A stretch of 64,000 bases of DNA from Amphiscolops sp. MND2022. Taxonomy: Eukaryota. Positions 1 to 64,000 of the stretch are shown here, one piece after another (within the stretch, counting starts at the first letter, position 1; every line of letters begins with the position of its first letter). The stretch lies in the NCBI GenBank assembly GCA_964187785.1, contig OZ076409.1, forward strand, positions 24,058,001-24,122,000. The letters are read 5' to 3'. Below the pieces are notes generated by a model that saw only the letters and a program-made list of their open reading frames with translations, was not told the origin of the DNA and made no database searches. A program made the position numbers and the translations under genes.

Positions 1-1
1 T

Positions 2-1255
2 AAAATTGACGAATTGGATCTCCATAATGATACTTCCGCGAAGGTATACAAAAACATGCACAAGAGGCGTCAGGACAAAATGGTCGAGGTTGGTTTGCTA
101 CAGCTGGAGGTCAAACGTTTACGTGACCTTTTGAACGCGAAAGCTGATGACGTGATGACCTTGGAGAAACGAAGACTTTGGGTGGACACCGCTCTGAAAG
201 AACGTCTGGAGGAAATTAATGTTCATCAAGGAATGTTGAAGGCCCAAATAAAAGCGGGCGAAGATGAAAGACAGACTATATCTGTGGAGCTGCATGAAAG
301 AATAGCAAAAATAGACAAACTGAGAAAGCGTTACGAAATTTTGATGACGTCAATGGCACCGCCCGAAGGCGAAGAGGAGAGATCGGCAGCTTATTACGTC
401 ATCAAAGCGGCCCAGGAGAAAGAAGAGCTGCAACGAAAAGGTGACATGTTGGATGCCAAAATCCGAAAAGCCGAGAAAGAGATCCGAGCGCTGGAAAATA
501 CACTTCGGCTTCTGAATGGAAGAAACGAGACTTACAGGAAGAGTTTCAACAGTGTTAAGGATACGAGTGAAGTCGTTGAAGATAAGGAAAAACTTGAGCA
601 GCAAAGAAGAACTGTTCTGGATAAAGTGAAGTATAAAAGACGCCAGCTTAGGGAGATTCAAGACGATCTTCATATGATGCAGACAAGTTTAGCTAGAGTT
701 CAGCAAGAAGATAGCGGCTTGAAGGGATTGAATGAGGAAAAAATCAAAAGGATACAAATGGTACAACAGGAAATAGTCGAACAGCAGGAAAAGATATCCA
801 GGGCCCAGAAAACTGTATCCAGGGAAGCAAGATCATTGCGACAGTCTAAACAGTCTAGCTCTCAGACGATTGAAGAACGAGATTTCGAGTTACGTGAGCT
901 CAGAGACTTCAATCGCAACGTTATGAAGCAGATTGCTGACATAATGGTCACAAATGCTTCCGCTGCTCCAGACATTTTGGTCATGTTCCGGCAAGCTGGT
1001 CTGGATGCCCCGCCGGGCTCTGCTACCAGCAGCAGAGCCTCTTCCCAGCTCAGTTCGGCCCGATCAGATCAGATACCCACAGGACGATCAGGCGCCGGCT
1101 CCGGACCAGGAACCCCAAAGGCCGTCATGTCACCCAAAACAGTCCAGATTGGACTGGGAGATGGACCGATGGGGAGCCCCAGCGGTTCCAGACCACCTGC
1201 CAAAGGAAGCGGAAGTCGGACTTCTTCTAGAGCAAGCGGAGGAAGCAAACGATGA
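2..1255 (+). CDS. CCDC39: Coiled-coil domain-containing protein 39 (axonemal ruler), C-terminal part; 5' end lies outside the window
   Basis: Frame is open from the window start to TGA at 1253-1255. Motifs [73 protein letters not shown] recognised as CCDC39; Ser-rich tail. Confidence 0.9.
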   Translation, partial: [417 protein letters not shown]

Positions 1256-2417
1256 GGGGCTGATAACTAGCAGATTTGCATCCCTAGAAATAACAGCACT
1301 AAAATTGTTCCAACCTGAACAACTCAAAATTTGATCTATTCTGACAATTAATATGGTATTGAGATGAAGCTTCATTGAAAAATTAAAAGTTTTCAAAAAA
1401 GGTTTGGTGAGATTGCATTTCCTTAGTTGCGTCCTAAACTTCATTGGAGAAGCTGCAGCAAGTTAAGAGCAGTTCAGAAAATGTAGAAATTTAGTGCTCC
1501 TTCTGAATTGCTCTTAACGTGTTTTGAATGTGGAATGCTTTACATATTTGAATGCAACGTAAAAGGTTATTTCAACGCTGGGTACTCAGACAAACTATTT
1601 GAATTTCCAGGAGCTTGTCAATTCCACAGGTTGGATGCAGAATTAGCAAAACGCTTTCTTCTGAGAGTAATCTCAATTAAGTGAAGTATGGTAGCACATC
1701 TGCAGCTAAGTGATTGCGAAATAGTCCATCTGAAGCTTTGGTTCCAAAATGATTTCCTCAAGGTCATGGAGGTCTGACTGACTGCTCGCCGTTGCTTTTT
1801 AGTTGAGCGACGCGTAAGCGGAGGGAAGTCTTTGCCGCGATCTGCGCTGAAATTTAAACGAATTGATCTGTTTTTTTATCATCCCGTCTGAAAATTCGAC
1901 ATCCTTCTCCGTTGTTTTTCTTCGAAACGTTATAACTCGAACCACGTTAATCGCAACGCTCTACTTTTTTTGAAAAAAACTCAGCGAGTTCGCAATTGGT
2001 CGTCGTGTAAGTTCAGTTGTTTCGGCGACAGAAACTTGAAAAATGATAAATTTGAGAGGGCAAATTTCTTAATTCTAATTAAGGGCTTTAACTTTAGCCA
2101 ATGAGCGTGAAAGTTATATGAATCGAAGGGACGAGAAGCCCCGCGAAGTTTCATGTAACTTGGGTTTTGAAAAAATTCCGCAACGGTGAAATTGGTCATT
2201 AATTTTAGGAATACTTCGCAGAATTTCTTTCTAAAATTATTATGAGCAAATGATTGAGCAATATGGTATCTTTTGGTCCTTTATGAGAAGCAATGCGCCA
2301 AGAAGCGCTGCAAATGTTCATATGTTCATGTAACTGGTATCGCCAGACAAATTTCTGGTACAGAGAAAAAGGCCGTTAGTTTTTAGAATAATTTCGCAAA
2401 ACTTCTTCAAAAGGTAC

Positions 2418-3740
2418 TGTCACAGGCTGCCGCGTGTGATGGCACCAGAATAACGACATCGACGACCGGACAGGAGGCAGTGGCAGGTACCTTGCCAATA
2501 TATTAAAACAAACTTAGACTGAGTCTCATTTTGTAATTTTTAGTATTTTACATGTGTTTGTTATGCAAAATTATTAGTCTGTTAACAATTGCGAAATTAT
2601 TCAAATTAAAGTTTGAATTGTTTACAGCGTTGGAATGTAAATTTGCTGTAAGATTTACAATTGCAATGCAAAAGTGAATTACTGCGTAGACACGGAAACG
2701 AGTTCAAATGAGATCCTGTACTTACACGGCAGCGAAACTTTCCGGCAAACGAGCAACCATTCACAGCTCTTCAAATATGTACGCAGTAATATTATTTGCC
2801 GGTTATGGCCGCTTAACTGTGCTTAAATGATGCTTGGTAAAATTTGGGAAATTGGCAATTAGCCGGTTCCGGCCAGACTATATATTTGTACCATTGCTCC
2901 ATTATTCTGCTTATGTTGCTCTTATTTCATAAATTGAGAGCGCAATTTTTACTAATGTGATGAAATACAATGAATATGTTTGTTGTGAATGTTACTTAGT
3001 TTGTGTGATGCTGTAAGTATCAGTCTTTGCACCGGTCCCCGGCGTTTGTTTGAAACAAACTCTGCGCTAGCTGGCCGAATTAGGCTACCACTTTAAATAA
3101 GCCCCTTACATGTAATTTGAAGTTTGCTCTATTCATATAGCCTTTTATGTCTCACGCATCAACGCGTGCTTGAAAATGATTGTGATGCATATTTGTAATA
3201 CCTTTTGCTATTTGTTGACATTGTTGAGAAGTTGTTTTGATTGATAATGAAGAGTTATTTGTTAGAAGTTGCTTTCAAAAGTTTGACCATTCCGTGTCTC
3301 CCTGTAGCTTTGATGTTCCTTGACGCTGATGCTCAAATGACCCTTCAGGAATGTAGTATCCAAGATTTATGTGATTGTCTTTTAACTTATGTATTTGTGA
3401 GGCTATTGATGATATGTAAAGAATGTGACTGTCATGCCTTGAAAGGTATGTATATGTATACAATCAGAGGATCACTCAAGAAATGAGTGACCTTTTGAGT
3501 ATTGTGAGTTCACAAATACAAAGAGCCATAAATGAGGCAATAAACGAACAAGTGTTGCCTTAAATCCAGGCTACTTTAAAGTCCGGACAAGGACAGTTAC
3601 CTAACAGAAGGTGGGACGTTCCGGCGAGAAGACCGGGATGTAGATCCGAAGAAACCCTAAATTGTAAATTTAGAAGCAGTTCAAGAGATGAGCTCCCTAG
3701 GGACTTAAACAGAAACAGGACCTAGAGAACACTCATTTCA
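2418..3740 (+). mobile_element. Probable solo LTR (~1.3 kb)
   Basis: Starts TGTCA like the LTRs of A and B, ends TTTCA, and is flanked by a 5-bp direct repeat GGTAC (2413-2417 and 3741-3745). Strand is tentative. Confidence 0.55.
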
Positions 3741-4427
3741 GGTACTGAGAGCAAAATTAATCCTCAAAAAAGGTAGTTTTTCCCAAAAGGTAGTGTGAAT
3801 TCTACTGATGCATATTCTACTAATGCCGTTAGCTGTATCTGTTTGGCTTCTCATAGGTTTTGCGTGCATACCGATGTCGTCCATGTTTAACCTCGTTTTC
3901 TTCGCTGAATGTATTTTTGTAATGACAATACCACTAAGCAAAAAACGAAAGACTTGCTGCAGGCCTAATACTTACGAGAGGGTTTCGAACCTCATACCAA
4001 CTTGATACAAACCGAATGCTCTAACCAGCACACAATGCTGCCCAAAACTTGAGAATTTGACATTTTGACATAGTTTTAAAGAAAAAAATTCTCCTACAAA
4101 AGTATTCTAAGTAACTGATACTCGTGTGTTTTTCAACTCTCCTAATGCTTCAGGAAAACCACGAATTGCACAAAAACTGCAGAAAACACTCGAATTTTAA
4201 AAGTTCGTAGTATCTGTATCCTTAGTAGCTAGATATGAGCTCTGTGAGTTTTCATATTAAAAACAACGACTGAATCTTAGTGGATTTTATACACACCAAA
4301 ATTTGCAATAGTTGCACCAAAATTGCATATTTTGATCAATGTTTTTAAAGAACGTTCACCCTGTTGGGACATTTCAGGGGCAAAGCAAAGCCTGAAATCT
4401 ATCTTCATATAGATGTGAAAATTATGA

Positions 4428-4687
4428 AAAAAATTGAAAAGTCTCATAATGCCAAAAAAACTGAAGGGGGGCCTTTGGTCTCATCCGGTATTGTATGTTA
4501 CGCGGGAAACCTTTTTGGTTCAGTTCGATGGGCCAACGGGTACAGTTTGGCGTCTTTTTGAAATTTTGTAAACGTTTGGGGTAGAACTATTTTGGTCATT
4601 CAGGTGTATCGAAAAAAAATTTCAAAAGCACTGACGAAAAGCCATGACTATAGTCGACTCTTTTCTCTAGAAAAGCGCCGACTAAAA
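4428..4687 (+). repeat. Partial copy of an interspersed repeat family (same as 11901-12395)
   Basis: Shares AAAAGTCnCAnAnTGCCnAAAA..GGGGGCCnTTTGGTCTC and the 3' end hairpin ...AGTCG..TTTT..AAAAGCGCCGACTAAAAA with 11901-12395. Confidence 0.6.
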
Positions 4688-6454
4688 ACAGACACCAATC
4701 ATACAAAACTAAATGCAACTTTGTTAGACATCAATACATAAACATAATTCGTGTAATATCAAAATTCTAAATAATATTTCTAATTTATTTTGATATTGCG
4801 CTTCGCACTTGCCAATTCTATTCTCAAATGAGATGTTTTGTTCTTAAACCTTCTCACAGCCTACTTCCATGTCTAAAGCATTTTTTAAACAAGCGACATT
4901 GTAATGTTGAGTCTTTAATCTTTATTGCCGTCTATTTCATTTTTAGTCTACAACAATATTCAAAAATAGAGTTTCAATCACAGAGTTCGATGACAAAAAC
5001 TCACGTGAGTGAAAACATTTGAGCATTTTGAAATGAAAACGTGCAAGAATGGTAAGGTTTTTGACCTCTTGAACCAAAATGTGTATGATTTTTTTGTTAT
5101 TGTTTATTTATTGTTTTTCACGGCATGAATTTTCTCAGAGTTTAAAGACAAAACAGCCAGTCTTTCAACTATTTTTCTGTCAAAAAGTGCCTAGAATGAC
5201 TTGAAATTGACACTTTTAAATTGTGTGTTGATATCAGTGTTTTTATTGGCTGTGCTCGTGTTTTTCATGTTTAATAAATGGTGAATGAATAGTTGATCAG
5301 TTTTGTGTCACTTTTGTCATCAAGATTTAGTATCATCAGTAGAGGGACACAATTTGACTGAAGTTTCACTGATTTTTGACTTTTTTTGACTTTATGAAAA
5401 GTACATGAGAAAAAATTTTGCAGGTCTTTCTGCATGATAATGATTGGAACAGAACACAAAAGACTTGTTGAGCTTATCTGGCAGAGAGTTTGGTTATCGA
5501 CACATAGTTTTTAAATTTTGAAAACTGCCTTCCACGGAGCATGCAGTTGCAGAACAGTTCAGGGAAAACCTAAACACCAAAGGTGATTTCTGGTCGAGTA
5601 CAGTTTATAAATTCCAAAAAAAATCCTGACGGAGAAGTTCAACTTTACTGCTTTAATGCGCAAGGGTTGTCCAATTCACATATTTTTGACATTTCATGTA
5701 ATCTTCAACCTTATTTTGATCATATAGACTTTCTCGACTTTGGGGTTCCCTTAATTAACAGGAGTACTGAAGTGCTCAATTCTCGAATACTATGAGCTCT
5801 GAACATCTTTGCGTACACAAGTAACGAGTTTCTATGAACTGTATTGAAAACCTTCGCCCGATTTTTGTAAAAAGCTAACTATTCCGCCGTGAATCAACAA
5901 AAAACGAATAGAACACCTTATTTTATCCAAAACATCAGTTGTGAGCAGAGAGGTAAGTTTCTTGTCTTTTTCGACGTCAAATATCCCCATAAAAATATCT
6001 TTATTTATGCTTTTGAAAATCTGTTCATTCTTAGTCATCTCAATTGAGAATCAGAAACGATAGATTGTGTTCAGAAACTTCACAATTCTTTTGACATGAA
6101 AACCAAGTTTTGTAACTGTGAATTTTTGTCGTTCAAAAAATATGGCTTCAAAATCATATTCAAATGTGCAAATGAACGGTAACGTCTGACTTAAAATTGG
6201 AGAAAATTTGAAATTGAACACCAAGTTTTCCCCAAAGCGTAAAAAATAGCATTGACTACGTCAGTGCTAAGATAAAGCCAATTGATAACACGAATTTTTG
6301 ATACTTCGCCCGTTTGTTATATGTTCACCCGATACTGTTTTAGTTCTGGGACCATGTGATCTATTCCCCCCCAAACTGCGGCGGGGGGGAATAATACAGT
6401 AGGTTCAAATACTAGTTTTAAACGAATTCATTATGTCGACGTAACATTTTAAAT

Positions 6455-6833
6455 GGGGACTCTTCAATTCGTCGAACATTCAATTCGTCGAACACGTATT
6501 AATTTAGCGACCATGGTATGACGTAATGGAATGAATTCATTTCGGCCAATCAAATTCGAGCATTCAAAATTACGATAACGTAGTCAGATATGTTCACATA
6601 CCCCTAGTGCCCTAAATGCAGGAGCGAAGCGAAGCGGAGCGACGTGCCATATGGCCATGCCTCGATGTTGCTACTTGGCGAAGGGAGCGAAGCGACCGAG
6701 CCATACAACAAATATGTTATTCGCCACAAAATATAACCAAATGAAAATAATCGCTGATATGGAATTCTTTCGACGAATTGAATAGCTTTGCTTTTTTCGA
6801 CGATTTGAATGTTCGACGAATTGAATAGGCACC
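6455..6833. mobile_element. MITE nested in the Merlin element (Mutator- or Merlin-like)
   Basis: ~38-bp TIRs with tandem TTCAATTCGTCGAACA units; 9-bp TSD ATTTTAAAT (6446-6454, 6834-6842). Confidence 0.8.
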
Positions 6834-6963
6834 ATTTTAAATAGTCAAATACCATTATGTCGACATCGTTGCGTTGAAATTTTAGTCCAATAAAATTATT
6901 GATGTCGACATAATCATATCTTTTACATTGATTGACAGTTAAAATCAATCATTATTCTTTGAA

Positions 6964-7260
6964 ATGTGCTTCCAAACGGACATACTTCCATATTTACAAA
7001 ACTACGAACTTTGCATTCAGCATTTAAAAAATTTGGGTCTTTTGCCACGAAGTTTAAATTGTCCCATCTGCAAAAATTGTCTGTTTTGGACAAGATATGA
7101 AAAAGTCAAGGATGGTTTTGGCTGGAAGTGTCAAAATGGAAATTGTGCGAAATTCAAAAGTATTTTTTCTATTCGCACGGGAAGTTTTTTCGCCCAAAGC
7201 AATATTCAGTTATCAAAATGGTTACATTTAATTTACCTACAAATTTACATTTATTTGTAA
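6964..7260 (+). pseudogene. Merlin transposase N-terminal Zn-ribbon fragment; no catalytic domain
   Basis: CPIC...DGFGWKC...C...SIRTGSFF..S pattern typical of Merlin/ISXO2-like transposases; truncated inside the TIRs. Confidence 0.75.
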
Positions 7261-9112
7261 GCATATCAACTTGTTTTATTCATTCAATAATTAATATACT
7301 TGTGAAAAAGCCGTTTTCGTTTTTTTTTGGGGGGGGGGGGATTCCTAACAAGGTGTACCTGGGGGGAAATAGATCACATGGTCCTAGTTCTGTTGTTCAA
7401 CTCCAAACATTATTCACAACCTTGGTGAAGAACTTCGTTACTGCTGGCATTGTAAATCCGAATTGCTTTATTGTCTTGTAAGTTTGTCATCATGACGGCA
7501 TTCCATTTGTATCATTCCTTTAAAGTTGAACTCAACGTGTTGCTTAGGGATTATACATGTATGACAGCTGTTCGAAACACCAACTCCCTTCACCATCGAC
7601 ATTTGTAGTCATCTCGATCCGCAATAGCTCGAGTAACTATTACCTTATTGCTTTGTTTGATGTTGACAGATTTCCAACAGCCATCCTTATTCGTGCATTG
7701 TTTTTGCAATGTTGAAAATTTTTCTTTCCTTGCTCTTTTTTGGTTATACGCTTGAAGTCGACTACTAAACCCTGTTGTCGCCTGTTTTCGAAAAAATCAG
7801 TGGAACATTCGCTAATCTCTGTCAATCATTTGATTGACATCTCATTCTTCTCCCTGTGGAGTGGATTTAGCTCGAACATTACGTGATTTGAGCCCTCTGT
7901 TTATTCAGTTGATTACACCTGTTCAAAAAAGGTGCGTTTATATAGCATCTTCAAATATTTTCAACAATCTGGAGTTAGCGAAAAAACGGATTCAACTCTC
8001 TGTTCTTCCATCCTTATTTGTCCTATATAGGAAAGAGTTCCAAGAAGCCACACAACGAGTTATTACTGGCTCCAGTGTACTAATTTTTTGTGAGTTCATT
8101 CCTAAGACACTTTGTATGTCTAATAACAAAGGAAACTGGCCTCACTCTGGTCACGGTAATCTTGTAACTAAGCCGCTGGTTCACGGTAATCTTGTAACTA
8201 AGCCTCAATTCTCATTTCAGTGATCCAGTATAAACAAATTTTCCGATAATTCTTCCTATATTGCTATCTCTTTTGCTTTGTACTTAGACAAAGCTATTCA
8301 ATGATACGCAATTAGTATTTGAACAATTTCAAGTGAGAATACATTTTCTGGGTGGGAGAAATATGTTTTTCGACCAATCAGATTTCTTGTATTTAAATAT
8401 AAATCTGAGGTTCCTTCATTGAATTTTACGACTGAAAAAACAAGTTCGCAGCGAATGTAATTTCGGGGAAAATGCTCAAGGAAACAAGTCCCCAAACAAA
8501 AAGTGCTGGAAATTTTTGTTTTTTGAAAGTTGTATGCACGGTTTGTGCATTTTTTAATCAATTTTTTGGGCGATAAACCGAGAGAAAGCAGAAAATCTAC
8601 GGCAAACCATACTCCTCAAAGTGAAATCTGGAAGAAACAGTTTCCTATAAGTATTGAAAATACCAAAAGTGTCCATTTTCAAATTAATATGAACTTTTTG
8701 TGCAAGATCTGTAACTGTTTGACTACGCTCGAGTCCTGAAAATATACTGTCGCTATAGAATTTCAGGGCGGAAACTGTTCAGGTGCTCAGATAAATTTTG
8801 TCATTTATAAATTTTCTTCCATTTTGAGAGGAGTCTAGTTTTCTCTTCATGGTCTGAGAGAGTGTTTTTCCCAGCCGATTGGTGAACTCCTTTATTGCCT
8901 TTTTCTATCCTCCTTTGCGTGTCGTCCAACATCTTAAAGGGGCTGTGTATCATCACTTGGCATTGGTTTTAACTGCCAAAAATCAATTGAAAACAATTTA
9001 TTCATTTTTGTCGTGTCAAAATCTTATGAACTGAATATTAAGTAGAAAATATCCGCATACAAATATGGAATATAAAGAACTATGTCTAATTTTTGTATGT
9101 TTCTAGTTGCTA

Positions 9113-9643
9113 TCAAAACATTCCTGAGTTTATGAAGAAGTTGTTAGGGTATAAACTGCAGCTGGGCGGAGTCCCTGATTGGTGGATAAGAGATGACACC
9201 AAACTGTTATGGGGAGACCCTCCGAGGAGTCCTGGCACCCCAAACTGGGAAGAGGGGAGAGGAAAGTTCAGCAGGGAAGATGATGAAGTATCATAGGGGT
9301 ACATATTGTTCAAAGGAATACACGAATTATTAGCTCTGATCTCAGTTTTGTGGTAAGAAACTGTTGTCGGATGTTGTGACGTCATTTGATTATCCATTAC
9401 GTCATTAATAGCGTGTTTCGTGAGGTCATACAATGAAGTTTCCTTGAAGGTGCGGCGGGAAAAACAAGCAGGTACTGTCTCAAGCTGGCAGTATGAATTT
9501 TGTTGGGTGAGCGATGAAGGACTGTCTTTTGTGGCTCCAAAGAAGTGTTTGTTCTCTGGTGAGTTGCTAAGTTGTTCTTTGTCATCTTTGATTGGTCGAC
9601 GCCTTTTGTGTTTGGTTCGACGATTCTGGAACCATACTTTGAT
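9113..9643 (-). CDS. Vax: Vax homeobox gene, exon 3 (homeodomain helix 3 and C-terminus)
   Basis: Acceptor CCGCAG followed by IKVWFQNRRTKHKRR; phase 0 join to exon 2; ends at a stop codon. Confidence 0.88.
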   Translation of the reverse strand: MKVWFQNRRTKHKRRRPIKDDKEQLSNSPENKHFFGATKDSPSSLTQQNSYCQLETVPACFSRRTFKETSLYDLTKHAINDVMDNQMTSQHPTTVSYHKTEIRANNSCIPLNNMYPYDTSSSSLLNFPLPSSQFGVPGLLGGSPHNSLVSSLIHQSGTPPSCSLYPNNFFINSGMF

Positions 9644-10046
9644 CTGCGGCAATCAACTTCAAATCAATGTCTGAGGCTCAATTCTGTCGTTTTTGTTTTA
9701 AGAAAAATCCTGATACAGGTGGTTTTTTAATTTAGAAAACACGCAGCTTTTGTACTTCTCAGCACACATGAACTTTTTTGTTTTGCAATCCAATTGTTGT
9801 TTGATTTACTTATTTTTTTCTTTGCTTTTATGTAATTTCCAATTTTCGATGAGAAATCCATAACTTATTTTTTATAAAGCCATTCATACAAATCGAATAT
9901 TTCATAAGAACATAACATTTGGCTCCGGAAAATGTTTCTAGAAAAGTTCTCCATGGAAAATAACTTGAACTTTATTTGAATGAACAACAGAAAGAAACGA
10001 GCAGGTCAAGAGTTTCAGGTCACCAAGCGTTCAAAGGTCAACTAAC

Positions 10047-10234
10047 TTGTGTCTCACTTAGCCGCAAGCGTTGTGCCAACAGAGTCCTATCCCTGCCGAC
10101 CAAGTAGTGGGCCCTGGAAAACTCCTCTTCCAATCCAAACAGCTGTTCGGCTGTGAAACAGGTCCTGTCTCTCTTGGGTCTGTCTATGTCCAATCCCATC
10201 GGCAGCACCAACTCTTTGGATCCCCCGTTATTAT
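10047..10234 (-). CDS. Vax: Vax homeobox gene, exon 2
   Basis: Translates (D)[62 protein letters not shown], matching the Vax-specific pre-homeodomain motif (E(I/L)(I/V)LPxGLDxDRPKR). AG acceptor, GTTAGT donor. Not in the ORF track. Confidence 0.9.
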
Positions 10235-10591
10235 CTAACAGAGACGTACTTCACAATCTAAGCTACTCACTTTAAATCTGATTTTACTTAACTGGTTTAT
10301 ACCTAGATATTTCAATTCTTTTTAGAATCCAGTCACTAGTTTTAAAAGCCAAGTACTGAGGTTGTAATCAATAATTTCGTAATTAACTTACATTCCAGCA
10401 AGAAAACAATTTGCGTAAAACCAATGTTTTCATGGCCTCTAATTTACGTGTGATCAAATTTGGTCTTCAAAAATCTCGTTTTTCGAAGTTTTTCTTCATA
10501 AATTTGAAAAAAAAACATTTTTTCGGAAATTAGCAATACTGCTGCAGATGATTCTGCCCTTTCCATGTTTTTTGTTACAAAAACAACTTAC

Positions 10592-10652
10592 CTCTGACGA
10601 GAAGTTTGCGTAAATTATTCTGTTGAGATTGATTCTCGCAACGATTCTGCAT
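10592..10652 (-). CDS. Vax: Vax homeobox gene, first identifiable coding exon
   Basis: MQNRCENQSQQNNLRKLLVR + G|GTAAGT; phase 1 join restores the conserved Vax R(K/R)(I/L)LVRD. An additional upstream exon cannot be excluded. Confidence 0.8.
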
Positions 10653-11136
10653 AATTGTACAAGTTATTACTAATTACAAAAACAGTGGCAAAATGAATCT
10701 ACTCCAATCTAATATCTTAACTGGTTATTAGTTTTTGACGAGTGTCGAGAGTCGACTTTATCTTTGTTTTGCATCTAAATTGAATTGAGTCAATTGATTT
10801 CATTCGTCAATTAGTGAAAAATTTATCACAATTCAGAATAAAATCATTCGATTAAACATTTTCAACAATTATTGTGGCTTCTCAACAGCAACATAGTTCT
10901 TCTTGTCAAGTTTTTGTCATCATTGACCTGCTAGTTGATTGAAGACTTAATGTCACTTCAAATCGCATCAACAATAACCAACTTTCATCCATCAAACCAA
11001 AATTTTTCAAAAAAACTTCTATTAGGCAGTGTTTTCTGTGATTGAAGTTTCCAATATCTCGGTCAGTTTACGTTGATGATAGTTTGAAAATTTTGGCTTG
11101 TTTGGAGTTGTTATTCTCCTTTCCAATCAAATAAAC

Positions 11137-11208
11137 TTTTCTTTCTTTCTTTCTGTCTTTCTTTCTTTCGTTCTTTCTTTCTTTCTTTCGTTCTTTCTTG
11201 TTTTCTTT
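11137..11208. repeat. (CTTT)n imperfect microsatellite
   Basis: Visible directly, ~0.5 kb upstream of the Vax ATG. Confidence 0.85.
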
Positions 11209-11900
11209 GCTGTTGCTGAAAAGCGAACTCTTTCATTTCAGCAACAACGGAAAAAGTAAGCCAAATTTTTAAAAACCATTTTTGTATATTGGCGTTTTAT
11301 AACTCCTTTCATGGCTTAGAACTCCTGTCGATTTTGCATCTTGAAAAACTACTTTGAAGACGTAGATGGAGATTGCTGGTTAATAAGACGGGCAATAAAA
11401 TGAATACTCGCAAAAAGTTGAAATCAAGACTGTCAGTGGGATTGATTTCTTCATATGATATTCAGTTACATGGAACATCTAGAGTATTCTAGAAATCGCA
11501 ACGTTAACAAGCCAGGAAGAAAATGTTTTCTGGAACAGAAAAATAACATTTGTAAAACTTTCGCTGTGCATTTGGTCATACCATATTCCTTTATAACGTG
11601 TTCGATAATGACGTATTCAGTTTGGTTATAAACAAATTGACTATTTGAAACTAAGTACAAATTGTATGAATGTAATTTATAGTTTAATTACCAAGTTTTT
11701 ACTATATATCAAGTTTAAATAAAGTTGAAGCATACCCGGGGTGATAACCCAACGTAACCCACACATTTTCCATCGCTGCCCCACCTGTGACGCTTTATTG
11801 TTCGTGGAATTTAGAGAATTTTTTGTCCTGACTGGATAATCTACCATTGTTGGGCCTTGAGCAAGTCCTTCATCCCTAGTTTAGTGGCATGGGCAGTGAC

Positions 11901-12395
11901 AAACAAGACGGGAACGTCCCAAGTCGGTGCCATATCTAAGGCTCAAAAATATTCAAGGAACAACTATTGGAAACATTTGGAAAAAATTAATATTTTTTCA
12001 AATAAAGTATTTTGTTAAAAAAGTCGCACAATGCCGAAAAACCCAAAGAGAGGTCATTTAGGCTCATTAAACGTTTTTTACAAACCTAAAACTTCAAAAA
12101 AAGCAAGGAGGTACCCTTTGATAAAATTCGAAAATTTTCGAAAAAAAAGTCGCATAGTGCCGAACAAAAACCCAAAGGGGGGCCCTTTGGTCTCACTTGT
12201 ACTTTTGGAAGCATAAAAAATTATGGTTTACTGCGAGAATCGAACCCACGCTCTCCGGGTTCAGAAAATTGGTCGAAGTTGAACAAATGACCAAATTGTA
12301 AAAAGTGGACCACTCAGAGTAAGATTGTCAACTGAAAAAAATACTCATTGTAAAGTCGGGCTTTTTTCCTTAAGGGAAAAGGCGCCGACTAAAAA
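11901..12395 (+). mobile_element. Non-autonomous interspersed element, Helentron/HINE (DINE-1)-like layout
   Basis: Starts AAACAAG; subterminal AGTCGGTGCC is inverted relative to the 3' GGCGCCGACT; 3' hairpin AGTCGGGCTTTTTTCC-TTAA-GGGAAAAGGCGCCGACT. Related AGTCGCAnAGTGCCGAAAA cores near 4440, 39635, 56705 (reverse) and 60885. Confidence 0.5.
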
Positions 12396-13017
12396 TAGCT
12401 CGTTTGGCAGAGAACAGCAAAAAAGAGCAACAGTGTGCAGTCAGGCTTTTGTGCCCTTGATCTAATCACTGTGAAACCAGAGCTTCAAGTCGACCATCTT
12501 TTAACCACATCGCTACAAATTATGGTACCATAGACGGTTATGGGGAAATAGTATCCCAAAAGGGCACCGAATTAGAAAAGCAGAATTGCTTATTTGGCGT
12601 TCACCCCGAGGAATTCGAGAAATGAAATTTTTCTTCATCATCATCATCTACAAATGAAGTTTTCGTACACTTGACTCAACCTATATTTGCATTCGGACAG
12701 CTCCCGCTTGTAATACGGTGCAACTACCGCTACCGAATCATACGGTGACACTGTCAATCAAACTTGTTCCAATCAAAAGACAAGTCAAACAATTTAGAAT
12801 CAAATGATGCTCACTGTTTGTAAATACTATACTACCGTATTGTGCTTTATCTATATCATTTGATCTAGAAAATTGTTTGACTTTAGATCGTACATTGAAA
12901 GACTCTATACCAAAGAAAAAGTCTTGGTCTAAACCTGTATTCATATTGCAACCAAGATATAGAACATGGCGCTGTCAGCATTTTAGTTACCCATTGAATT
13001 TTACCGAAACAAAGAAG

Positions 13018-16000
13018 ATGACAACAGAAACGAAACAATTCGAAGTACCAAATTTCGAGGCCACATCAGACAGGAAACGAATTTTTACACCGAAACAATG
13101 GCTCGAAAGATTTCGGCAATACATAAAAAGAAAATATAAAATCGACATTACCGAACTGATACGGGGTGCCGAAATGACACAAAACGATAACAACCAATAA
13201 AGAAACGGAAATACAAGAAGACTTCAAATGGGGCGTAGCCCCCAAAGCATTGTACCAAAAGACACGGGCAGAAAACAAAACCGAACGGGACAAAATAGCG
13301 GTGAAAGATATGATCTGACTATTTATTGAATACTTCTAACCAAAAAAAATTTCATATCACAACTGAGGAAATTTCGTTTTGAGAAGACAGACCGAAACAG
13401 AAACACCCGAAGAATTCTGGCGGGAGACTGATAGAAATTGGAAGGAATGTGCATTTGAAGAGTTACAGCCGAAGACTTACTTATCTTGAAATTCATGTCC
13501 GCAATAACGGATACAAAACTCCGAGAAAAATCAAAAGAGATGATCAAACAGAACTCATACGAAAGGAAGAACCGGAAACACAAAACCGGAAGCATTAACT
13601 TCGAGAACTAAAGAAGAACCAATACAAAAATGGAACGATTCGTAACAAGACCGAAAAACAGATTGATAAACGACAAACCCTGCAAAGTTTGTAACGCACC
13701 GGCATTTGATAAACACTGCAACAAGTGCAGAAAGGAAGAACACTTTGCCAGAGGATGTGGACAAGAAGAGATTTACCAACGCAAAGTGCAAAATGTAACC
13801 GAGGCAGAAACAACAGCAATTTGCGGAGAACCCGACAAATCAGAATCTAGTATCTACAGAACTGAAAAGATAAACAAAATCACCTACAGAAACAAATACC
13901 TGACAGCAAAAGTGAGAGTGCGCGGCGTTGAGAAAGAATTCAATTCATAGTAGACACCGGATCACCGATTTCAATATTGCCGGCAGATGAAAACATACAG
14001 AAGAAAACCAAAAACCAGATACTAAATAATCGGTTAGATGTAAACAAAAACGAAGTAAAGTTCCGAGGACAAATACCAACTGACATTAAAAACGAGAACA
14101 ACAAACAAAAAATGCAAGTATCAATTACCGAAAGAGATGACATAACACCACCACTGGGAATGGATTGGATGAAGAAATTTAACTTAACAATCAGAAACAT
14201 CCGAACAGATGAAAACGACCAATCTTAAAAAAAAACGACTGATTGAAACTTTCTCGGAATTATTCAAGAACACAACACTAAAACATACCGAAATTACCAT
14301 CCAGTTAAAACCGGGACACTATCCGGTGAAACAGAAATCAAGACCTATTCCTTTACATTTACCAGAAGAAGTATGTGAAGAATTGGAGAAACTAATAAAA
14401 ACTGTACATCTAGAAACAGTAAAACATGTGGATGACGAATGTTTTGTTTCTCCGGTAGTAATCAGCGTGAAAAATGATAAATCGATGAAAATTGCACTAG
14501 ACTCGAGAAAATTAAATAACAGTTGTAGAAAAATCAGTCCTCACATGACAAACTTGGAAGATTTGTCGAATCAGATTTCGGTAGAAATTCCAAGAGACCG
14601 AACAAAAGAACTGATGATATCAAAAATTGACCTGGATTACGCATATGGCCAAAAGAAATTATCAAAAAAGACGAGCCGGCAATGTGTATTTGAAATAACC
14701 GGGGGAAACCTTAGCCGATATTACCGATTCAAAGAAGGATTTTACGGTTTTGCTGATGTCCCAACATTATTTAAACAGAAAATCGCCCTAATTCTAGAAT
14801 ATTCCACACCGGCTTGGCTGGACGACCAAATAGTGGTCAAAAGAAGAAACCGGACAGAAAACGAGAGAAAATTATTTGATATACTAAAAAACTAGAAAAC
14901 GCTGGATACCGAGCGAGCGAAAGGAAATCCTAATTCTTCCTCAAAAAAACCAAATGGTTGAGAGACGAAATTGATGGGAATCAAACCGAACACAGAGAAA
15001 GTAAAAGCACAACTGGAATTGAAACACCCCGAAAATCGAAAACGACTGAAACCATATCTCGGTGCAATACAGTATCTCGCAACGTTTATTCCGACTGAGC
15101 TTATCGGAAGGAACTGAAAAACTCGGAAAATTTTCAAAGAAAGGCTCCAAATGGAACTGGGGAAAAGAACAAGATGAAGATTTCAAAAACAAAAAAAATG
15201 CTGATCGAAGAACTCTGCTGAGCCCACTACGCAAAAGACAGAGATAACATTGTAACAACTGATGCAAGCAAATCCGGACTTGGAATTACACTATGGTAGA
15301 AACAATTGGATGGAGAAATAAAACCAATACAATTCGGTAGTAGATATCTGAACGAAAGGGAACAGTATTACTCAACTGGGGAACTAGAATTATTGACAGT
15401 TGTGTGGGGCCTAGAAATGTTCCGATTTCATTTATAGGGAAAGAAAGTCTTTTTAAACACAGACCACCAAGCATTTGAACCAGTGATTGAAAGAAACCGG
15501 TGCAACTGACAGTATAGCGCAAGACTCTCTTGATGGTTAGACCGACTCGCGCTCTTTAATATAACAATAAAACACATCGTCGGTAGCAATTTAGAGTTTA
15601 CCAACTTCTGAGCAGAAATTCTGTAGAGAACGCAACAATCGAAGACGTATACGATGAGCAATATGTAATTAACATTCTTTCTGAACATGCCGAATTGAAC
15701 ATCAATTACGGGTCACTTTTCGTCGACCAATCGCAAAACGCACCGGAAAGAATAAAACGAAGGAAACAAAAAGCGATAACCAATGAAAACGCAATAGAAC
15801 ATACGAGAAAGACCGAGACGTGAACAAAAATTGCGATCAAGCGAAACTAAAACGCCGAGAAAAGTTCAAACCGGAAAGTAAAATTCGAAACGTAAATGTG
15901 AAAAAATTCAATATCGAATTCAAATTACTGACCACTATTTAAGGAAGAGGTGGACCAAGATTATTGGGGCCTTTTCATACAGCAGAACTTGAAAATTCAG

Positions 16001-18500
16001 TCCCATTACAGCAGAATTAAATCTTCAAGTTTTTAGTGCTGTTACAGCCAATATGTTGGAACATGGTTTATTTGGAGAGATTAGCATATGAGTTGTATGG
16101 CTCAGTCGTGACGCTCCCTTCGCCAAATAGCAACATTGAGGCATGGCCATATGGCACGTCGCTCCGCTTCGCTTCGCTCCTGCTTTTAGGTCACAAGGGG
16201 TATGTGAGCATAGCTGACTACGTTATAATAATAACTCCGCAAAATATGACACGCGTTTTAAACTCAGTGAATTCAACTCGATTTCGAATTTCAGCCAATC
16301 AGATTGCAGCATAAACAACGATTTTGCTGTATGGGACCGAATTTTCGTTTTTTTTTGCTGTATGGAGCTTCTGCTGTGTGGGAATTCCCCAGATAATTGC
16401 CATTGGGGCGCAAGTGCCGAGATCATGGAGATCATAAGAAAAGCCCAGAAACACTCAGGCTGGTAGAAAAGAGATTAGAAATCTGGAGACCAGGGTCAAT
16501 GCGCCGCAAATTCGACAAGAACGCGCAACGACAAATCTGGGTCCCCTCTTGACCAAAAAAAGAAGCAGGGAAGGAATCGCCGAGATCGACGGCGAATTGC
16601 TATCACGGACAAAACGATTCGGTGGAAGCTACCAATCATTTAACGACCGAATAGTGGATGATAAAGACCTCGACAACAATAACAACAACCAGAATCAACC
16701 GGAGATCATAGAAGAAGGAAACGAACCGGAAAGTGAGGGCGAAAGACAAGTAAAACGGGAACAACATCCTGGTTGTGGACTTGAAAGCGTATAACACAGG
16801 GGAAAGGAGTCCCCATTCATACAGATAAACCAAGTCATCGACAAACTGGTGGGAGACAAAAAGGCCCCGGAAGATGCTATCAAGAAGGCCGATTTTAATT
16901 TTTTGCACGACTTGAAAACACTGTTGGCAAAAACTACCACAGACGCCGAATTGAACCGGGTCAGAGACGCAATGAGAGGAGCCGAGACAAACACAGCCCC
17001 AGAACCATACCGACCAGTATTTGAAAAACTATCGAATAAATGCGGACTGACATTTAATGAAGACCGGATAATTGTACCCACTGAGCTGAGGAGAAAATTG
17101 CTGGACACATTACATTTCGGACATACCGGACCGGAGCCACAAAGATGTCAGCTGAAGCCAAAAAATTCTGGTGGCCGAACATGTCAAAAGAGATTGAGAA
17201 CAAAACCAGATACTGCGTTGCCCGTATGGCTTCGGGTAAGAATCTAAATTACTATATACCGAAAATTAACTTCGGAAAATTAAAAATATTAACGGAACCG
17301 GGACGAGAAATTCAAATTGATTTTTCCGGGAAAGTAAACCACAGAAAATTAAAAGGAGAACACCAAATTTTATTCGCTATTGATAAATTTAGCAAATGAC
17401 CAACCGTAAAGATTTGTAAATCATCGGAAACAAAAGAAGCATTGATCTTCTTAAAACAAAGCTTTAATTTATGTGGATTTCCGGAGAAAATAAAAATGGA
17501 CAAAGTCGGAGCATTCAATTCCAAAGAATATAAAGACTTCTGCAAATCGAAAACTATTGAAATCGAAAATAGCGCAACGAAACTACATACCGGTACGGGA
17601 GTAGTAAATCGAGCAATACAAACGTTGAAGATTTTAAAAATCGCTAACATGGAAGACAATTTATGCTTGACCGAACGTGAAAACAGAACTTTAAACGTAA
17701 TGCGAATTACAAAACATACGGGACTGAAATTCACATCATTTGTATTACATCACAGTCTCAAACCATTAACCGAACAAACAAAGTTGATGAAAACTGAAAA
17801 ATGTTTATTTCAGCAAATAACGGACCGAAGATACCATCTACGTTACCAGAAAAGGAGACGGGGAGGTATCAAACCACATCATTACGGCCCGTACACAAAG
17901 TGACGAAAAAACGCTAGCTGAAAAGTCACCAAAAAAGAGAAAATCGATTAGTCACTATCCTTTCCAATTCTTCGAAAAAAACCGTAACAAGAAATCTCCT
18001 GAAGGTAGTTTCCAGAAAAAGTTACAAACGGCAGTGAAAGGTACGGAACACACCGTAACCACCGATACCGGAAAAACAATTCAACGAAAATTCATTTCGG
18101 GTCCAATGACATTTCAGAAAGTGAGAAAAGCAGCACCGAAGATCGGAGTCACAAAAACTCCAGAAAACCAACATTGTCTCAGAGGGGTCGACGGAGAGTA
18201 CATACAATAGAACGAATTCCCTAGAGATATACCGAACGGAAAGTTGAAAACCGTTCAAAGCAAAAGAACGGAATCTGACTCCGTAAGTGAGGGAGGAGAG
18301 ATAGAGGACGAGGAAAGTGATTTTGAGAATCACGACACCTCAAAACGTGACGGCTGCTTCCGTCCAATTACAACATCCCTCGAAGACGAACTAAACCTTC
18401 ATACGGATGGCGAATTGAATACGGGTGATGTTAAAACAGAAAATATAATAACCGAAAACAATGTTAGACGGTCCAACCGTGAAAGCAAACAACAGAGTAG
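13018..18500 (+). pseudogene. gag-pol remnants of element C (gag, protease, RT, RNase H, integrase)
   Basis: DTGSP protease motif ~13950; RT IDLDYAYGQ and AWLDD; RNase H TDASK-GLG ~15255; integrase LH-GH..FWWPNM..C, IQIDF. Many stops and frameshifts. End coordinate approximate. Confidence 0.85.
15967..16390. mobile_element. MITE inserted in element C
   Basis: GGG..CCCC ends with repeated CATACAGCAGAA / TTTTGCTGTATG subterminal units; TSD AGATTATTG/AGATAATTG; interrupts the pol remnant EEVDQD|..CHWGA. Confidence 0.7.
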
Positions 18501-20489
18501 AGACGGGGGTTACATACACCCAAAGTTTAGTTTAAAACTGTTTTCATATTCCAACCAAGATATAGAACACCGATTGTTCGAACTTTTGAATCGCTTTTTG
18601 AGAATATTGCTTCTGGTGAAAATTGGCCATTAGAAAGCTCTTATGTACGTAAATTTCGAAACAAAATCAATAACACCAAGGAATGAAGAAATGCAAACAG
18701 ATCTGGGTATCCTTTGCAATAGCAAATAAAGTTTGTCGTAAACATATTTTTGCGCGAACCTTATTCATAAGCATTCAATCTAATCCTAGACAATTGCTTC
18801 TTCGAAATCTGCATGCGGGATTTCCGAAATATTTCAGTCAAAAGTTTTGGAATTTTTCAAGAAAATGCCTAAAAAACTGAAAATCCGAAAGAAAGATCTT
18901 TTAGTAAAAATTTCACATCAGTTTTTCATGCAGTTTTTTTAGGCATGTTTGGTGAATGTTGCGTTTTACCCTATTTCCTAAATTGCTCAAATTAGTTGAA
19001 TATCTCCTGTTTCTAGAAGTTAGTTTTGATTAAAGATATCAGTCAAAGGTTCTGTATACGGGATGAAAAAATACTTTCAGCTTGTATCGGGAATGAAAGC
19101 TATACTTCATAATAACAAGTCGCGATCCCACAAGATGACGAATTAGAGGGACTTCGGGAACTTCAAGCGGAGCAAAACTGTTCGCAGTCTTGAAAGTTTC
19201 TCATCAATTGATTGCTAGCATAGGATCAAGCAACAATCAAGTTGGAACATTTCAGTTTTTCTGCTTAATTTTAGTCCGACTTTTTTCGAGCGGGATAATT
19301 CATTAGAAGGAACTGAAAAAGAGTTATTACAGAAATCCATTTAGCTCTAGTTTGAACCGTTTACTTTCGAGTTTTTCGGCAAAGATGAGCAATGGCGAAT
19401 TGTAGAATTTGAACTTTTCTCTACACTTTATTTTTTAGTCTAAGAATAGATGCACTCGTACATCGTTTAAAGAACTATCTCATTTTGTTGTATTGCTGTC
19501 GCAAAACGCTACAATCCGACTAATTTTGAGTTTTTAATTTTGTTTTTTTTTCTGAAAAAAGTCTCAGTTTTAGCGAGGTTCTATTTTGAAAAACAATCTA
19601 TTCAGCAATCCCTGTCCGAAACTACGAGATTGCTGGAGAATACTTACCACTTCGCATAGTGGTTAGCACCGTGTCCGTACGCAGCTGGAGCTTACATGCA
19701 AAAAAATGTGGGTTCGAAATCCGTCCCGAACTAAACCTCTTGAATAGTTGGAAAAGTTGTCGAGACCAAAATCTCTCTCGAGGGGGCGGGGGATGTTCTG
19801 TTACTGAGTGCTTTTTAAAATAGAATAAACGTATGTTCCAAAGTGCATACAGGGCTGTCCCTTTAATTGTTTACAACTTTGAACATAGGAAAAACAACTG
19901 AATTAGAACAAAGGGTAATTATGGGTTGTTTTTGGCTCTGTGCGACGTTTTTCGTTCCACTACACATAAGGTACAAAACTATTAGGAAAATTGGAATATC
20001 ATAGGAAGTTTTGTCAGGGTTGAGGTGACTCGAATGCACCCATTTCCAAAATTTTGTAGCTGTTCGGTTTGAACTATTACAATAACAAAGGTTTCTGATT
20101 GTGCGTTTTTTCCGAAAGACGTCGTTTAGATCACAGATCTGCTCAGGTAATTTTAGATGAGATGATTGCGTTACATTTTTTGAACAAATGAGGTTTTAAA
20201 GTTGTCCAATTTCCGAACCCAAGGCGTCTTGTATCAGCATAACAAAATATTACAGTTCATGCTGGGTAATTGCTTATAAAACCTAGAAACTTCAGTTAGG
20301 TTTCAATGGTAAAGCTTTTAGAATAACTCTGCAGTTTCCACTACTGCAATTCAATTTGAAAATAAATCACACTCCATTACCGACACGATCGCATTTTATT
20401 CACAATTTGTTTCCTAAGCTACTCATTTGATGTGATAACCGTTTCTCAAATAGCACGCTCAACAAGATGTTAATTTATAGTTTATTGGT

Positions 20490-22272
20490 TGTTGGACGCC
20501 CGTACCGCGAACGAAGACGTTTCGGCATTGGTATCCGTTTGTCTATTTCTCTCCTCGTTTTGTTCTAGCAACTTTTCCATCATAGCTTTCAGCATAGACA
20601 TTTCTGATTGTAGGTGGCTAAATCTTTCATCATTTGCCCTCTGTAAATCTATCTCTGGACCTGATGAACTTTGTCTTGATTGGGTTTGATTATCTACATT
20701 TTCGTTGTCATTTTCCATGTTAACGAGTTGTTCCTCGTGAGTAAGTTCTGTTGTTCTGTTGAATCTGCTGAAGTAGTGCCAGTTAACGTTTTCCCGTTTC
20801 TCAAGGTTATTTGGGAATTAGAACTCATACGATGAGAAAGAGATGATTGTTGTGGATAAGAGTTGAATTGTTGTAAGCTCGAGTAAGGTACGTATAAATG
20901 TAAGTAAATACAAGTACTTGTACAATGTAGCGTTAGTAAATCTTGTGTTGTCTCTCCGGTGGCCTTCCACCAGTTCGATGGTAAGACTCAATTCTTACCA
21001 TCGTTTCGTTCTTATTGGTTAGTTAGCAAGGTGCTAATTAGCACTTGGTCACTAGACCGGTTGTATCGCATGTCGCTGGAGGGCTACCAAACTGAAATTG
21101 CGCGCTGAATCTATTTAAACCAATCACTATGAATATTTAATGCATTCAAATTAGTAACTTGTAGTAAGCATCGTCTGAGTCACGGCAAGTGTCGAAATCA
21201 CATCAAAATGGGGTACAATCCAGCTGGGGGTCGGTTAAAATCAACTTTAAACAAGTATGATGTAAAAACGATGAATCAATAGCGCTAATTTAACTGGAGA
21301 TACGGGATTCAGTAGTTTTGTGGTTTTGGCATCGTTTCTACTAGTTGATTCTGTTTATGTGGCTGTGGATGCAGGAATGATGAATGAGCTTTGTTCTAGT
21401 GTTAAAACGATCAACTAGATGTGAAAACGATGAAATGAGTGGTGGGGAGAGCACTGTGCATCGTTCAGGAGTGGTTACATCGCTTTACCATCGTTATTGG
21501 TGAATTTTGATTATAGATGAGAAAACGATGGAAGATTTCCATCGCTTATCCATCGTTCCTGATTTTGGCACTGTTTTCAGGTCTTGGAAGCGTGATTCAG
21601 CTCTAGATGAAAAAACGATGAAAGATTTCCATCGTTTATCCATCGTTAGCTATTTTAGCACCGTTTTCAGGTTTTGGAGGCGTGAGCGATGTACAAATGA
21701 TGAAACATATTGTAACAAGTATTCAATCAAGTAGTTTAATCGCTTTTACATCGTGTTTCAATTCTCTCGTTTTCTGGCGTTCTGGTCACTGTTAGGCAAT
21801 GTAATACGGATGAAACTTGTTAGATTGAGTTAAATTATGAGTTCTAGCACCAATAACATCGTTATTTCATCGTTTTGTGTATTTCAAAGAGAGGAGGCTT
21901 GCCACGCTATTTTCCTCTGAGGCGGGAATTCCCTAGCGAGTGTTCAATCTCGTCTATTTGTCATGGCGGTCCAGTTTGACCGAGAAACTACTTTCTTTCC
22001 TCGTGACAAGCCATTAAATGTAGAATAGCATCAGTTGCTTATTAGCACAATCACTAATTGCGGACAAACAGAACTAGAATGCTCAGTATTAATTAAATAA
22101 ATAGCTCAAATCTCACTGGGGAAAATAGGGGGTTAACTACAAGTAACGTAGGGTTGCTCACAACCATGGATCTTATTATATGACATCATATTGCCCATAC
22201 CTAAGTACATAAGACATAATATTTACATTACATATATTTAGTAGATTATATTTCCATCATGCTGGGATGACA
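20490..22272 (-). repeat. 3' LTR of element A
   Basis: Direct repeat of 34210-35983 with scattered substitutions and a 7-bp duplication near 20750. Confidence 0.95.
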
Positions 22273-23231
22273 CTCCCGGGGGGGATTTGGAAGGCGAGCG
22301 CAGGGGCCAAATGTGCAGAGGATGGTTGTCGCAGCGTGGGCTTTGACATGTTCCTTCGTTGGTCTCAGGGAAATTGCCTTCGTTGGTTCTCAGTTGTTGT
22401 GTGCCTTCGTTGGTTTTGTCTCATTTGTATCTTCTCTGAGAAGGAGACGTCTTTCATCGGATTAATCTCGGCTGTAAACTTGGTTATTTCGGTTAAAGTT
22501 GGACGCGGCAGTTTTAGTTCTTGGCCCATCGATTGTCCGCAGATTGGCTTGTATGGCTGTCAGAGGTGATTATAGAGTCTCGTTTGATATCTGGTTTGAA
22601 TGTCAAGTGGTCAGGTTTTGTAAGTGGAACGACTGGAGAGTATATTGAGCATTTGACTGAAAGGCGGATGAACGTGCGGTTGGAATTTCACAACAAGCGT
22701 GAATTAATATGACGTAATCATATGCGTAGGAGTGTTGAGGGTAAGCCAACTGTGTGCGAGGAGGAAATGTTCAGTTATTTTAATTAGTCATTGAGTAAAG
22801 AAAGTAGCCACAATTTCGAGTGCGTCTTTCCGCTGTGTGTGTAAATCATTCAAATTGCTAACGACGCTGGCAGCTGCATCTAACACTTTGATAAGATTTG
22901 CACGGAAATTTTGAGTAAATTTGTCGTTTTGCAAACAGTAATTTCCTCTGCTAGTTGGTGGAAGGAGACAATAAAGTTGAATCTGTGTTGAAGATTTTTT
23001 GGCAGATTTTCCATCTTTTGATCTCGGGATTGTTAGATGTAGTCGAAACGTTGTTGTTTCTTTTAGCATTTTAGCTATTAATCGGGTCCATATCACGGGT
23101 GATTAGTCCATTTTATGTTGTCGATTATTTTGATTGTCATATCTTCAAACTAATTCCATTGTTATTGTCTGTCTTCATTCGTGTCATGTCTTTTCAGATT
23201 GCAATCGTTTTGTCGTTGTCTCATCGTCACG

Positions 23232-26200
23232 ATGTCGGATAATCGAGAGTTACTTGAGATGAATTTATTGAGTTAGTCATCGAACTTTCATCGTTATTCT
23301 ATATTTTGGGGAAGTGTATTTTGATGTTACGTTTTATTTAGCAGCTGAAGAGGGAATGACGCCTTCTGGGTCTGCAAGTCCAAGAAATTAAGCAGAACTC
23401 ACTAGTGTAGGACCGCTTGCTCCGGCCCAAACGCCGATCGCGCAGCATCCTCTTGTGCCAATGTATCCCCAATGTAAGGTGTTTTCCGTCTGTTGATCAA
23501 TTCCATCGGTTATTCATCGCCAGTCAATCACAATGTTATTTCAGTGTACACACCTTGGCAACAGTCTTTGGGTTCTCTGTCGTTGGGGTGGTACGATGGT
23601 TATCTGCGCAGTACAGTGAGAGAAAACTTGCTAGTGCCAGTAAGTCAACTTTCATGTGTGACGTCGCTTTCAGCTGTCTCTGCTGTTGCGTTCGAGTTGG
23701 TTGTATAGGTTTCATCGGTTGCCCATCGTGAATGTGGCGTCGATGTAGGGACGATGGATTTTGTTATTTTTAGTCCCGCGTGGGGTGCAGTCCGTTGAAA
23801 GACCTGCATTTCGACATTTTGTGTCTGTTGCCTGTGGACCGGAAGCGTCGGAGTCGTCACGTGATGTAGCAACACAGACGCGTCGTGAGTTCGTGGTGGA
23901 GTCGCCTTCCAGGGAGTCAGAGGACATTGAGGCAGTCCCTGAGGATGAGCGGCGGGAGGCAGATGCGATGATCCTTGATGATGAAGACATTGTCGAGTCA
24001 ACTGGAAATGTTGCCGTTGTGGGTGAGGCTGGTACTTCCATCGTCAGTTCATCTGCACAACTTGGTCCAGTTGTTGTCAGGCAGTCAGTTCGGGCAGGTA
24101 AACTAAACAACTTCATCGATCACGTGATTCACTGTCTTGCATGTTATGTGGGCGTGGGTATTTTTATTTTCAAGTGTGATTTGATATCGTTTTCTCGATA
24201 CTTTCTTTTCAGTAGTTTTGATTTTTTTCAGTCGGTAGAAGTTTTCTCTTAGCTAATTTAACTAAAACTTCGTTTTTACATCAGTGGGGTTATTATGGAT
24301 GAATTCCATTCAGTTCTATTTGCAGTTAAGTAGTTTCATAGTTTATCCATCGGATTTTGTTTTAGTTGCTTTAAACAGCATTCGCGCGACTTGGTTTCAA
24401 CACCCGTATGCCGGAATCTCGCTTGGCTTCGCTCGTGAGCATCGCTCATCTGATGCTTATGTGCGATGTCTCTTGTGTCGTCGCGATTTGAAGGTTGGCA
24501 GTCGCGGGATTTCGACCTATCTGGAACATTGTCGCGACGTGATCCATCACAGGTTAGACTGTCTGGTGCGTCTGCGACGTGGAATGTTGCTAAGACGTCC
24601 TACTGGTGCCGTGATGGGCGTGTTAGAAGCGGCGCGAATGGTTGAAGAGTTACGTGGGTTGTCAGTGCCTGACGTGGAAGTGTGTCCTGCCTTGTCAGTG
24701 CCGGATGTGTTCCGGATTGAGTCAGGAGGCGGCAGTATCTGGAGTTCGACCGTGCAGGAAGTGCCTGATACAGAACGCAGTCTGAGGATGTTCCTGTGTG
24801 TCGTCGTGGACGCGCTTTATCGAGGTGGAGACGTGACGAGACTCACCAATTTGTGGGATTCCTTGTCGACGACGGACCTGTCGTACAGAAGTCTTTTCGG
24901 TGGTGGATGCCGGAAGGAAGACGTAGTGGTAATTATATGTTTCATGAATTACATGTATACATGTTATTACATGTTTGGAATTTCCTAATAACCTTCATGC
25001 TGTGTCTATAGACGGGTAAATGATCTAGGTTCTGAGGGGGGTTTTGTGTGCTATTGTCGTGAGGCTGATTGGTGTTTTGGAATATTGTTTTTACCTTTTC
25101 CAGGCGCTTTTGATCTTCGGAGTGTGGCCTTATGTCGTCCGTACACTCGCAGCGTCGCTATGTGGTGAAAATCCTGTTGGACTATATCTGGAGTTGGATA
25201 GGAGTGTCGTTCGTTGCTCTGTCAGTGTGGCTGAGGCAGACGCAGTGCAGGGTGTGGTCCTGTTTGAGGTCGTAGCTACTGGCGACTGGGAGAGGCGAGT
25301 GTCTGAGTGGCTCGCGGACTACTGGAGTTGTGTGGTTGATGACTTTGTCCCCTTGGGGATCAGTTGTGGATGTCTCTCAACTGTTGGAGGGTTGTTAGAA
25401 GGAGACGGCGGCCGACGCGGGTTGCAGCTGAATCCGTTACAATTGCATGCCGTATTGCAGATTATTACAACGGCTGGATTGTCTGTGTTTGTCGGGCAGG
25501 ACGTTCATGTGGTGATGAACTTTCTTCTGGGGAAGCTTCGCGACTGTTTGACTGATCCTGTGTTACGCAGTTGTCCTGCCTTGTTGCATGTTAGTGTGTT
25601 CATATATTTGGTTTCAGTTCGGCAAGAGTTGTGGAGTTAAGAACACGTAGTGGTCATCTTGGAATTTGACGTGAGGTGTGTAAGTAATGTGTTTTATTTC
25701 AGTGTGTCGTAACCGGTGAAATCTCTAATTGGGAGATTGTCTCGGTCCTGGAGGAGTTACATCAGTCGTGGGACAGTATTGTGGCGTTGGTACAGCGTCT
25801 TGATCAGTTAGGAGGAAGTGCAGATCCCAATCGGATGGAATTATTAATCTTGCAGGAATCAGGACTAGCTTTGAGATTGCATGCTATGGGAGCGGTATAC
25901 TCCATTGGTTAGATTTTTGCTTTTGTTACATGTAATTACGTTTATACAGGTTTTGTCGGTTTTCCGTCGCGTTGTATGAGGGTTGGGAGAACTGTCTATA
26001 GTTATCATCGGAAAAATGTCATGTGGCGTGGAACTACTATTTCGAGTCATTTGTTAGGTATGTACTAGGTGAGGACGTTGTTATACAGTGTACATCGGAT
26101 TAGCATCTGGTCATTGGCGTGTTGTGTTCTAATCCTGTTGTTTTAGTACTCAAGAACATGAAGCAGACTTTCGGTGGAAGTATGCATCGCGGATTGTATG

Positions 26201-27097
26201 CCGTCAATGAGTTGCTGAGTACCGTCCGAGAACTTTGCTTGATGGTTGCTCAACCTGCGACAGTTCCGGAATCATTTGAGTTGCACCGCTGGGCCAATTT
26301 TCAAATCGGAGATCTACGGTTAAGTGCAGCGAGAGAGTCACAGTTGTATCGGACTTTCGAAGCTCATCGTGCTCGTTATGCTTGTGGGGGGGGAGTATCG
26401 AGCGGCAGTTACCGTTGTTGAGGAGTTCCTGATCACCGTTGCTATGAACTTGCTACGGATGCCACAGATTTCTGATCAAGTCAATATGGCCCTAGCATGT
26501 TGGTGTCCTGATGTGCTGATGCGCGGAAGTGTCAATGAAATGGAGGAAACAATTGGCTACTTTCTTGAAGCGCCAGAGGGAAATAGTGTTATAGCTGGAG
26601 AAGAAAGAATTGCGATGTCTGAATCTTATGTACGCTTCGTCAGACAATTCCGAGATGACCAACCGAGTGAGTATACATCAGACGTCCATGATAGGTAGCT
26701 GTTGCAGTATGGAACTAACGATGCTAATTTGCGGCGAATGATGCAGTTGTCGTTGTGTTTGAGCGGCAGTGTAATCCAAAATGTTCAGATGGTCAATATT
26801 TGCTTGCCAGTTTTATCTTCAGAGTCACTGAGAAGTATTTTCCTGACAATCCTCAGTTGGTGTGAGGCCCGAAATGTGCGGGGTTTACAGAGTATCCCCG
26901 ATGGCTTAGTGATGGAAAGTAGCGAAGTGATTGGAAGATCGGAAGATTTACGAGACGTCACGCTAGGCAGTTTGTGGGATGAAATCGGCAGAGAGTCTCC
27001 TGATGGTTATCGTGGTGCAGTTTTGGAGCGGTTAGGTTTCACGTCGGATGGAGGAAGGGCTGCGAATCCGGTAATTGGCGGAGAGCATCGATTTTGA
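23232..27097 (+). pseudogene. Spliced antisense accessory gene of element A; Zn-finger, hAT-transposase-like, this copy disrupted
   Basis: GT-AG, phase-compatible exons: 23232-23271, 23345-23473, 23545-23639, ~23709-24097 (uncertain), 24366-24928, 25104-25589, 25703-25907, 26147-27097. Stops at 23389 and 26696, frameshift ~26390. Homologous to 49455-53629(-). Confidence 0.8.
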
Positions 27098-27328
27098 AAA
27101 CTATTTATTTCACACTTGTTTCTTCGTTGTTTTAACTTTGATTGAGTATTTACAGTATCATTAGAAAGTGCAAAGCACTAACATTTGTGTTGGGATTTTG
27201 CTATAATTGTTGTTCTTTTATTTTTGTACTTTGTGCTAAGGTTATTAGAGATTTTCTGAATTGAACATTTAGTTGGAGTTTTCGTGTGCCATAAGGTGGG
27301 AGTTAATTCGTAGGCAGGCTGATTAGGG

Positions 27329-28225
27329 AGATGAGAGGGCGGTGGAAAATTTCCATCGTTACTTCATCTGTAATTGCGTTTGTGTGTAAATTAGTATGAA
27401 TCCTTTGGATGATGAGTAAACGATAAAACATTCTCATCGTTTTCCCATCGCGGGGCTCAGTTGCATGTATTCGAAGTGTAGGTTACGAGACTTAGGTAGT
27501 TTTCATGTTAGGTTGTTATCAGTGATTAAGTGATGGGGAAACTCCATCTGTTATACATCGTGACTGTTGTTGTACTCGCGTGCGTGAAATTACATGTATC
27601 TTTGGATTGCATGAATAGTCTGAGTTTCATGTTAACCTTTCAAAGCGATTTGCACGCGATGAAGTATTTTCATCGTGTAGGCATCGATATAGAGGCTTAA
27701 GTGGGTTTTGGCGTTGAGATATAAAAGGTGAGTGGAAGAGTGGAGTATATCCATCATTCCATCATCGTTGGCTAAGAGTTGGTTCATTTGAGGTAGAAAT
27801 TCTAAAAGCGATGATTAACCGATGAAATTGTAGAGAGAAGGGAGGTGTAGAAGAGATGGAGAAATTCCATCTCTTTACATCGTGCTGTTATAAGTTTGTA
27901 GTCAAATGCGGTGGTTTGTCTAATTTCCATCTAGCAGTTGGTAATTAAATTTTTCATCAACTGAGCGTCGTTAATCAGATGTTGACACGAGGCAAAGCCT
28001 ACGGATAATCAACAGACAGGTCATGGAAACTCAGATTGTTTTTGTGGCATGGTCAGAGAGAAGGTTGGGATGAGAAAACGATGGATGTGAACCATCGTTA
28101 AACTCATTCGAATTTTATGTGTTTCTGGAAGCGATGTGCTGCCGATGGAAATGTTCCATCGGTTTTACATCGTTTCTGGTAATTTCACTTTTTCTTCACG
28201 ATGGGGTGTTATTTAACCATCGTTT
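27329..28225. promoter_or_regulatory. Array of phased palindromic CGATG/CATCG motifs in the element A spacer
   Basis: Example 28132-28172: CGATG-tgctgc-CGATG-gaaatgttc-CATCG-gtttta-CATCG; similar units start at 27329, 27410, 27646 and 28068. Regulatory function is inferred. Confidence 0.55.
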
Positions 28226-28266
28226 TGAAATGTGAGATTGTCGTTTACATGTTTTTCGGTTGTTTT

Positions 28267-31200
28267 CTACTGTAAAGTAGTGTTTGTTTTGCGTAGAGCG
28301 TTTCGAGCAGTTGAGATTTCATGAATTAGGAAGTCTGAGTAGCGTTTCGGCTGAGGGGTTTCGCGTAGACTATATTTGCTTTTATTTGTCCTCGTTGCTA
28401 TCAGATTTGGCGTTTCGTCATCGTTCACCTGTCGGGGTGTCTCGGTGTTGGCAGGTTTTGTTGATGGTTCTGTTTGTTTCGCTGTATCTGGAATGATTTC
28501 CTGTGGACTTATATCATCATTTTCGTTGAATTGCACCTGTGGGGCGTTTCGAGGCAGGTCGTCTATGATTATTTCCGGTTGTGGTGTTAACGACAGTCGG
28601 TTCGGTAGTCGGTTCAGTGGTCTGTCGTGTTTGATTGCCTGTCGATAATCTGGTGATTTGATTCGATTGACTCTTTCAACTGGTGTTTCTTCATCAGTTT
28701 CTGGTTCGTCCGAGTTGGAGTTTATGTTTGTTTGTGTGGGAATGTGGGAATCGAAAATATCAGAATCTTCCGTTCGGTCCGTGTCAGCGTATACTGGTTG
28801 GTTGCTGATTTCTACGTCTTCTACAGGGTATTCCGGTTTGAAGATTTTCAGTCGTATACGATGAACGCATTGTCTTTTGAACGTTCCTACCTTTCGTATG
28901 ATGTAATTACTGTCGGACAGCACTTTCATCACTTTGAACGGACGTTTCCAGTGGAAGGTCTTGAACTCTTCTTTGCAACCCTGAGAGTCGTATTTGGGGT
29001 CAAGTAGGAAAACAAGGTCGTTCACTTTGAGCGGTTGTGCTTTGGGGTTTCTGTCATAATAAGCTTTGTACTTGTGGTATGCAGCTACTATGTTGTCTGT
29101 GTTATTTCGGTAGATTTCGTTCATGCGGTTTAGGATCTGGTTGACGTCTCCAAACTTGGTGTCGACTCGTCTTTCAGGGTTGGAGTATTTTAGGTCCAAA
29201 GCGTTGTATGGAGTGCGTCCGTGAAAGATTTCAGTTGGTGAACATTTCAGAGAAGTGTGGTACGTTGTGTTATGGGCCATGATTGCTATGTCGACATAGC
29301 AATCCCATTGTGGTCTGTATACATTTACATGTCTTTTTAGGATCTTTTTAAGTTTTGCATGACTTCTCTCAACCATGCCTATGGTTTGTGCATGTTTTAC
29401 AGTTGCATGGGAGATTTCAATGCCTATGGCTTTGGTCAGTTGTTGGAATAGTTCGGCGGTGAACACGGATCCTTTGTCAGTCAGGATATGCGTTGGGACG
29501 TACGCGTGTTTGGCGAATCCCGACAGTAAAGCTTTAACTACGGATGGTGTATCGGGTTTTCGTAGCGGTACAGCAAACAAATAACGCGAGAATACGTCGA
29601 TTGCGGTCAGGATATGTGTGAATCCGTTTGATGCAGGCAGTGGTCCGACTATGTCAACTTCCATCAGATCAGAAGGGCCGTTACACGGGTCGTAAATTTT
29701 CTGTAACGGTGGACGGATCTTTGGTTCGTTGGTCGATTTCGATCGCATGCATGTTTCACAGCTTTCGAGTATTTTTTCAGCAAGACTTGGAGAGTAGTAG
29801 CGTTTGCGTAGTTCATGTAACTTCTTTTTAGAGCTGGGGTGTCCATGTACAGGGTTACTGTGTAAGGACCTTATTATTTCTAGCATGACTTGATCAGGTA
29901 CGACGATTTGTTTATGGGACTCAAGGCCAGTATGGTCATAAAAGATACGGTACAGAACTCCGTTTACATTTTCAAGGCGTTTTCGGTTTTTGTGGAGTTT
30001 TTGGAAAAACGTTGACATCAAGTTCACAGAGTGGGTTAGAATTGTTTCGCCAGACAAAATTTTTAACATGAGTTGAATGTCACTATCTGTTTTTTGGGTT
30101 AAAATTAGATCGACTCCCCCTTGGGGCTAACCTTTTTCGTTACCGGGTGTAGTAACGATGTTTTTACGATGAATCTAGTGTACTCTGGTAGGTGAGCGTC
30201 AGTCATTAGCTGGTAGATCTGAGGGGAGCTTGTGTGATCATTCTCAGAGGCCAGTGGTGTGGAGTGTACGTAGTTCATCGTCTTGTCATCGTCACCGTCT
30301 GTCGTCGCTGCGTCAACTGAATTCATCAGTTTGCCATCATCGATCGTCACTGTCTCAGAGTTGATCACTTTCATCGGTTTAGCATCGTGTGACCTCTTCT
30401 GTCTCAGTGTTTCGCTAGGAGGGAAGTAGTCTGGTTCGTCTTCCTCCTGTTTTGGCGTCTTCGAGGCGATTTCAATTTCTATGTGGTGTACTGGAATGGA
30501 ATCAGTTAATTTTAGATGAACACGTTCTTCAGGTCGAATTTCCAACCTGGAAAGGTAATCCGCTGCGGGATTCTCTACACCTGGTACATGTGCTAAAATA
30601 AAATTAAACTGAAGCGTCTGGTCGCAAAAAATCTAGAGTGACGGTGGTATGTGTTTGGCCTGAAAGAAACGGGTGAGTGCTTTATTGTCTGTCATTACAA
30701 TTATAGGTTTCTTTGCACCCCACAAAATGTGACCGAACTCGTCGAACGCGAAGTGCATGGCTAAAAATTCTTTAGCGTACATTGTTAATGACATCTGTCC
30801 ACCCTGAAATTTCTTAGAGCCAAAAGCAACTGGTGCGTACTTCTTCAAGCTACCCGATTGTGTTTCAGAGTAGTCTTCTGTTAAAAGAACATAACCTGCT
30901 GCGTGTTCACTCGCGTCACACATGATTATTAATTGTTTATCCGGAAGGGGAAGTTTCAATGACAGTTTAGTAGCCTTGAGTAAACTTTCGTTAATGTCAA
31001 AAATTACATCTTTGTCAACATACTGGGCACAGCGGTCCGCTTTGACCAAGGGGTCCAAGTACTCGCGGACTACGCTGATGAAGGCTGAAAGAGAACGGTT
31101 AAGACCTTGAGCTACTCTAAGAAAAGCAAAGGTACGGGATCCAAAGTTAAAAGACAAAAGTTGGATTGACTGCTCATCGGCCATAGGAATGCAATGGTAG

Positions 31201-33069
31201 GCCTGGGAACAATCAAGTTTACAGAAATATTTTTCCCGGCCATGTGTTGAGCAGCGTCTGAAACAGTTGCAACTGGGTGGTTATGTTCGCCGTAATCGTT
31301 CTTGATCAGGTGGTTGATTCTCCGCAAGTCAACTAAAATCCTTAGTTTACCATTCGGTTTGCGCTGAGCAAATATCGGTGAAGAGTATTTGCTGTAAGGA
31401 AGGGTAGTTATAATCCCGTACTCCTGCATTAACGCTAATTCTACAAGCAAGTCATCTTTTAGGTTAGTAGGGGTAGGGAGACTTTGGGAGTACACCGGTT
31501 CTTCATGCTGGGGTGTTAATTTTACTTTAAAATCAGTGTTCATGCCGATGTCTAAATGATGTCTAGCAAAAATGGAGTTGTACTTTACCAGCAACTCCTC
31601 TACCTGAGCTTGTTGAGACGGACAGAGAAGTGATTCCTCCCACTTGAAGTTTTGCAGGAACTTGACTCGTTCTTCATGGAAGTGGGTAGGATCGAGCTTC
31701 TCCAGTTCTCTGAGGGCCAGAATCTCATCGAAAATGCGTCGTTCGATCTTGTTGAGTTTGTCTGGCTCACTACACGTCTTTGGTGTCGGGTACCATTTTG
31801 TAGACTTCATCTCGGGGTTCACAAAGAGTTGATTGATCACTGCTGCTGCATCGTCGGGGTGATCGGTGATCAACTTCAGGTGTTCGACTGGCATCGGTGT
31901 GATGTTGGCGGCTTGGTGGGGCGTTGGTATTCTAAAGTTTGCTAGGTTGGTGTTGGCTTCGAGTGTGTACACGTGCTCATTGGGGTTGGTGACCTGAATC
32001 ATCGTTTTGCCATCGTCTAGGTCAACCACTGCTGGAGACACCAAGAGACACGTCTTGCGCATGAATACTGGAGTCCCTTCTACCGTGCCGGTTGTACGTG
32101 ATATGTCCGCGTCACTGTGGACCTCAATCAGTACTTGATGGTGGGGAGGGATGGTGGTTCGGCTGCTGGAATACAAATTAATTAATCCAGTTTTGAACTT
32201 TTCATTCGTCTGTTGTCTCACTTGCATTGACATCATGTGGTTTGGAAAGTGGACTAAATGATTTTTGATGTCAAGGTTGACCGAATATTTTTCAAAGAAC
32301 GACATTCCAATCAGGATTGTTCCCATTGTTGGGAGGACTAAAAAGACTTCTTCAAATACTTTTCTTGCTATAAAAAAGCGTAGAAGGACTTGGTTTCGAA
32401 TGGGGACCAAGCTTCCGTTAGCTATCTGAACTTTGAAGTTAGGGGGTGGTAATTCGTCTAGTACTGCTTCGGGATGAGCAGCAGTGATTTTGCGTAATTC
32501 TGCTTCCGAAAGTGCGCTTTGCACTGCTCCTGTGTCTAAAAGACCTTGGTTTTCGTAGCTGTTAAACTGGAGGGGAACAAACAACATCTTATCCTTTTTA
32601 TTTATATGTAATGTGGGACTAAGTACGTGAAAAGGATTATTGGTTGCATGTTTTTTAGTTTTGGTACTACTACTTTTGTCGTTTCCATGTGTTTTACTAC
32701 TAAGCCGTTTTGTCGATTTGTCATCGGTTGAGAGTCGGTTCGTCGGTTGTAGATGTGAGTACATCTCTTTGGCATCGTGCGCAGGCCTCAATGCGTCGTT
32801 ATGCCAGTTCATCGTTTGCTCATCGAGTGAATTTTCCAATGGAGTGAATTTAATTTGTTGGTAGTCCGCATTGGCTTCATCGGTTGTTCATCGGTTTTCT
32901 GGTTTCTTCGCAGATAGACTTTGTCTGCTTTGCTGGAATCACCAGAGGGCTGCCAAGACCTCTGGTGACGATTGCGTTGAGTTTGTTGAGTCGAGTGAGT
33001 TTTGGAGTCAGAGTGTGGTTGCGCACTTCGATTGTTCGCGGAGTGAAATTGTGGCTTTACTGAAAATCC
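28267..33069 (-). pseudogene. pol: pol of element A (protease, RT with deletion, RNase H, integrase)
   Basis: LLDTGA, YSSPIF..LRILVDLRRIN, MCDASEHA, integrase H..GH..C..C, DIVGPL, TDKGS, VERSH. Frameshifts and stops near 32850, 31225, 30633, 30105; RT deleted after YVD. Confidence 0.93.
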
Positions 33070-34540
33070 TGTTCTCCTTCTGAGGATGGATCTTCATCGT
33101 TGTATTGTATTTCTGTTTGGTTCATGGGGCGCTGTTGTTGTTTTAATTCTCGTCGTCGTTCTTTGTTCTCTTGTTCATCTGTTCGTTGATATGGTAGTTG
33201 TCCGTAGGGTGTGCTCGTTTGCTTTGGGATTCTTTTTCTGCAGTCCCTGGCTGAGTGGCCAGTATACCCGCAAATCTGGCATACCAGTTTTGGGTTGTAT
33301 TTTGGCTTATCTTCATCTTGCCGTTTGGTAGGTTGTATGGCGTCTGGTTTGTTAATGCCATTAGCTTCATCTCTTTGGCGTCCTCTGCATTCTTGTTTCC
33401 TGTGGCCTTGTTTACCACAGTAGAAGCATTTTCCATCGAACCGTTTGATGTCTGGATTGGGCTGAGATTGGTCGGAGCGTGTGAATTCTCGTTTAGGGTT
33501 ATCAGACATTTGGTTAAATGGCTGATATGTCGCTGCAGGTTGTTGTAGGACGTTCTGATATTGGTATTTTCTGAGTAGGTAGTTTTTGATTTCTTCGGGG
33601 CTGCTGTCTTCCTTGTTCGCCATTGTCAGCTCTTGTTGGATTTCGATTGGTAATTTCCCGAAGAGGAACATTTTGATGCATTTGTCAGCCTCGTCGCAGT
33701 ATGCTTGCTTGGCTATTTTCTTGAGGTTTTTTAGAAAATCTCCGAATGTCTGGGTGGTCGGGTCGTATTTGGCTTCATTCCATTTGTAGCGGGCGACTTC
33801 TCTCATATCTTCTTTTGCGAACTCTTTTCTGAATAGTTGCAGGACGTCCTGTAGAGTGGTGGTTGGGTTGATGGTGATGGTTCGCCAAAAGTCAATGGCT
33901 CCATGCGGAGTAAGCTCTGGAAGAAGTGTATTTTATCTTCCTCTGTGATCTTGTTGGCGATGGGTCGGAAATGGTTAAGTAAGAGGTGCTCGAATTCGTT
34001 GTATTTGTCTTTAGAGCCTCGGAAATTGGGAACGTGGGTTTGCAGGAGTTTCGTGTTTGTTTTCTGCAATTTCCTTGGTAGATCTTGGATGGCGTTGAGT
34101 AATGCGGTCTCTGTTGAGTTGCTTGGTGTGTCTTCGTAATCTTCTTCATCTTCTTCGTCATGGAAATAGTTGCGTTGGTTTCTGTGAGTCCTGTTGACTC
34201 CTGTCACCATGTTGGACGCCCGTACCGCGAACGAGGACGTTGCGGCATTGGTATCCGTTTGTCTATTTCTCTCCTCGTTTTGTTCTAGCAACTTTTCCAT
34301 CATAGCTTTCAGCATAGACATTTCTGATTGTAGGTGGCTAAATCTTTCATCATTTGCCCTCTGTAAATCTATCTCTGGACCTGATGAACTTTGTCTTGAT
34401 TGGGTTTGATTATCTACATTTTCGTTGTCATTTTCCATGTTGACGATTTGCTCCTCGTGAGTAAGTTCTGTTGAATCTGCTGAAAGAGTGCCAGTTAACG
34501 TTTTCCCGTTTCTCAAGGTTATTTGGGAATTAGAACTCAT
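33057..34540 (-). pseudogene. gag: gag of element A (one frameshift ~33900)
   Basis: ORFs 33803-34540 and 33057-33806; two CCHC knuckles, CFYCGKQGHRKQEC and CQICGYTGHSARDC. Confidence 0.9.
34197..34209 (-). other. Primer binding site of element A
   Basis: TGGTGACAGGAGT directly after the 5' LTR; identical in B; resembles the complement of a tRNA-Leu 3' end (tRNA identity tentative). Confidence 0.8.
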
Positions 34541-35983
34541 ACGATGAGAAAGAGATGATTGTTGTGGATAAGAGTTGAATTGTTGTAAGTTCGAGTAAGG
34601 TACGTATAAAGGGTAAGTAAATACAAGTACTTTTACAATGTAGCGTTAGTAAATCTTGTGTTGTCTCTCCGGTAGCCTTCCACCAGTTCGATGGTAAGAC
34701 TCAATTCTTACCATCGTTTCGTTCTTATTGGTTAGTTAGCAAGGTGCTAATTAGCACTTGGTCACTAAACCGGTTGTATCGCATGTCGCTGGAGGGCTAC
34801 CAAGCTGAAATTGCGCGCTGAATCTATTTGAACCAATTACTATGAATATTTAATGCATTCAAATTAGTAACTTGTAGTAAGCATCGTCTGAGTCACGGCA
34901 AGTGTCGAAATCACATCAAAATGGGGTACAATCCAGCTGTGGGCGGTTAAATCAACTTTAAACAAGTATGATGTAAAAACGATGAATCAATAGCGCTAAT
35001 TTAACTGGAGATACGGGATTCAGTAGTTTTGTCGTTTTGGCATCGTTTCTACTAGTTGATTCTGTTTATGTGGCTGTGGATGCAGGAATGATGAATGAGC
35101 TTTGTTCTAGTGTTAAAACGATCAACTAGATGTGAAAACGATGAAATGAGTAGTGGGGAGAGCACTGTGCATCGTTCAGGAGTGGTTACATCGCTTTACC
35201 ATCGTTATTGGTGAATTTTGATTATAGATGAGAAAACGATGAAAGATTTCCATCGCTTTTCCATCGTTCCTGATTTTGGCACTGTTTTCAGGTCTTGGAA
35301 GCGTGATTCAGCTCTAGATGAGAAAACGATGAAAGATTTCCATCGTTTATCCATCGTTAGCTATTTTAGCACCGTTTTCAGGTTTTGGAGGCGTGAGCGA
35401 TGTACAAATGATGAAACATATGGTAACAAGTATTCAATCAAGTAGTTTCATCGCTTTTACATCGTGTTTCAATTCTCTCGTTTTCTAGCGTTCTGGTCAC
35501 AGTTAGGCGATGTAATATGGATGAAATTTGTTAGATTGAGTCAAATTATGAGTTCTAGCACCAATAACATCGTTATTTCATCGTTTCGTGTATTTCAAAG
35601 AGAGGAGGCTTGCCACGCTAGTTTCCTCTGAGGCGGGAATTCCCTAGCGAGTGTTCAATCTCGTCTATTTGTCATGGCGGTCCAGTTTGACCGAGAAACT
35701 ACTTTCTTTCCTCGTGACAAGCCATTAAATGTAGAATAGCATCATTTGCTTATTAGCACAATCACTAATTGCGGACAAACGGAACTAGAATGCTCAGTAT
35801 TAATTAAATAAATAGCTCAAATCTCACTGGTGAAAATAGGGGGTTAAGTACAAGTAACGTAGGGTTGCTCACAACCATGGACCTTATTATATGACATCAT
35901 ATTGCCCATATCTAAGTACATAAGACATAATATTTACATTACAGATATTTAGTAGATTATATTTTCATCATGCTGGCATGACA
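34210..35983 (-). repeat. 5' LTR of element A
   Basis: Direct repeat of 20490-22272; minus strand reads TGTCATGCC...GTCCAACA, then the PBS. Confidence 0.95.
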
Positions 35984-37754
35984 TTGGTGGTAACCACCTG
36001 CAATGAAATTTTGGTAAAACTCATAGCGACTGGGTGCATTTAAAATAGGAACTGTTCTTCAGTAGACCTGTAAAACTTCAAGATGCCGCCAAACCTCTGA
36101 TGAATCATTCAAGCAGCTTGATAAAACTCGAATACAACCGGGAAGAATTTCAGTATGGAGCTTTAGAAAATCATAATAAAAGCTGTTGGTAACATTGAGG
36201 TGCATGCAAAATGTTCAAGCAAATTCAACAAATGCGGCGAAAAATCCAAACCGTAATGAATTTTTAAGTATTCATTTTATAATGTCGAGAAGCAAAAATG
36301 TCTCAAATTTTGATTATCTTTTCATAGATGGGATGTCATTTTTGATTTCTAATCAGGAAGTCACTCGGCATTTTTGTGAGTTCTATTAACTTCGTACTCT
36401 ATTTAACTTAGAAAACGATTGATACACATGCACAAAATAAATCGTAGCCTTATATCTGAACGTTATATCTGAACTATATTGCGTTTTACTGAAGAGGAGG
36501 CCGAGGTTCAAAAAAGTGCTCCCATGTGACCCAGCACGGTATATCTGAACCTTTGATGTTATATCCGAAGTAAATTGCGTTCTACTAAGGAGGATGCGGA
36601 GGTTCAAAATTTTGTGCTATTTGAATTTTTGACGTTATAACCAGAGTAAATGTCGACTTTTTTCCGAAAAAAGTTTAATTCCGTCAAATGGTACCCCTTC
36701 ACTTTTTCAAAGCGTTTTGCGAAATTAGAGGGTCTTATTCCGGGTTTTTCGGCTTGTTTAACGTTTAATTATGGAACTGTTCCGGAAATTTTTTTTCGGG
36801 AATTAGTACCGAAACTTGGGCTCAAAAACAACACTTAAAACTTTACTTCGTAAAAGTTTTGTTTCAACGGAAAACCATTAGTTTTGGCTGCTTTTTAAAT
36901 GTATGTGACTCCAGAAAACTTGTTTGAGTCAAGGCTACAAAATTGGGTTTTGGCAGTTTTCTTATGATCATAATCGTACGAAATAGTACGAGGAAGTTAG
37001 AAAGATTTCAGGACTTTAAAATAATAACAAATTGTACTTTCGTCATTTTGATTTCAAAAAAGTCAACGCTAAAAGTAATTCTGATCGAATTGTGAGATAA
37101 TTTTGTTTATGAGACCCTTTCGTCAAATGAAATTTCGACCGTGGAATTTGCTGTTTTTAGCTGTTTAATATCACTCAGCTTTGCCCAGAAAATGCCAACT
37201 TCGAACAATTGAAAACCCGTTTAAAAATTTCGAATTTTGAACCGAACAATTTGGTCATCATTGTTTGAGTCAGGAGTTACTCTGATTCTGATTTGCTGAT
37301 CTAAAGAGGTCGAGTGTTGAGCACGCCAACAGATGTTTAAACTTTGGATGGCTTCATTAGCTCGATTACACGTGGCTTAATTGACTTTTAATATGAGCTG
37401 ATCTGTGCGAAACTAGCTTGATTGATGATGCTAGAAACCAATTTGAACAATCAAGTTGACAACGTCAATAAATGTCCAAAGTCTTTTCTCTGTTCCTCCC
37501 CAGCTCTTAATCTTTCAGCCGAGGCAAAATTAGTTAATGCGACTCCGCGGTAGGGCTGCTTGGCAATTCAGAAGACTCGATCAATTAGCTGATCCTGCTA
37601 ATTAAAAACTTATCATTTTTCTTGTCAGCATCTTTATCATTAGAAACATTATCATGTCTTTATTGACGAATAAAAATAGTTTCATGACAAACTATCATGA
37701 AAACAAGTAGGCCGAATTGAAGTGAACTCGGTTTTTAAAAATCGAAACAAGGAT

Positions 37755-38207
37755 TAGGGCTGTGCAATTATCATTTTTTCGAGTTCGGCGGTTATCGGTC
37801 GGTTATTTAAAAACTCGGTCGGTTATCGGTTATCGGTCGGTTATTTATAAACAAATGTGAACAAAACAGTAATTTTCAACTTCAGTTTTGAACAATTTAC
37901 TTAATACAACTTCTCAAAAAAACAAGTTCGCGGAAAGTTTCTTTGCGTGGTGATGTTGCCTGAATCGGACCAATGTCGTTCACTAAGAACTGCTGTAGCT
38001 GGTATTCCAAGTAAAAACTGGGCCTTTACACTTAAAAAAGGAAATACTATGTCTTTTTTCTTTCCAGTAAACTAGTTTTTCTTTCCAGCTTCAATCTAAT
38101 TGGTTGAGCGAATTAACCGAAGTCGGTTATATCATAAGTCGATCGGTTTCGGTTATTGACAACTTCGGTCGGTTAATCGAATTCGGTCGGTTAATTCCAC
38201 AGCCCAA
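37755..38207 (-). mobile_element. hAT transposon deletion derivative
   Basis: TIRs TAGGGCTGTGCAATTA / TAATTCCACAGCCCAA; perfect 8-bp TSD ACAAGGAT; subterminal CGGTCGGTTA repeats; minus-strand remnant FPFLSVKAQFLLGIPATAVLSERHWSDSGNITT of the hAT dimerisation domain. Confidence 0.88.
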
Positions 38208-40625
38208 ACAAGGATGGATGATGACTCCATGTATTCATGCCAATAATGTTCAAGTCCAATAATTTTAAAGAGCATAAATATATAGGTTCCTATCTGTTAT
38301 CCACCCAGCCTACTGGTAAAAACACCGCCCCCATCGACTAATGCTTGCTGAGTCAGTATGCGACGCTTTTGCATATTTTTTTTGCTTTTTAAAAATTGTT
38401 TTTGGTTTCAAAGCTTCCTACTGGCCATACTTTTTGTTTATACAAAACAGTTACATACGGAAACTAGGAACTTAAAATCTCGGTATGTGAAGCTAATCGA
38501 ACTTCGATAATTTCGGAGATTTTTACATGAGAAATTTTGGCGTAGGAGATTCTGAACTGACGCCGTTATTTGACTGATATATGACGCCGATACATATATA
38601 CAAAACAGTTACTTAAATATATGTATAATTGTTTTGCAACTTTCTTTTTTTCTTGAGAACTTTTAGCAAAGCTTTCAAGAGTGAACGGAAACTTGTAAGC
38701 ATAAGAAAGGTCTTGCCAATGTTCCAAGATATTTTGCGCTGGGTAAATATACTGACAGAGGAGCGGATTAGTGTTTAACAGTGCAACCATGGGACTATGT
38801 AACTTCTTTGATTCGCTTCGGGATCGAATCATACAAAGTTATAATAGAAGAATCTGGAACATGTTTCTCAGATGACACTAGCATTTTTTTTATGATTTTC
38901 AAGTCATTAATGAAATGGTGAACCAGTCCGCAAGCAATGCCGTCATTTTCAGAAAATTGTCACACAGACCATGATTTATGACGTAACGTAGCCTTACCTT
39001 CGTACAACAAGTGGCTGTCATCAAAGAGTGGCAAAAGTTTCTGACGAAGAGTTTGAACATAAGTATTTCCAACGAGAGTTTTCTCCAACTTGACAGCCCA
39101 GCCTTCCACTTAAGTTGCTCAAGTGTCCGATGAATACTATATATTCCCATTTTCAAAAACGCTGATAATATTTTTCTTGGATTCCACCAAAAACTTCGGA
39201 ATGACCTGTTTTCAGATAACATCAATTACTTTCGAAAAATGTTGAACCAATAATGTAACACATGTTGAAGCGACTCTTTTGACGACTCAGACACTTGGCA
39301 GGTATTAAAACAAACCTAACTCGATGATTGAACTCTGCAAGCGACGTTTCGTGACTCTTCGAAATGAAAGTCGCAAAATGCCAAAATTACTCAAAGATGT
39401 GACCCTTTAGGCTCTAAAACAAGTGTTCTCAACTGACGAACCTAAACACGAACCTCTAGTGAGAAGCAAAGATTCATAAAGTCGCACAGAGCTGAAAAAA
39501 TCTATTCCACAATTTTTGAGATAAATCTCATCAGTCCCAGAAAGGTCACCATTAACAAAAGATGACTCCGAATTAGTTTTTTTCTAAAGAAAACCTCCAA
39601 ATTTCAAAAATTGTGTAAGAAAATTCTTCGGTTAGTCGCACAGTGCCGAAAAACCCTAAGGCCTTTATACGCGCAAACGCTTTGTTCGTACCAAAAATCC
39701 AAGCGGCGCGCCTTCAGGTTAGTCATGCAACACCGGAAAACTCCAAAGGGACCCTTTGGTGTTTCCGTTTCTTTGGAAGCATTAAAAATATTTAGTTTGG
39801 TGCGGAACTCGAAAGGACGTACACGCAAAGGAACACATTTACCTCATCCGGAAAATCGAATTAACCAAAGTGGCAACTTATGAATTACAGCTGAAATTGC
39901 GGAGGAAGAGAAAAAAATCCGCGGCTGAAACCAAGATTTTTTGCTTCTTAAATTTAAATAACGAAAACTAATAATTTGGGCATAATGCAATTTGGTTCCT
40001 GTTCACTTACAACAGTATCCTTCATAACGTTTTATGACACTTAGCAATTTTTTGAATTTTTTAAACATAAAAAGCTTTGAAAATGTGAGCCTAATAGTTA
40101 TTTGTGTTGATTTATCAGGACAGTTTTCAGGAAAAATCCTAGAAAATGCTCTTTATTTGTCTCAGCGGGCACCCACTTTGAGTTTTTTCTGATTTGTTAG
40201 TGCTCGAAACAGCTTCAATGGGCTTTTATTGACCATTAAGACACAAAACTTCTCACACACTTTAAGCGAGCTCCTGTGGGTAAACGGAAGATGATGCAAT
40301 GCGACTGCAAAGCGTGTGTATATTTGCATCGTGAGTCAAAAAGTGCTCCACAGGAAATACAGTATACGTTCTGGAATTCTGTATTTTTAATTTTCCGTTT
40401 CGTGATAAAAAGGTCTTGGCTTTAGCGGTTTTCTTCTTTTTCTTTCTCCCCAATTATTTTTCCATGAAATTACCAATTTTGTTTGAAAGCACTTGCCCCT
40501 TAAACTAGTGGTTTACACTAGAGTCTGACTGGGCCTGTGACCTGGGAAGCAGTAGTACCTGGGTTCGAGTCCAGAACAAACCCATTTTCTTATTGCTTAT
40601 AAATGTACAAGAGATTAAAACGACC

Positions 40626-41707
40626 TGTCATGCCCGCCAAGCATGAAGGAATTAAACGAACTCTAAAACATTAATTTATACATCAAACTCCCTAAAATAC
40701 AGATCATCATGAAAATACATTGCAGTAATTTATTCCCCGAACAATACAGTTGAGAGTATAACCACTGGAACTAACAGTCATCAATACTAAATTCATTCAT
40801 ATTATTGTGCATCGTTTAGAAACCAAGACTGAAACAATCAGTCATCAGCTATCGTGATAGTTTGTGATTTAATCATTCTTCATCCATTTTTTATATTACA
40901 TGTAAAGTATTACCAGAATATTCAATCATTCATAACAACTACATTTCGTTCATTCATATTAGCAATTTGTACAATGCCTTTTAGTAATTATCCTCCAAAC
41001 GATAATTGAATCAGTCACCATGATGATAAGAACACGCGGTAGTAAAGCCTCAGTTTAAGAGGCAATTGAGACAATTGCGTGCTAAAATGACTGGTGCTTG
41101 CGGTCATACTGGATCAAACATGAATAATTAAACGCCGATTATCACCCGTCACGACTGTAGCCACCAGTCGTCAAGTGCAATTAAACAGCAATTAGTAAAT
41201 CGAATGTCATTGGCTAAAAGGAAAGGTGCTAACACACCTTTATAGTTACACAATCGGGTAAAACCGAACTCACTCACAAGTTGTAACCATTGATATAACC
41301 AGTTGCCTACTACCTTGCTTACGAGTTGTCAATCCTTATTTTAACATTAAAACATTTCAATTCAACTTAAACTTCCAGACTTTTCATGGTAATTACCAGA
41401 TCTCAAAGTAGTCAAAATAGACAAGTAGAAACTGAAAATATGGATAGATCAAGCGATAACGAAAGTGAAGCCAGTTTCCCTGAACTTTTATCCAGAGACC
41501 AAATGGTAGACCTTGACTCTGACGACGTTTTAACTAGACGTCAAAACAGTAACAGTTATAACATTGACCAGCGATTTAATGAGATAAATAGACAAATCGG
41601 AGACCTTACCAATATAGTCCTTACACTGACCAATCAGTTTGCCTCCGTTAATGGAGAAGGGAACAGACTGAATCCAGCAACTACAAGTACTGACGGTCGT
41701 TCCGACA
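40626..41707 (+). repeat. 5' LTR of element B
   Basis: TGTCATGCCC...TTCCGACA; about 5 substitutions seen by eye against 54449-55530. Confidence 0.97.
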
Positions 41708-42920
41708 TGGTGACAGGAGTCTCCAACCCACGACCATCAGGATCTCGAACAACACCACCCAACGGGACACCAAGGAGTGACGAAAGTATTCCGCAGATAG
41801 CAGATGTGATGACGGAAATCCACCATCTCCGCAGTACAATGGGGGAAATCTTGACCCATCCAAAAATCCTGCAGACCCAGTACCTCTATTCAAGGGAAAT
41901 CGAGACAAATACAATGAATTCGAGCATTTATTGCTCAACCACTTACGACCACATGCCCACAAACTAACCGAAGAACAAAAACTCAACTACTTTCAGAGTC
42001 TTCTCAGAGATGACGCAATTGAGTTTTGGCAAACCCTAACAATCACGACAGAAACGACACTGAGAGATATACTGACGGCATTCAAAAAAGAATACGCAAA
42101 GGAAGAACTCTCAGAAGTCTCGAAGTTCAAATTCGACCAGCTACGATACGATCCGGCCACTGAGTCATTCAGTACCTTCCTCGCCAATTACAAAAAGATT
42201 GCCAAACAAGCCTACGGTGAAAAGGCACAGGAAATTGTCCAGACCTTCCTATTTGCCAAATTACCGATCCAGCTCCAAAACGAACTAGCAATTGCAGGAA
42301 AACACAATGCCAGCATTGAAGACATCAAAACATTCGTCCAGAGAAGATGTCAATATGCCCAGTTACTTCCAAACCAACAACTCCTCCAACCGTTCAACCA
42401 AGCTATCCAGACACAAGAAGTCCCAAACAAGCCAGTTGTTCAGAAGAGGAACGAAAACGAACGACCAACAATCAAAAAGAAATTCGATGGCAACTGCAGA
42501 TACTGCGCAATTTACGGACACAAATGGGCTGAGTGCCGAAAACGACTGCGTGACGAAGCAGCGGGCAACAACAACTCACAACCTCAGAAAAAGCCCGAAC
42601 AGCAAAATAACAACGCAGAAAGACAACCAAAATACAATGTCAAACTGGTCTGCCAAATTTGCGGATATACAGGTCACTCCGCAAAAGACTGCCGTTACAG
42701 AATACCCCAAACCTCCGCCTACGGAAGCGTGCCATACAATAGGCAAACCACAAATGAAAACAGGGACTTCCAACGCGACTTCCGAAGAGCACACAACTAC
42801 CCTTACCCAGCAAATGAAATGAACGAACTTGCACCAGGGGACCAACAACAGCAAACCAGTGATGACTACTACCAACAGGAATTCACCGAAGGATCATCCA
42901 GCCAGCCAAAAAACTTCTGA
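41386..42920 (+). pseudogene. gag: gag of element B (one frameshift ~41880)
   Basis: ORFs 41386-41967 and 41931-42920; knuckles CRYCAIYGHKWAEC and CQICGYTGHSAKDC; clearly homologous to gag of A. Confidence 0.9.
41708..41720 (+). other. Primer binding site of element B
   Basis: TGGTGACAGGAGT immediately after the LTR-terminal CA. Confidence 0.85.
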
Positions 42921-45900
42921 AGCCACGTCATCCGACTGACTATTACAATAACAAAGTGCGCAACATGAACAACTACTACTACACAAAGAACTACAAAAAC
43001 CGGGCAACTGATCTTCGGCAGGATCAGAAACCTAAGACTACAACTACCCACGAAACAACCAATGACAAAGTGAACCCTCCCTCCGAACCAACGGACGTGA
43101 ACTTACAAACGACAGAAGACAAACAGCACTCTAACTCGACTACAACGACTGACTGTACAAGGAAAACAATGAACCGAAAGAAAGACGTGGCGATCCAGGT
43201 GTTAACAGCAACACTCCAATTAAACAAAAAGGACAAGATGTTGTACGTCCCATTGCAATTCCGAGAATACGAGAACCACGGACTCCTCGACACAGGAGCA
43301 ATAAGAAGTGCAATGTCAGAAGACGAACTCAGACGAATCCTGTCTGCACACCCAGCCGCACTTCTCGAAGAGTACCCAGCACCGGACTTCAAAGTCCAAA
43401 TCGCAAACGGAAGCATCGTCCCGGTCCGGAAACAGGTACTACTTCGCTTCTTCATCGGAGGTAAAGTATTCGAGGAAACCTTCATGATTCTTCCAACCAT
43501 GGGTAACATCTTGATCGGAATGTCATTTTTCAAAAAGTATTCAGTAACACTTGACCTTGCCAACAACGTAGTCAAGTTCCCGGATATTACCCTGCAACTG
43601 AAACCAGAACGAGGACGATACAAAATCCAGATGATCGAATTACGAACGACACAGAAAACAGTCATACAACCGGACCACCAAATCATTGTCCCCGTCCTAG
43701 CAGAAAGGGACCTCGGGACAATCCAGGGCACAGTGGAAACCTTTCCTGCCTTTGAAAGGAAGACACAATTACTGGTGTCCCCCGCCCTAACGCAAATCAC
43801 TGAGAAGAAAAGCCATGTCCAGATCACCAACCTCACTTGCCATACAATTACCCTCAACCCGAACACGACAGTGGCCACCTTCAAAATAATGACTCCCAAT
43901 CAAGCAAAAAACCTACAACCAATGCCAAACGAACAATTGACACTAATAACCAAATACCCGGACGAAGCCACCAACGTACTAAACCAACTGTTCCAGGAAC
44001 CCGGCACTGAAACCAACCGCAGATGGTACCCAATCCCGGAGGCATGTGACGACCCGTCCAAGCTGAACCGCATTGAAAGGCGGATATATGACGAAATCAC
44101 TCAACTCCGTGAAGAAGAGAAACTGGACCCAACAGCAGACGACCAACAACGCAAGGAGTTCCTTGCTAACTTCAAATGGGAGAACTCAATCCTGAATGAA
44201 CACGAACAACAACAAATTGAGAACTTCCTTGTGAAGTACAACAATGTATTCGCCAGACACCGCCTCGACATAGGCATCAATACTGACTTCAAAATCAAAC
44301 TCACTCCGAAGCATGATGAACCAGTCTACGCGCAGAGCTTACCTACACCCACCAACCTCAAAGATGACCTGCTCGTCGAACTAGCGCTGATGCAAGAGTA
44401 CGGGATCATCACGACGTTGCCGTACAGCAAGTATTCCTCACCAATATTTGCCCAGCGCAAACCCAATGGGAAACTTCGCATTCTTGTAGACCTGCGCAGA
44501 ATCAACCACCTCTTGAAAAATGATTACAACCAACATAATCATCAAGTCACCACCATCGCCGACGCCGCCCAGCACAGGCAGGGAAGAAGTACTTCGGCAA
44601 GCTGGACTGCTCGCAGGCGTACCACTGTTTGCAGATGGCGGATGAACAATCCATACAACTCTTGGCATTTAATTTTGGAAGTCGAACCTTTGCTTATCTA
44701 CGACTGGCACAAGGACTCAACCGATCCCTATCAGCATTCAACAGCACGGTGCGAGAATACGTTGATGCACTGGTGAAAGCGGATAAATGTGCCCAATATG
44801 TCGACGACATTGGGATTGCTGCCCACACTGTAGATGAGCTACTGTCAAACATTGAAGCTGTGTTCCAACAAATCCAAAAAGCAGGACTGAAATTGTCGAT
44901 GTCAAAATGTGCGTTTGGCCACCCACAGATCGACTTCCTCGGGAGAAGCATCACATCAAAGGGTGTCGCCCCACTCGAAGACAAGATCGACGACTTCCTC
45001 AAGAAGATCAAATTGTCCACATCAATCAAATCCCTCCAAAGGTACATCGGGTTTGTCCAGTTCTACAGGCAGTACATACCACGCCTAGCAGAAAAACTCA
45101 CCCCACTGTACAAACTACTCCAAAAAGACGTCAAATTCCAGTTGACCCAGCAGCACAAGGACATCATCTTCGAGATTAATGAAAATCTTGCCAAAGCTGC
45201 GAAACTTTCGCTGCGTCTGCCGTTACCTGATAAACAGCTTGTTATAATGTGCGACGCCAGCGAGCATGCGGCAGGATATGTCCTCCTGATAGAAGACTAT
45301 ACCGAAACAAACGATGGACCACTGAAAACGTACGCCCCAGTATCATTTGGATCCCAACGATTCACGGAGGGCCAAATGTCCCTAACAATGTACGCAAAGG
45401 AATTCCTGGCGATGCATTTCGCATTCGATGAATTCGCACACATACTCTGGGGTGTCAAGAAACCAACAATAGTAATGACGGACAATAAAGCACTGACCCG
45501 ATTTTTTCAGTCTAAACGGATTCCCCCGAAGCTATGGAATTACTGCGATCAGACGCTCCAATTCGAATTCGTACTTGCCCACGTTCCTGGAACTGAGAAC
45601 CCTGCTGCAGACTACCTGTCTCGTCTTGACATACGACCAGAGGAAAGAATACACCTCAAACTCAACGACGAGATACCAGTCTTCCACGTCGAGATCGACC
45701 TGGCATCGAGAACACCCAAGCAGGACGAAGAAGAAGAAGAATACTTACCTGATGACCAACACACTACCACCACCAAACAAAATGAAGCCATCAACGCCAT
45801 CCTGGACCAGGTCCCCATGTGCAGCAACGAATCGAGTGGACAGTTTCTCGAGAGGATAGAAACCATCCGTCATCAAATCACACCCATCATCACAGGGCAA

Positions 45901-47712
45901 CATGACGAGATGACGTTCACCAGATTCAGACGAAAGCTTCATGACAACGTGGTAAACCAGGTATGCCCCAATGGGGAGTTTCAAATCATCCAGGATCAAG
46001 TCGTACACCTTGACATCCAACGCATGATTAGAATTTTGAACCAAAAGGAAACCCTTCCTAATCATGTGAACTTTGAAAGTCTGTTTTTCCAAAAACTAGT
46101 TAAAAACAAGAAAAGACTTGAAGTAGTGAACAACGTTTTGTACAGGAATTTTTTTGATGGTACAGGTAAAATCAAGTGTAAACAAGTTGTCACTCCCCCT
46201 GAAACCATCCGGAAAATCATTCAATCCCTGCACGATGACCCTCTGCAAGGTCACCATGGCTGTAACAAAATGCTCCATGAACTGCGTAAAAGGTACTACT
46301 CACCAAACCTCTCTGAACTGGTACTGCAATACGTCTCGAACTGCCAGGACTGCATCCGCGCAAAACCAATCCGAAAAGCTGCAATCACACCACCACTTCA
46401 ACAATTATACGACCCCTGCAACGGACCAGAAGACATACTAGAAATCGATTTAGTCGGTGAACTCCCACCTTCCAACGGATTCACACACATCCTCACTGCA
46501 TGCGACTACTTTTCTAGGTACCTCTTCGCAATACCAATCCGTAAACCGGACACAAAGTCGGTCGTAGAAGCACTCATGCAAATCTTCACGCAGCACTCGT
46601 ATGTACCCAAAACAATCTTAACTGACAAGGGAACGACATTCACATCTCAACTACTCAACGCCCTGATGGAGTCTGCCGGTATAAAAATCGAACACGCTTC
46701 TGTAAAGCACGCACAAACGATCGGGATGGTTGAACGTTCACATCAAAAACTGAAACAAATTCTCAAAATCAACATCTCAGCTGATTCACCACAATGGCAC
46801 AAATACGTCAACATGGCCGTAATGGCCCATAACACAACCTACCACCAGGCTATCCGATGCACACCCACTGAAGTTTTCCACGGACGTGTTCCGTTCAATG
46901 CCCTTGACGTCAAATTTGGCCATCCCTTAACCGAACAACGTAACACCACTGACGTCACTGGAATACTAGATAACATGAACAAAAAATTCCAACAAACACA
47001 TGACAACATAATCGAAGCCTTTCACAAATACAAGAATTACTACGACCGAAAAGCGCAAGCTTCACCTCTGAAAGTAAATGATTTCACCTTTCTGCTAAAC
47101 AAAAGACTGTCTCAGCAATCTGAAAAAATTCCTTTCAAGGAATTCAAGTGGGAAGGCCCATACAAAGTGGTCAAAGTCTTGTCAAATTCAAATTACTTCA
47201 TACGTAAGATTGGCACTCTTCGCACCCAATGCGTTCACAGAATGAGGCTTCGCCCATTCACGCCAAACGCACCAATCGAAGACATTCAAGACAATGCATC
47301 ACAATATTTCGAAGATCCTGACGCCCTCAACGAGCAGGAGTTATTTGACAATAACCTACCTGATCATGTCCATGAATAGCCACAACAAGTAATACCTGAA
47401 CAATCAAACTTCGAAGAGTTACACGCAGACCATGGAATGATCTACTACGAACGGCAAAACATAGAACCTGATCAAAACATCTCCATACCTGAAAGCCAGG
47501 CTGAAACACAAGAACCACAACCGGATAATGCTAGCATGAACAATTCTGAACACCAAACAAATGATCGCCCTCCAGCGCCATCACGACACACCATGTCTCG
47601 ATACGGGCTCAGACACAACCCAAAACCTACCACGTACCCTGATTTCTTAATGCACGAATTACATGGTACGCCTTCACTGCAACAGTTACTTCTGAAAAAC
47701 AGAAACCTGTAA
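42908..47712 (+). pseudogene. pol: pol of element B (PR-RT-RH-IN)
   Basis: LLDTGA, YVDD, MCDASEHA, integrase HHCC and D-D-E motifs. Frameshift ~44575; stop at 47377 followed by an in-frame continuation to 47712 that resembles the C-terminus of A. Confidence 0.95.
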
Positions 47713-49454
47713 AACACCCATCCCTCATTGCATTTCTCAAACAAACGACTGCTAACAGCAGTCATAAACAGTCTCGCTCCTTGACCGTAAAAGTAATTGT
47801 TTTACAATTACGACGCTGTATACCAGTACTCAACAAGCAGTATTGAAAATTCCGGACAACCTAGCACACAATCCAATTTATACGATTAAATGACCATCCA
47901 CTTCCGTCGTCACTGTTTGAGCTGTCTAATTACTTAGCGTCAACTACTACGTAAGAAGCAAACAAACGGTAACGCAACGACTGCAAACGCCAATCATCCC
48001 AACACTTGCGGCCCAGAAGCACACGTAGCACGCAAAAATGTGAACGATAATTTATTCAATTCGCACCAAAACTACCACGTCAACAAACGAAACGAAACAC
48101 TTCGCTTAGAAAACCGTCGAAACACAACTAACGAAACGTGAACGAAAACAACGTTCCCTACAAGCGCAACAAACTAACAGTGACGATCTGCTGCCTGGAA
48201 AACGTTAAGACAACACAACCAAAACTCCACCCATTTCGACTTAAACCCATAGTGCTGGCTGTGTGGGTGCGTCGTCGAAAAGCGCGCTTGTGTGGTTGGT
48301 CGTCACCATACAGATGAAGGTTGCTCTTTAGCAACTGGATTCAGTGTTAGTTTTGCATAGGTGGTTCCGACGGGAATTCACCTTTTCCAATGAACTGAAC
48401 ACCAAAAATAACAAAACAACCATAGACGATAACACAACGCCGGTAAAGAACAAGAGCTTGCCAAATTCAGAAAACAATGAATACCCGACCCCTTAAAAGT
48501 AACCAGATATGCGAAGGCTTCGCCTCGCTCGGGAAAAGATTCAGGAGTGCGCGGCCCCAACCTCTGCTTAGTATTAAAATCTACACACACCCATAGTTCT
48601 CAGTCTAACAACTTCCTACCACCGAAGTTAACATAATGTAAGAACTCGCGATCTTGACGACACACATCACGTATGATGACGTCCCAGGACACACATCAAC
48701 GATGATGACGTCGCGTACACAGACCGCTACATGTAATATATTGAAACACACTAAAATACATGTAAAATAGTCCCTAAAAATTATAACATGAATATTACAT
48801 ACACACAAAAGAAGTCATGCATCAAACCAAGGATACACTCCTTGAGCCTCCCGTCATCGTAATGAACAAGCTGCTCAGTCACGTACCTTACAGTGCGGCG
48901 CTAAGGACTGGAAGGCCATGGTCTGAATGTCTCGTTACCATTCTCGAGCCTTCACTAACAACTTACATGAAAACCTGGCTCTCGAGTACCATGCACAGCA
49001 CAGTTTGACGCGTAAAAAAATGTTTATGCTAATGGTTACCACAGTGACAACCATAACCAACATGAACTTCCTCAATAAATTCCTTGAACACGCCGTAACA
49101 ATTAAAGCGTAAGTCCACTCGAAACCATAGCGAAGTATGGGTTACCCCATTCACACACTTAAGAAAGACAAAGCCAGTCCAGCATCATGCATAAATGTAC
49201 ATACAAGCAAAACAAGTGAAAAACCTCTTGTGACGTCCGAACTGTCCAGTCCTAAGGAAAAACAAAGAAGAGTACTATGACGGTTGCAACCATCTAATTA
49301 AATCACTAGAAAGTGCAAGACCTACTAAGGCCAAAACAAAAAAAATTGCAGCATATAAAGCAAATCACAATATCAGGACTCAATAAATACACAAAAAGCT
49401 GAATACACAAAGAAATATGGAAAGTCTGATTACTAATACAAGTCCTTCTGCCAA

Positions 49455-52400
49455 CTAATACTCTGTAGAACGGCTGGAGCCGCCCTCGTTACTGCTTTCT
49501 TCGAGTGAAAAAGCCCGCCTGCTGGCTTGTACAATTTCAGTCTCAAAGGTAGCCAGAGTGCGCTTCCCTTTCTTGTCCGGCTTCCCAGCGGTCCTCTGTC
49601 CGTGATTGCCCCCTGACGTCCTACTGACTGCTTTGCGCTTCGGAGCTGACTCACTCGGACCTGCTGACGACACTACGACCTCGGATTGCAATTTCGGCGC
49701 TTGAGCTGCTGAACGCCTTGATTTGACAGGACTCCGACGGGGAGCAGTTGGACTCGACTCCATTGTCCGCAACTGATTACAAACAGCAGACACATAATCG
49801 TCAATGACAGGGCGAGTAGGTAGTCCACCAGTCGTCTCCAGTACTGTGACACAGCGCCCAAGCGATTCATCAACCCCCCTCTTAACCAATTGGTCCCAGG
49901 GGATAGCTCTGCCTTCATCGGTTAACCGCGAAACCTGCATGTCTGTAGTGCTGCAGTGTCTAACAAATCCAATCATCGAGCGTCGAGAATGCCCGCCGAA
50001 ACCACTCGACATCCAGCTTCGAATAATGTTCAAACTTGACAGCATGATACCGTCATCGAGGGCTGTGTCTCCTACATCCTGAAAATCAGCAGCATACGAA
50101 TCATGGAGCATTCCCACAAAAAGAATCTCCACAATGCCCCGGAATTCTTGGCACCGGTCCCACGAAGGATATGACAGCCACAAAGACATGGCATCGTCAA
50201 TAACTGGCACCACCGAAGCATTGGACTCCCATCGATGCTTGAAGTAGTTGACTACCTCGCGATACTGCTGCAAGATGATGGCACCTTGATCTCCTCTGCA
50301 TAGATCTCCAAAGCTGAGGACAGAAAGTGTACCCACAAGGATGTCTGTCAGCCGATCCATTGACACCGACTGTATAGCATAAGGATCCAGCGGCAACAAG
50401 CTGAGGTGCTTAACCCACCCTTGGTCATAATCGCCAATGCACGAATCGCACACAGTCCTGAGGAAATTCTGCACTTCTTTATAAAAGAAAGGCTTCTGGC
50501 TGACCACGTCGAAGTGGAAGTACTGGCCGAACAGCACTTGAAATCGGGCCTTGTCAACAGGCTTACTCTCGCCCAGTCGCAACTTCAACACGGCGAGGAC
50601 TTCAAAATCAGGTGGTAGCGATGAGGGTTCGACGACCAGAGACAATAACTACCGAAGGAAAGCAGCCAGCTCCCGCTCGAACCATAAGTTCCGATCTCGC
50701 CCAGCAGAACACAAGCGAGGACACTTTGCAACAACTGAAACACACAGGCGAATCACAACCAAAATGTTGAAAAACTACACACCGTAGCAACTCAGACGTC
50801 GATAACACCCAAATCCACAATTACAACAAAACTAGTACCGACACACCCGTACACAAGTAACACTCAAAACTCTTATACTGACCTGTCTCTGCCAGAAATT
50901 TCAAAACTGCAAATCGCGGCCTCGACAAAGCATCGTTGAAGACTTGACTTTCCATACTGGCTATACTCCGCGTTTCGGACACAGTATTTGACCGGTGAAC
51001 ACCGAAGTAGGCACCGAGGTCATCCCATCGCTCCACAAGTTCGGTGCACAGTGCCGACAACTCCTGGAAGCGCGCAGCACCACCACGGACGAACTAAAAC
51101 AAAATTAGCACCGAGTTAGAACGAAGCCACGACCACACATTACCACACATACTAACACCAGTCCCCGAAAAAAAAGAAAAAAAATGCGCTAACAAACTTA
51201 AAATCAATTACCTCTCGAAGCCTTGGCATATTGTCAAACGACGAACCCACCGATGACGGCGGCTAAACGGAACCGGAAATACTCCAACACGCAGAAGGGT
51301 TCCAGTCCACTCAAATCTCGCAGAAACGTGCGCCGCAGCAAATCCTTCAGCCAGTCCACATCGAGACGACGGGTAACCAAAGGTATGGCTGGGTGCGCGA
51401 TGCTAGCTAAAGCACGCCCAAGACGCAGATTCTCTCCCACACTCACAGCACACAGACCCGCATGAGACTCCACACAGGCCAGAACAGAGACAACGATCTT
51501 GAGTAGTGAGCGTTCCCACTCACCACCACCAGGAATAGCAGCTAGCACAACCATCTTGACTGTCAGAGCGTCAAAAATGTGGCAATCCACCCGCTTCAAC
51601 GACCCATCAGTGCGGACGTGCAGACCAAACCGCGCCCCAGCAGAGAGTAGATCGCTCAGTTTCTCCATGACAATTGGATACAGGCCGTATAACACAAGAC
51701 TCTACAACAAACATACAACAGTGACACTTCTCAGCAAGTACTGCCAACAAAAACAGTAAGCAACTGCAAACACGAACTAGCAGACAAGAACCAACATTCA
51801 CGAACAAAACATGTATTACCTGACATTTCGGGTACGATAGCACCCTCTCACTGAAAACCAGCTCGCCCCGCATGCTACTGGACCACACTTCCATGGACCG
51901 CACAACGCTCGAAAAGTCCCTCAGTTCAACAAAGTTATTGATGAAGCAGCATAGCCAGAGGTATGAAGAACTGGACTCCGACAACTCGGGTTTCGAACCA
52001 GCTGCCTCCTCTTCTAATTCAACCGCAATCCGCTCTTCAACAGTCAGCTTCACCTCTGACTCCAGAATGACAGGTGGCTCTGACACTCTGGCTGCCCGAA
52101 TTCTCCGATCCTCGTCCAATGACACGGGCCTACAGGACTTGTCCAATAGAGGCCTATTAGACATGATTCAGAAGCGCTGCTCAAGACGAGTGTGCTCTCG
52201 CCCTTTCCAATGATCCCACAAGTTGTGTAGACCACGTCCGGCAATGCTTAAATCAACGCGGCACAGACACCTTGCGAACCCGTCCACCACACGTTTGTTT
52301 CAGGGGAAACCAACGAAGGTCCCCACGACCCCAGAAACGACGAATGAGGGTTTCAACGTTTTGATAGCACGTTTCCGTCCTGCTAACACACAACACAAAT

Positions 52401-53629
52401 CACATAGCACCATTGTCCAGCCAAAACCTTCCAAAAACAAAAAAAAACGTGTTTGTCCTTAATCAGTAGTAGTACGTTATATACACCTCTTATTTCTTTG
52501 TTTACCACCTAAAACTAAAACCCCTCACGTGATCTTTTGAGAGTTCTTACCAGGCTTTGATGTGGAGGCAACAGCGGACGAAGTCCCCCCAGAAGGAACG
52601 ACGCTCTTTTCTCCAAACTCAGACGGCACATCAGATTCCACTGCCGCACGACGATCGTCCACACCAGAGATGCTCCCAGCTACGGAGCGTGGTAGAGAAG
52701 AAGTCTCACCACCACGGGGAACGAGAGGAGCTTGACCCAGTTCTCGCAACACTTCCTTCATTTTGTCCAGGAATTCCTCGACAGCGAGAGCACCCACTGT
52801 CCCTAGCCGGCCCAAACTAGACTCGATTGCAGCCTTCACCCACTGCTGAATTTCCCGTTCTACACGTTGAAACACTTCAGTGAACTGCCCCACAATGACA
52901 TCAGCTCGAATGGCATCTGCAAAGTAACCCTTAGTTCATAGCACCTACTTTGGACTCAACGACTGAAGGCATCTATCACCGCCTGGTTAGAGAACAGCAA
53001 CCGTATACTGCATGCATTGGTATTGAACAACAAAAGAACCAAAAGACCCCCCCAGCAGATAACTTAACTTCACAGTAACCGTGAATTCACCTACCAAGTT
53101 GCGATGTCAGAAAGGCATCCAGTCGACGAAGGATGGGCGCAGCCTCCGTCTCAGAACCCTCAGCAGTTCCAGTGGCTATCGAAGCACGAAAGCGACGTAA
53201 ATAACTGACCACGTCGGACATGTTGACATCAGCTACAAACACGAGAACACTCTATTTAAAATGCTACGCCTGACACTCCCTAACATTACGGGACTCAAAC
53301 TTGAAAGTATGCAAACTTGAAGGAAAGACTTAACTCTCCCTTACGCTTTAGACATACCACTGATAGTAGTACAATATACGAAGTGAGCACTTACCAAATT
53401 CCTGGGAGAGAACGACATCCAATAAATCGCTTAAACCAGCGATATTAGCAGAAGATACCCGAGCCGCAAACTGACAGCAGTAACTAGTCTCCAGCAATAA
53501 TCCTGATAACTACAGATCGCCTCCACTTCCACCTAGCTGAGCCCCCTCTCCGGCCATCTGATTCTCCACTTCAGCGACTAACTCAGCTAATCCGGGACCA
53601 AAGGACTGACCTGCCTCATCATCAGACAT
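49455..53629 (-). pseudogene. Spliced antisense accessory gene of element B; Zn-finger, hAT-transposase-like, this copy disrupted
   Basis: Exons (-): 53629-~53514 (join uncertain), 53470-53395, 53232-53095, 52916-52551, 52379-51820, 51701-51212, 51093-50883, 50734-49455; GT-AG and phase-compatible. Stops at 52300, 52168, 50649; frameshift ~51245. Confidence 0.82.
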
Positions 53630-54431
53630 ATTGGATAACGCTGGGAGAAAAGGAAATAACTGAAACTCTCCGGGGAAATAATAATCGGCGACGAAGACAC
53701 GACTGCCAAAGCTCATTCTTCCGTTTATTGTTGTTATAGACTGATCACCTATTCCAATATACAATGGATACCTGATCTCCTCATCAAACAGTTTTACTCT
53801 AGTAATACTGGACATTCAAGGAACCATATTTTTGGACCTACTTCCACCAGACATCAAATGCTAATTACAAGAAGCAGAAAGAAAGCAGTCGTATTTCCCA
53901 GCCAAAAAAGACTAATTCCCCGAACAATCTTATCAGTACAAGCGATACCCGAAAAACACAGGACTAACAGTGCAAAAAACAAAACATGGACATATTTTCA
54001 TCATTGTGGAAGAATGAGCAAAAGGTTGACAAACGGAGGTGAATACTCTCAAATTAAAGCGGGATCAAATTTCAATTCAAACAGTAATTGACTCGACTGA
54101 CTTTCACTATGGCAACACAACAAATCAATCAACTGCCGATGATCGATGAAAAGTTGCTTAAACAAACATCACACTCAATGCGCACTACACGGATGACGTG
54201 GCTGTCAAACCGTTTCTATAAATAGACTTCAACTTCCGACTACCTACTATTTGCCTGCCTCACCTTGTCCATTCACGCTTCCGAATGTTTCCAGAAGCTA
54301 CATTGCCACCCACGCGTTTCTCTATACCTTGCATGCCACTTCAGCCGCTGTTCAAAACTCCACTCAGATATCTGCTACCTCTCAACTCGACCGTTCACCT
54401 TACCCATTACCCCTACAGCCTGCTCTCTCTC

Positions 54432-54448
54432 AAAAAGGGGGGGGGGAA
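54432..54448 (+). other. Polypurine tract of element B
   Basis: A5-G10-AA directly before the TG of the 3' LTR. Confidence 0.9.
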
Positions 54449-55530
54449 TGTCATGCCCGCCAAGCATGAAGGACTTAAACGAACTCTAAAACATTAATTT
54501 ATACATCAAACTCCCTAAAATACAGATCATCATGAAAATACATTGCAGTAATTTATTCCCCGAACAATACAGTTGAGAGTATAACGACTGGAACTAACAG
54601 TCATCAATACTAAATTCATTCATATTATTGTGCATCGTTTAGAAACCAAGACTGAAACAATCAGTCTTCAGCTATCGTGATAGTTTGTGATTTAATCATT
54701 CTTCATCCATTTTTTATATTACATGTAAAGTATTACCAGAATATTCAATCATTCATAACAACTACATTTCGTTCATTCATATTAGCAATTTGTACAATGC
54801 CTTTTAGTAATTATCCTCCAAACAATAATTGAATCAGTCACCATGATGATAAGAACACGAGGTAGTAAAGCCTCAGTTTAAGAGGCAATTGAGACAATTG
54901 CGTGCTAAAATGACTGGTGCTTGCGGTCATACTGGATCAAACATGAATAATTAAACGCCGATTATCACCCGTCACGACTGTAGCCACCAGTCGTCAAGTG
55001 CAATTAAACAGCAATTAGTAAATCGAATGTCATTGGCTAAAAGGAAAGGTGCTAACACACCTTTATAGTTACACAATCGGGTAAAACCGAACTCACTCAC
55101 AAGTTGTAACCATTGATATAACCAGTTGCCTACTACCTTGCTTACGAGTTGTCAATCCTTATTTTAACATTAAAACATTTCAATTCAACTTAAACTTCCA
55201 GACTTTTCATGGTAATTACCAGATCTCAAAGTAGTCAAAATAGACAAGTAGAAACTGAAAATATGGATAGATCAAGCGATAACGAAAGTGAAGCCAGTTT
55301 CCCTGAACTTTTATCCAGAGACCAAATGGTAGACCTTGACTCTGACGACGTTTTAACTAGACGTCAAAACAGTAACAGTTATAACATTGACCAGCGATTT
55401 AATGAGATAAATAGACAAATCGGAGACCTTACCAATATAGTCCTTACACTGACCAATCAGTTTGCCTCCGTTAATGGAGAAGGGAACAGACTGAATCCAG
55501 CAACTACAAGTACTGACGGTCGTTCCGACA
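54449..55530 (+). repeat. 3' LTR of element B
   Basis: Direct repeat of 40626-41707, followed by the TSD CGACC. Confidence 0.97.
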
Positions 55531-55535
55531 CGACC

Positions 55536-57633
55536 CCTATTTGGGGTTCCTCCGCACTGTGCGGAAAAATCGTCCTAACCAGATAGGGTCTCCACTAGGG
55601 TTTTTCAAAAGTTTAAAAGTCTGAAGGGTGCTATTACTTTTTTTACACAGTTTGAACTTTTCAACTTTGGTTTCAAGTATTTTGGTTTTTAAATTTTTTG
55701 AGCTTTAAGTTAAGGAAAAATCCGATTTTTTAGCTGACCCAAGACCTAAAGGGCATCAAGGCGTATTAAGCAGTTGCCTTTGATTCGTTTACCTTTTCAA
55801 TTCCCCCATTGAGACCAAAGTGTCCCCTTTGGGTTTTTCGGCGCAATAAATTTTTGCAGATTTTTCAATCACTTCTTTGTGTTTTTTAATGTTTTCACTT
55901 TAAAAAATACGTTTTCCGAGCCTGAATGGTGCTTTTGCAATTTTTGTTTTCATGCATTTTTCACAACTACTATTTATTCTGAATATTCATTCATTTTAAA
56001 ACCACATGAATATCTTGGTAGAAGAAAAGCAAAAAATCTCTGTCCATGGTTTTCTATTGACGTCGAAAAAAGATCTAAAGATCGTGTTCCAATATATGAT
56101 ACGTCAAACGTAAGAACGTCGACAAAGAGGATTCTTTGCTTTAAGCTCGAAGCCACCTGTTGATTTTCTGGCTTGTTTTCATCTAATTGCATAGCACCAG
56201 ACAATGTTTGCGATGTCTGAAAAATTAATTTTTCACGTATATCTTGTACGAACAGGCGAGTACCTCAAGGTTTAAACTAGATTTTTATTCAGTACTTCTC
56301 GGCACTTTGAAATAAATCCGAAAGGCTAAGTTATTTAGTATTTCTAGGAGTTTTAGATTTTTTTGATGTTTCGAAATTATTTCTAGGAAACTAATAATAT
56401 CCCTAAAAAGACAATTCATGTGAAGTCGGCATTGCCAATTACACGATCTTTCTTGAACCACACTGCATTTTTTCGCTGTCTTGGCTTTAGCGGTTTTCTT
56501 CTTTTTCTTTCGCCCCAATTATTTTTGCTTGAAATTATAAATTTTGTTTGAAAGCACTTGCCCCTTGAACTTGTGGTATACACTAGAGTCTGACTGGGCC
56601 TGTGACCTGGAAAGCAGTAGTACCTGGGTCCGAGTCCAGTACAAACCCATTTTCTTATTGCTTATAAATGTACAAGAGAACAAAACGACCCTTATTTGGG
56701 GTTTCTCGGCACTGTGCGGAAAAATCGTCCTAACCAGATAGGGTCTCCACTAGGGTTTTTCAAAAGCTTAAAAGTCTGAAGGGTGCTATTACTTTTTTTA
56801 CACAGTTTGAACTTTTCAACTTTGGTTTCAAGTATTTTGGTTTTTAAATTTTTTGAGCTTTAAGTTAAGGAAAAATCCGATTTTTTAGCTGACCCAAGAC
56901 CTAAAGGGCATCAAGGCGTATTAAACAGTTGCCTTTGATTCGTTTACCTTTTCAATTCCCCCATTGAGACAAAAGTGTCCCCTTTGGGTTTTTCGGCGCA
57001 ATAAATTTTGGCAGATTTTTCAATCACTTCTTTGTGTTTTTTAATGTTTTCACTTTAAAAAATACGTTTTCCGAGCCTGAATGGTGCTTTTGCAATTTTT
57101 GTTTTCATGCATTTTTCACAACTACTATTTATTCTGAATATTCATTCATTTTAAAACCACATGAATGTCTTGGTAGAAGAAGAGCAAAAAATCTCTGTCC
57201 ATGTTTTTCTATTGACGTCGAAAAAAGATCTAAAGATCGGGTTCCAGGATATGATACGTCAAACGTAAGAACGTCGACAAAGAGGATTCTTTGCTTTAAG
57301 CTCGAAACCACCTGTTGATTTTCTGGCTTGTTTTCATCTAATTGCATAGCACCAGACAATGTTTGCGATGTCTGAAAAATTAATTTTTCACGTATATCTT
57401 GTACGAACAGGCGAATACCTCAATATTTAAACTAGATTTTTAACCAGTACTTTTCGGCAACTTGAAATAAATCCGGAAGGCTAAGTTATTTGGTATTTCT
57501 AGGAGTTTTAGATTTTTTTGATGTTTCGAAACGATTTCTAGGAAACTAATATTATCCCTAAAAAGACAATTCATGTGAAGTCGGCATTGCCAATTACACG
57601 ATCTTTCTTGAACCACACTGCATTTTTTCGCTG
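55536..57633. repeat. ~1155-bp tandem duplication; copy 1 = 40413-40625 + 55536-56477 (split by element B), copy 2 = 56478-57633
   Basis: Near-identical sequence at a 1155-bp offset (e.g. 55879 vs 57034); 56478-56690 matches 40413-40625. Confidence 0.92.
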
Positions 57634-60155
57634 CCTTCCGAATTATTAGGAAGTTTCAAATTTCCGAAAAATACAACTCTCAAATTTCAACAGAGAAATT
57701 ATTTATATTGGCTTTTTCAGAGCTCCGACAAGAAATAATTGCAGATAACATACCTAAAACTATACAGATGACAAGAAACAGTCTAAAATCTAAGGTTCAA
57801 CTGTCGCAATTCAATAAGCAAATTCCATAAAATTCAACAGATTGTTTATATTACCGAGCTAAAGTTTCATCTAGTGATAGACATAGTTTTCCTTGTTCTT
57901 GAGTATTGTAACATTCCACTTATCCTTTGATTCCGTTAGGTTTTAAATAGTATGTGGTTCATTCTTTGAGAAAACAGTTTTGATGAAATCTCAGAGATTA
58001 CCTTATATTGTTGGCAGTTTTCCGCCCTCGTAAAATCTTCCAATTTTTTATTGGATTGAGGTCCGGGGAGTTGGCTGTTTACTCCGATAGACACTTTCCC
58101 GGTCAAATCAAGAATGCGTAGAAACCCCATATCAATGAGGGAAGCGTGGGACGGAGAATTTTCATGCGTGATTATAAAGTCGCCCATGTCCTAAAAATGT
58201 GTTTCTGGAAGCAAATTTCCTAGCAGGAACTTGATGTATTGACAGCAGTCATTTTCAAGCTGTCTGGTACAATGAATGATTGAATGGGCCTACGAATTTA
58301 GACCCAAGAATAAAGAAAAAATGAGCCCTTCGCCACTTTGCTGTTTCGTCTAACTGCGATATACAGTTTTTTAAATACCCAAACCCATGAGAATGGATCT
58401 GGACCATCCAAGGATGATCGAAACTCGTCTTTAAGCAGGACTTTAGCAACATTTTTTTTCACGTTTATTACTGCAAACCCAACTGTACTGCTAACCCTCT
58501 GTCGCCCAACTGATGAGCAGAGGCTTTTAAAGCACTGATTTCACTTCAGCCAGGACTTGGATTGTTCTCCAGCGGCAGGATCTAGAATTGACTTGAACAC
58601 TGATTTCATTGAAACACTTTTGATGTGTGAATAGTGGGTTTCGGGCAGTCTTCAAAACCGTCAATTCTTTTTGCTTGATTATTCTTTAGTTGCCATCGCT
58701 TTGACTTTGGACGTCTTTTGCACAAAACTTTTGGTTGTTCAGTGATTGCGAGATAACATCATAACTCTTTCAATGGTACATTTTTGACTGGAGCTCTGAT
58801 TTTTTTTCATTTTTCGTCAAATCACGCTTCCACCCCACAATGTTGTCAGCATAGGTATTTGAAATATCATCAGAAACTAATCTAAAAAAATAAATGACAG
58901 TATAAGCTTTCACTCACCCTTGTTGAATTTTGCTGCTTGCTCAACAATTCAGCACGTTTTTGAATTTGAGGATTGCAGTTAATATGTTTGAATGCAAGAT
59001 TTACATGTAAAAGCTCGTGTTTTGGTCTATGTTTTTGCTTGCTTGTAATTCGGAACACACAGTATACAACCAACGAACCAAACCGGCGCCTGCTAGAAAA
59101 CTAAAAAACTACAAATTCTTTCAAATGAGTGCAAGGGCAACGTTTGTCAAAATTGTTCAGACTCGAAAACAGGAATTATACAACTAAAGCATCAAAAACC
59201 CATTACTGTCGGAATTTTATGTAGAAAAAGTTGCAGTGCCAAAATTGTCAGAGGAGACATTTTAGGCTCGCAAAACGCTTTTCCAAACCAAAAACAAAAC
59301 AAAACAAAGAAGGACTTCTTGGTGAATAAAAGTCGCGCAGTATTGGTTGAAGAATTCGAGGGGGACTTTATGGTCTACTCTACCTTAGCGAAAATGAAAT
59401 TTTGTCTAGCTCGGGAACCCACCGACTGCTGTTTACCAGCCAATCAACCCACTAGGTACGAAATCAGTAACGAAGCTGAAGAAATTGAACAATTAAAGTG
59501 GTCATTACAGTGTCAGCTGTAAAAAAACCGTCAGAAAAACGTGTTTTCAAAAAACTTCCCACAAAAATGATTAAATTGCTTGAAAGACTTTCCGGAACAA
59601 AAAAATTTTGAAGGTTTTTTCACTTTCCTGTCATTTTCAAATAGATGTAGACATCTGTTTTGTGAATTGGAGACCAGGTTGTTTGCGATTTGTTCCTTAC
59701 GAATGTTGGGGAAATTAATTAAACTAGGAAAACTATGTATATCTCTTTCAGATTTTTTAAAAAACTTTCCGAAAACAAATTAACGGGTCATCGATTTTGG
59801 AACTTTTTGATTGCATGTCCAATGGCTTTTAGCTCTATGAGAAACAAGTGTAAAACAAAGGGACACATGCTCGTTGTTATTGTTACTTTTTGTTTCGAAA
59901 CCTATTGAAAAATTGCAAAAGTTATTAAAAATCGTTTTTTTAAGTGGTTCTTAGTGGTTAGGGTTCGAGAAAATCATTCTCTTAGTGGTTAGGGTTCGAG
60001 GAAGCAGAAGTAAGTGAGTCCGAATTGCGTAGGACCAGCACTTATTGATGATTACAAACGTATACGAGATTGAAGGGTCAACAGGTTTGAAGTTCAAGGG
60101 AATTCAGGCTAGTTGCCTCAACAATGGCTGCAATTTGATAATTTTGACACATTTT

Positions 60156-60305
60156 TATTTTCCGCCATATTATTTTCCGCCATATTATTTTCCACCATAG
60201 TATTTTCCGCCATAGTATTTTCCGCCATATTATTTTCCGCCATATTATTTTCCGCCATATTATTTTCCGCCATATTATTTTCCGCCATATTATTTTCCGC
60301 CACAT
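60156..60305. repeat. 15-bp minisatellite (TATTTTCCGCCATAT) x10
   Basis: Directly visible tandem array. Confidence 0.95.
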
Positions 60306-62144
60306 TATCCATATGGGAAAGGAAAATATTTGAATCAAACGGTTTTTTTTACAAAATTTGCCAAGCACCAAATTTATATTTAACTTTACAAATATAACAA
60401 ACCGGGATTGCTCAATTTTCCTAAAGTTGCAAAAGACCTAGTTTCAAGCTTTTACATTTTCTCAGTGCCAAAAACTACATCAAGAAATACGCCTGAGACT
60501 AGGAAACCACTTTTTCCCAACAGGAATCGCAAAAAATTCAGTTTTTTTGAATTTTCTGGTAAAATTTTACAATGGCGAAACATGCTTCAACTCGCAAAAC
60601 TATTTTTCCCTAGCCGAAATCACCTATGAAAGCAAGGGGGTACTCTTTGACCAAATGAAAGTTTCGGAAAGATGCACAGAGCTGAAAAATTGAAATGGAG
60701 GTAATTTCCTCCAATCAATAAGAAACCTCGTCACTTCCATATGATCAAAGGTAACAAAGAAGTCACCCTCAAGACTTGGGAAACTTATTTCGTTTACAGA
60801 AAATCTAAAAAACTAAACATTGCAAAAAATGTTTTTCAAAATTTATTTTCAAAAAATTTATTGAAAATTTTCTTTTCTCGGTAAGTCGCATAGTGCCGAA
60901 AAGTGGCCAGCTATCGCAGCAATAATAAATTAGGTATTTCCTTTAAAATGGGCTAAGACGAATCAAAGCTTTCTTTTCTTCGAACTTCTTTGCGTTTTGA
61001 TAGTGCATTGGTTATTCTTGAGCCTCAAATTTATGTAGTTGTAGAACAGTTTGGGGCGGAAAGTATCTCGCTGCTCAGCGGGCGTCTTGTAACTTTTTGA
61101 AACAATAACCACATGTTTCTAAGTACAAGCTAATCGTTTGTTGTTGATCTGTCGGGATACTCATATCCACAAAAACAACCAAATCGCACATAACAGCCTA
61201 CAGTTGAAAGCAAAGATGAAGCAAAGAAGAAAAAGTTATTTGTCTTGCAATGCTTCGAAACCGAAAAGGCAGCTCAGTTTTTCAAAACGATCCTTTCACT
61301 GGATACTCCACTTAGCTAACTACGGGTCTTCATTTGCAACCAAATGTGGCCGACTTCATACTGTGATTCCAGAGTGGCTTAACCAAGGTAACAAAGTTCT
61401 GACTGCTCACCGTTAATCTTTATATCGTCGTTTTCTCCGCTAAAGGCATTTTTTCAAGCTTATACAAGCAAAGCAATACTTGAAAAATTGTTCAAAACCC
61501 TACAATGGTGATTTGAGTGAAATTCAAAAGTCATCTGAACAGAGGCCTAATGTTCTAACTACTACACCATGATCCACAATTTTTGAAAAGCAGATGCTTT
61601 TTTGATTATTTACGAGATGACTCAGGAACACGTTTTAAAAATTGTACTTGGTTTGGTGGCCGTATTAATTGTCTTCCAAATTTTTGGATCTCAAAGCCCG
61701 CGAAAACTTCCTTGAGTTGTGCAAAAACGTTCGTAACTTAGTTTCGAGTTTAATTTACAAAAACTTTCAGTTGAAATTATGATTATGGAAATTATCAGGG
61801 AAAAACGATTCAGTTCTTCTTTGAAATTTGTGCTCATTAGTCGAGAGTTCTCCTCTGAGTTTTGAAGAAAATCATACTATTGAAAACATCAACAAGATGA
61901 ACACAAATGGCATGGGACAATCGAAAGAGTAAAACTTGAAATTCTTGTTCATTCCACGAACTTCGTTGATTGAAGTAAAAATCGAAAATAAGGATGCTAT
62001 TATAGCGTTGGACAAAAATAATGAGAATAGAATAAACACATTTTATTCGAAAACTGAATTTAATAAAGAAATATATATTATGTCAACTTTAAGAAGAAAC
62101 AATTGGTATCATAAAAACATAGTCAATATATTACTAGTTTTCCT

Positions 62145-63105
62145 TCATTTTTGACACATTTCGAAAATCTTCGCGTAAGTTGCATCTATCAATTTCTTCC
62201 TCGTCTTTAAATCCAGAATTGTGCAACAATCCCAAGCATATTGTCTAAGTTCGTCAAGATTTTTCGGATTTTTCTTCTTAATCTCATGCTTGAATATCTG
62301 CCACACATTCTCAAAAGTCCAAAGATTGGGTGAATTCGGTGGCGACTGCAAAAGTTGAATGCCATGCCCTGACAGGTAATATCGAGTGCTGGCTGCTGTA
62401 TGTGGGGTCGCGCCGTCCTGTTCAAGAATCCAACCGTCTGGACAAAGCTTGTTGGCATAAGGTATGAAGTAGGCAAGGGTGTCCTGGTTAAATTCAGAGT
62501 TAACATTCGCATTATTTTGGTAGATATGCATGAAAAATCCTTTTTCCGACAGAGCACCCCAGACCATAATTTTTTGGGAGAATTTCCGGACCTTTTTCTT
62601 AGGATACGAGCTGTTCTTTGATGACCAAACTTTGATGGTATTTCGATGCAACTGGAATGTACACTCGTCTGTTAAGAAAACATTATCGAAGATTTCTGGA
62701 ACATTGAATTGCTTGCAGAAGTCCAGTCGTTTGATCTCTTGCTGTTGAGAAATATTCGGAACTTTCTTTGGCATTTTTTTCGATATTCCGGATCTCAAGA
62801 GTGTCCGTTATTAAGTCCGGGAGGACACTGAATATTTGTGAGATTTTTCGAAGCAATTTTTAACGTCTGCGGCTGAAAAAAAGAGGATTTCTCAAAGCAA
62901 TTTGCGTAATTGCCTTTTCTTGGGATGCAGAAAATTTCTGAGGGCGACCTTTTCCTTTTCTTATTTCCAAGCTTTCTCCATTGCGAATTCTTCCAATTTT
63001 TCGATATACGGCAGCTAATGAAAGGCCTGTTCTTTCACATAATTCTCGCGGATTTTTTGAACAATTTCGATAGAGAAATTCAAGTACACAGTTAACGTTT
63101 TTCAT
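62145..63105 (-). pseudogene. Tc1-family (DD34E) transposase, disrupted
   Basis: N-terminal HTH with GKGRP; FLTDECTF, KIMVWGA, EQDGATPH-(D34E)-PNSPNLWTFENVW; broken near 62800-62860. TIRs not identified. Confidence 0.88.
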
Positions 63106-64000
63106 TTTTAAAATGAAATCAACAAAACGGAAGTTTATACTGAATTTAGCGCGGGTAAACAAAATTTGAACATGCCACAAGTTAAACCGTACAACATTGA
63201 AAAATTTTACCAAAGGAAATTTTGATTTGATTTCGCTATCAGATGATATGTTCTTTTCAAAAAATATAATTATTCTCATTATTTTTGTCCAACGCTATAA
63301 GAACAAAATTTTGTTGTTGAATTCTGTGGATATTATTACCCACAAAAACAAGGTATATACAAAATTAGCACAAAACCAGTTGAAAACAGGCAATTTCTTG
63401 AATTTCCTGTTGTTTTTCGACATACCCAGACTTTTTCATGAACCTCGAATTTTTCCCCGGAAATGATGCCCTATGTAGGTTTTCATTTTGTCCTTGAACT
63501 CTCTGAAAAGTATTACCGGCAGAAGATCCAGAAATTGAGCAAAAGTTGCATAAAATTGCCGAAAAATAGTTTTTTCATTTCGGAGAAAATTTTGTCTGAG
63601 CATAACATTACCCATCAAAACATCCAGAAACAGGACCAAAATTTATGAAAAAATGTCAAAAATTGGAAAACATTTGGAAAATTCTAATAGATTTTTTTGC
63701 TAGATTTTGGCGCCTCAAAATTTGTTCCGAAAAATTGAAGGAAAAATAAGTCGAGTTAGCCAATTTCAAAATGCTGTAAAAATGTGTAGAATTGAATTTG
63801 AGTGCTAGTTTTCGCCCAATCGACATATTTTGACCCAAATGAGAGATTTAAACTATAAAATCGAAAATCGAAGCCAAAACATTTTCAATTCCCCTCTTAC
63901 GTCCCATTTTGGATTCCTTTTTCAAAGTCAGTGTATATTTGGACTTTATTCTTTGTTTATCGTATTTAACTTAATATGAACTCCATATTTGGGCTACGTG

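Follow-up and report, generated by a model that had tools for sequence, protein, structure and literature searches.

The window (the whole stretch of DNA analysed, 64,000 nucleotides) holds two complete, related Ty3/gypsy LTR retrotransposons, A and B (Table 1). Both have paired LTRs with TG..CA ends and a short target duplication, a gag zinc knuckle and the order protease, reverse transcriptase (RT), RNase H and integrase, the Pfam domains following each other as zf-CCHC, gag-asp_proteas, RVT_1, RT_RNaseH, Integrase_H2C2 and rve. The LTRs of A are 97.1% identical across 1784 nt and flanked by the 5-bp duplication TTGGT, and those of B (40626-41707 and 54449-55530, 1082 nt) are 99.5% identical and flanked by CGACC. 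A primer-binding-site-like (PBS-like) TGGTGACAGGAGTC adjoins the 5' LTR of A, and the same PBS-like 14-mer is found in B. Each element holds an antisense gene, homologous in the two, on the strand opposite gag-pol in the region that separates pol from the 3' LTR. The gene has five or more exons, and its four canonical GT-AG introns measure 268, 175, 113 and 239 nt in copy A.

Table 1. Positions in the window of the two elements, the antisense genes and the associated features.
Feature	Position	Strand	Remarks
Element A, complete Ty3/gypsy LTR retrotransposon	20490..35983	-	gag-pol on minus strand; paired LTRs, TG..CA ends
3' LTR of A	20490..22272	-	11 CATCG-N6-CATCG sites; 90-bp repeat x1.9
5' LTR of A	34210-35983	-	
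Integrase ORF of A	28267..30126	-	convergent with antisense gene; Pfam rve, Integrase_H2C2, Integrase_p58_C
Cassette, island of deep divergence with antisense gene and flanks	22890..27825	+	from the A vs L012 identity profile
Upstream phased CATCG array	23278..24352	.	15 pentamers in 1160 nt vs 1.7 expected
Exon 0, first conserved exon	23758..24097	+	acidic, fast-evolving; donor G/GT in 14/14 assessable copies
Exon 1, BED-like zinc finger and helical domain	24366..24928	+	most conserved exon
Exon 1 finger ligands	C..C 24467-24478; H..HH downstream		
Exon 2, 162 aa	25104..25589	+	flanking AG and GT kept
Exon 3, 68 aa + 1 nt, phase 1	25703..25907	+	acceptor AG and donor GT in 28/28 copies
Last exon	26147..27097	+	stop 27095-27097
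Downstream phased CATCG array	27354..28172	.	between antisense-gene stop and pol stop; 19 pentamers in 1172 nt vs 1.3 expected
Element B, complete related gypsy element	40626..55530	+	gag-pol on plus strand; LTRs, target duplication, Pfam
Antisense gene of B, decayed copy	49455..52398	-	finger exon ~52398-51820; exon 2 51701 to ~51213
Antisense gene of B, continued	exon 3 51093-50883; last exon 50734-49455	-	open counterpart in L031

The first-pass annotation had described a chain of GT-AG exons opposite gag-pol that could be aligned between A and B, and the case for it is now stronger than first claimed. In tblastn comparisons the two copies are colinear on opposite strands (finger exon, E 2.3e-6; exon 2, E 7.6e-7; a third colinear piece, E 0.51), a sequence agreement that is far beyond chance, and the splice sites are canonical. 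The three junctions predicted at that stage (24928/25104, 25589/25703 and 25907/26147) are all canonical in copy A and kept in nearly all of 28 copies, and the fourth intron suspected before the zinc finger proved to be real, with phase 1 and the junction 24097/24366. In copy A this intron reads GGGCAG/GTAAAC after 24097 and TTGTTTTAG/TT before 24366. The next one, between exons 1 and 2, reads GTG/GTAATT at 24928/24929 and TTTTCCAG/G at 25104, that between exons 2 and 3 CAT/GTTAGT at 25589/25590 and TTATTTCAG/T at 25703, and that between exon 3 and the last exon TTG/GTTAGA at 25907/25908 and TTGTTTTAG/T at 26147. The conserved reading frame runs from about 23758, at ..LL.VPRE.., in all A-type copies, downstream of the putative start codon at 23232.

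Splice dinucleotides were tallied over A, B and 26 fetched loci, which together make up the 28 copies and represent three deep lineages. The exon-1 donor is kept in all 25 assessable copies, the exon-2 acceptor in 24 of 26 and the exon-2 donor in 25 of 27 of the copies counted, and both sites of exon 3 throughout; the last-exon acceptor is kept in 26 of 28. Canonical sites are also present in A-, D- and B-type representatives. The antisense gene belongs to the element, and its exon structure is conserved in the three deep lineages.

That A and B both carry the gene holds for their homologous exons and introns; as intact genes neither copy qualifies, both being damaged by stops and frameshifts. 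In copy A the last exon is interrupted twice, by a frameshift at about 26300-26420 and by an in-frame stop at 26696-26698. Judged against an open B-type copy (L031), the finger exon of copy B has two in-frame stops and has lost a codon in its CxxC, exon 2 is frameshifted at its end, and the last exon has a stop near its start. Since both copies are broken they are silent on present activity. Elsewhere, six of 21 A/D-type copies (L012, L014, L015, L025, L026 and L027) can be read through the whole last exon in one open frame of 315-358 aa, and in L031 all four exons examined are open. Such natural copies answer what a family consensus was meant to show, namely whether the frame is intact. The exons as a whole give thousands of candidate matches in the genome, at 28-100% protein identity and mostly open. 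Exon 2 gave 151 matches (28-100% identity) among 1278 candidates, 132 of the 150 listed being free of stops, and the matches span residues 1-161/162, so that the exon ends are conserved. The corresponding numbers are 129 of 150 for exon 1 (the best 150 of 2288 candidates) and 87 of the 104 listed matches for the B-type last exon.

The association with the gypsy element is close. In all 26 fetched loci and in both window copies the antisense gene is convergent to a gypsy integrase, and it is common to three lineages whose integrases share only 52-70% identity. Starting from the integrase, 60 of 71 matches have, within 9 kb and in convergent orientation, a scored match to exon 2; the other 11 have no such neighbor, nor one among the best 150 of the 2288 exon-1 candidates. 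The class aORF-3R is defined by an ORF that most members of a family carry antisense to gag-pol, in the stretch separating pol from the 3' LTR, and this position was found in both window copies, in 26 of 26 loci and at 60 of 71 integrases.

The gene has also been constrained as a protein-coding sequence. A dN/dS below one, suggested earlier as a check, was indeed obtained, with values of 0.02-0.36 overall that are lowest in the proposed frame among the six frames. Between cassette lineages exon 1 gave 0.03-0.07, and exon 2 gave 0.10-0.36, again the lowest of six frames. Between L033 and L034 the identities at the three codon positions are 0.91, 0.98 and 0.48, with the third positions saturated, and figures of this kind show long purifying selection. 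Taken as sequence comparisons, these results demonstrate strong purifying selection on the antisense gene. They bear on the idea of a passenger, that is, a host gene captured antisense at the DNA level that hitch-hikes without being of use to the element. Such a gene could have kept its introns in the style of a host gene, and both window copies have decayed. It is, however, hard to reconcile with purifying selection across lineages that are saturated at silent sites while propagating as elements, or with retention in the three lineages with divergent integrases, and word-based and exhaustive protein searches returned no full-length or named host homologue. We consider a passenger highly improbable.

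The proposal that this is an old, selected accessory gene and no recent nested insertion is therefore borne out by the shared site in 26 loci and in A and B, the occurrence in three lineages and the dN/dS values. We put the probability at roughly 80% that it is a genuine accessory gene of an abundant Ty3/gypsy clade, neither a nested insertion nor a chance chain of ORFs. The orientation has a consequence for the introns. The genomic RNA is the opposite strand, in which antisense introns are no substrate for splicing, and they are therefore copied by the reverse transcriptase. To our knowledge the antisense orientation is the only way for a retroelement to keep introns; laboratory reporter cassettes with an antisense intron thus have in this gene their counterpart in nature. 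As the genomic RNA is the opposite strand, the gene would be expressed only from integrated DNA, by transcription from a promoter of its own or an antisense promoter in the 3' LTR, followed by splicing.

Annotation of LTR retrotransposons seldom covers their accessory genes, of which hardly any is understood. The present one is large, has several exons, is clearly under selection and occurs in roughly a thousand or more copies in what is apparently an animal genome. Gene predictors are likely to report its antisense exons as host genes, and recognition of the family will clean the annotation.

The region that contains the gene has a history different from that of the rest of the element. Between A and L012 the identity falls from 92-99% outside the cassette to 55-83% within it, and the edges, near 22890 and 27825, are sharp; more generally, near-identical backbones show 98-100% identity in pol versus 58-82% in the cassette. 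The same island pattern is seen for L014/L022, L031/L032/L033 and L033/L034, with edges that are sharp or graded and vary between element pairs. For A and L012 dS is 0.063 in the integrase, 1.63 in exon 1 and 0.87 in exon 2, and for L014 and L022 it is 0.146 in the integrase and 2.8 in exon 1. The relation is reversed for L014 and L015, where dS is 0.152 in the integrase and 0.022 in exon 1. Deeply diverged cassettes on near-identical backbones mean that cassettes have been swapped, and the alignments thus demonstrate exchange of the cassette region by recombination between otherwise near-identical elements. A locally raised mutation rate, for example by editing or hypermutation, would also make the cassette more diverged than pol, as it is in most subfamily comparisons, and would need no recombination between lineages. 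Nevertheless, at similar integrase dS the ratio of cassette to integrase dS is as low as about 0.15 for L014/L015 and as high as about 20 for A/L012 and L014/L022, a spread that a uniform change of rate cannot explain; moreover, the edges between A and L012 are sharp and the non-coding LTR is as little diverged as pol. A raised mutation rate is thus a very unlikely cause. The contrast between near-identical backbones and anciently diverged cassettes shows that what defines the subfamilies of this gypsy clade is the accessory gene rather than pol, which a classification by reverse transcriptase would miss, and it makes selection within transposon populations testable.

The predicted protein has about 840 aa or more. 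Its N-terminus is acidic and fast-evolving; then follow a BED-like zinc finger, together with a helical domain, and some 550 residues without any known relative. In 14 copies of exon 1 the residues C34, C37, H54, C55, H60, H61 and C65 are invariant. The AlphaFold model of this exon (pLDDT 88) has strands at 31-34 and 39-42 followed by a helix at 48-55 (pLDDT about 90), so that C34, C37, H54/C55 and H60/H61 reproduce the BED ligand layout, C-x2-C ... H-x(3-5)-H/C on a beta-hairpin plus helix. In Pfam, zf-BED (PF02892) appeared for four of the 14 copies, below threshold (best E 0.011), and not for the window copy. Foldseek gave no match to the exon-1 model at E <=0.001; BED structures recur among the non-significant rows, the top one being Hermes transposase at E 1.2, and VIA-align matched only a helical hairpin (Z <=5.8). 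The assignment of the finger to the BED type is thus a weak one, predicted from the model. No exon matched a Pfam family at E <=0.01. A sequence-profile search of the PDB had no hit to exon 1 (E <=1) and chance-level rows only for exon 2 and the last exon, and the exon-2 model, from 11 sequences, has a pLDDT of 50.

Profile searches of protein collections returned 129 proteins for exon 1 and 57 for the last exon, each of them an unnamed ORF of exon size from an ENA assembly. When the exon-1 profile was run exhaustively with HMMER, it gave 96 representatives of 50-282 aa, together with two long, unrelated proteins (a hypothetical protein with several fingers from a fungus, and one with a WWE domain), and a word-based search for longer proteins containing exon 1 found none. 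Two leads from the ESM Atlas were discarded as noise-level: a viral RdRp-like last exon (0.88-0.89, nearest clusters) and an AAA_11/SF1-helicase in exon 2 (0.88-0.91, few shared features), there being no Walker or helicase motifs visible in the exons.

A-type elements carry the motif CATCG-N6-CATCG, phased at 11 bp, in their LTRs and in both flanks of the antisense gene; on the sense strand of the element CATCG reads CGATG. The window has 56 such sites versus 2.26 expected, 50 of them inside A and some of these within pol. Pairs of CATCG exactly 11 nt apart number 24, and other spacings are nearly absent. The motif is enriched 10-20 fold in both flanks in four cassette lineages despite a flank identity of only 55-70%, and the downstream flank has 24-35 pentamers in the other cassette lineages. 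Exact sites per locus number 10-23 in A-type and 2-3 in D-type elements. In six B-type loci, where the finger differs, the phased motif was sought and none was found, although the antisense gene is kept. A scan of 22273-23800 for promoters and terminators of bacterial type was uninformative for a eukaryote.

A 23-nt, 91% inverted pair (23498-23520 and 27808-27830) brackets the gene and was considered as the terminal inverted repeat (TIR) of a cassette. It was rejected as such, since it is made of the CATCG motif, which is dispersed in about 50 copies over the element. As the first-pass annotation had it, the gene is without TIRs or target duplication of its own: none specific to the cassette was found, including any 8-bp duplication of hAT type, and the pair is the only one seen. 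These features matter for a possible origin from a hAT-like DNA transposon, with BED-finger transposase and subterminal repeats, which would have landed in an ancestral gypsy element and whose product might still be a transposase or have been domesticated. Several observations are in line with this origin: a BED-like finger close to the N-terminus, a protein about as large as hAT transposases typically are, the non-significant Hermes row in Foldseek, short-motif arrays in both orientations flanking the gene like subterminal repeats, and an inverted pair whose right arm lies at the mosaic edge. On the other hand, Pfam detected no hAT dimerisation or DDE domain in any lineage (E <=0.01 for any exon, <=5 for exon 1 and the last exon), and the sequence F-x-C-x-V-V-D-A-L-Y in exon 1, suspected to be the first catalytic strand of a hAT-like core, is helical in a confident model and was dropped. 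Furthermore, the motif of the inverted pair occurs also in LTRs and pol, B-type elements carry the gene without motif arrays, a target duplication was not found, and the cassette lies within gypsy elements at 26 of 26 loci and outside them at none. A hAT origin is accordingly judged unlikely.

An accessory gene proper to the gypsy clade leaves the question of function, which, since about 550 residues match nothing, is read from one small domain and a motif. It is possible, though short of probable, that the element is regulated by this protein through sequence-specific binding to DNA. The protein would bind the phased CATCG-N6-CATCG arrays in the LTRs and both gene flanks of A-type elements, and might act like a retroviral transactivator or like a BED-finger insulator protein with its clusters of sites. 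The link between motif and protein appears as a correlation over three lineages only. A zinc-finger protein together with strictly phased arrays offers a directly testable model of self-regulation.

A more far-reaching reading, which we regard as rather doubtful, is that the cassette may be a specificity module of recombining retrotransposons. It would encode a DNA-binding factor acting on phased arrays in the LTRs of its own element and around its own gene. Selection would have preserved ancient alleles of it next to one another, and template switching would let LTR and gag-pol backbones sweep through them. Such selection might stem, for example, from an escape from host silencing that is frequency-dependent, or from interference among elements. 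If true, the cassette would correspond, among retrotransposons, to the exchangeable immunity regions of temperate phages or to retroviral env subgroups.

Among known systems, HBZ is a spliced antisense gene with an intron that genomic RNA cannot splice. HBZ of HTLV-1 and APH-2 of HTLV-2 are antisense genes of deltaretroviruses expressed from the integrated provirus, the product being a nuclear regulator according to passages in PMC10186651 and PMC11963269. The bZIP protein HBZ is small, and its gene has a single intron and is transcribed from a promoter in the 3' LTR, whereas the protein described here has about 840 aa and four introns and is known from sequence alone. For elements of the gypsy type, antisense accessory genes are known in plants and fungi, and in the literature searched none is described for animals. 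The brtn antisense gene of Boty-like elements was reportedly described by Zhao et al. in 2011 (Virology 417:248). It is mentioned in PMC8365987 and PMC7264820 as an additional antisense gene of Boty-like Ty3/gypsy elements in Botrytis and Sclerotinia, and as an antisense gene in a non-plant gypsy element it resembles the one reported here, its host being fungal.

With regard to the finger, excerpts of PMC5021357 state that the BED finger of Drosophila BEAF-32B binds CGATA clusters, and PDB titles (8eb5, 8edg) place the BED domain of Hermes transposase on subterminal repeats. The present case resembles these systems in having one finger of BED type and a clustered 5-nt motif that contains CG; here binding is only predicted and the finger is sub-threshold in Pfam. 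The strict 11-nt phasing is a difference, none being described for BEAF in the relevant passages of PMC5021357.

A close parallel is the antisense aORF-3R of plant Ty3/gypsy elements, which the relevant passages of PMC7264820 and PMC11963269 report for maize Grande, rice RIRE2, Silene Retand and Phaseolus PvRetro13. Place and orientation are the same, most copies of the family carry the gene, and the region between pol and the 3' LTR is long; Retand has repeat arrays in this region, as found here, and a nuclear or DNA-binding regulatory role is suspected for the plant genes, as we propose (same passages). The plant ORFs mostly have a TRP28 domain in these accounts; this domain (Transposase_28/TRP28, PF04195) was not matched here by Pfam at E <=0.01 for any exon or <=5 for exon 1 and the last exon. 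What sets the present gene apart are four conserved introns, a BED-like finger and an apparently animal host, the word "intron" having no occurrence in the main text of PMC7264820 or PMC11963269. Were the specificity-module reading to hold, fungal, plant and animal gypsy elements would have independently recruited antisense, intron-protected DNA-binding regulators.

Two complete LTR elements were found by self-comparison of the window, the related gypsy elements A and B. In both, the LTR ends are TG..CA, 5-bp target duplications are present (TTGGT at A, CGACC at B), and a common PBS-like 14-mer (TGGTGACAGGAGTC) adjoins the 5' LTR. The Pfam matches follow the same order in A (minus strand) and B (plus strand), i.e. 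gag zinc knuckle, aspartic protease, RT, gypsy-type RNase H and integrase. B has a classic A5G10 polypurine tract, unlike the corresponding stretch of A.

Features of the window with their positions and strands
Feature	Position	Strand	Observation
Element A	20490-35983	-	gypsy
LTRs of A	20490-22272 and 34210-35983		97.1% identity over 1784 nt
Stretch by 3' LTR of A	22273-22300	+	sense strand of A C-rich, then GGGAG; G-run on opposite strand
Antisense gene of A, exon 0	23758-24097	+	
Intron ahead of finger exon	24098-24365	+	phase 1
Exon 1 (finger exon)	24366-24928	+	
Exon 2	25104-25589	+	
Exon 3	25703-25907	+	
Last exon	26147-27097	+	
Most 5' frame of A	33803-34645	-	280 aa; extends 436 nt into 5' LTR; no Pfam match
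Same frame in 3' LTR of A	20482-20817	-	also open
Element B	40626-55530	+	gypsy
LTRs of B	40626-41707 and 54449-55530		99.5% identity over 1082 nt
Finger exon of B	52398-51820	-	
Tandem repeat (~1155 bp) in which B sits	55530-56482 and 56685-57637		recurrence, 97%
Same repeat	40413-40625 and 56478-56690		94%
Open frame off window start	2-1255	+	417 aa; CCDC39, Pfam E 6.7e-50, profile 543-893; presumably large exon of host cilia gene
Open frame	9113-9652	-	first 17 residues match homeodomain profile end, E 9e-5; possibly homeobox gene exon
Strongly A-rich strand	12000-18000		AT skew up to 0.32; probably old retroelement
Degenerate integrase-like frames	16795-17903	+	rve, E 0.0023; on the A-rich strand, probably part of the same old retroelement
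Inverted pair (165 nt)	6575-6739 and 16064-16226		88% identity; outside A and B
Tc1/mariner-type transposase remnant	62145-62807	-	DDE_3, E 6e-13; HTH_Tnp_Tc3_2

In A, the region separating pol from the 3' LTR contains, on the strand opposite to gag-pol, a series of open frames. The first-pass annotation had read it as an intron-containing antisense gene conserved in B, and splice sites, colinearity of A and B, and genome-wide copies all confirm that reading. At the junctions it had proposed in A, the splice sites are canonical and accompanied by pyrimidine tracts, the fourth intron was located ahead of the exon with the BED-like zinc finger, and the A and B proteins aligned colinearly (E 2.3e-6 and E 7.6e-7, with a weak third piece). 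Both window copies are damaged. The A copy has a frameshift and a stop, both in the last exon. Compared with the open B-type copy at locus L031, the finger exon of the B copy lacks one codon and is interrupted by two stops; its exon 2 is frameshifted, and its last exon also contains a stop. Both finger-exon stops stand where L031 has arginine codons (P-R-N, F-R-I), and the gene in B is decayed despite the 99.5% identity of the LTRs.

Splice sites were counted over 28 copies of the gene, namely those of A, B and 26 loci of 10 kb (L-numbers) chosen from the same genome across the range of identity. Three lineages were designated, A-type (exon 2 50-100% identical to that of A), D-type (28-35%, L024-L028) and B-type (L031-L036). 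In representatives of all three, the introns are canonical GT-AG, at homologous positions and with phases 1, 0, 0 and 1. The exon-0 donor G/GT was found in 14/14 assessable copies, the exon-1 acceptor AG in 18/18 assessable A/D-type copies, and the exon-1 donor GT in 25/25 assessable copies. Exon 2 had its acceptor AG in 24/26 and its donor GT in 25/27, with both donor exceptions in tandem-array copies, exon 3 had AG and GT in 28/28 each, and the last-exon acceptor AG was present in 26/28, albeit the two exceptions may be misregistered. Since the database relatives of exon 1 and of the last exon were all exon-sized, and the longest open frame among the 150 listed exon-2 matches was at most 284 aa, an intron-less version was not seen among the matches listed.

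An open A-type gene comprises about 2508 nt (836 aa) from the conserved exon-0 start to the stop. In most A-type copies the conserved exon-0 frame, which is acidic and fast-evolving, is immediately preceded by a stop or a possible acceptor; an ATG at this start is confined to one A-type subfamily. Exon 1 has the invariant residues C34, C37, H54, C55, H60, H61 and C65, and zf-BED was the sole Pfam family matched (4/14 copies, best E 0.011). Its AlphaFold model (112 sequences, pLDDT 88) exhibits a beta-hairpin and a helix followed by further helices. Foldseek gave no significant match to this model; the weak, non-significant rows include Hermes transposase, its BED domain, ZBED1, ZBED2 and ZBED3, and VIA-align recovered a helical hairpin only. 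The fingers of A-type and D-type are similar and that of B-type is distinct. For the remaining exons no Pfam family, PDB sequence or named protein was matched.

The gene is common to this element family, its exons being abundant in the window's own genome (1.07 Gb), which was searched with separate exons. Exon 2 gave 1278 candidates, with 150 matches listed of 151 scored (132 without stop); exon 1 gave 2288 candidates, with the best 150 matches listed (129 without stop); and the B-type last exon gave 933 candidates, with 104 matches listed (87 without stop). The listed exon-2 matches are 28-100% identical and span residue 1 to 161 or 162, and open frames among those of the B-type last exon are mostly 439-461 aa, vs 397 aa in the window copy. 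All 26 loci have, 1.4-4 kb downstream of the gene, a gypsy integrase or pol match in convergent orientation; at three of these, which are tandem arrays, the integrase is reduced to a C-terminal fragment. L019 and L020, with part of their match rows listed, overlap on a single array in which pol is visible. Conversely, with 112/150 listed exon-2 places (the ~34% identity class being left out), a scored exon-2 match lies convergent and within 9 kb of 60/71 integrase matches.

Tandem cassette arrays were observed at L016/L017 (C6:65.03 Mb), L029 (C6:15.29 Mb) and C13:45.78 Mb; in these, either the gene copies are partial or all that remains of the integrase is its C-terminal fragment. One period is ~6.4 kb, from three exon-2 matches, and another ~3 kb; B-type last exons lie 1.6-3.9 kb from each other. 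In the array copies L016/L017 the exon-2 donor is mutated to TT.

Between cassette lineages, where dS could be estimated, dN/dS ranged from 0.03 to 0.07 in exon 1, from 0.10 to 0.36 in exon 2 and from 0.05 to 0.17 in the last exon, and in every pair tested the proposed frame had the lowest ratio of the six frames. Exon-2 identity by codon position was 0.88/0.93/0.62 for A/L012, 0.60/0.84/0.39 for L014/L022 and 0.91/0.98/0.48 for L033/L034, a pattern as would be expected of old coding sequence. Among very close copies the ratio rose, reaching 1.5 in exon 1 of L012/L013, as expected with decay following insertion. The first-pass proposal of an old, selected accessory gene of the gypsy clade is thus supported by dN/dS below 1 between lineages and by the convergent integrase or pol at each of the 26 loci.

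Silent sites of the gene and of pol have not diverged in step. For A vs L012, dS is 0.063 in the integrase, 1.63 in exon 1 and 0.87 in exon 2; for L014 vs L022 it is 0.146 in the integrase and 2.8 in exon 1, and for L014 vs L015 0.152 and 0.022. In the B lineage (L031 vs L032) it is 1.3-1.6 in the exons and 0.23 in pol. Sliding identity of A/L012 is 92-99% in the LTR, the next 600 nt and pol, and 55-83% from ~22890 to 27825; that of L014/L022 is 95-100% outside and 54-84% inside the cassette, and for L033/L034 pol is 98-100% and the cassette 58-82% identical, the edge being graded. Cassette/pol dS ratios that span 0.15 to 20 are beyond what a uniform change of rate could produce. Recombination has brought cassettes of ancient divergence onto young backbones, presumably through template switching between co-packaged RNAs.

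Element A also carries a phased motif. CATCG-N6-CATCG, with one mismatch allowed, occurs 56 times in the window vs 2.26 expected (shuffle maximum 8), and 50/56 sites fall inside A: 11 per LTR, 6 from upstream of the gene into its 5' part, a further 12 downstream of it, and the rest in the gene and pol. Of the same-strand CATCG pairs, 24 have a spacing of exactly 11 nt, other spacings being nearly absent; opposite-strand partners lie at +14 and +25, and a 90-bp LTR repeat of A carries one palindromic four-site unit. A-type loci have 10-23 exact sites each, D-type loci, where TCATC pairs also have 11-nt spacing, have 2-3, and the six B-type loci have 0; no phased motif was found in the B-type elements examined. 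Across four cassette lineages, enrichment of the pentamer is 10-20 fold in the 1.2 kb upstream of the gene and in the intergenic stretch downstream, against roughly twofold within the gene itself. The motif-bearing flanks are 55-70% identical between lineages.

According to the available text of PMC5021357, the BED finger of BEAF-32B recognises clustered copies of a pentamer with CGAT in it. With this precedent, the protein of the antisense gene may be linked to the CATCG motif, although here we only infer such a link. Boty-like fungal gypsy elements reportedly have an antisense gene, brtn. No description of an animal counterpart was found in the available text of the literature searched (including PMC8220671, PMC5408684 and PMC13524379), subscription journals and Repbase notes being outside its scope. 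The host of A and B is likely an animal. As far as their available text goes, PMC7264820 and PMC11963269 describe additional ORFs in antisense orientation, located after pol and before the 3' LTR, in the plant elements Grande, RIRE2, Retand and PvRetro13 and in fungal Boty, and the word 'intron' is absent from the main texts of these two plant papers. This gene belongs to a known class, the antisense accessory genes of gypsy elements; here it is multi-exonic and BED-like, with cassette exchange and phased site arrays.

Follow-up and report, generated by a model that had tools for sequence, protein, structure and literature searches.

The gene that lies antisense between pol and the 3' LTR of two Ty3/gypsy retrotransposons in the window (the whole 64,000-nucleotide stretch of DNA that was analysed) very probably originated, judging from sequence profiles and a structural model, as a hAT-like transposase that is now dead as an enzyme. 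In the best overall reading, to which we give about even chances, its product would be a sequence-specific regulator, encoded by the element itself, that acts on the element's own LTR. According to a review, it is an open question where the antisense accessory genes of LTR retrotransposons come from and what they do (PMC7264820). In the present case the gene leads back to a class II transposase; one mobile element would thus have domesticated the enzyme of another, and likely target sites are included.

Both host elements are typed as Ty3/gypsy by Pfam matches to gag, protease, RT, RNase H and rve, both contain a PBS, a PPT and 5-bp target duplications, and their LTR pairs are 99.5% and 97% identical (Table 1). 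A TATA-like TTTATAG at 55062 in the 3' LTR of element B may have the role of a TATA box. No sense frame of at least 120 aa was found in the interval between pol and the antisense gene of the window elements, nor was an env-like frame found in element B. The antisense gene of B comprises 7 exons coding for ~1,090 aa (minus strand, 53629-49455), with GT..AG at 6/6 introns. The exon 4-7 junctions are at identical positions across the 21 copies listed, 2 of which lack the AG before exon 5. Of 13 between-subfamily pairs, 6 are saturated in dS over these exons, and the 7 with measurable dS give a dN/dS of 0.03-0.13. By these signs (GT-AG introns, shared junctions and low dN/dS), the antisense frame is evidently a real gene. 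The genome holds at least 150 copies of it, in several deep lineages whose proteins are only ~15-25% identical to one another, and most of these copies have kept the position between pol and the 3' LTR. For element A, a putative further upstream exon ends at 23639. It is very improbable that the gene is a passenger, i.e. a nested hAT insertion or a host gene fragment useless to the element. Both window copies are broken, B by in-frame stops and a frameshift in exon 5 (Table 1) and A likewise, and integrase, present within 10 kb at 55/62 loci, is absent at 7/62, which would suit a passenger; but the selection signal contradicts this reading and largely refutes it, since dN/dS stays low across lineages this divergent, splice sites are conserved and the deep clades of the gene are congruent with those of integrase.

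Table 1. Positions of the elements, antisense genes and palindromic sites in the window
Feature	Position	Strand	Remarks
Element B, Ty3/gypsy LTR retrotransposon	40626..55530	+	5-bp target duplication
B 5' LTR	40626..41707	+	
B gag + pol (gag, CCHC, protease, RT, RNase H, integrase)	41371..47379	+	several frames in window copy
B 3' LTR	54449..55530	+	
B exon 1	53395..53629	-	acidic: 15% D+E, 1% K+R; stop at 53512 in window copy
B exon 2	53095..53232	-	
B exon 3	52551..52916	-	helical, then low-complexity; no match to tested transposase
B exon 4	51820..52379	-	BED-like C2H2 finger and helical region; window copy has stops at 52302 and 52170
B exon 5	51212..51701	-	predicted RNase H-like core without the catalytic Asps and CxxH; window copy has a frameshift near 51240
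B exon 6	50883..51093	-	best placement at RW-motif region of transposase; not significant alone
B exon 7	49455..50734	-	helical part matching both insertion domain and C-terminal part of transposase, followed by basic, S/P-rich tail; window copy has a stop at 50651
B 5' LTR sites, GACTG-N7-CAGTC	40827, 41153; 40763, 41089		first two exact; last two one mismatch
B spacer sites, just after pol	47747..47995	.	47747 exact; 47979 one mismatch
B 3' LTR sites	54586, 54650, 54976; 54912		first three exact, last one mismatch; all upstream of TTTATAG
Element A, Ty3/gypsy	20490..35983	-	LTRs 20490-22272 and 34210-35983, 97% identical; 5-bp target duplication
A antisense gene	23709..27097	+	inferred exons 23709-24097, 24366-24928 (finger), 25104-25589 (RNase H-like), 25703-25907, 26147-27097
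A 3' LTR sites, CGATG-N9-CATCG	21526..21634	.	at 21526 and 21616; in 5' LTR at 35237 and 35327
A spacer sites	27340..28161	.	27657, 28079, 28143 exact; 27340, 27421 one mismatch

The kinship to hAT transposases emerges from profile comparisons with A5, an alignment of 57 natural hAT-like transposases with invariant FDE, SMDG, CGLH and RW, which are unnamed or "uncharacterized" in their sources; the label ZNF862-like, used in the original prediction, was returned by none of the searches. With hhalign, the last exon matched A5 at a probability of 94.8-95.2 (E 3-5e-8, 262-266 columns), with a score of 68-74; sets of 25 block-shuffled alignments did not exceed 25 and reversed ones scored 15-17. 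The finger exon matched at E 2e-5 (score 45 vs 18 for the control). Exon 5 (43 rows) aligned over 88 columns with P 0.002 and a score of 31.1, the best of 30 shuffles reaching 28.8; exon 6 did not rise above shuffles, and the putative intertwined dimer region was placed by profile on the expected region, yet not above shuffles. The best local placements are colinear on A5 (16-76, 186-281, 368-430 and 423-707), and the global mode of hhalign aligned exons 5 and 6 differently than the local mode. In the reverse test with the A5 HMM, real sequences scored above reversed ones in 48/53, 35/35 and 36/43 members of three sets. A5 in turn aligns with the PF05699-bearing hATs of this genome across D, D, CxxH and RW (E 4.5e-5). 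Against Ac-type hAT frames of this genome, the finger alone was matched by the exon HMMs, and hhalign against the Ac-type alignment A7 was blank, with no direct match; the hAT link therefore runs via the A5 clade.

Other searches added little. The Pfam family zf-BED matched 15/23 members weakly (best E 0.0017), and an Atlas search with the finger exon reached 0.90 to zf-BED clusters, which is a lead only, and stayed <0.9 with the last exon. Pfam gave nothing useful on the window antisense exons, the last-exon members and 41 relatives; none of 1663 candidates was a long-protein homologue of the last exon, a PDB sequence search with A1, A4, P0221 and A5 as queries found no hAT, and 0/21 pattern matches of a metagenome scan were confirmed. 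One A5 member carries a precomputed PF27073.

In the AlphaFold model of exon 5 (pLDDT 79.8), strands and helices follow the order of RNase H. Foldseek returned no match at E<=0.001 for this exon; among the matches listed, Hermes chains had the top query TM-score (0.43-0.47, the others being <=0.37). The longest VIA alignments were also to Hermes (4d1q: Z 7.2, rmsd 4.8, 145/164 residues), another Hermes structure, 6dww, giving Z 7.1 and rmsd 3.2 over 104 residues, although in Z other RNase H-like folds were level with Hermes. As modelled, exon 5 folds as an RNase H-like domain of which Hermes is the longest structural match. For the last exon, only a poor model was obtained (pLDDT 50), whose fold search matched nothing, and a homodimer prediction for residues 125-190 of exon 4 scored 0.14 against a mark of 0.32.

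The first Asp column holds D in 2/43 copies and E in 9/43, the second D in 6/43 and E in 14/43 (D in 57/57 at each in A5); acidic residues at both columns occur in 0/43 copies, CxxH in the matching zone likewise in 0/43, and the Glu column is mostly lost, being kept in ~5/53 rows, from other lineages. At the first Asp column, R stands in B and E in A, the D of "RTDG" being two columns further, and for lineage B an error of 1-2 in the register is possible. Of 35 sequences, 34, 35, 35 and 35 retain the respective zinc ligands. Sequence and model thus indicate that the catalytic residues are lost and that the BED-like finger and the whole scaffold are kept. The original prediction of a catalytically dead hAT transposase captured by an LTR element agrees with these results in its main points. 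All peptides that it quoted lie in the order it gave (B minus 53629-49455, A plus ~23700-27097), both copies are antisense within Ty3/gypsy elements, and the profile tests of finger and last exon agree with the fold test on hAT origin. Of the residues it described as missing, the second Asp and CxxH are gone and the Glu is retained in a few rows, and the first Asp proved to be lost too. The hAT dimerisation domain of Pfam (PF05699), to which it had likened the C-terminal block, matched neither the antisense exons nor any of 10 A5 transposases, their closest transposase relatives.

Lineages B, A and C each have their own fixed-spacer palindrome in the LTR and/or the spacer 3' of pol, C having it only in the internal spacer. 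The motifs were identified post hoc in the very loci that are counted here, in which the B site occurs 2-5 times per locus in 19/22 B-type loci and once each in 2/40 others, the A site 4-10 times in 13/14 A-type loci and once in 1/48 others, and the C site 3 times in 8/10 C-type loci; none of the three was found in 192 kb of other loci. Genome-wide, the strict 23-bp B site was counted 238 times with N7 and 0 times with either N6 or N8 (reversed-pattern controls: 3, 1 and 6). The D-lineage site is weak, with 1-4 per locus, 0-2 in others and 6 in the background. The A-type locus L153, which lacks pol, has no A site; a GCAGT-N7 palindrome in L153 and a TTACA-N7 palindrome in L152 were dropped as target sites, as they sit in simple tandem arrays of single loci. 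Each lineage has its own, near-fixed residues in the finger helix (RG[LM]HN, RG[LI]SS, RG[IL]ST, RGITT, RGLSK), and the palindrome changes along with them, a co-variation that spans only 3-5 related lineages and that could stem from shared descent alone. Cooperative binding to a quasi-palindrome is described for pairs of Hermes BED domains (PMC10368747). From the co-variation, we consider it likely that the antisense protein, as a dimer or higher oligomer, binds the palindrome of its own lineage in U3 and the post-pol spacer, as BED domains do on subterminal repeats.

Alternatively, the palindromes might be host transcription-factor sites or RNA hairpins, and the dead transposase might have another task, for example as a decoy against host defence, which seems unlikely to us. 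LTRs usually gather host-factor sites, and on the sense RNA the A sites read G.U at the asymmetric position in 6/6; however, the arms are fixed in sequence without compensatory change, the spacers vary in sequence (15 different among the 50 B sites listed) and keep an exact length, the first flanking position of B sites reads A.C 13 times vs G.U 5 on the sense RNA, and each lineage has a different site inside one host genome.

In the regulator reading, an ancestor of this Ty3/gypsy clade would have acquired a hAT-like transposase gene in antisense; its introns, which splicing of the sense genomic RNA would not remove, would thereby persist through reverse transcription. The gene has lost catalysis and retained its BED-like finger and entire scaffold, and it has additional acidic N-terminal exons, as profile, fold, residue counts and dN/dS show. 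The bound protein would license transcription of the element, either as an activator or as a displacer of silent chromatin; this least certain step is suggested by the position of the sites and the acidic N-terminus. The trans-regulator role in the original prediction gains indirect support from the lineage-specific palindromes in LTRs and spacer. Antisense retroviral regulators are on record (PMC7264820, PMC11963269), and the same protein and sites might act with the opposite sign, as an autorepressor limiting element transcription or copy number in the manner of some retroviral antisense proteins. Origin and site evidence fit such a repressor equally, and the sites flank the element on both sides, so that an oligomer could loop LTR to spacer. 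We nevertheless regard repression as rather improbable, since the carriers are active, as many subfamilies have near-identical young copies, and exon 1 is acidic, as activation regions often are.

The purifying selection that covers the whole transposase scaffold, not the finger alone, would also suit a role on the cDNA, where the scaffold would bind the sites in both LTRs of the linear molecule and pair or protect its ends, or carry the pre-integration complex to the nucleus or a chromatin target. The basic C-terminal tail of B (19% K+R) is consistent with this, as is the pairing of ends by hAT proteins through subterminal repeats (PMC10368747). However, further clusters of sites lie well away from the cDNA ends, in the internal spacer, and in lineage C sites were found only there, and the target duplication is 5 bp instead of the 8 bp of hAT (PMC4763223), and we give this role only a small probability.

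The protein resembles the A5 clade and Hermes in its domain order, with a BED-like finger, an RNase H-like core with a preceding helix, a helical insertion and a C-terminal region; unlike them, it lacks the catalytic residues and CxxH, has three extra N-terminal exons and six introns, and is located inside an LTR element with a 5-bp target duplication. Plant Ty3/gypsy elements carry antisense additional ORFs (Retand TRP28, Grande gene23, RIRE2), which also lie between pol and the 3' LTR in most copies and for which a nuclear or regulatory role is proposed (PMC7264820, PMC11963269). The review describes them as being without clear homologue, a nested-insertion origin not being supported by similarity to other elements (PMC7264820); here, in contrast, introns interrupt the gene, candidate target sites can be seen and the descent from a DDE transposase can be followed. 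Since these likely sites are at hand, function is testable with short oligonucleotides and the 60-residue finger, and DNA recognition by BED fingers could be studied with the specificity swaps that occur naturally among the lineages. Element-encoded regulators of their own LTR, which the present protein putatively joins, include HTLV HBZ/APH-2, antisense proteins, and foamy virus Tas; the proteins are unrelated, and here there is no env-like frame and a whole transposase scaffold is present. No comparable case was found in the searched literature, which was open-access text only.

VANC of Arabidopsis VANDAL elements is likewise encoded by an element whose own non-coding DNA contains repeats of short, family-specific motifs (PMC5735166), a feature that is clear here for lineages A, B and C and weak for D. 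The sites here are fixed-spacer palindromes, whereas those of VANDAL form tandem arrays, and VANC strips DNA methylation in a DNA transposon, whereas the elements here show little CpG decay. The CpG o/e ratio is 0.92-1.02 in the elements, i.e. without depletion, and CpG transitions among copies are only ~1.5-fold up (0.037 vs 0.025), which suggests that there is little methylation to remove and weakens the literal form of the VANC analogy drawn in the original prediction. With so little CpG decay, anti-silencing would need another mark than methylation.

Moreover, in the copies sampled, which were not a random set, the antisense cassette has been swapped among near-identical pol genes. Its divergence is not explained by faster mutation, since cassette and integrase identities track each other in the 17 close-cassette pairs. 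This allele-swapping suggests that the cassette is subject to a selective pressure that has not been recognised so far. The regulator model does not account for the allele diversity, and a decoy would explain such long-lived alleles. Tentatively, and with somewhat less than even chances, a DNA transposase might have been domesticated as the private transcription factor of a retrotransposon, with the finger-operator pair re-specified per lineage and each lineage switching on only its own LTRs; the scaffold would then consist of old, interchangeable alleles swapped among sweeping gag-pol backbones, like retroviral env.

The window carries two Ty3/gypsy LTR retrotransposons, A and B, in opposite orientations, in a eukaryotic host genome of 1.07 Gb. 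Gag, protease, RT, RNase H and integrase were identified in them with Pfam, and the two are alike in their TG..CA ends, 5-bp target duplications, identical PBS start and a PPT. In B, the stretch from pol to the 3' LTR has no sense frame of at least 120 aa; it holds an antisense gene instead, with GT..AG borders at 6/6 introns and about 1,090 codons. The window copy of this gene is broken by four internal stops and a single frameshift. The gag frame of B (41371-41967, 55194-55530) starts within the LTR and reads through the primer-binding site, with a frame shift near 41781-41967. The repeat around B (55530-57637) includes a 953-bp direct duplication (55530-56482 / 56685-57637, 97%) and a 213-bp piece common to the left flank (40413-40625). 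A 15-bp tandem repeat of about 10 copies (60155-60308) and an inverted-repeat element with 162-bp arms 88% alike (6446-6842 and 16071-16232) are unrelated to the antisense gene.

Elements of the window, exons of the antisense gene and palindromes of its lineages
Feature	Position or motif	Strand	Remark
Element A	20490-35983	minus	LTRs 97% alike
Element B	40626-55530	plus	LTRs 99.5% alike
B antisense exons 1-7	53629-53395, 53232-53095, 52916-52551, 52379-51820, 51701-51212, 51093-50883, 50734-49455	minus	seven exons
B palindrome	GACTG-N7-CAGTC
A palindrome	CGATG-N9-CATCG
C palindrome	GATGG-N6-CCATC
D palindrome	GATG-N15-CATC		weak

The antisense gene is real and under selection. Its B and A exons matched the genome at 30% to 100% identity (at least 150, at least 142 and at least 151 matches scored), with groups of identical copies, and genome searches via distant relatives reached further lineages. 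Among 62 ten-kb loci, picked for diversity and not at random, 55 had an integrase match, which among those listed was antiparallel to the antisense cassette in nearly all, L143 being an exception. Exons 4-7 join at homologous positions in the 21 copies compared. Of 13 between-subfamily pairs, 7 gave a dN/dS of 0.03-0.13 for these exons and the remaining 6 had saturated dS; 3 within-subfamily pairs gave 0.10-0.36. The dN of exon 4, the finger exon, was lowest or joint-lowest in most pairs. We consider a mere passenger gene highly improbable. A profile of the last exon (exon 7), searched against 1.84 billion representatives, hit 238 clusters at E<=0.001; nearly all of ten clusters checked were ENA records without a name, and 41 relatives scanned gave no meaningful Pfam family. 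Since one of the ten clusters, P0131, reaches no more than 25% identity with any sequence scored in the host genome, members of the family may also exist in another species. Certain subfamilies or copies have an intron that stays open in frame, so that long unspliced frames result (L043:2691-4061, L147:6170-7345, L150:4142-5845, L111:2772-4406), and the open intron of the L043 subfamily is common to many identical copies. P0026, a collection protein from an ENA contig of 2091 bases, passes from exon 6-like to exon 7-like sequence with no intron between them, as would a spliced or intronless form.

The antisense protein derives from a hAT-like transposase. Direct searches with the antisense exons gave no link to a transposase, and natural members of the clade named in the original prediction were therefore collected: a motif pattern led to four places in the host genome, one of them a 432-aa frame with intact motifs, and from there to 386 relatives, 57 of which were aligned (A5). 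A5 is considered hAT-like because it aligned with PF05699-bearing hATs of the host genome over 220 columns (E 4.5e-5), and D, D, CxxH and RW coincide in the alignment. Both the last exon (prob 94.8-95.2, E 3-5e-8, 262-266 columns) and the finger exon (E 2e-5) match A5 by profile, block-shuffled and reversed controls scoring at most 25 for the former and 18 for the latter. Exon 5, the RNase H-like core, was borderline with 29 rows (24.2 vs 23.7 in controls) and modest with 43 (88 columns, P 0.002, 31.1 vs 28.8); neither exon 6 nor the latter half of exon 4 beat shuffles, local mode placing both where expected. The best exon placements are colinear along A5. The Pfam hAT dimerisation model, proposed as a check, matched neither the antisense protein nor any of 10 A5 members, the closest transposase relatives. 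The suggested structural comparison with Hermes was made on exon 5: an AlphaFold model of exon 5 built only from its own 43 relatives (pLDDT 79.8) has RNase H topology, and Hermes chains were top in query TM-score among the Foldseek rows listed (0.43-0.47 vs <=0.37), with no match at E<=0.001. In a wide VIA search Hermes ranked 27 (Z 6.1) with the longest alignment (127 residues), and in a second look it reached Z 7.2 over 145/164 residues, tied in Z with Pelota and actin-like folds covering only about 85. A last-exon model (pLDDT 50) gave no informative match.

The VIA offset (model 1 = Hermes 152) and the hhalign register coincide provided that the first Asp of Hermes is residue 180. The A5 residues D, D, C, H, R and W do not vary (57/57). 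At the first Asp column, 2 of 43 natural exon-5 sequences have D and 9 have E; at the second, 6 have D and 14 have E; none is acidic at both, CxxH is absent from all 43, and the Glu column is mostly lost in antisense copies. Lineage B has acidic residues at a distance of one or two columns, so the register may be slightly off. hAT chemistry requires DDE and CxxH (PMC4763223). Judged from sequence, catalysis has been lost, as predicted: the protein is of hAT-like descent but fails as a member of the enzyme family. The four zinc ligands are retained in 34, 35, 35 and 35 of 35 finger-exon sequences. A relic of a free clade-A5 element (L116:1030-2325, G000 C12; 34 related genome matches) has D, D, CxxH and RW intact and ends before the Glu.

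Each lineage of the gene has one dominant palindrome in its elements. Inverted 5-mer pairs were tallied by spacer length without bias, and controls reached at most 2 (shuffles) or 3 (20 kb flank). The B site occurs 2-5 times in 19/22 B-type loci, the three others being rearranged and without LTR, and once in 2/40 other loci; the A site 4-10 times in 13/14 A-type loci and once in 1/48 others; and the C site three times in 8/10 C-type loci and once in 4/52 others. All three were absent from 192 kb of sequence at unrelated loci. A genome-wide count of the 23-bp B site gave 238 instances with 7 bases between the arms and none with 6 or 8 (controls 3, 1, 6), and 50 sites listed from related copies have 15 spacer sequences. 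Such fixed arms, free spacer and exact length are more in keeping with DNA binding by a protein dimer than with an RNA hairpin, although G.U pairs are possible in A sites. In element A, half-sites number 3.9-6.0 per kb in LTRs and spacer vs 0.3-0.6 in coding parts; in B, each LTR has four sites (one mismatched) upstream of a TATA-like box, and two more follow pol. Finger helix residues are nearly fixed within a lineage and different between lineages, and BED domains of Hermes bind a quasi-palindrome cooperatively (PMC10368747). The motifs were identified post hoc, in lineages related by descent. The antisense protein probably binds the palindromes of its lineage; that they are unrelated to it is unlikely. 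In the most divergent lineage (L152:6179-6390, finger helix RGLSK), the spacer holds a 48-bp tandem array, every unit with a long palindrome of 7-base centre, perhaps a target site in VANC-like tandem form. In L153 the finger exon is duplicated and a 77-bp tandem array replaces the spacer.

The antisense gene would be expressed, and its palindrome-bound protein would raise transcription of the element. We give such a regulator with a positive effect about an even chance; a repressor instead of an activator is unlikely, and equally so a helper of cDNA or integration. In its action the gene would resemble the antisense accessory genes found in the Retand and Grande elements of plants (PMC11963269; PMC7264820), and perhaps VANC, which removes DNA methylation (PMC5735166). 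The VANC-type anti-silencing first proposed is doubtful as literal methylation removal, given a CpG o/e of 0.92-1.02 and CpG transitions, in 14 pairs of copies, of 0.037 vs 0.025 elsewhere and equal in the LTR pair of A. A chromatin or direct activator role seems more likely. One review states the origin of antisense accessory genes of LTR retrotransposons as unknown (PMC7264820); here the source is a hAT-like transposase whose enzyme features were not retained. No retrotransposon with a domesticated hAT transposase was listed in searches of the open-access literature.

The trees of integrase and antisense gene agree in their deep clades; within clades, pol is homogeneous but the cassette is not. 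Among 30 loci, 39 of the 55 pairs that share at least 95% identity in integrase DNA fall below 80% in the cassette, and all 17 pairs that share at least 88% in the cassette reach at least 90% in integrase, in a sampling that favored diverse cassettes and with pairs that are not independent. L075 and L077 are 98% alike across 6 kb of gag-pol and 54-71% across the antisense gene, and L043 and L052 have integrases 100% alike and antisense genes 53-75% alike. Cassettes have, from these comparisons, evidently been exchanged among elements. Since alleles of one clade agree in finger helix and in sites, they would be interchangeable. L054, L055 and L056 (1-10000; three chromosomes), 98-99% alike over 9-10 kb, carry a 5'-truncated cassette, no pol and an LTR-like piece, and in opposite orientation an internally deleted cassette of another subfamily, possibly as a mobile chimeric unit (L157 is a further entry). 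In L142, two head-to-head cassettes surround an N gap, possibly an assembly artefact.
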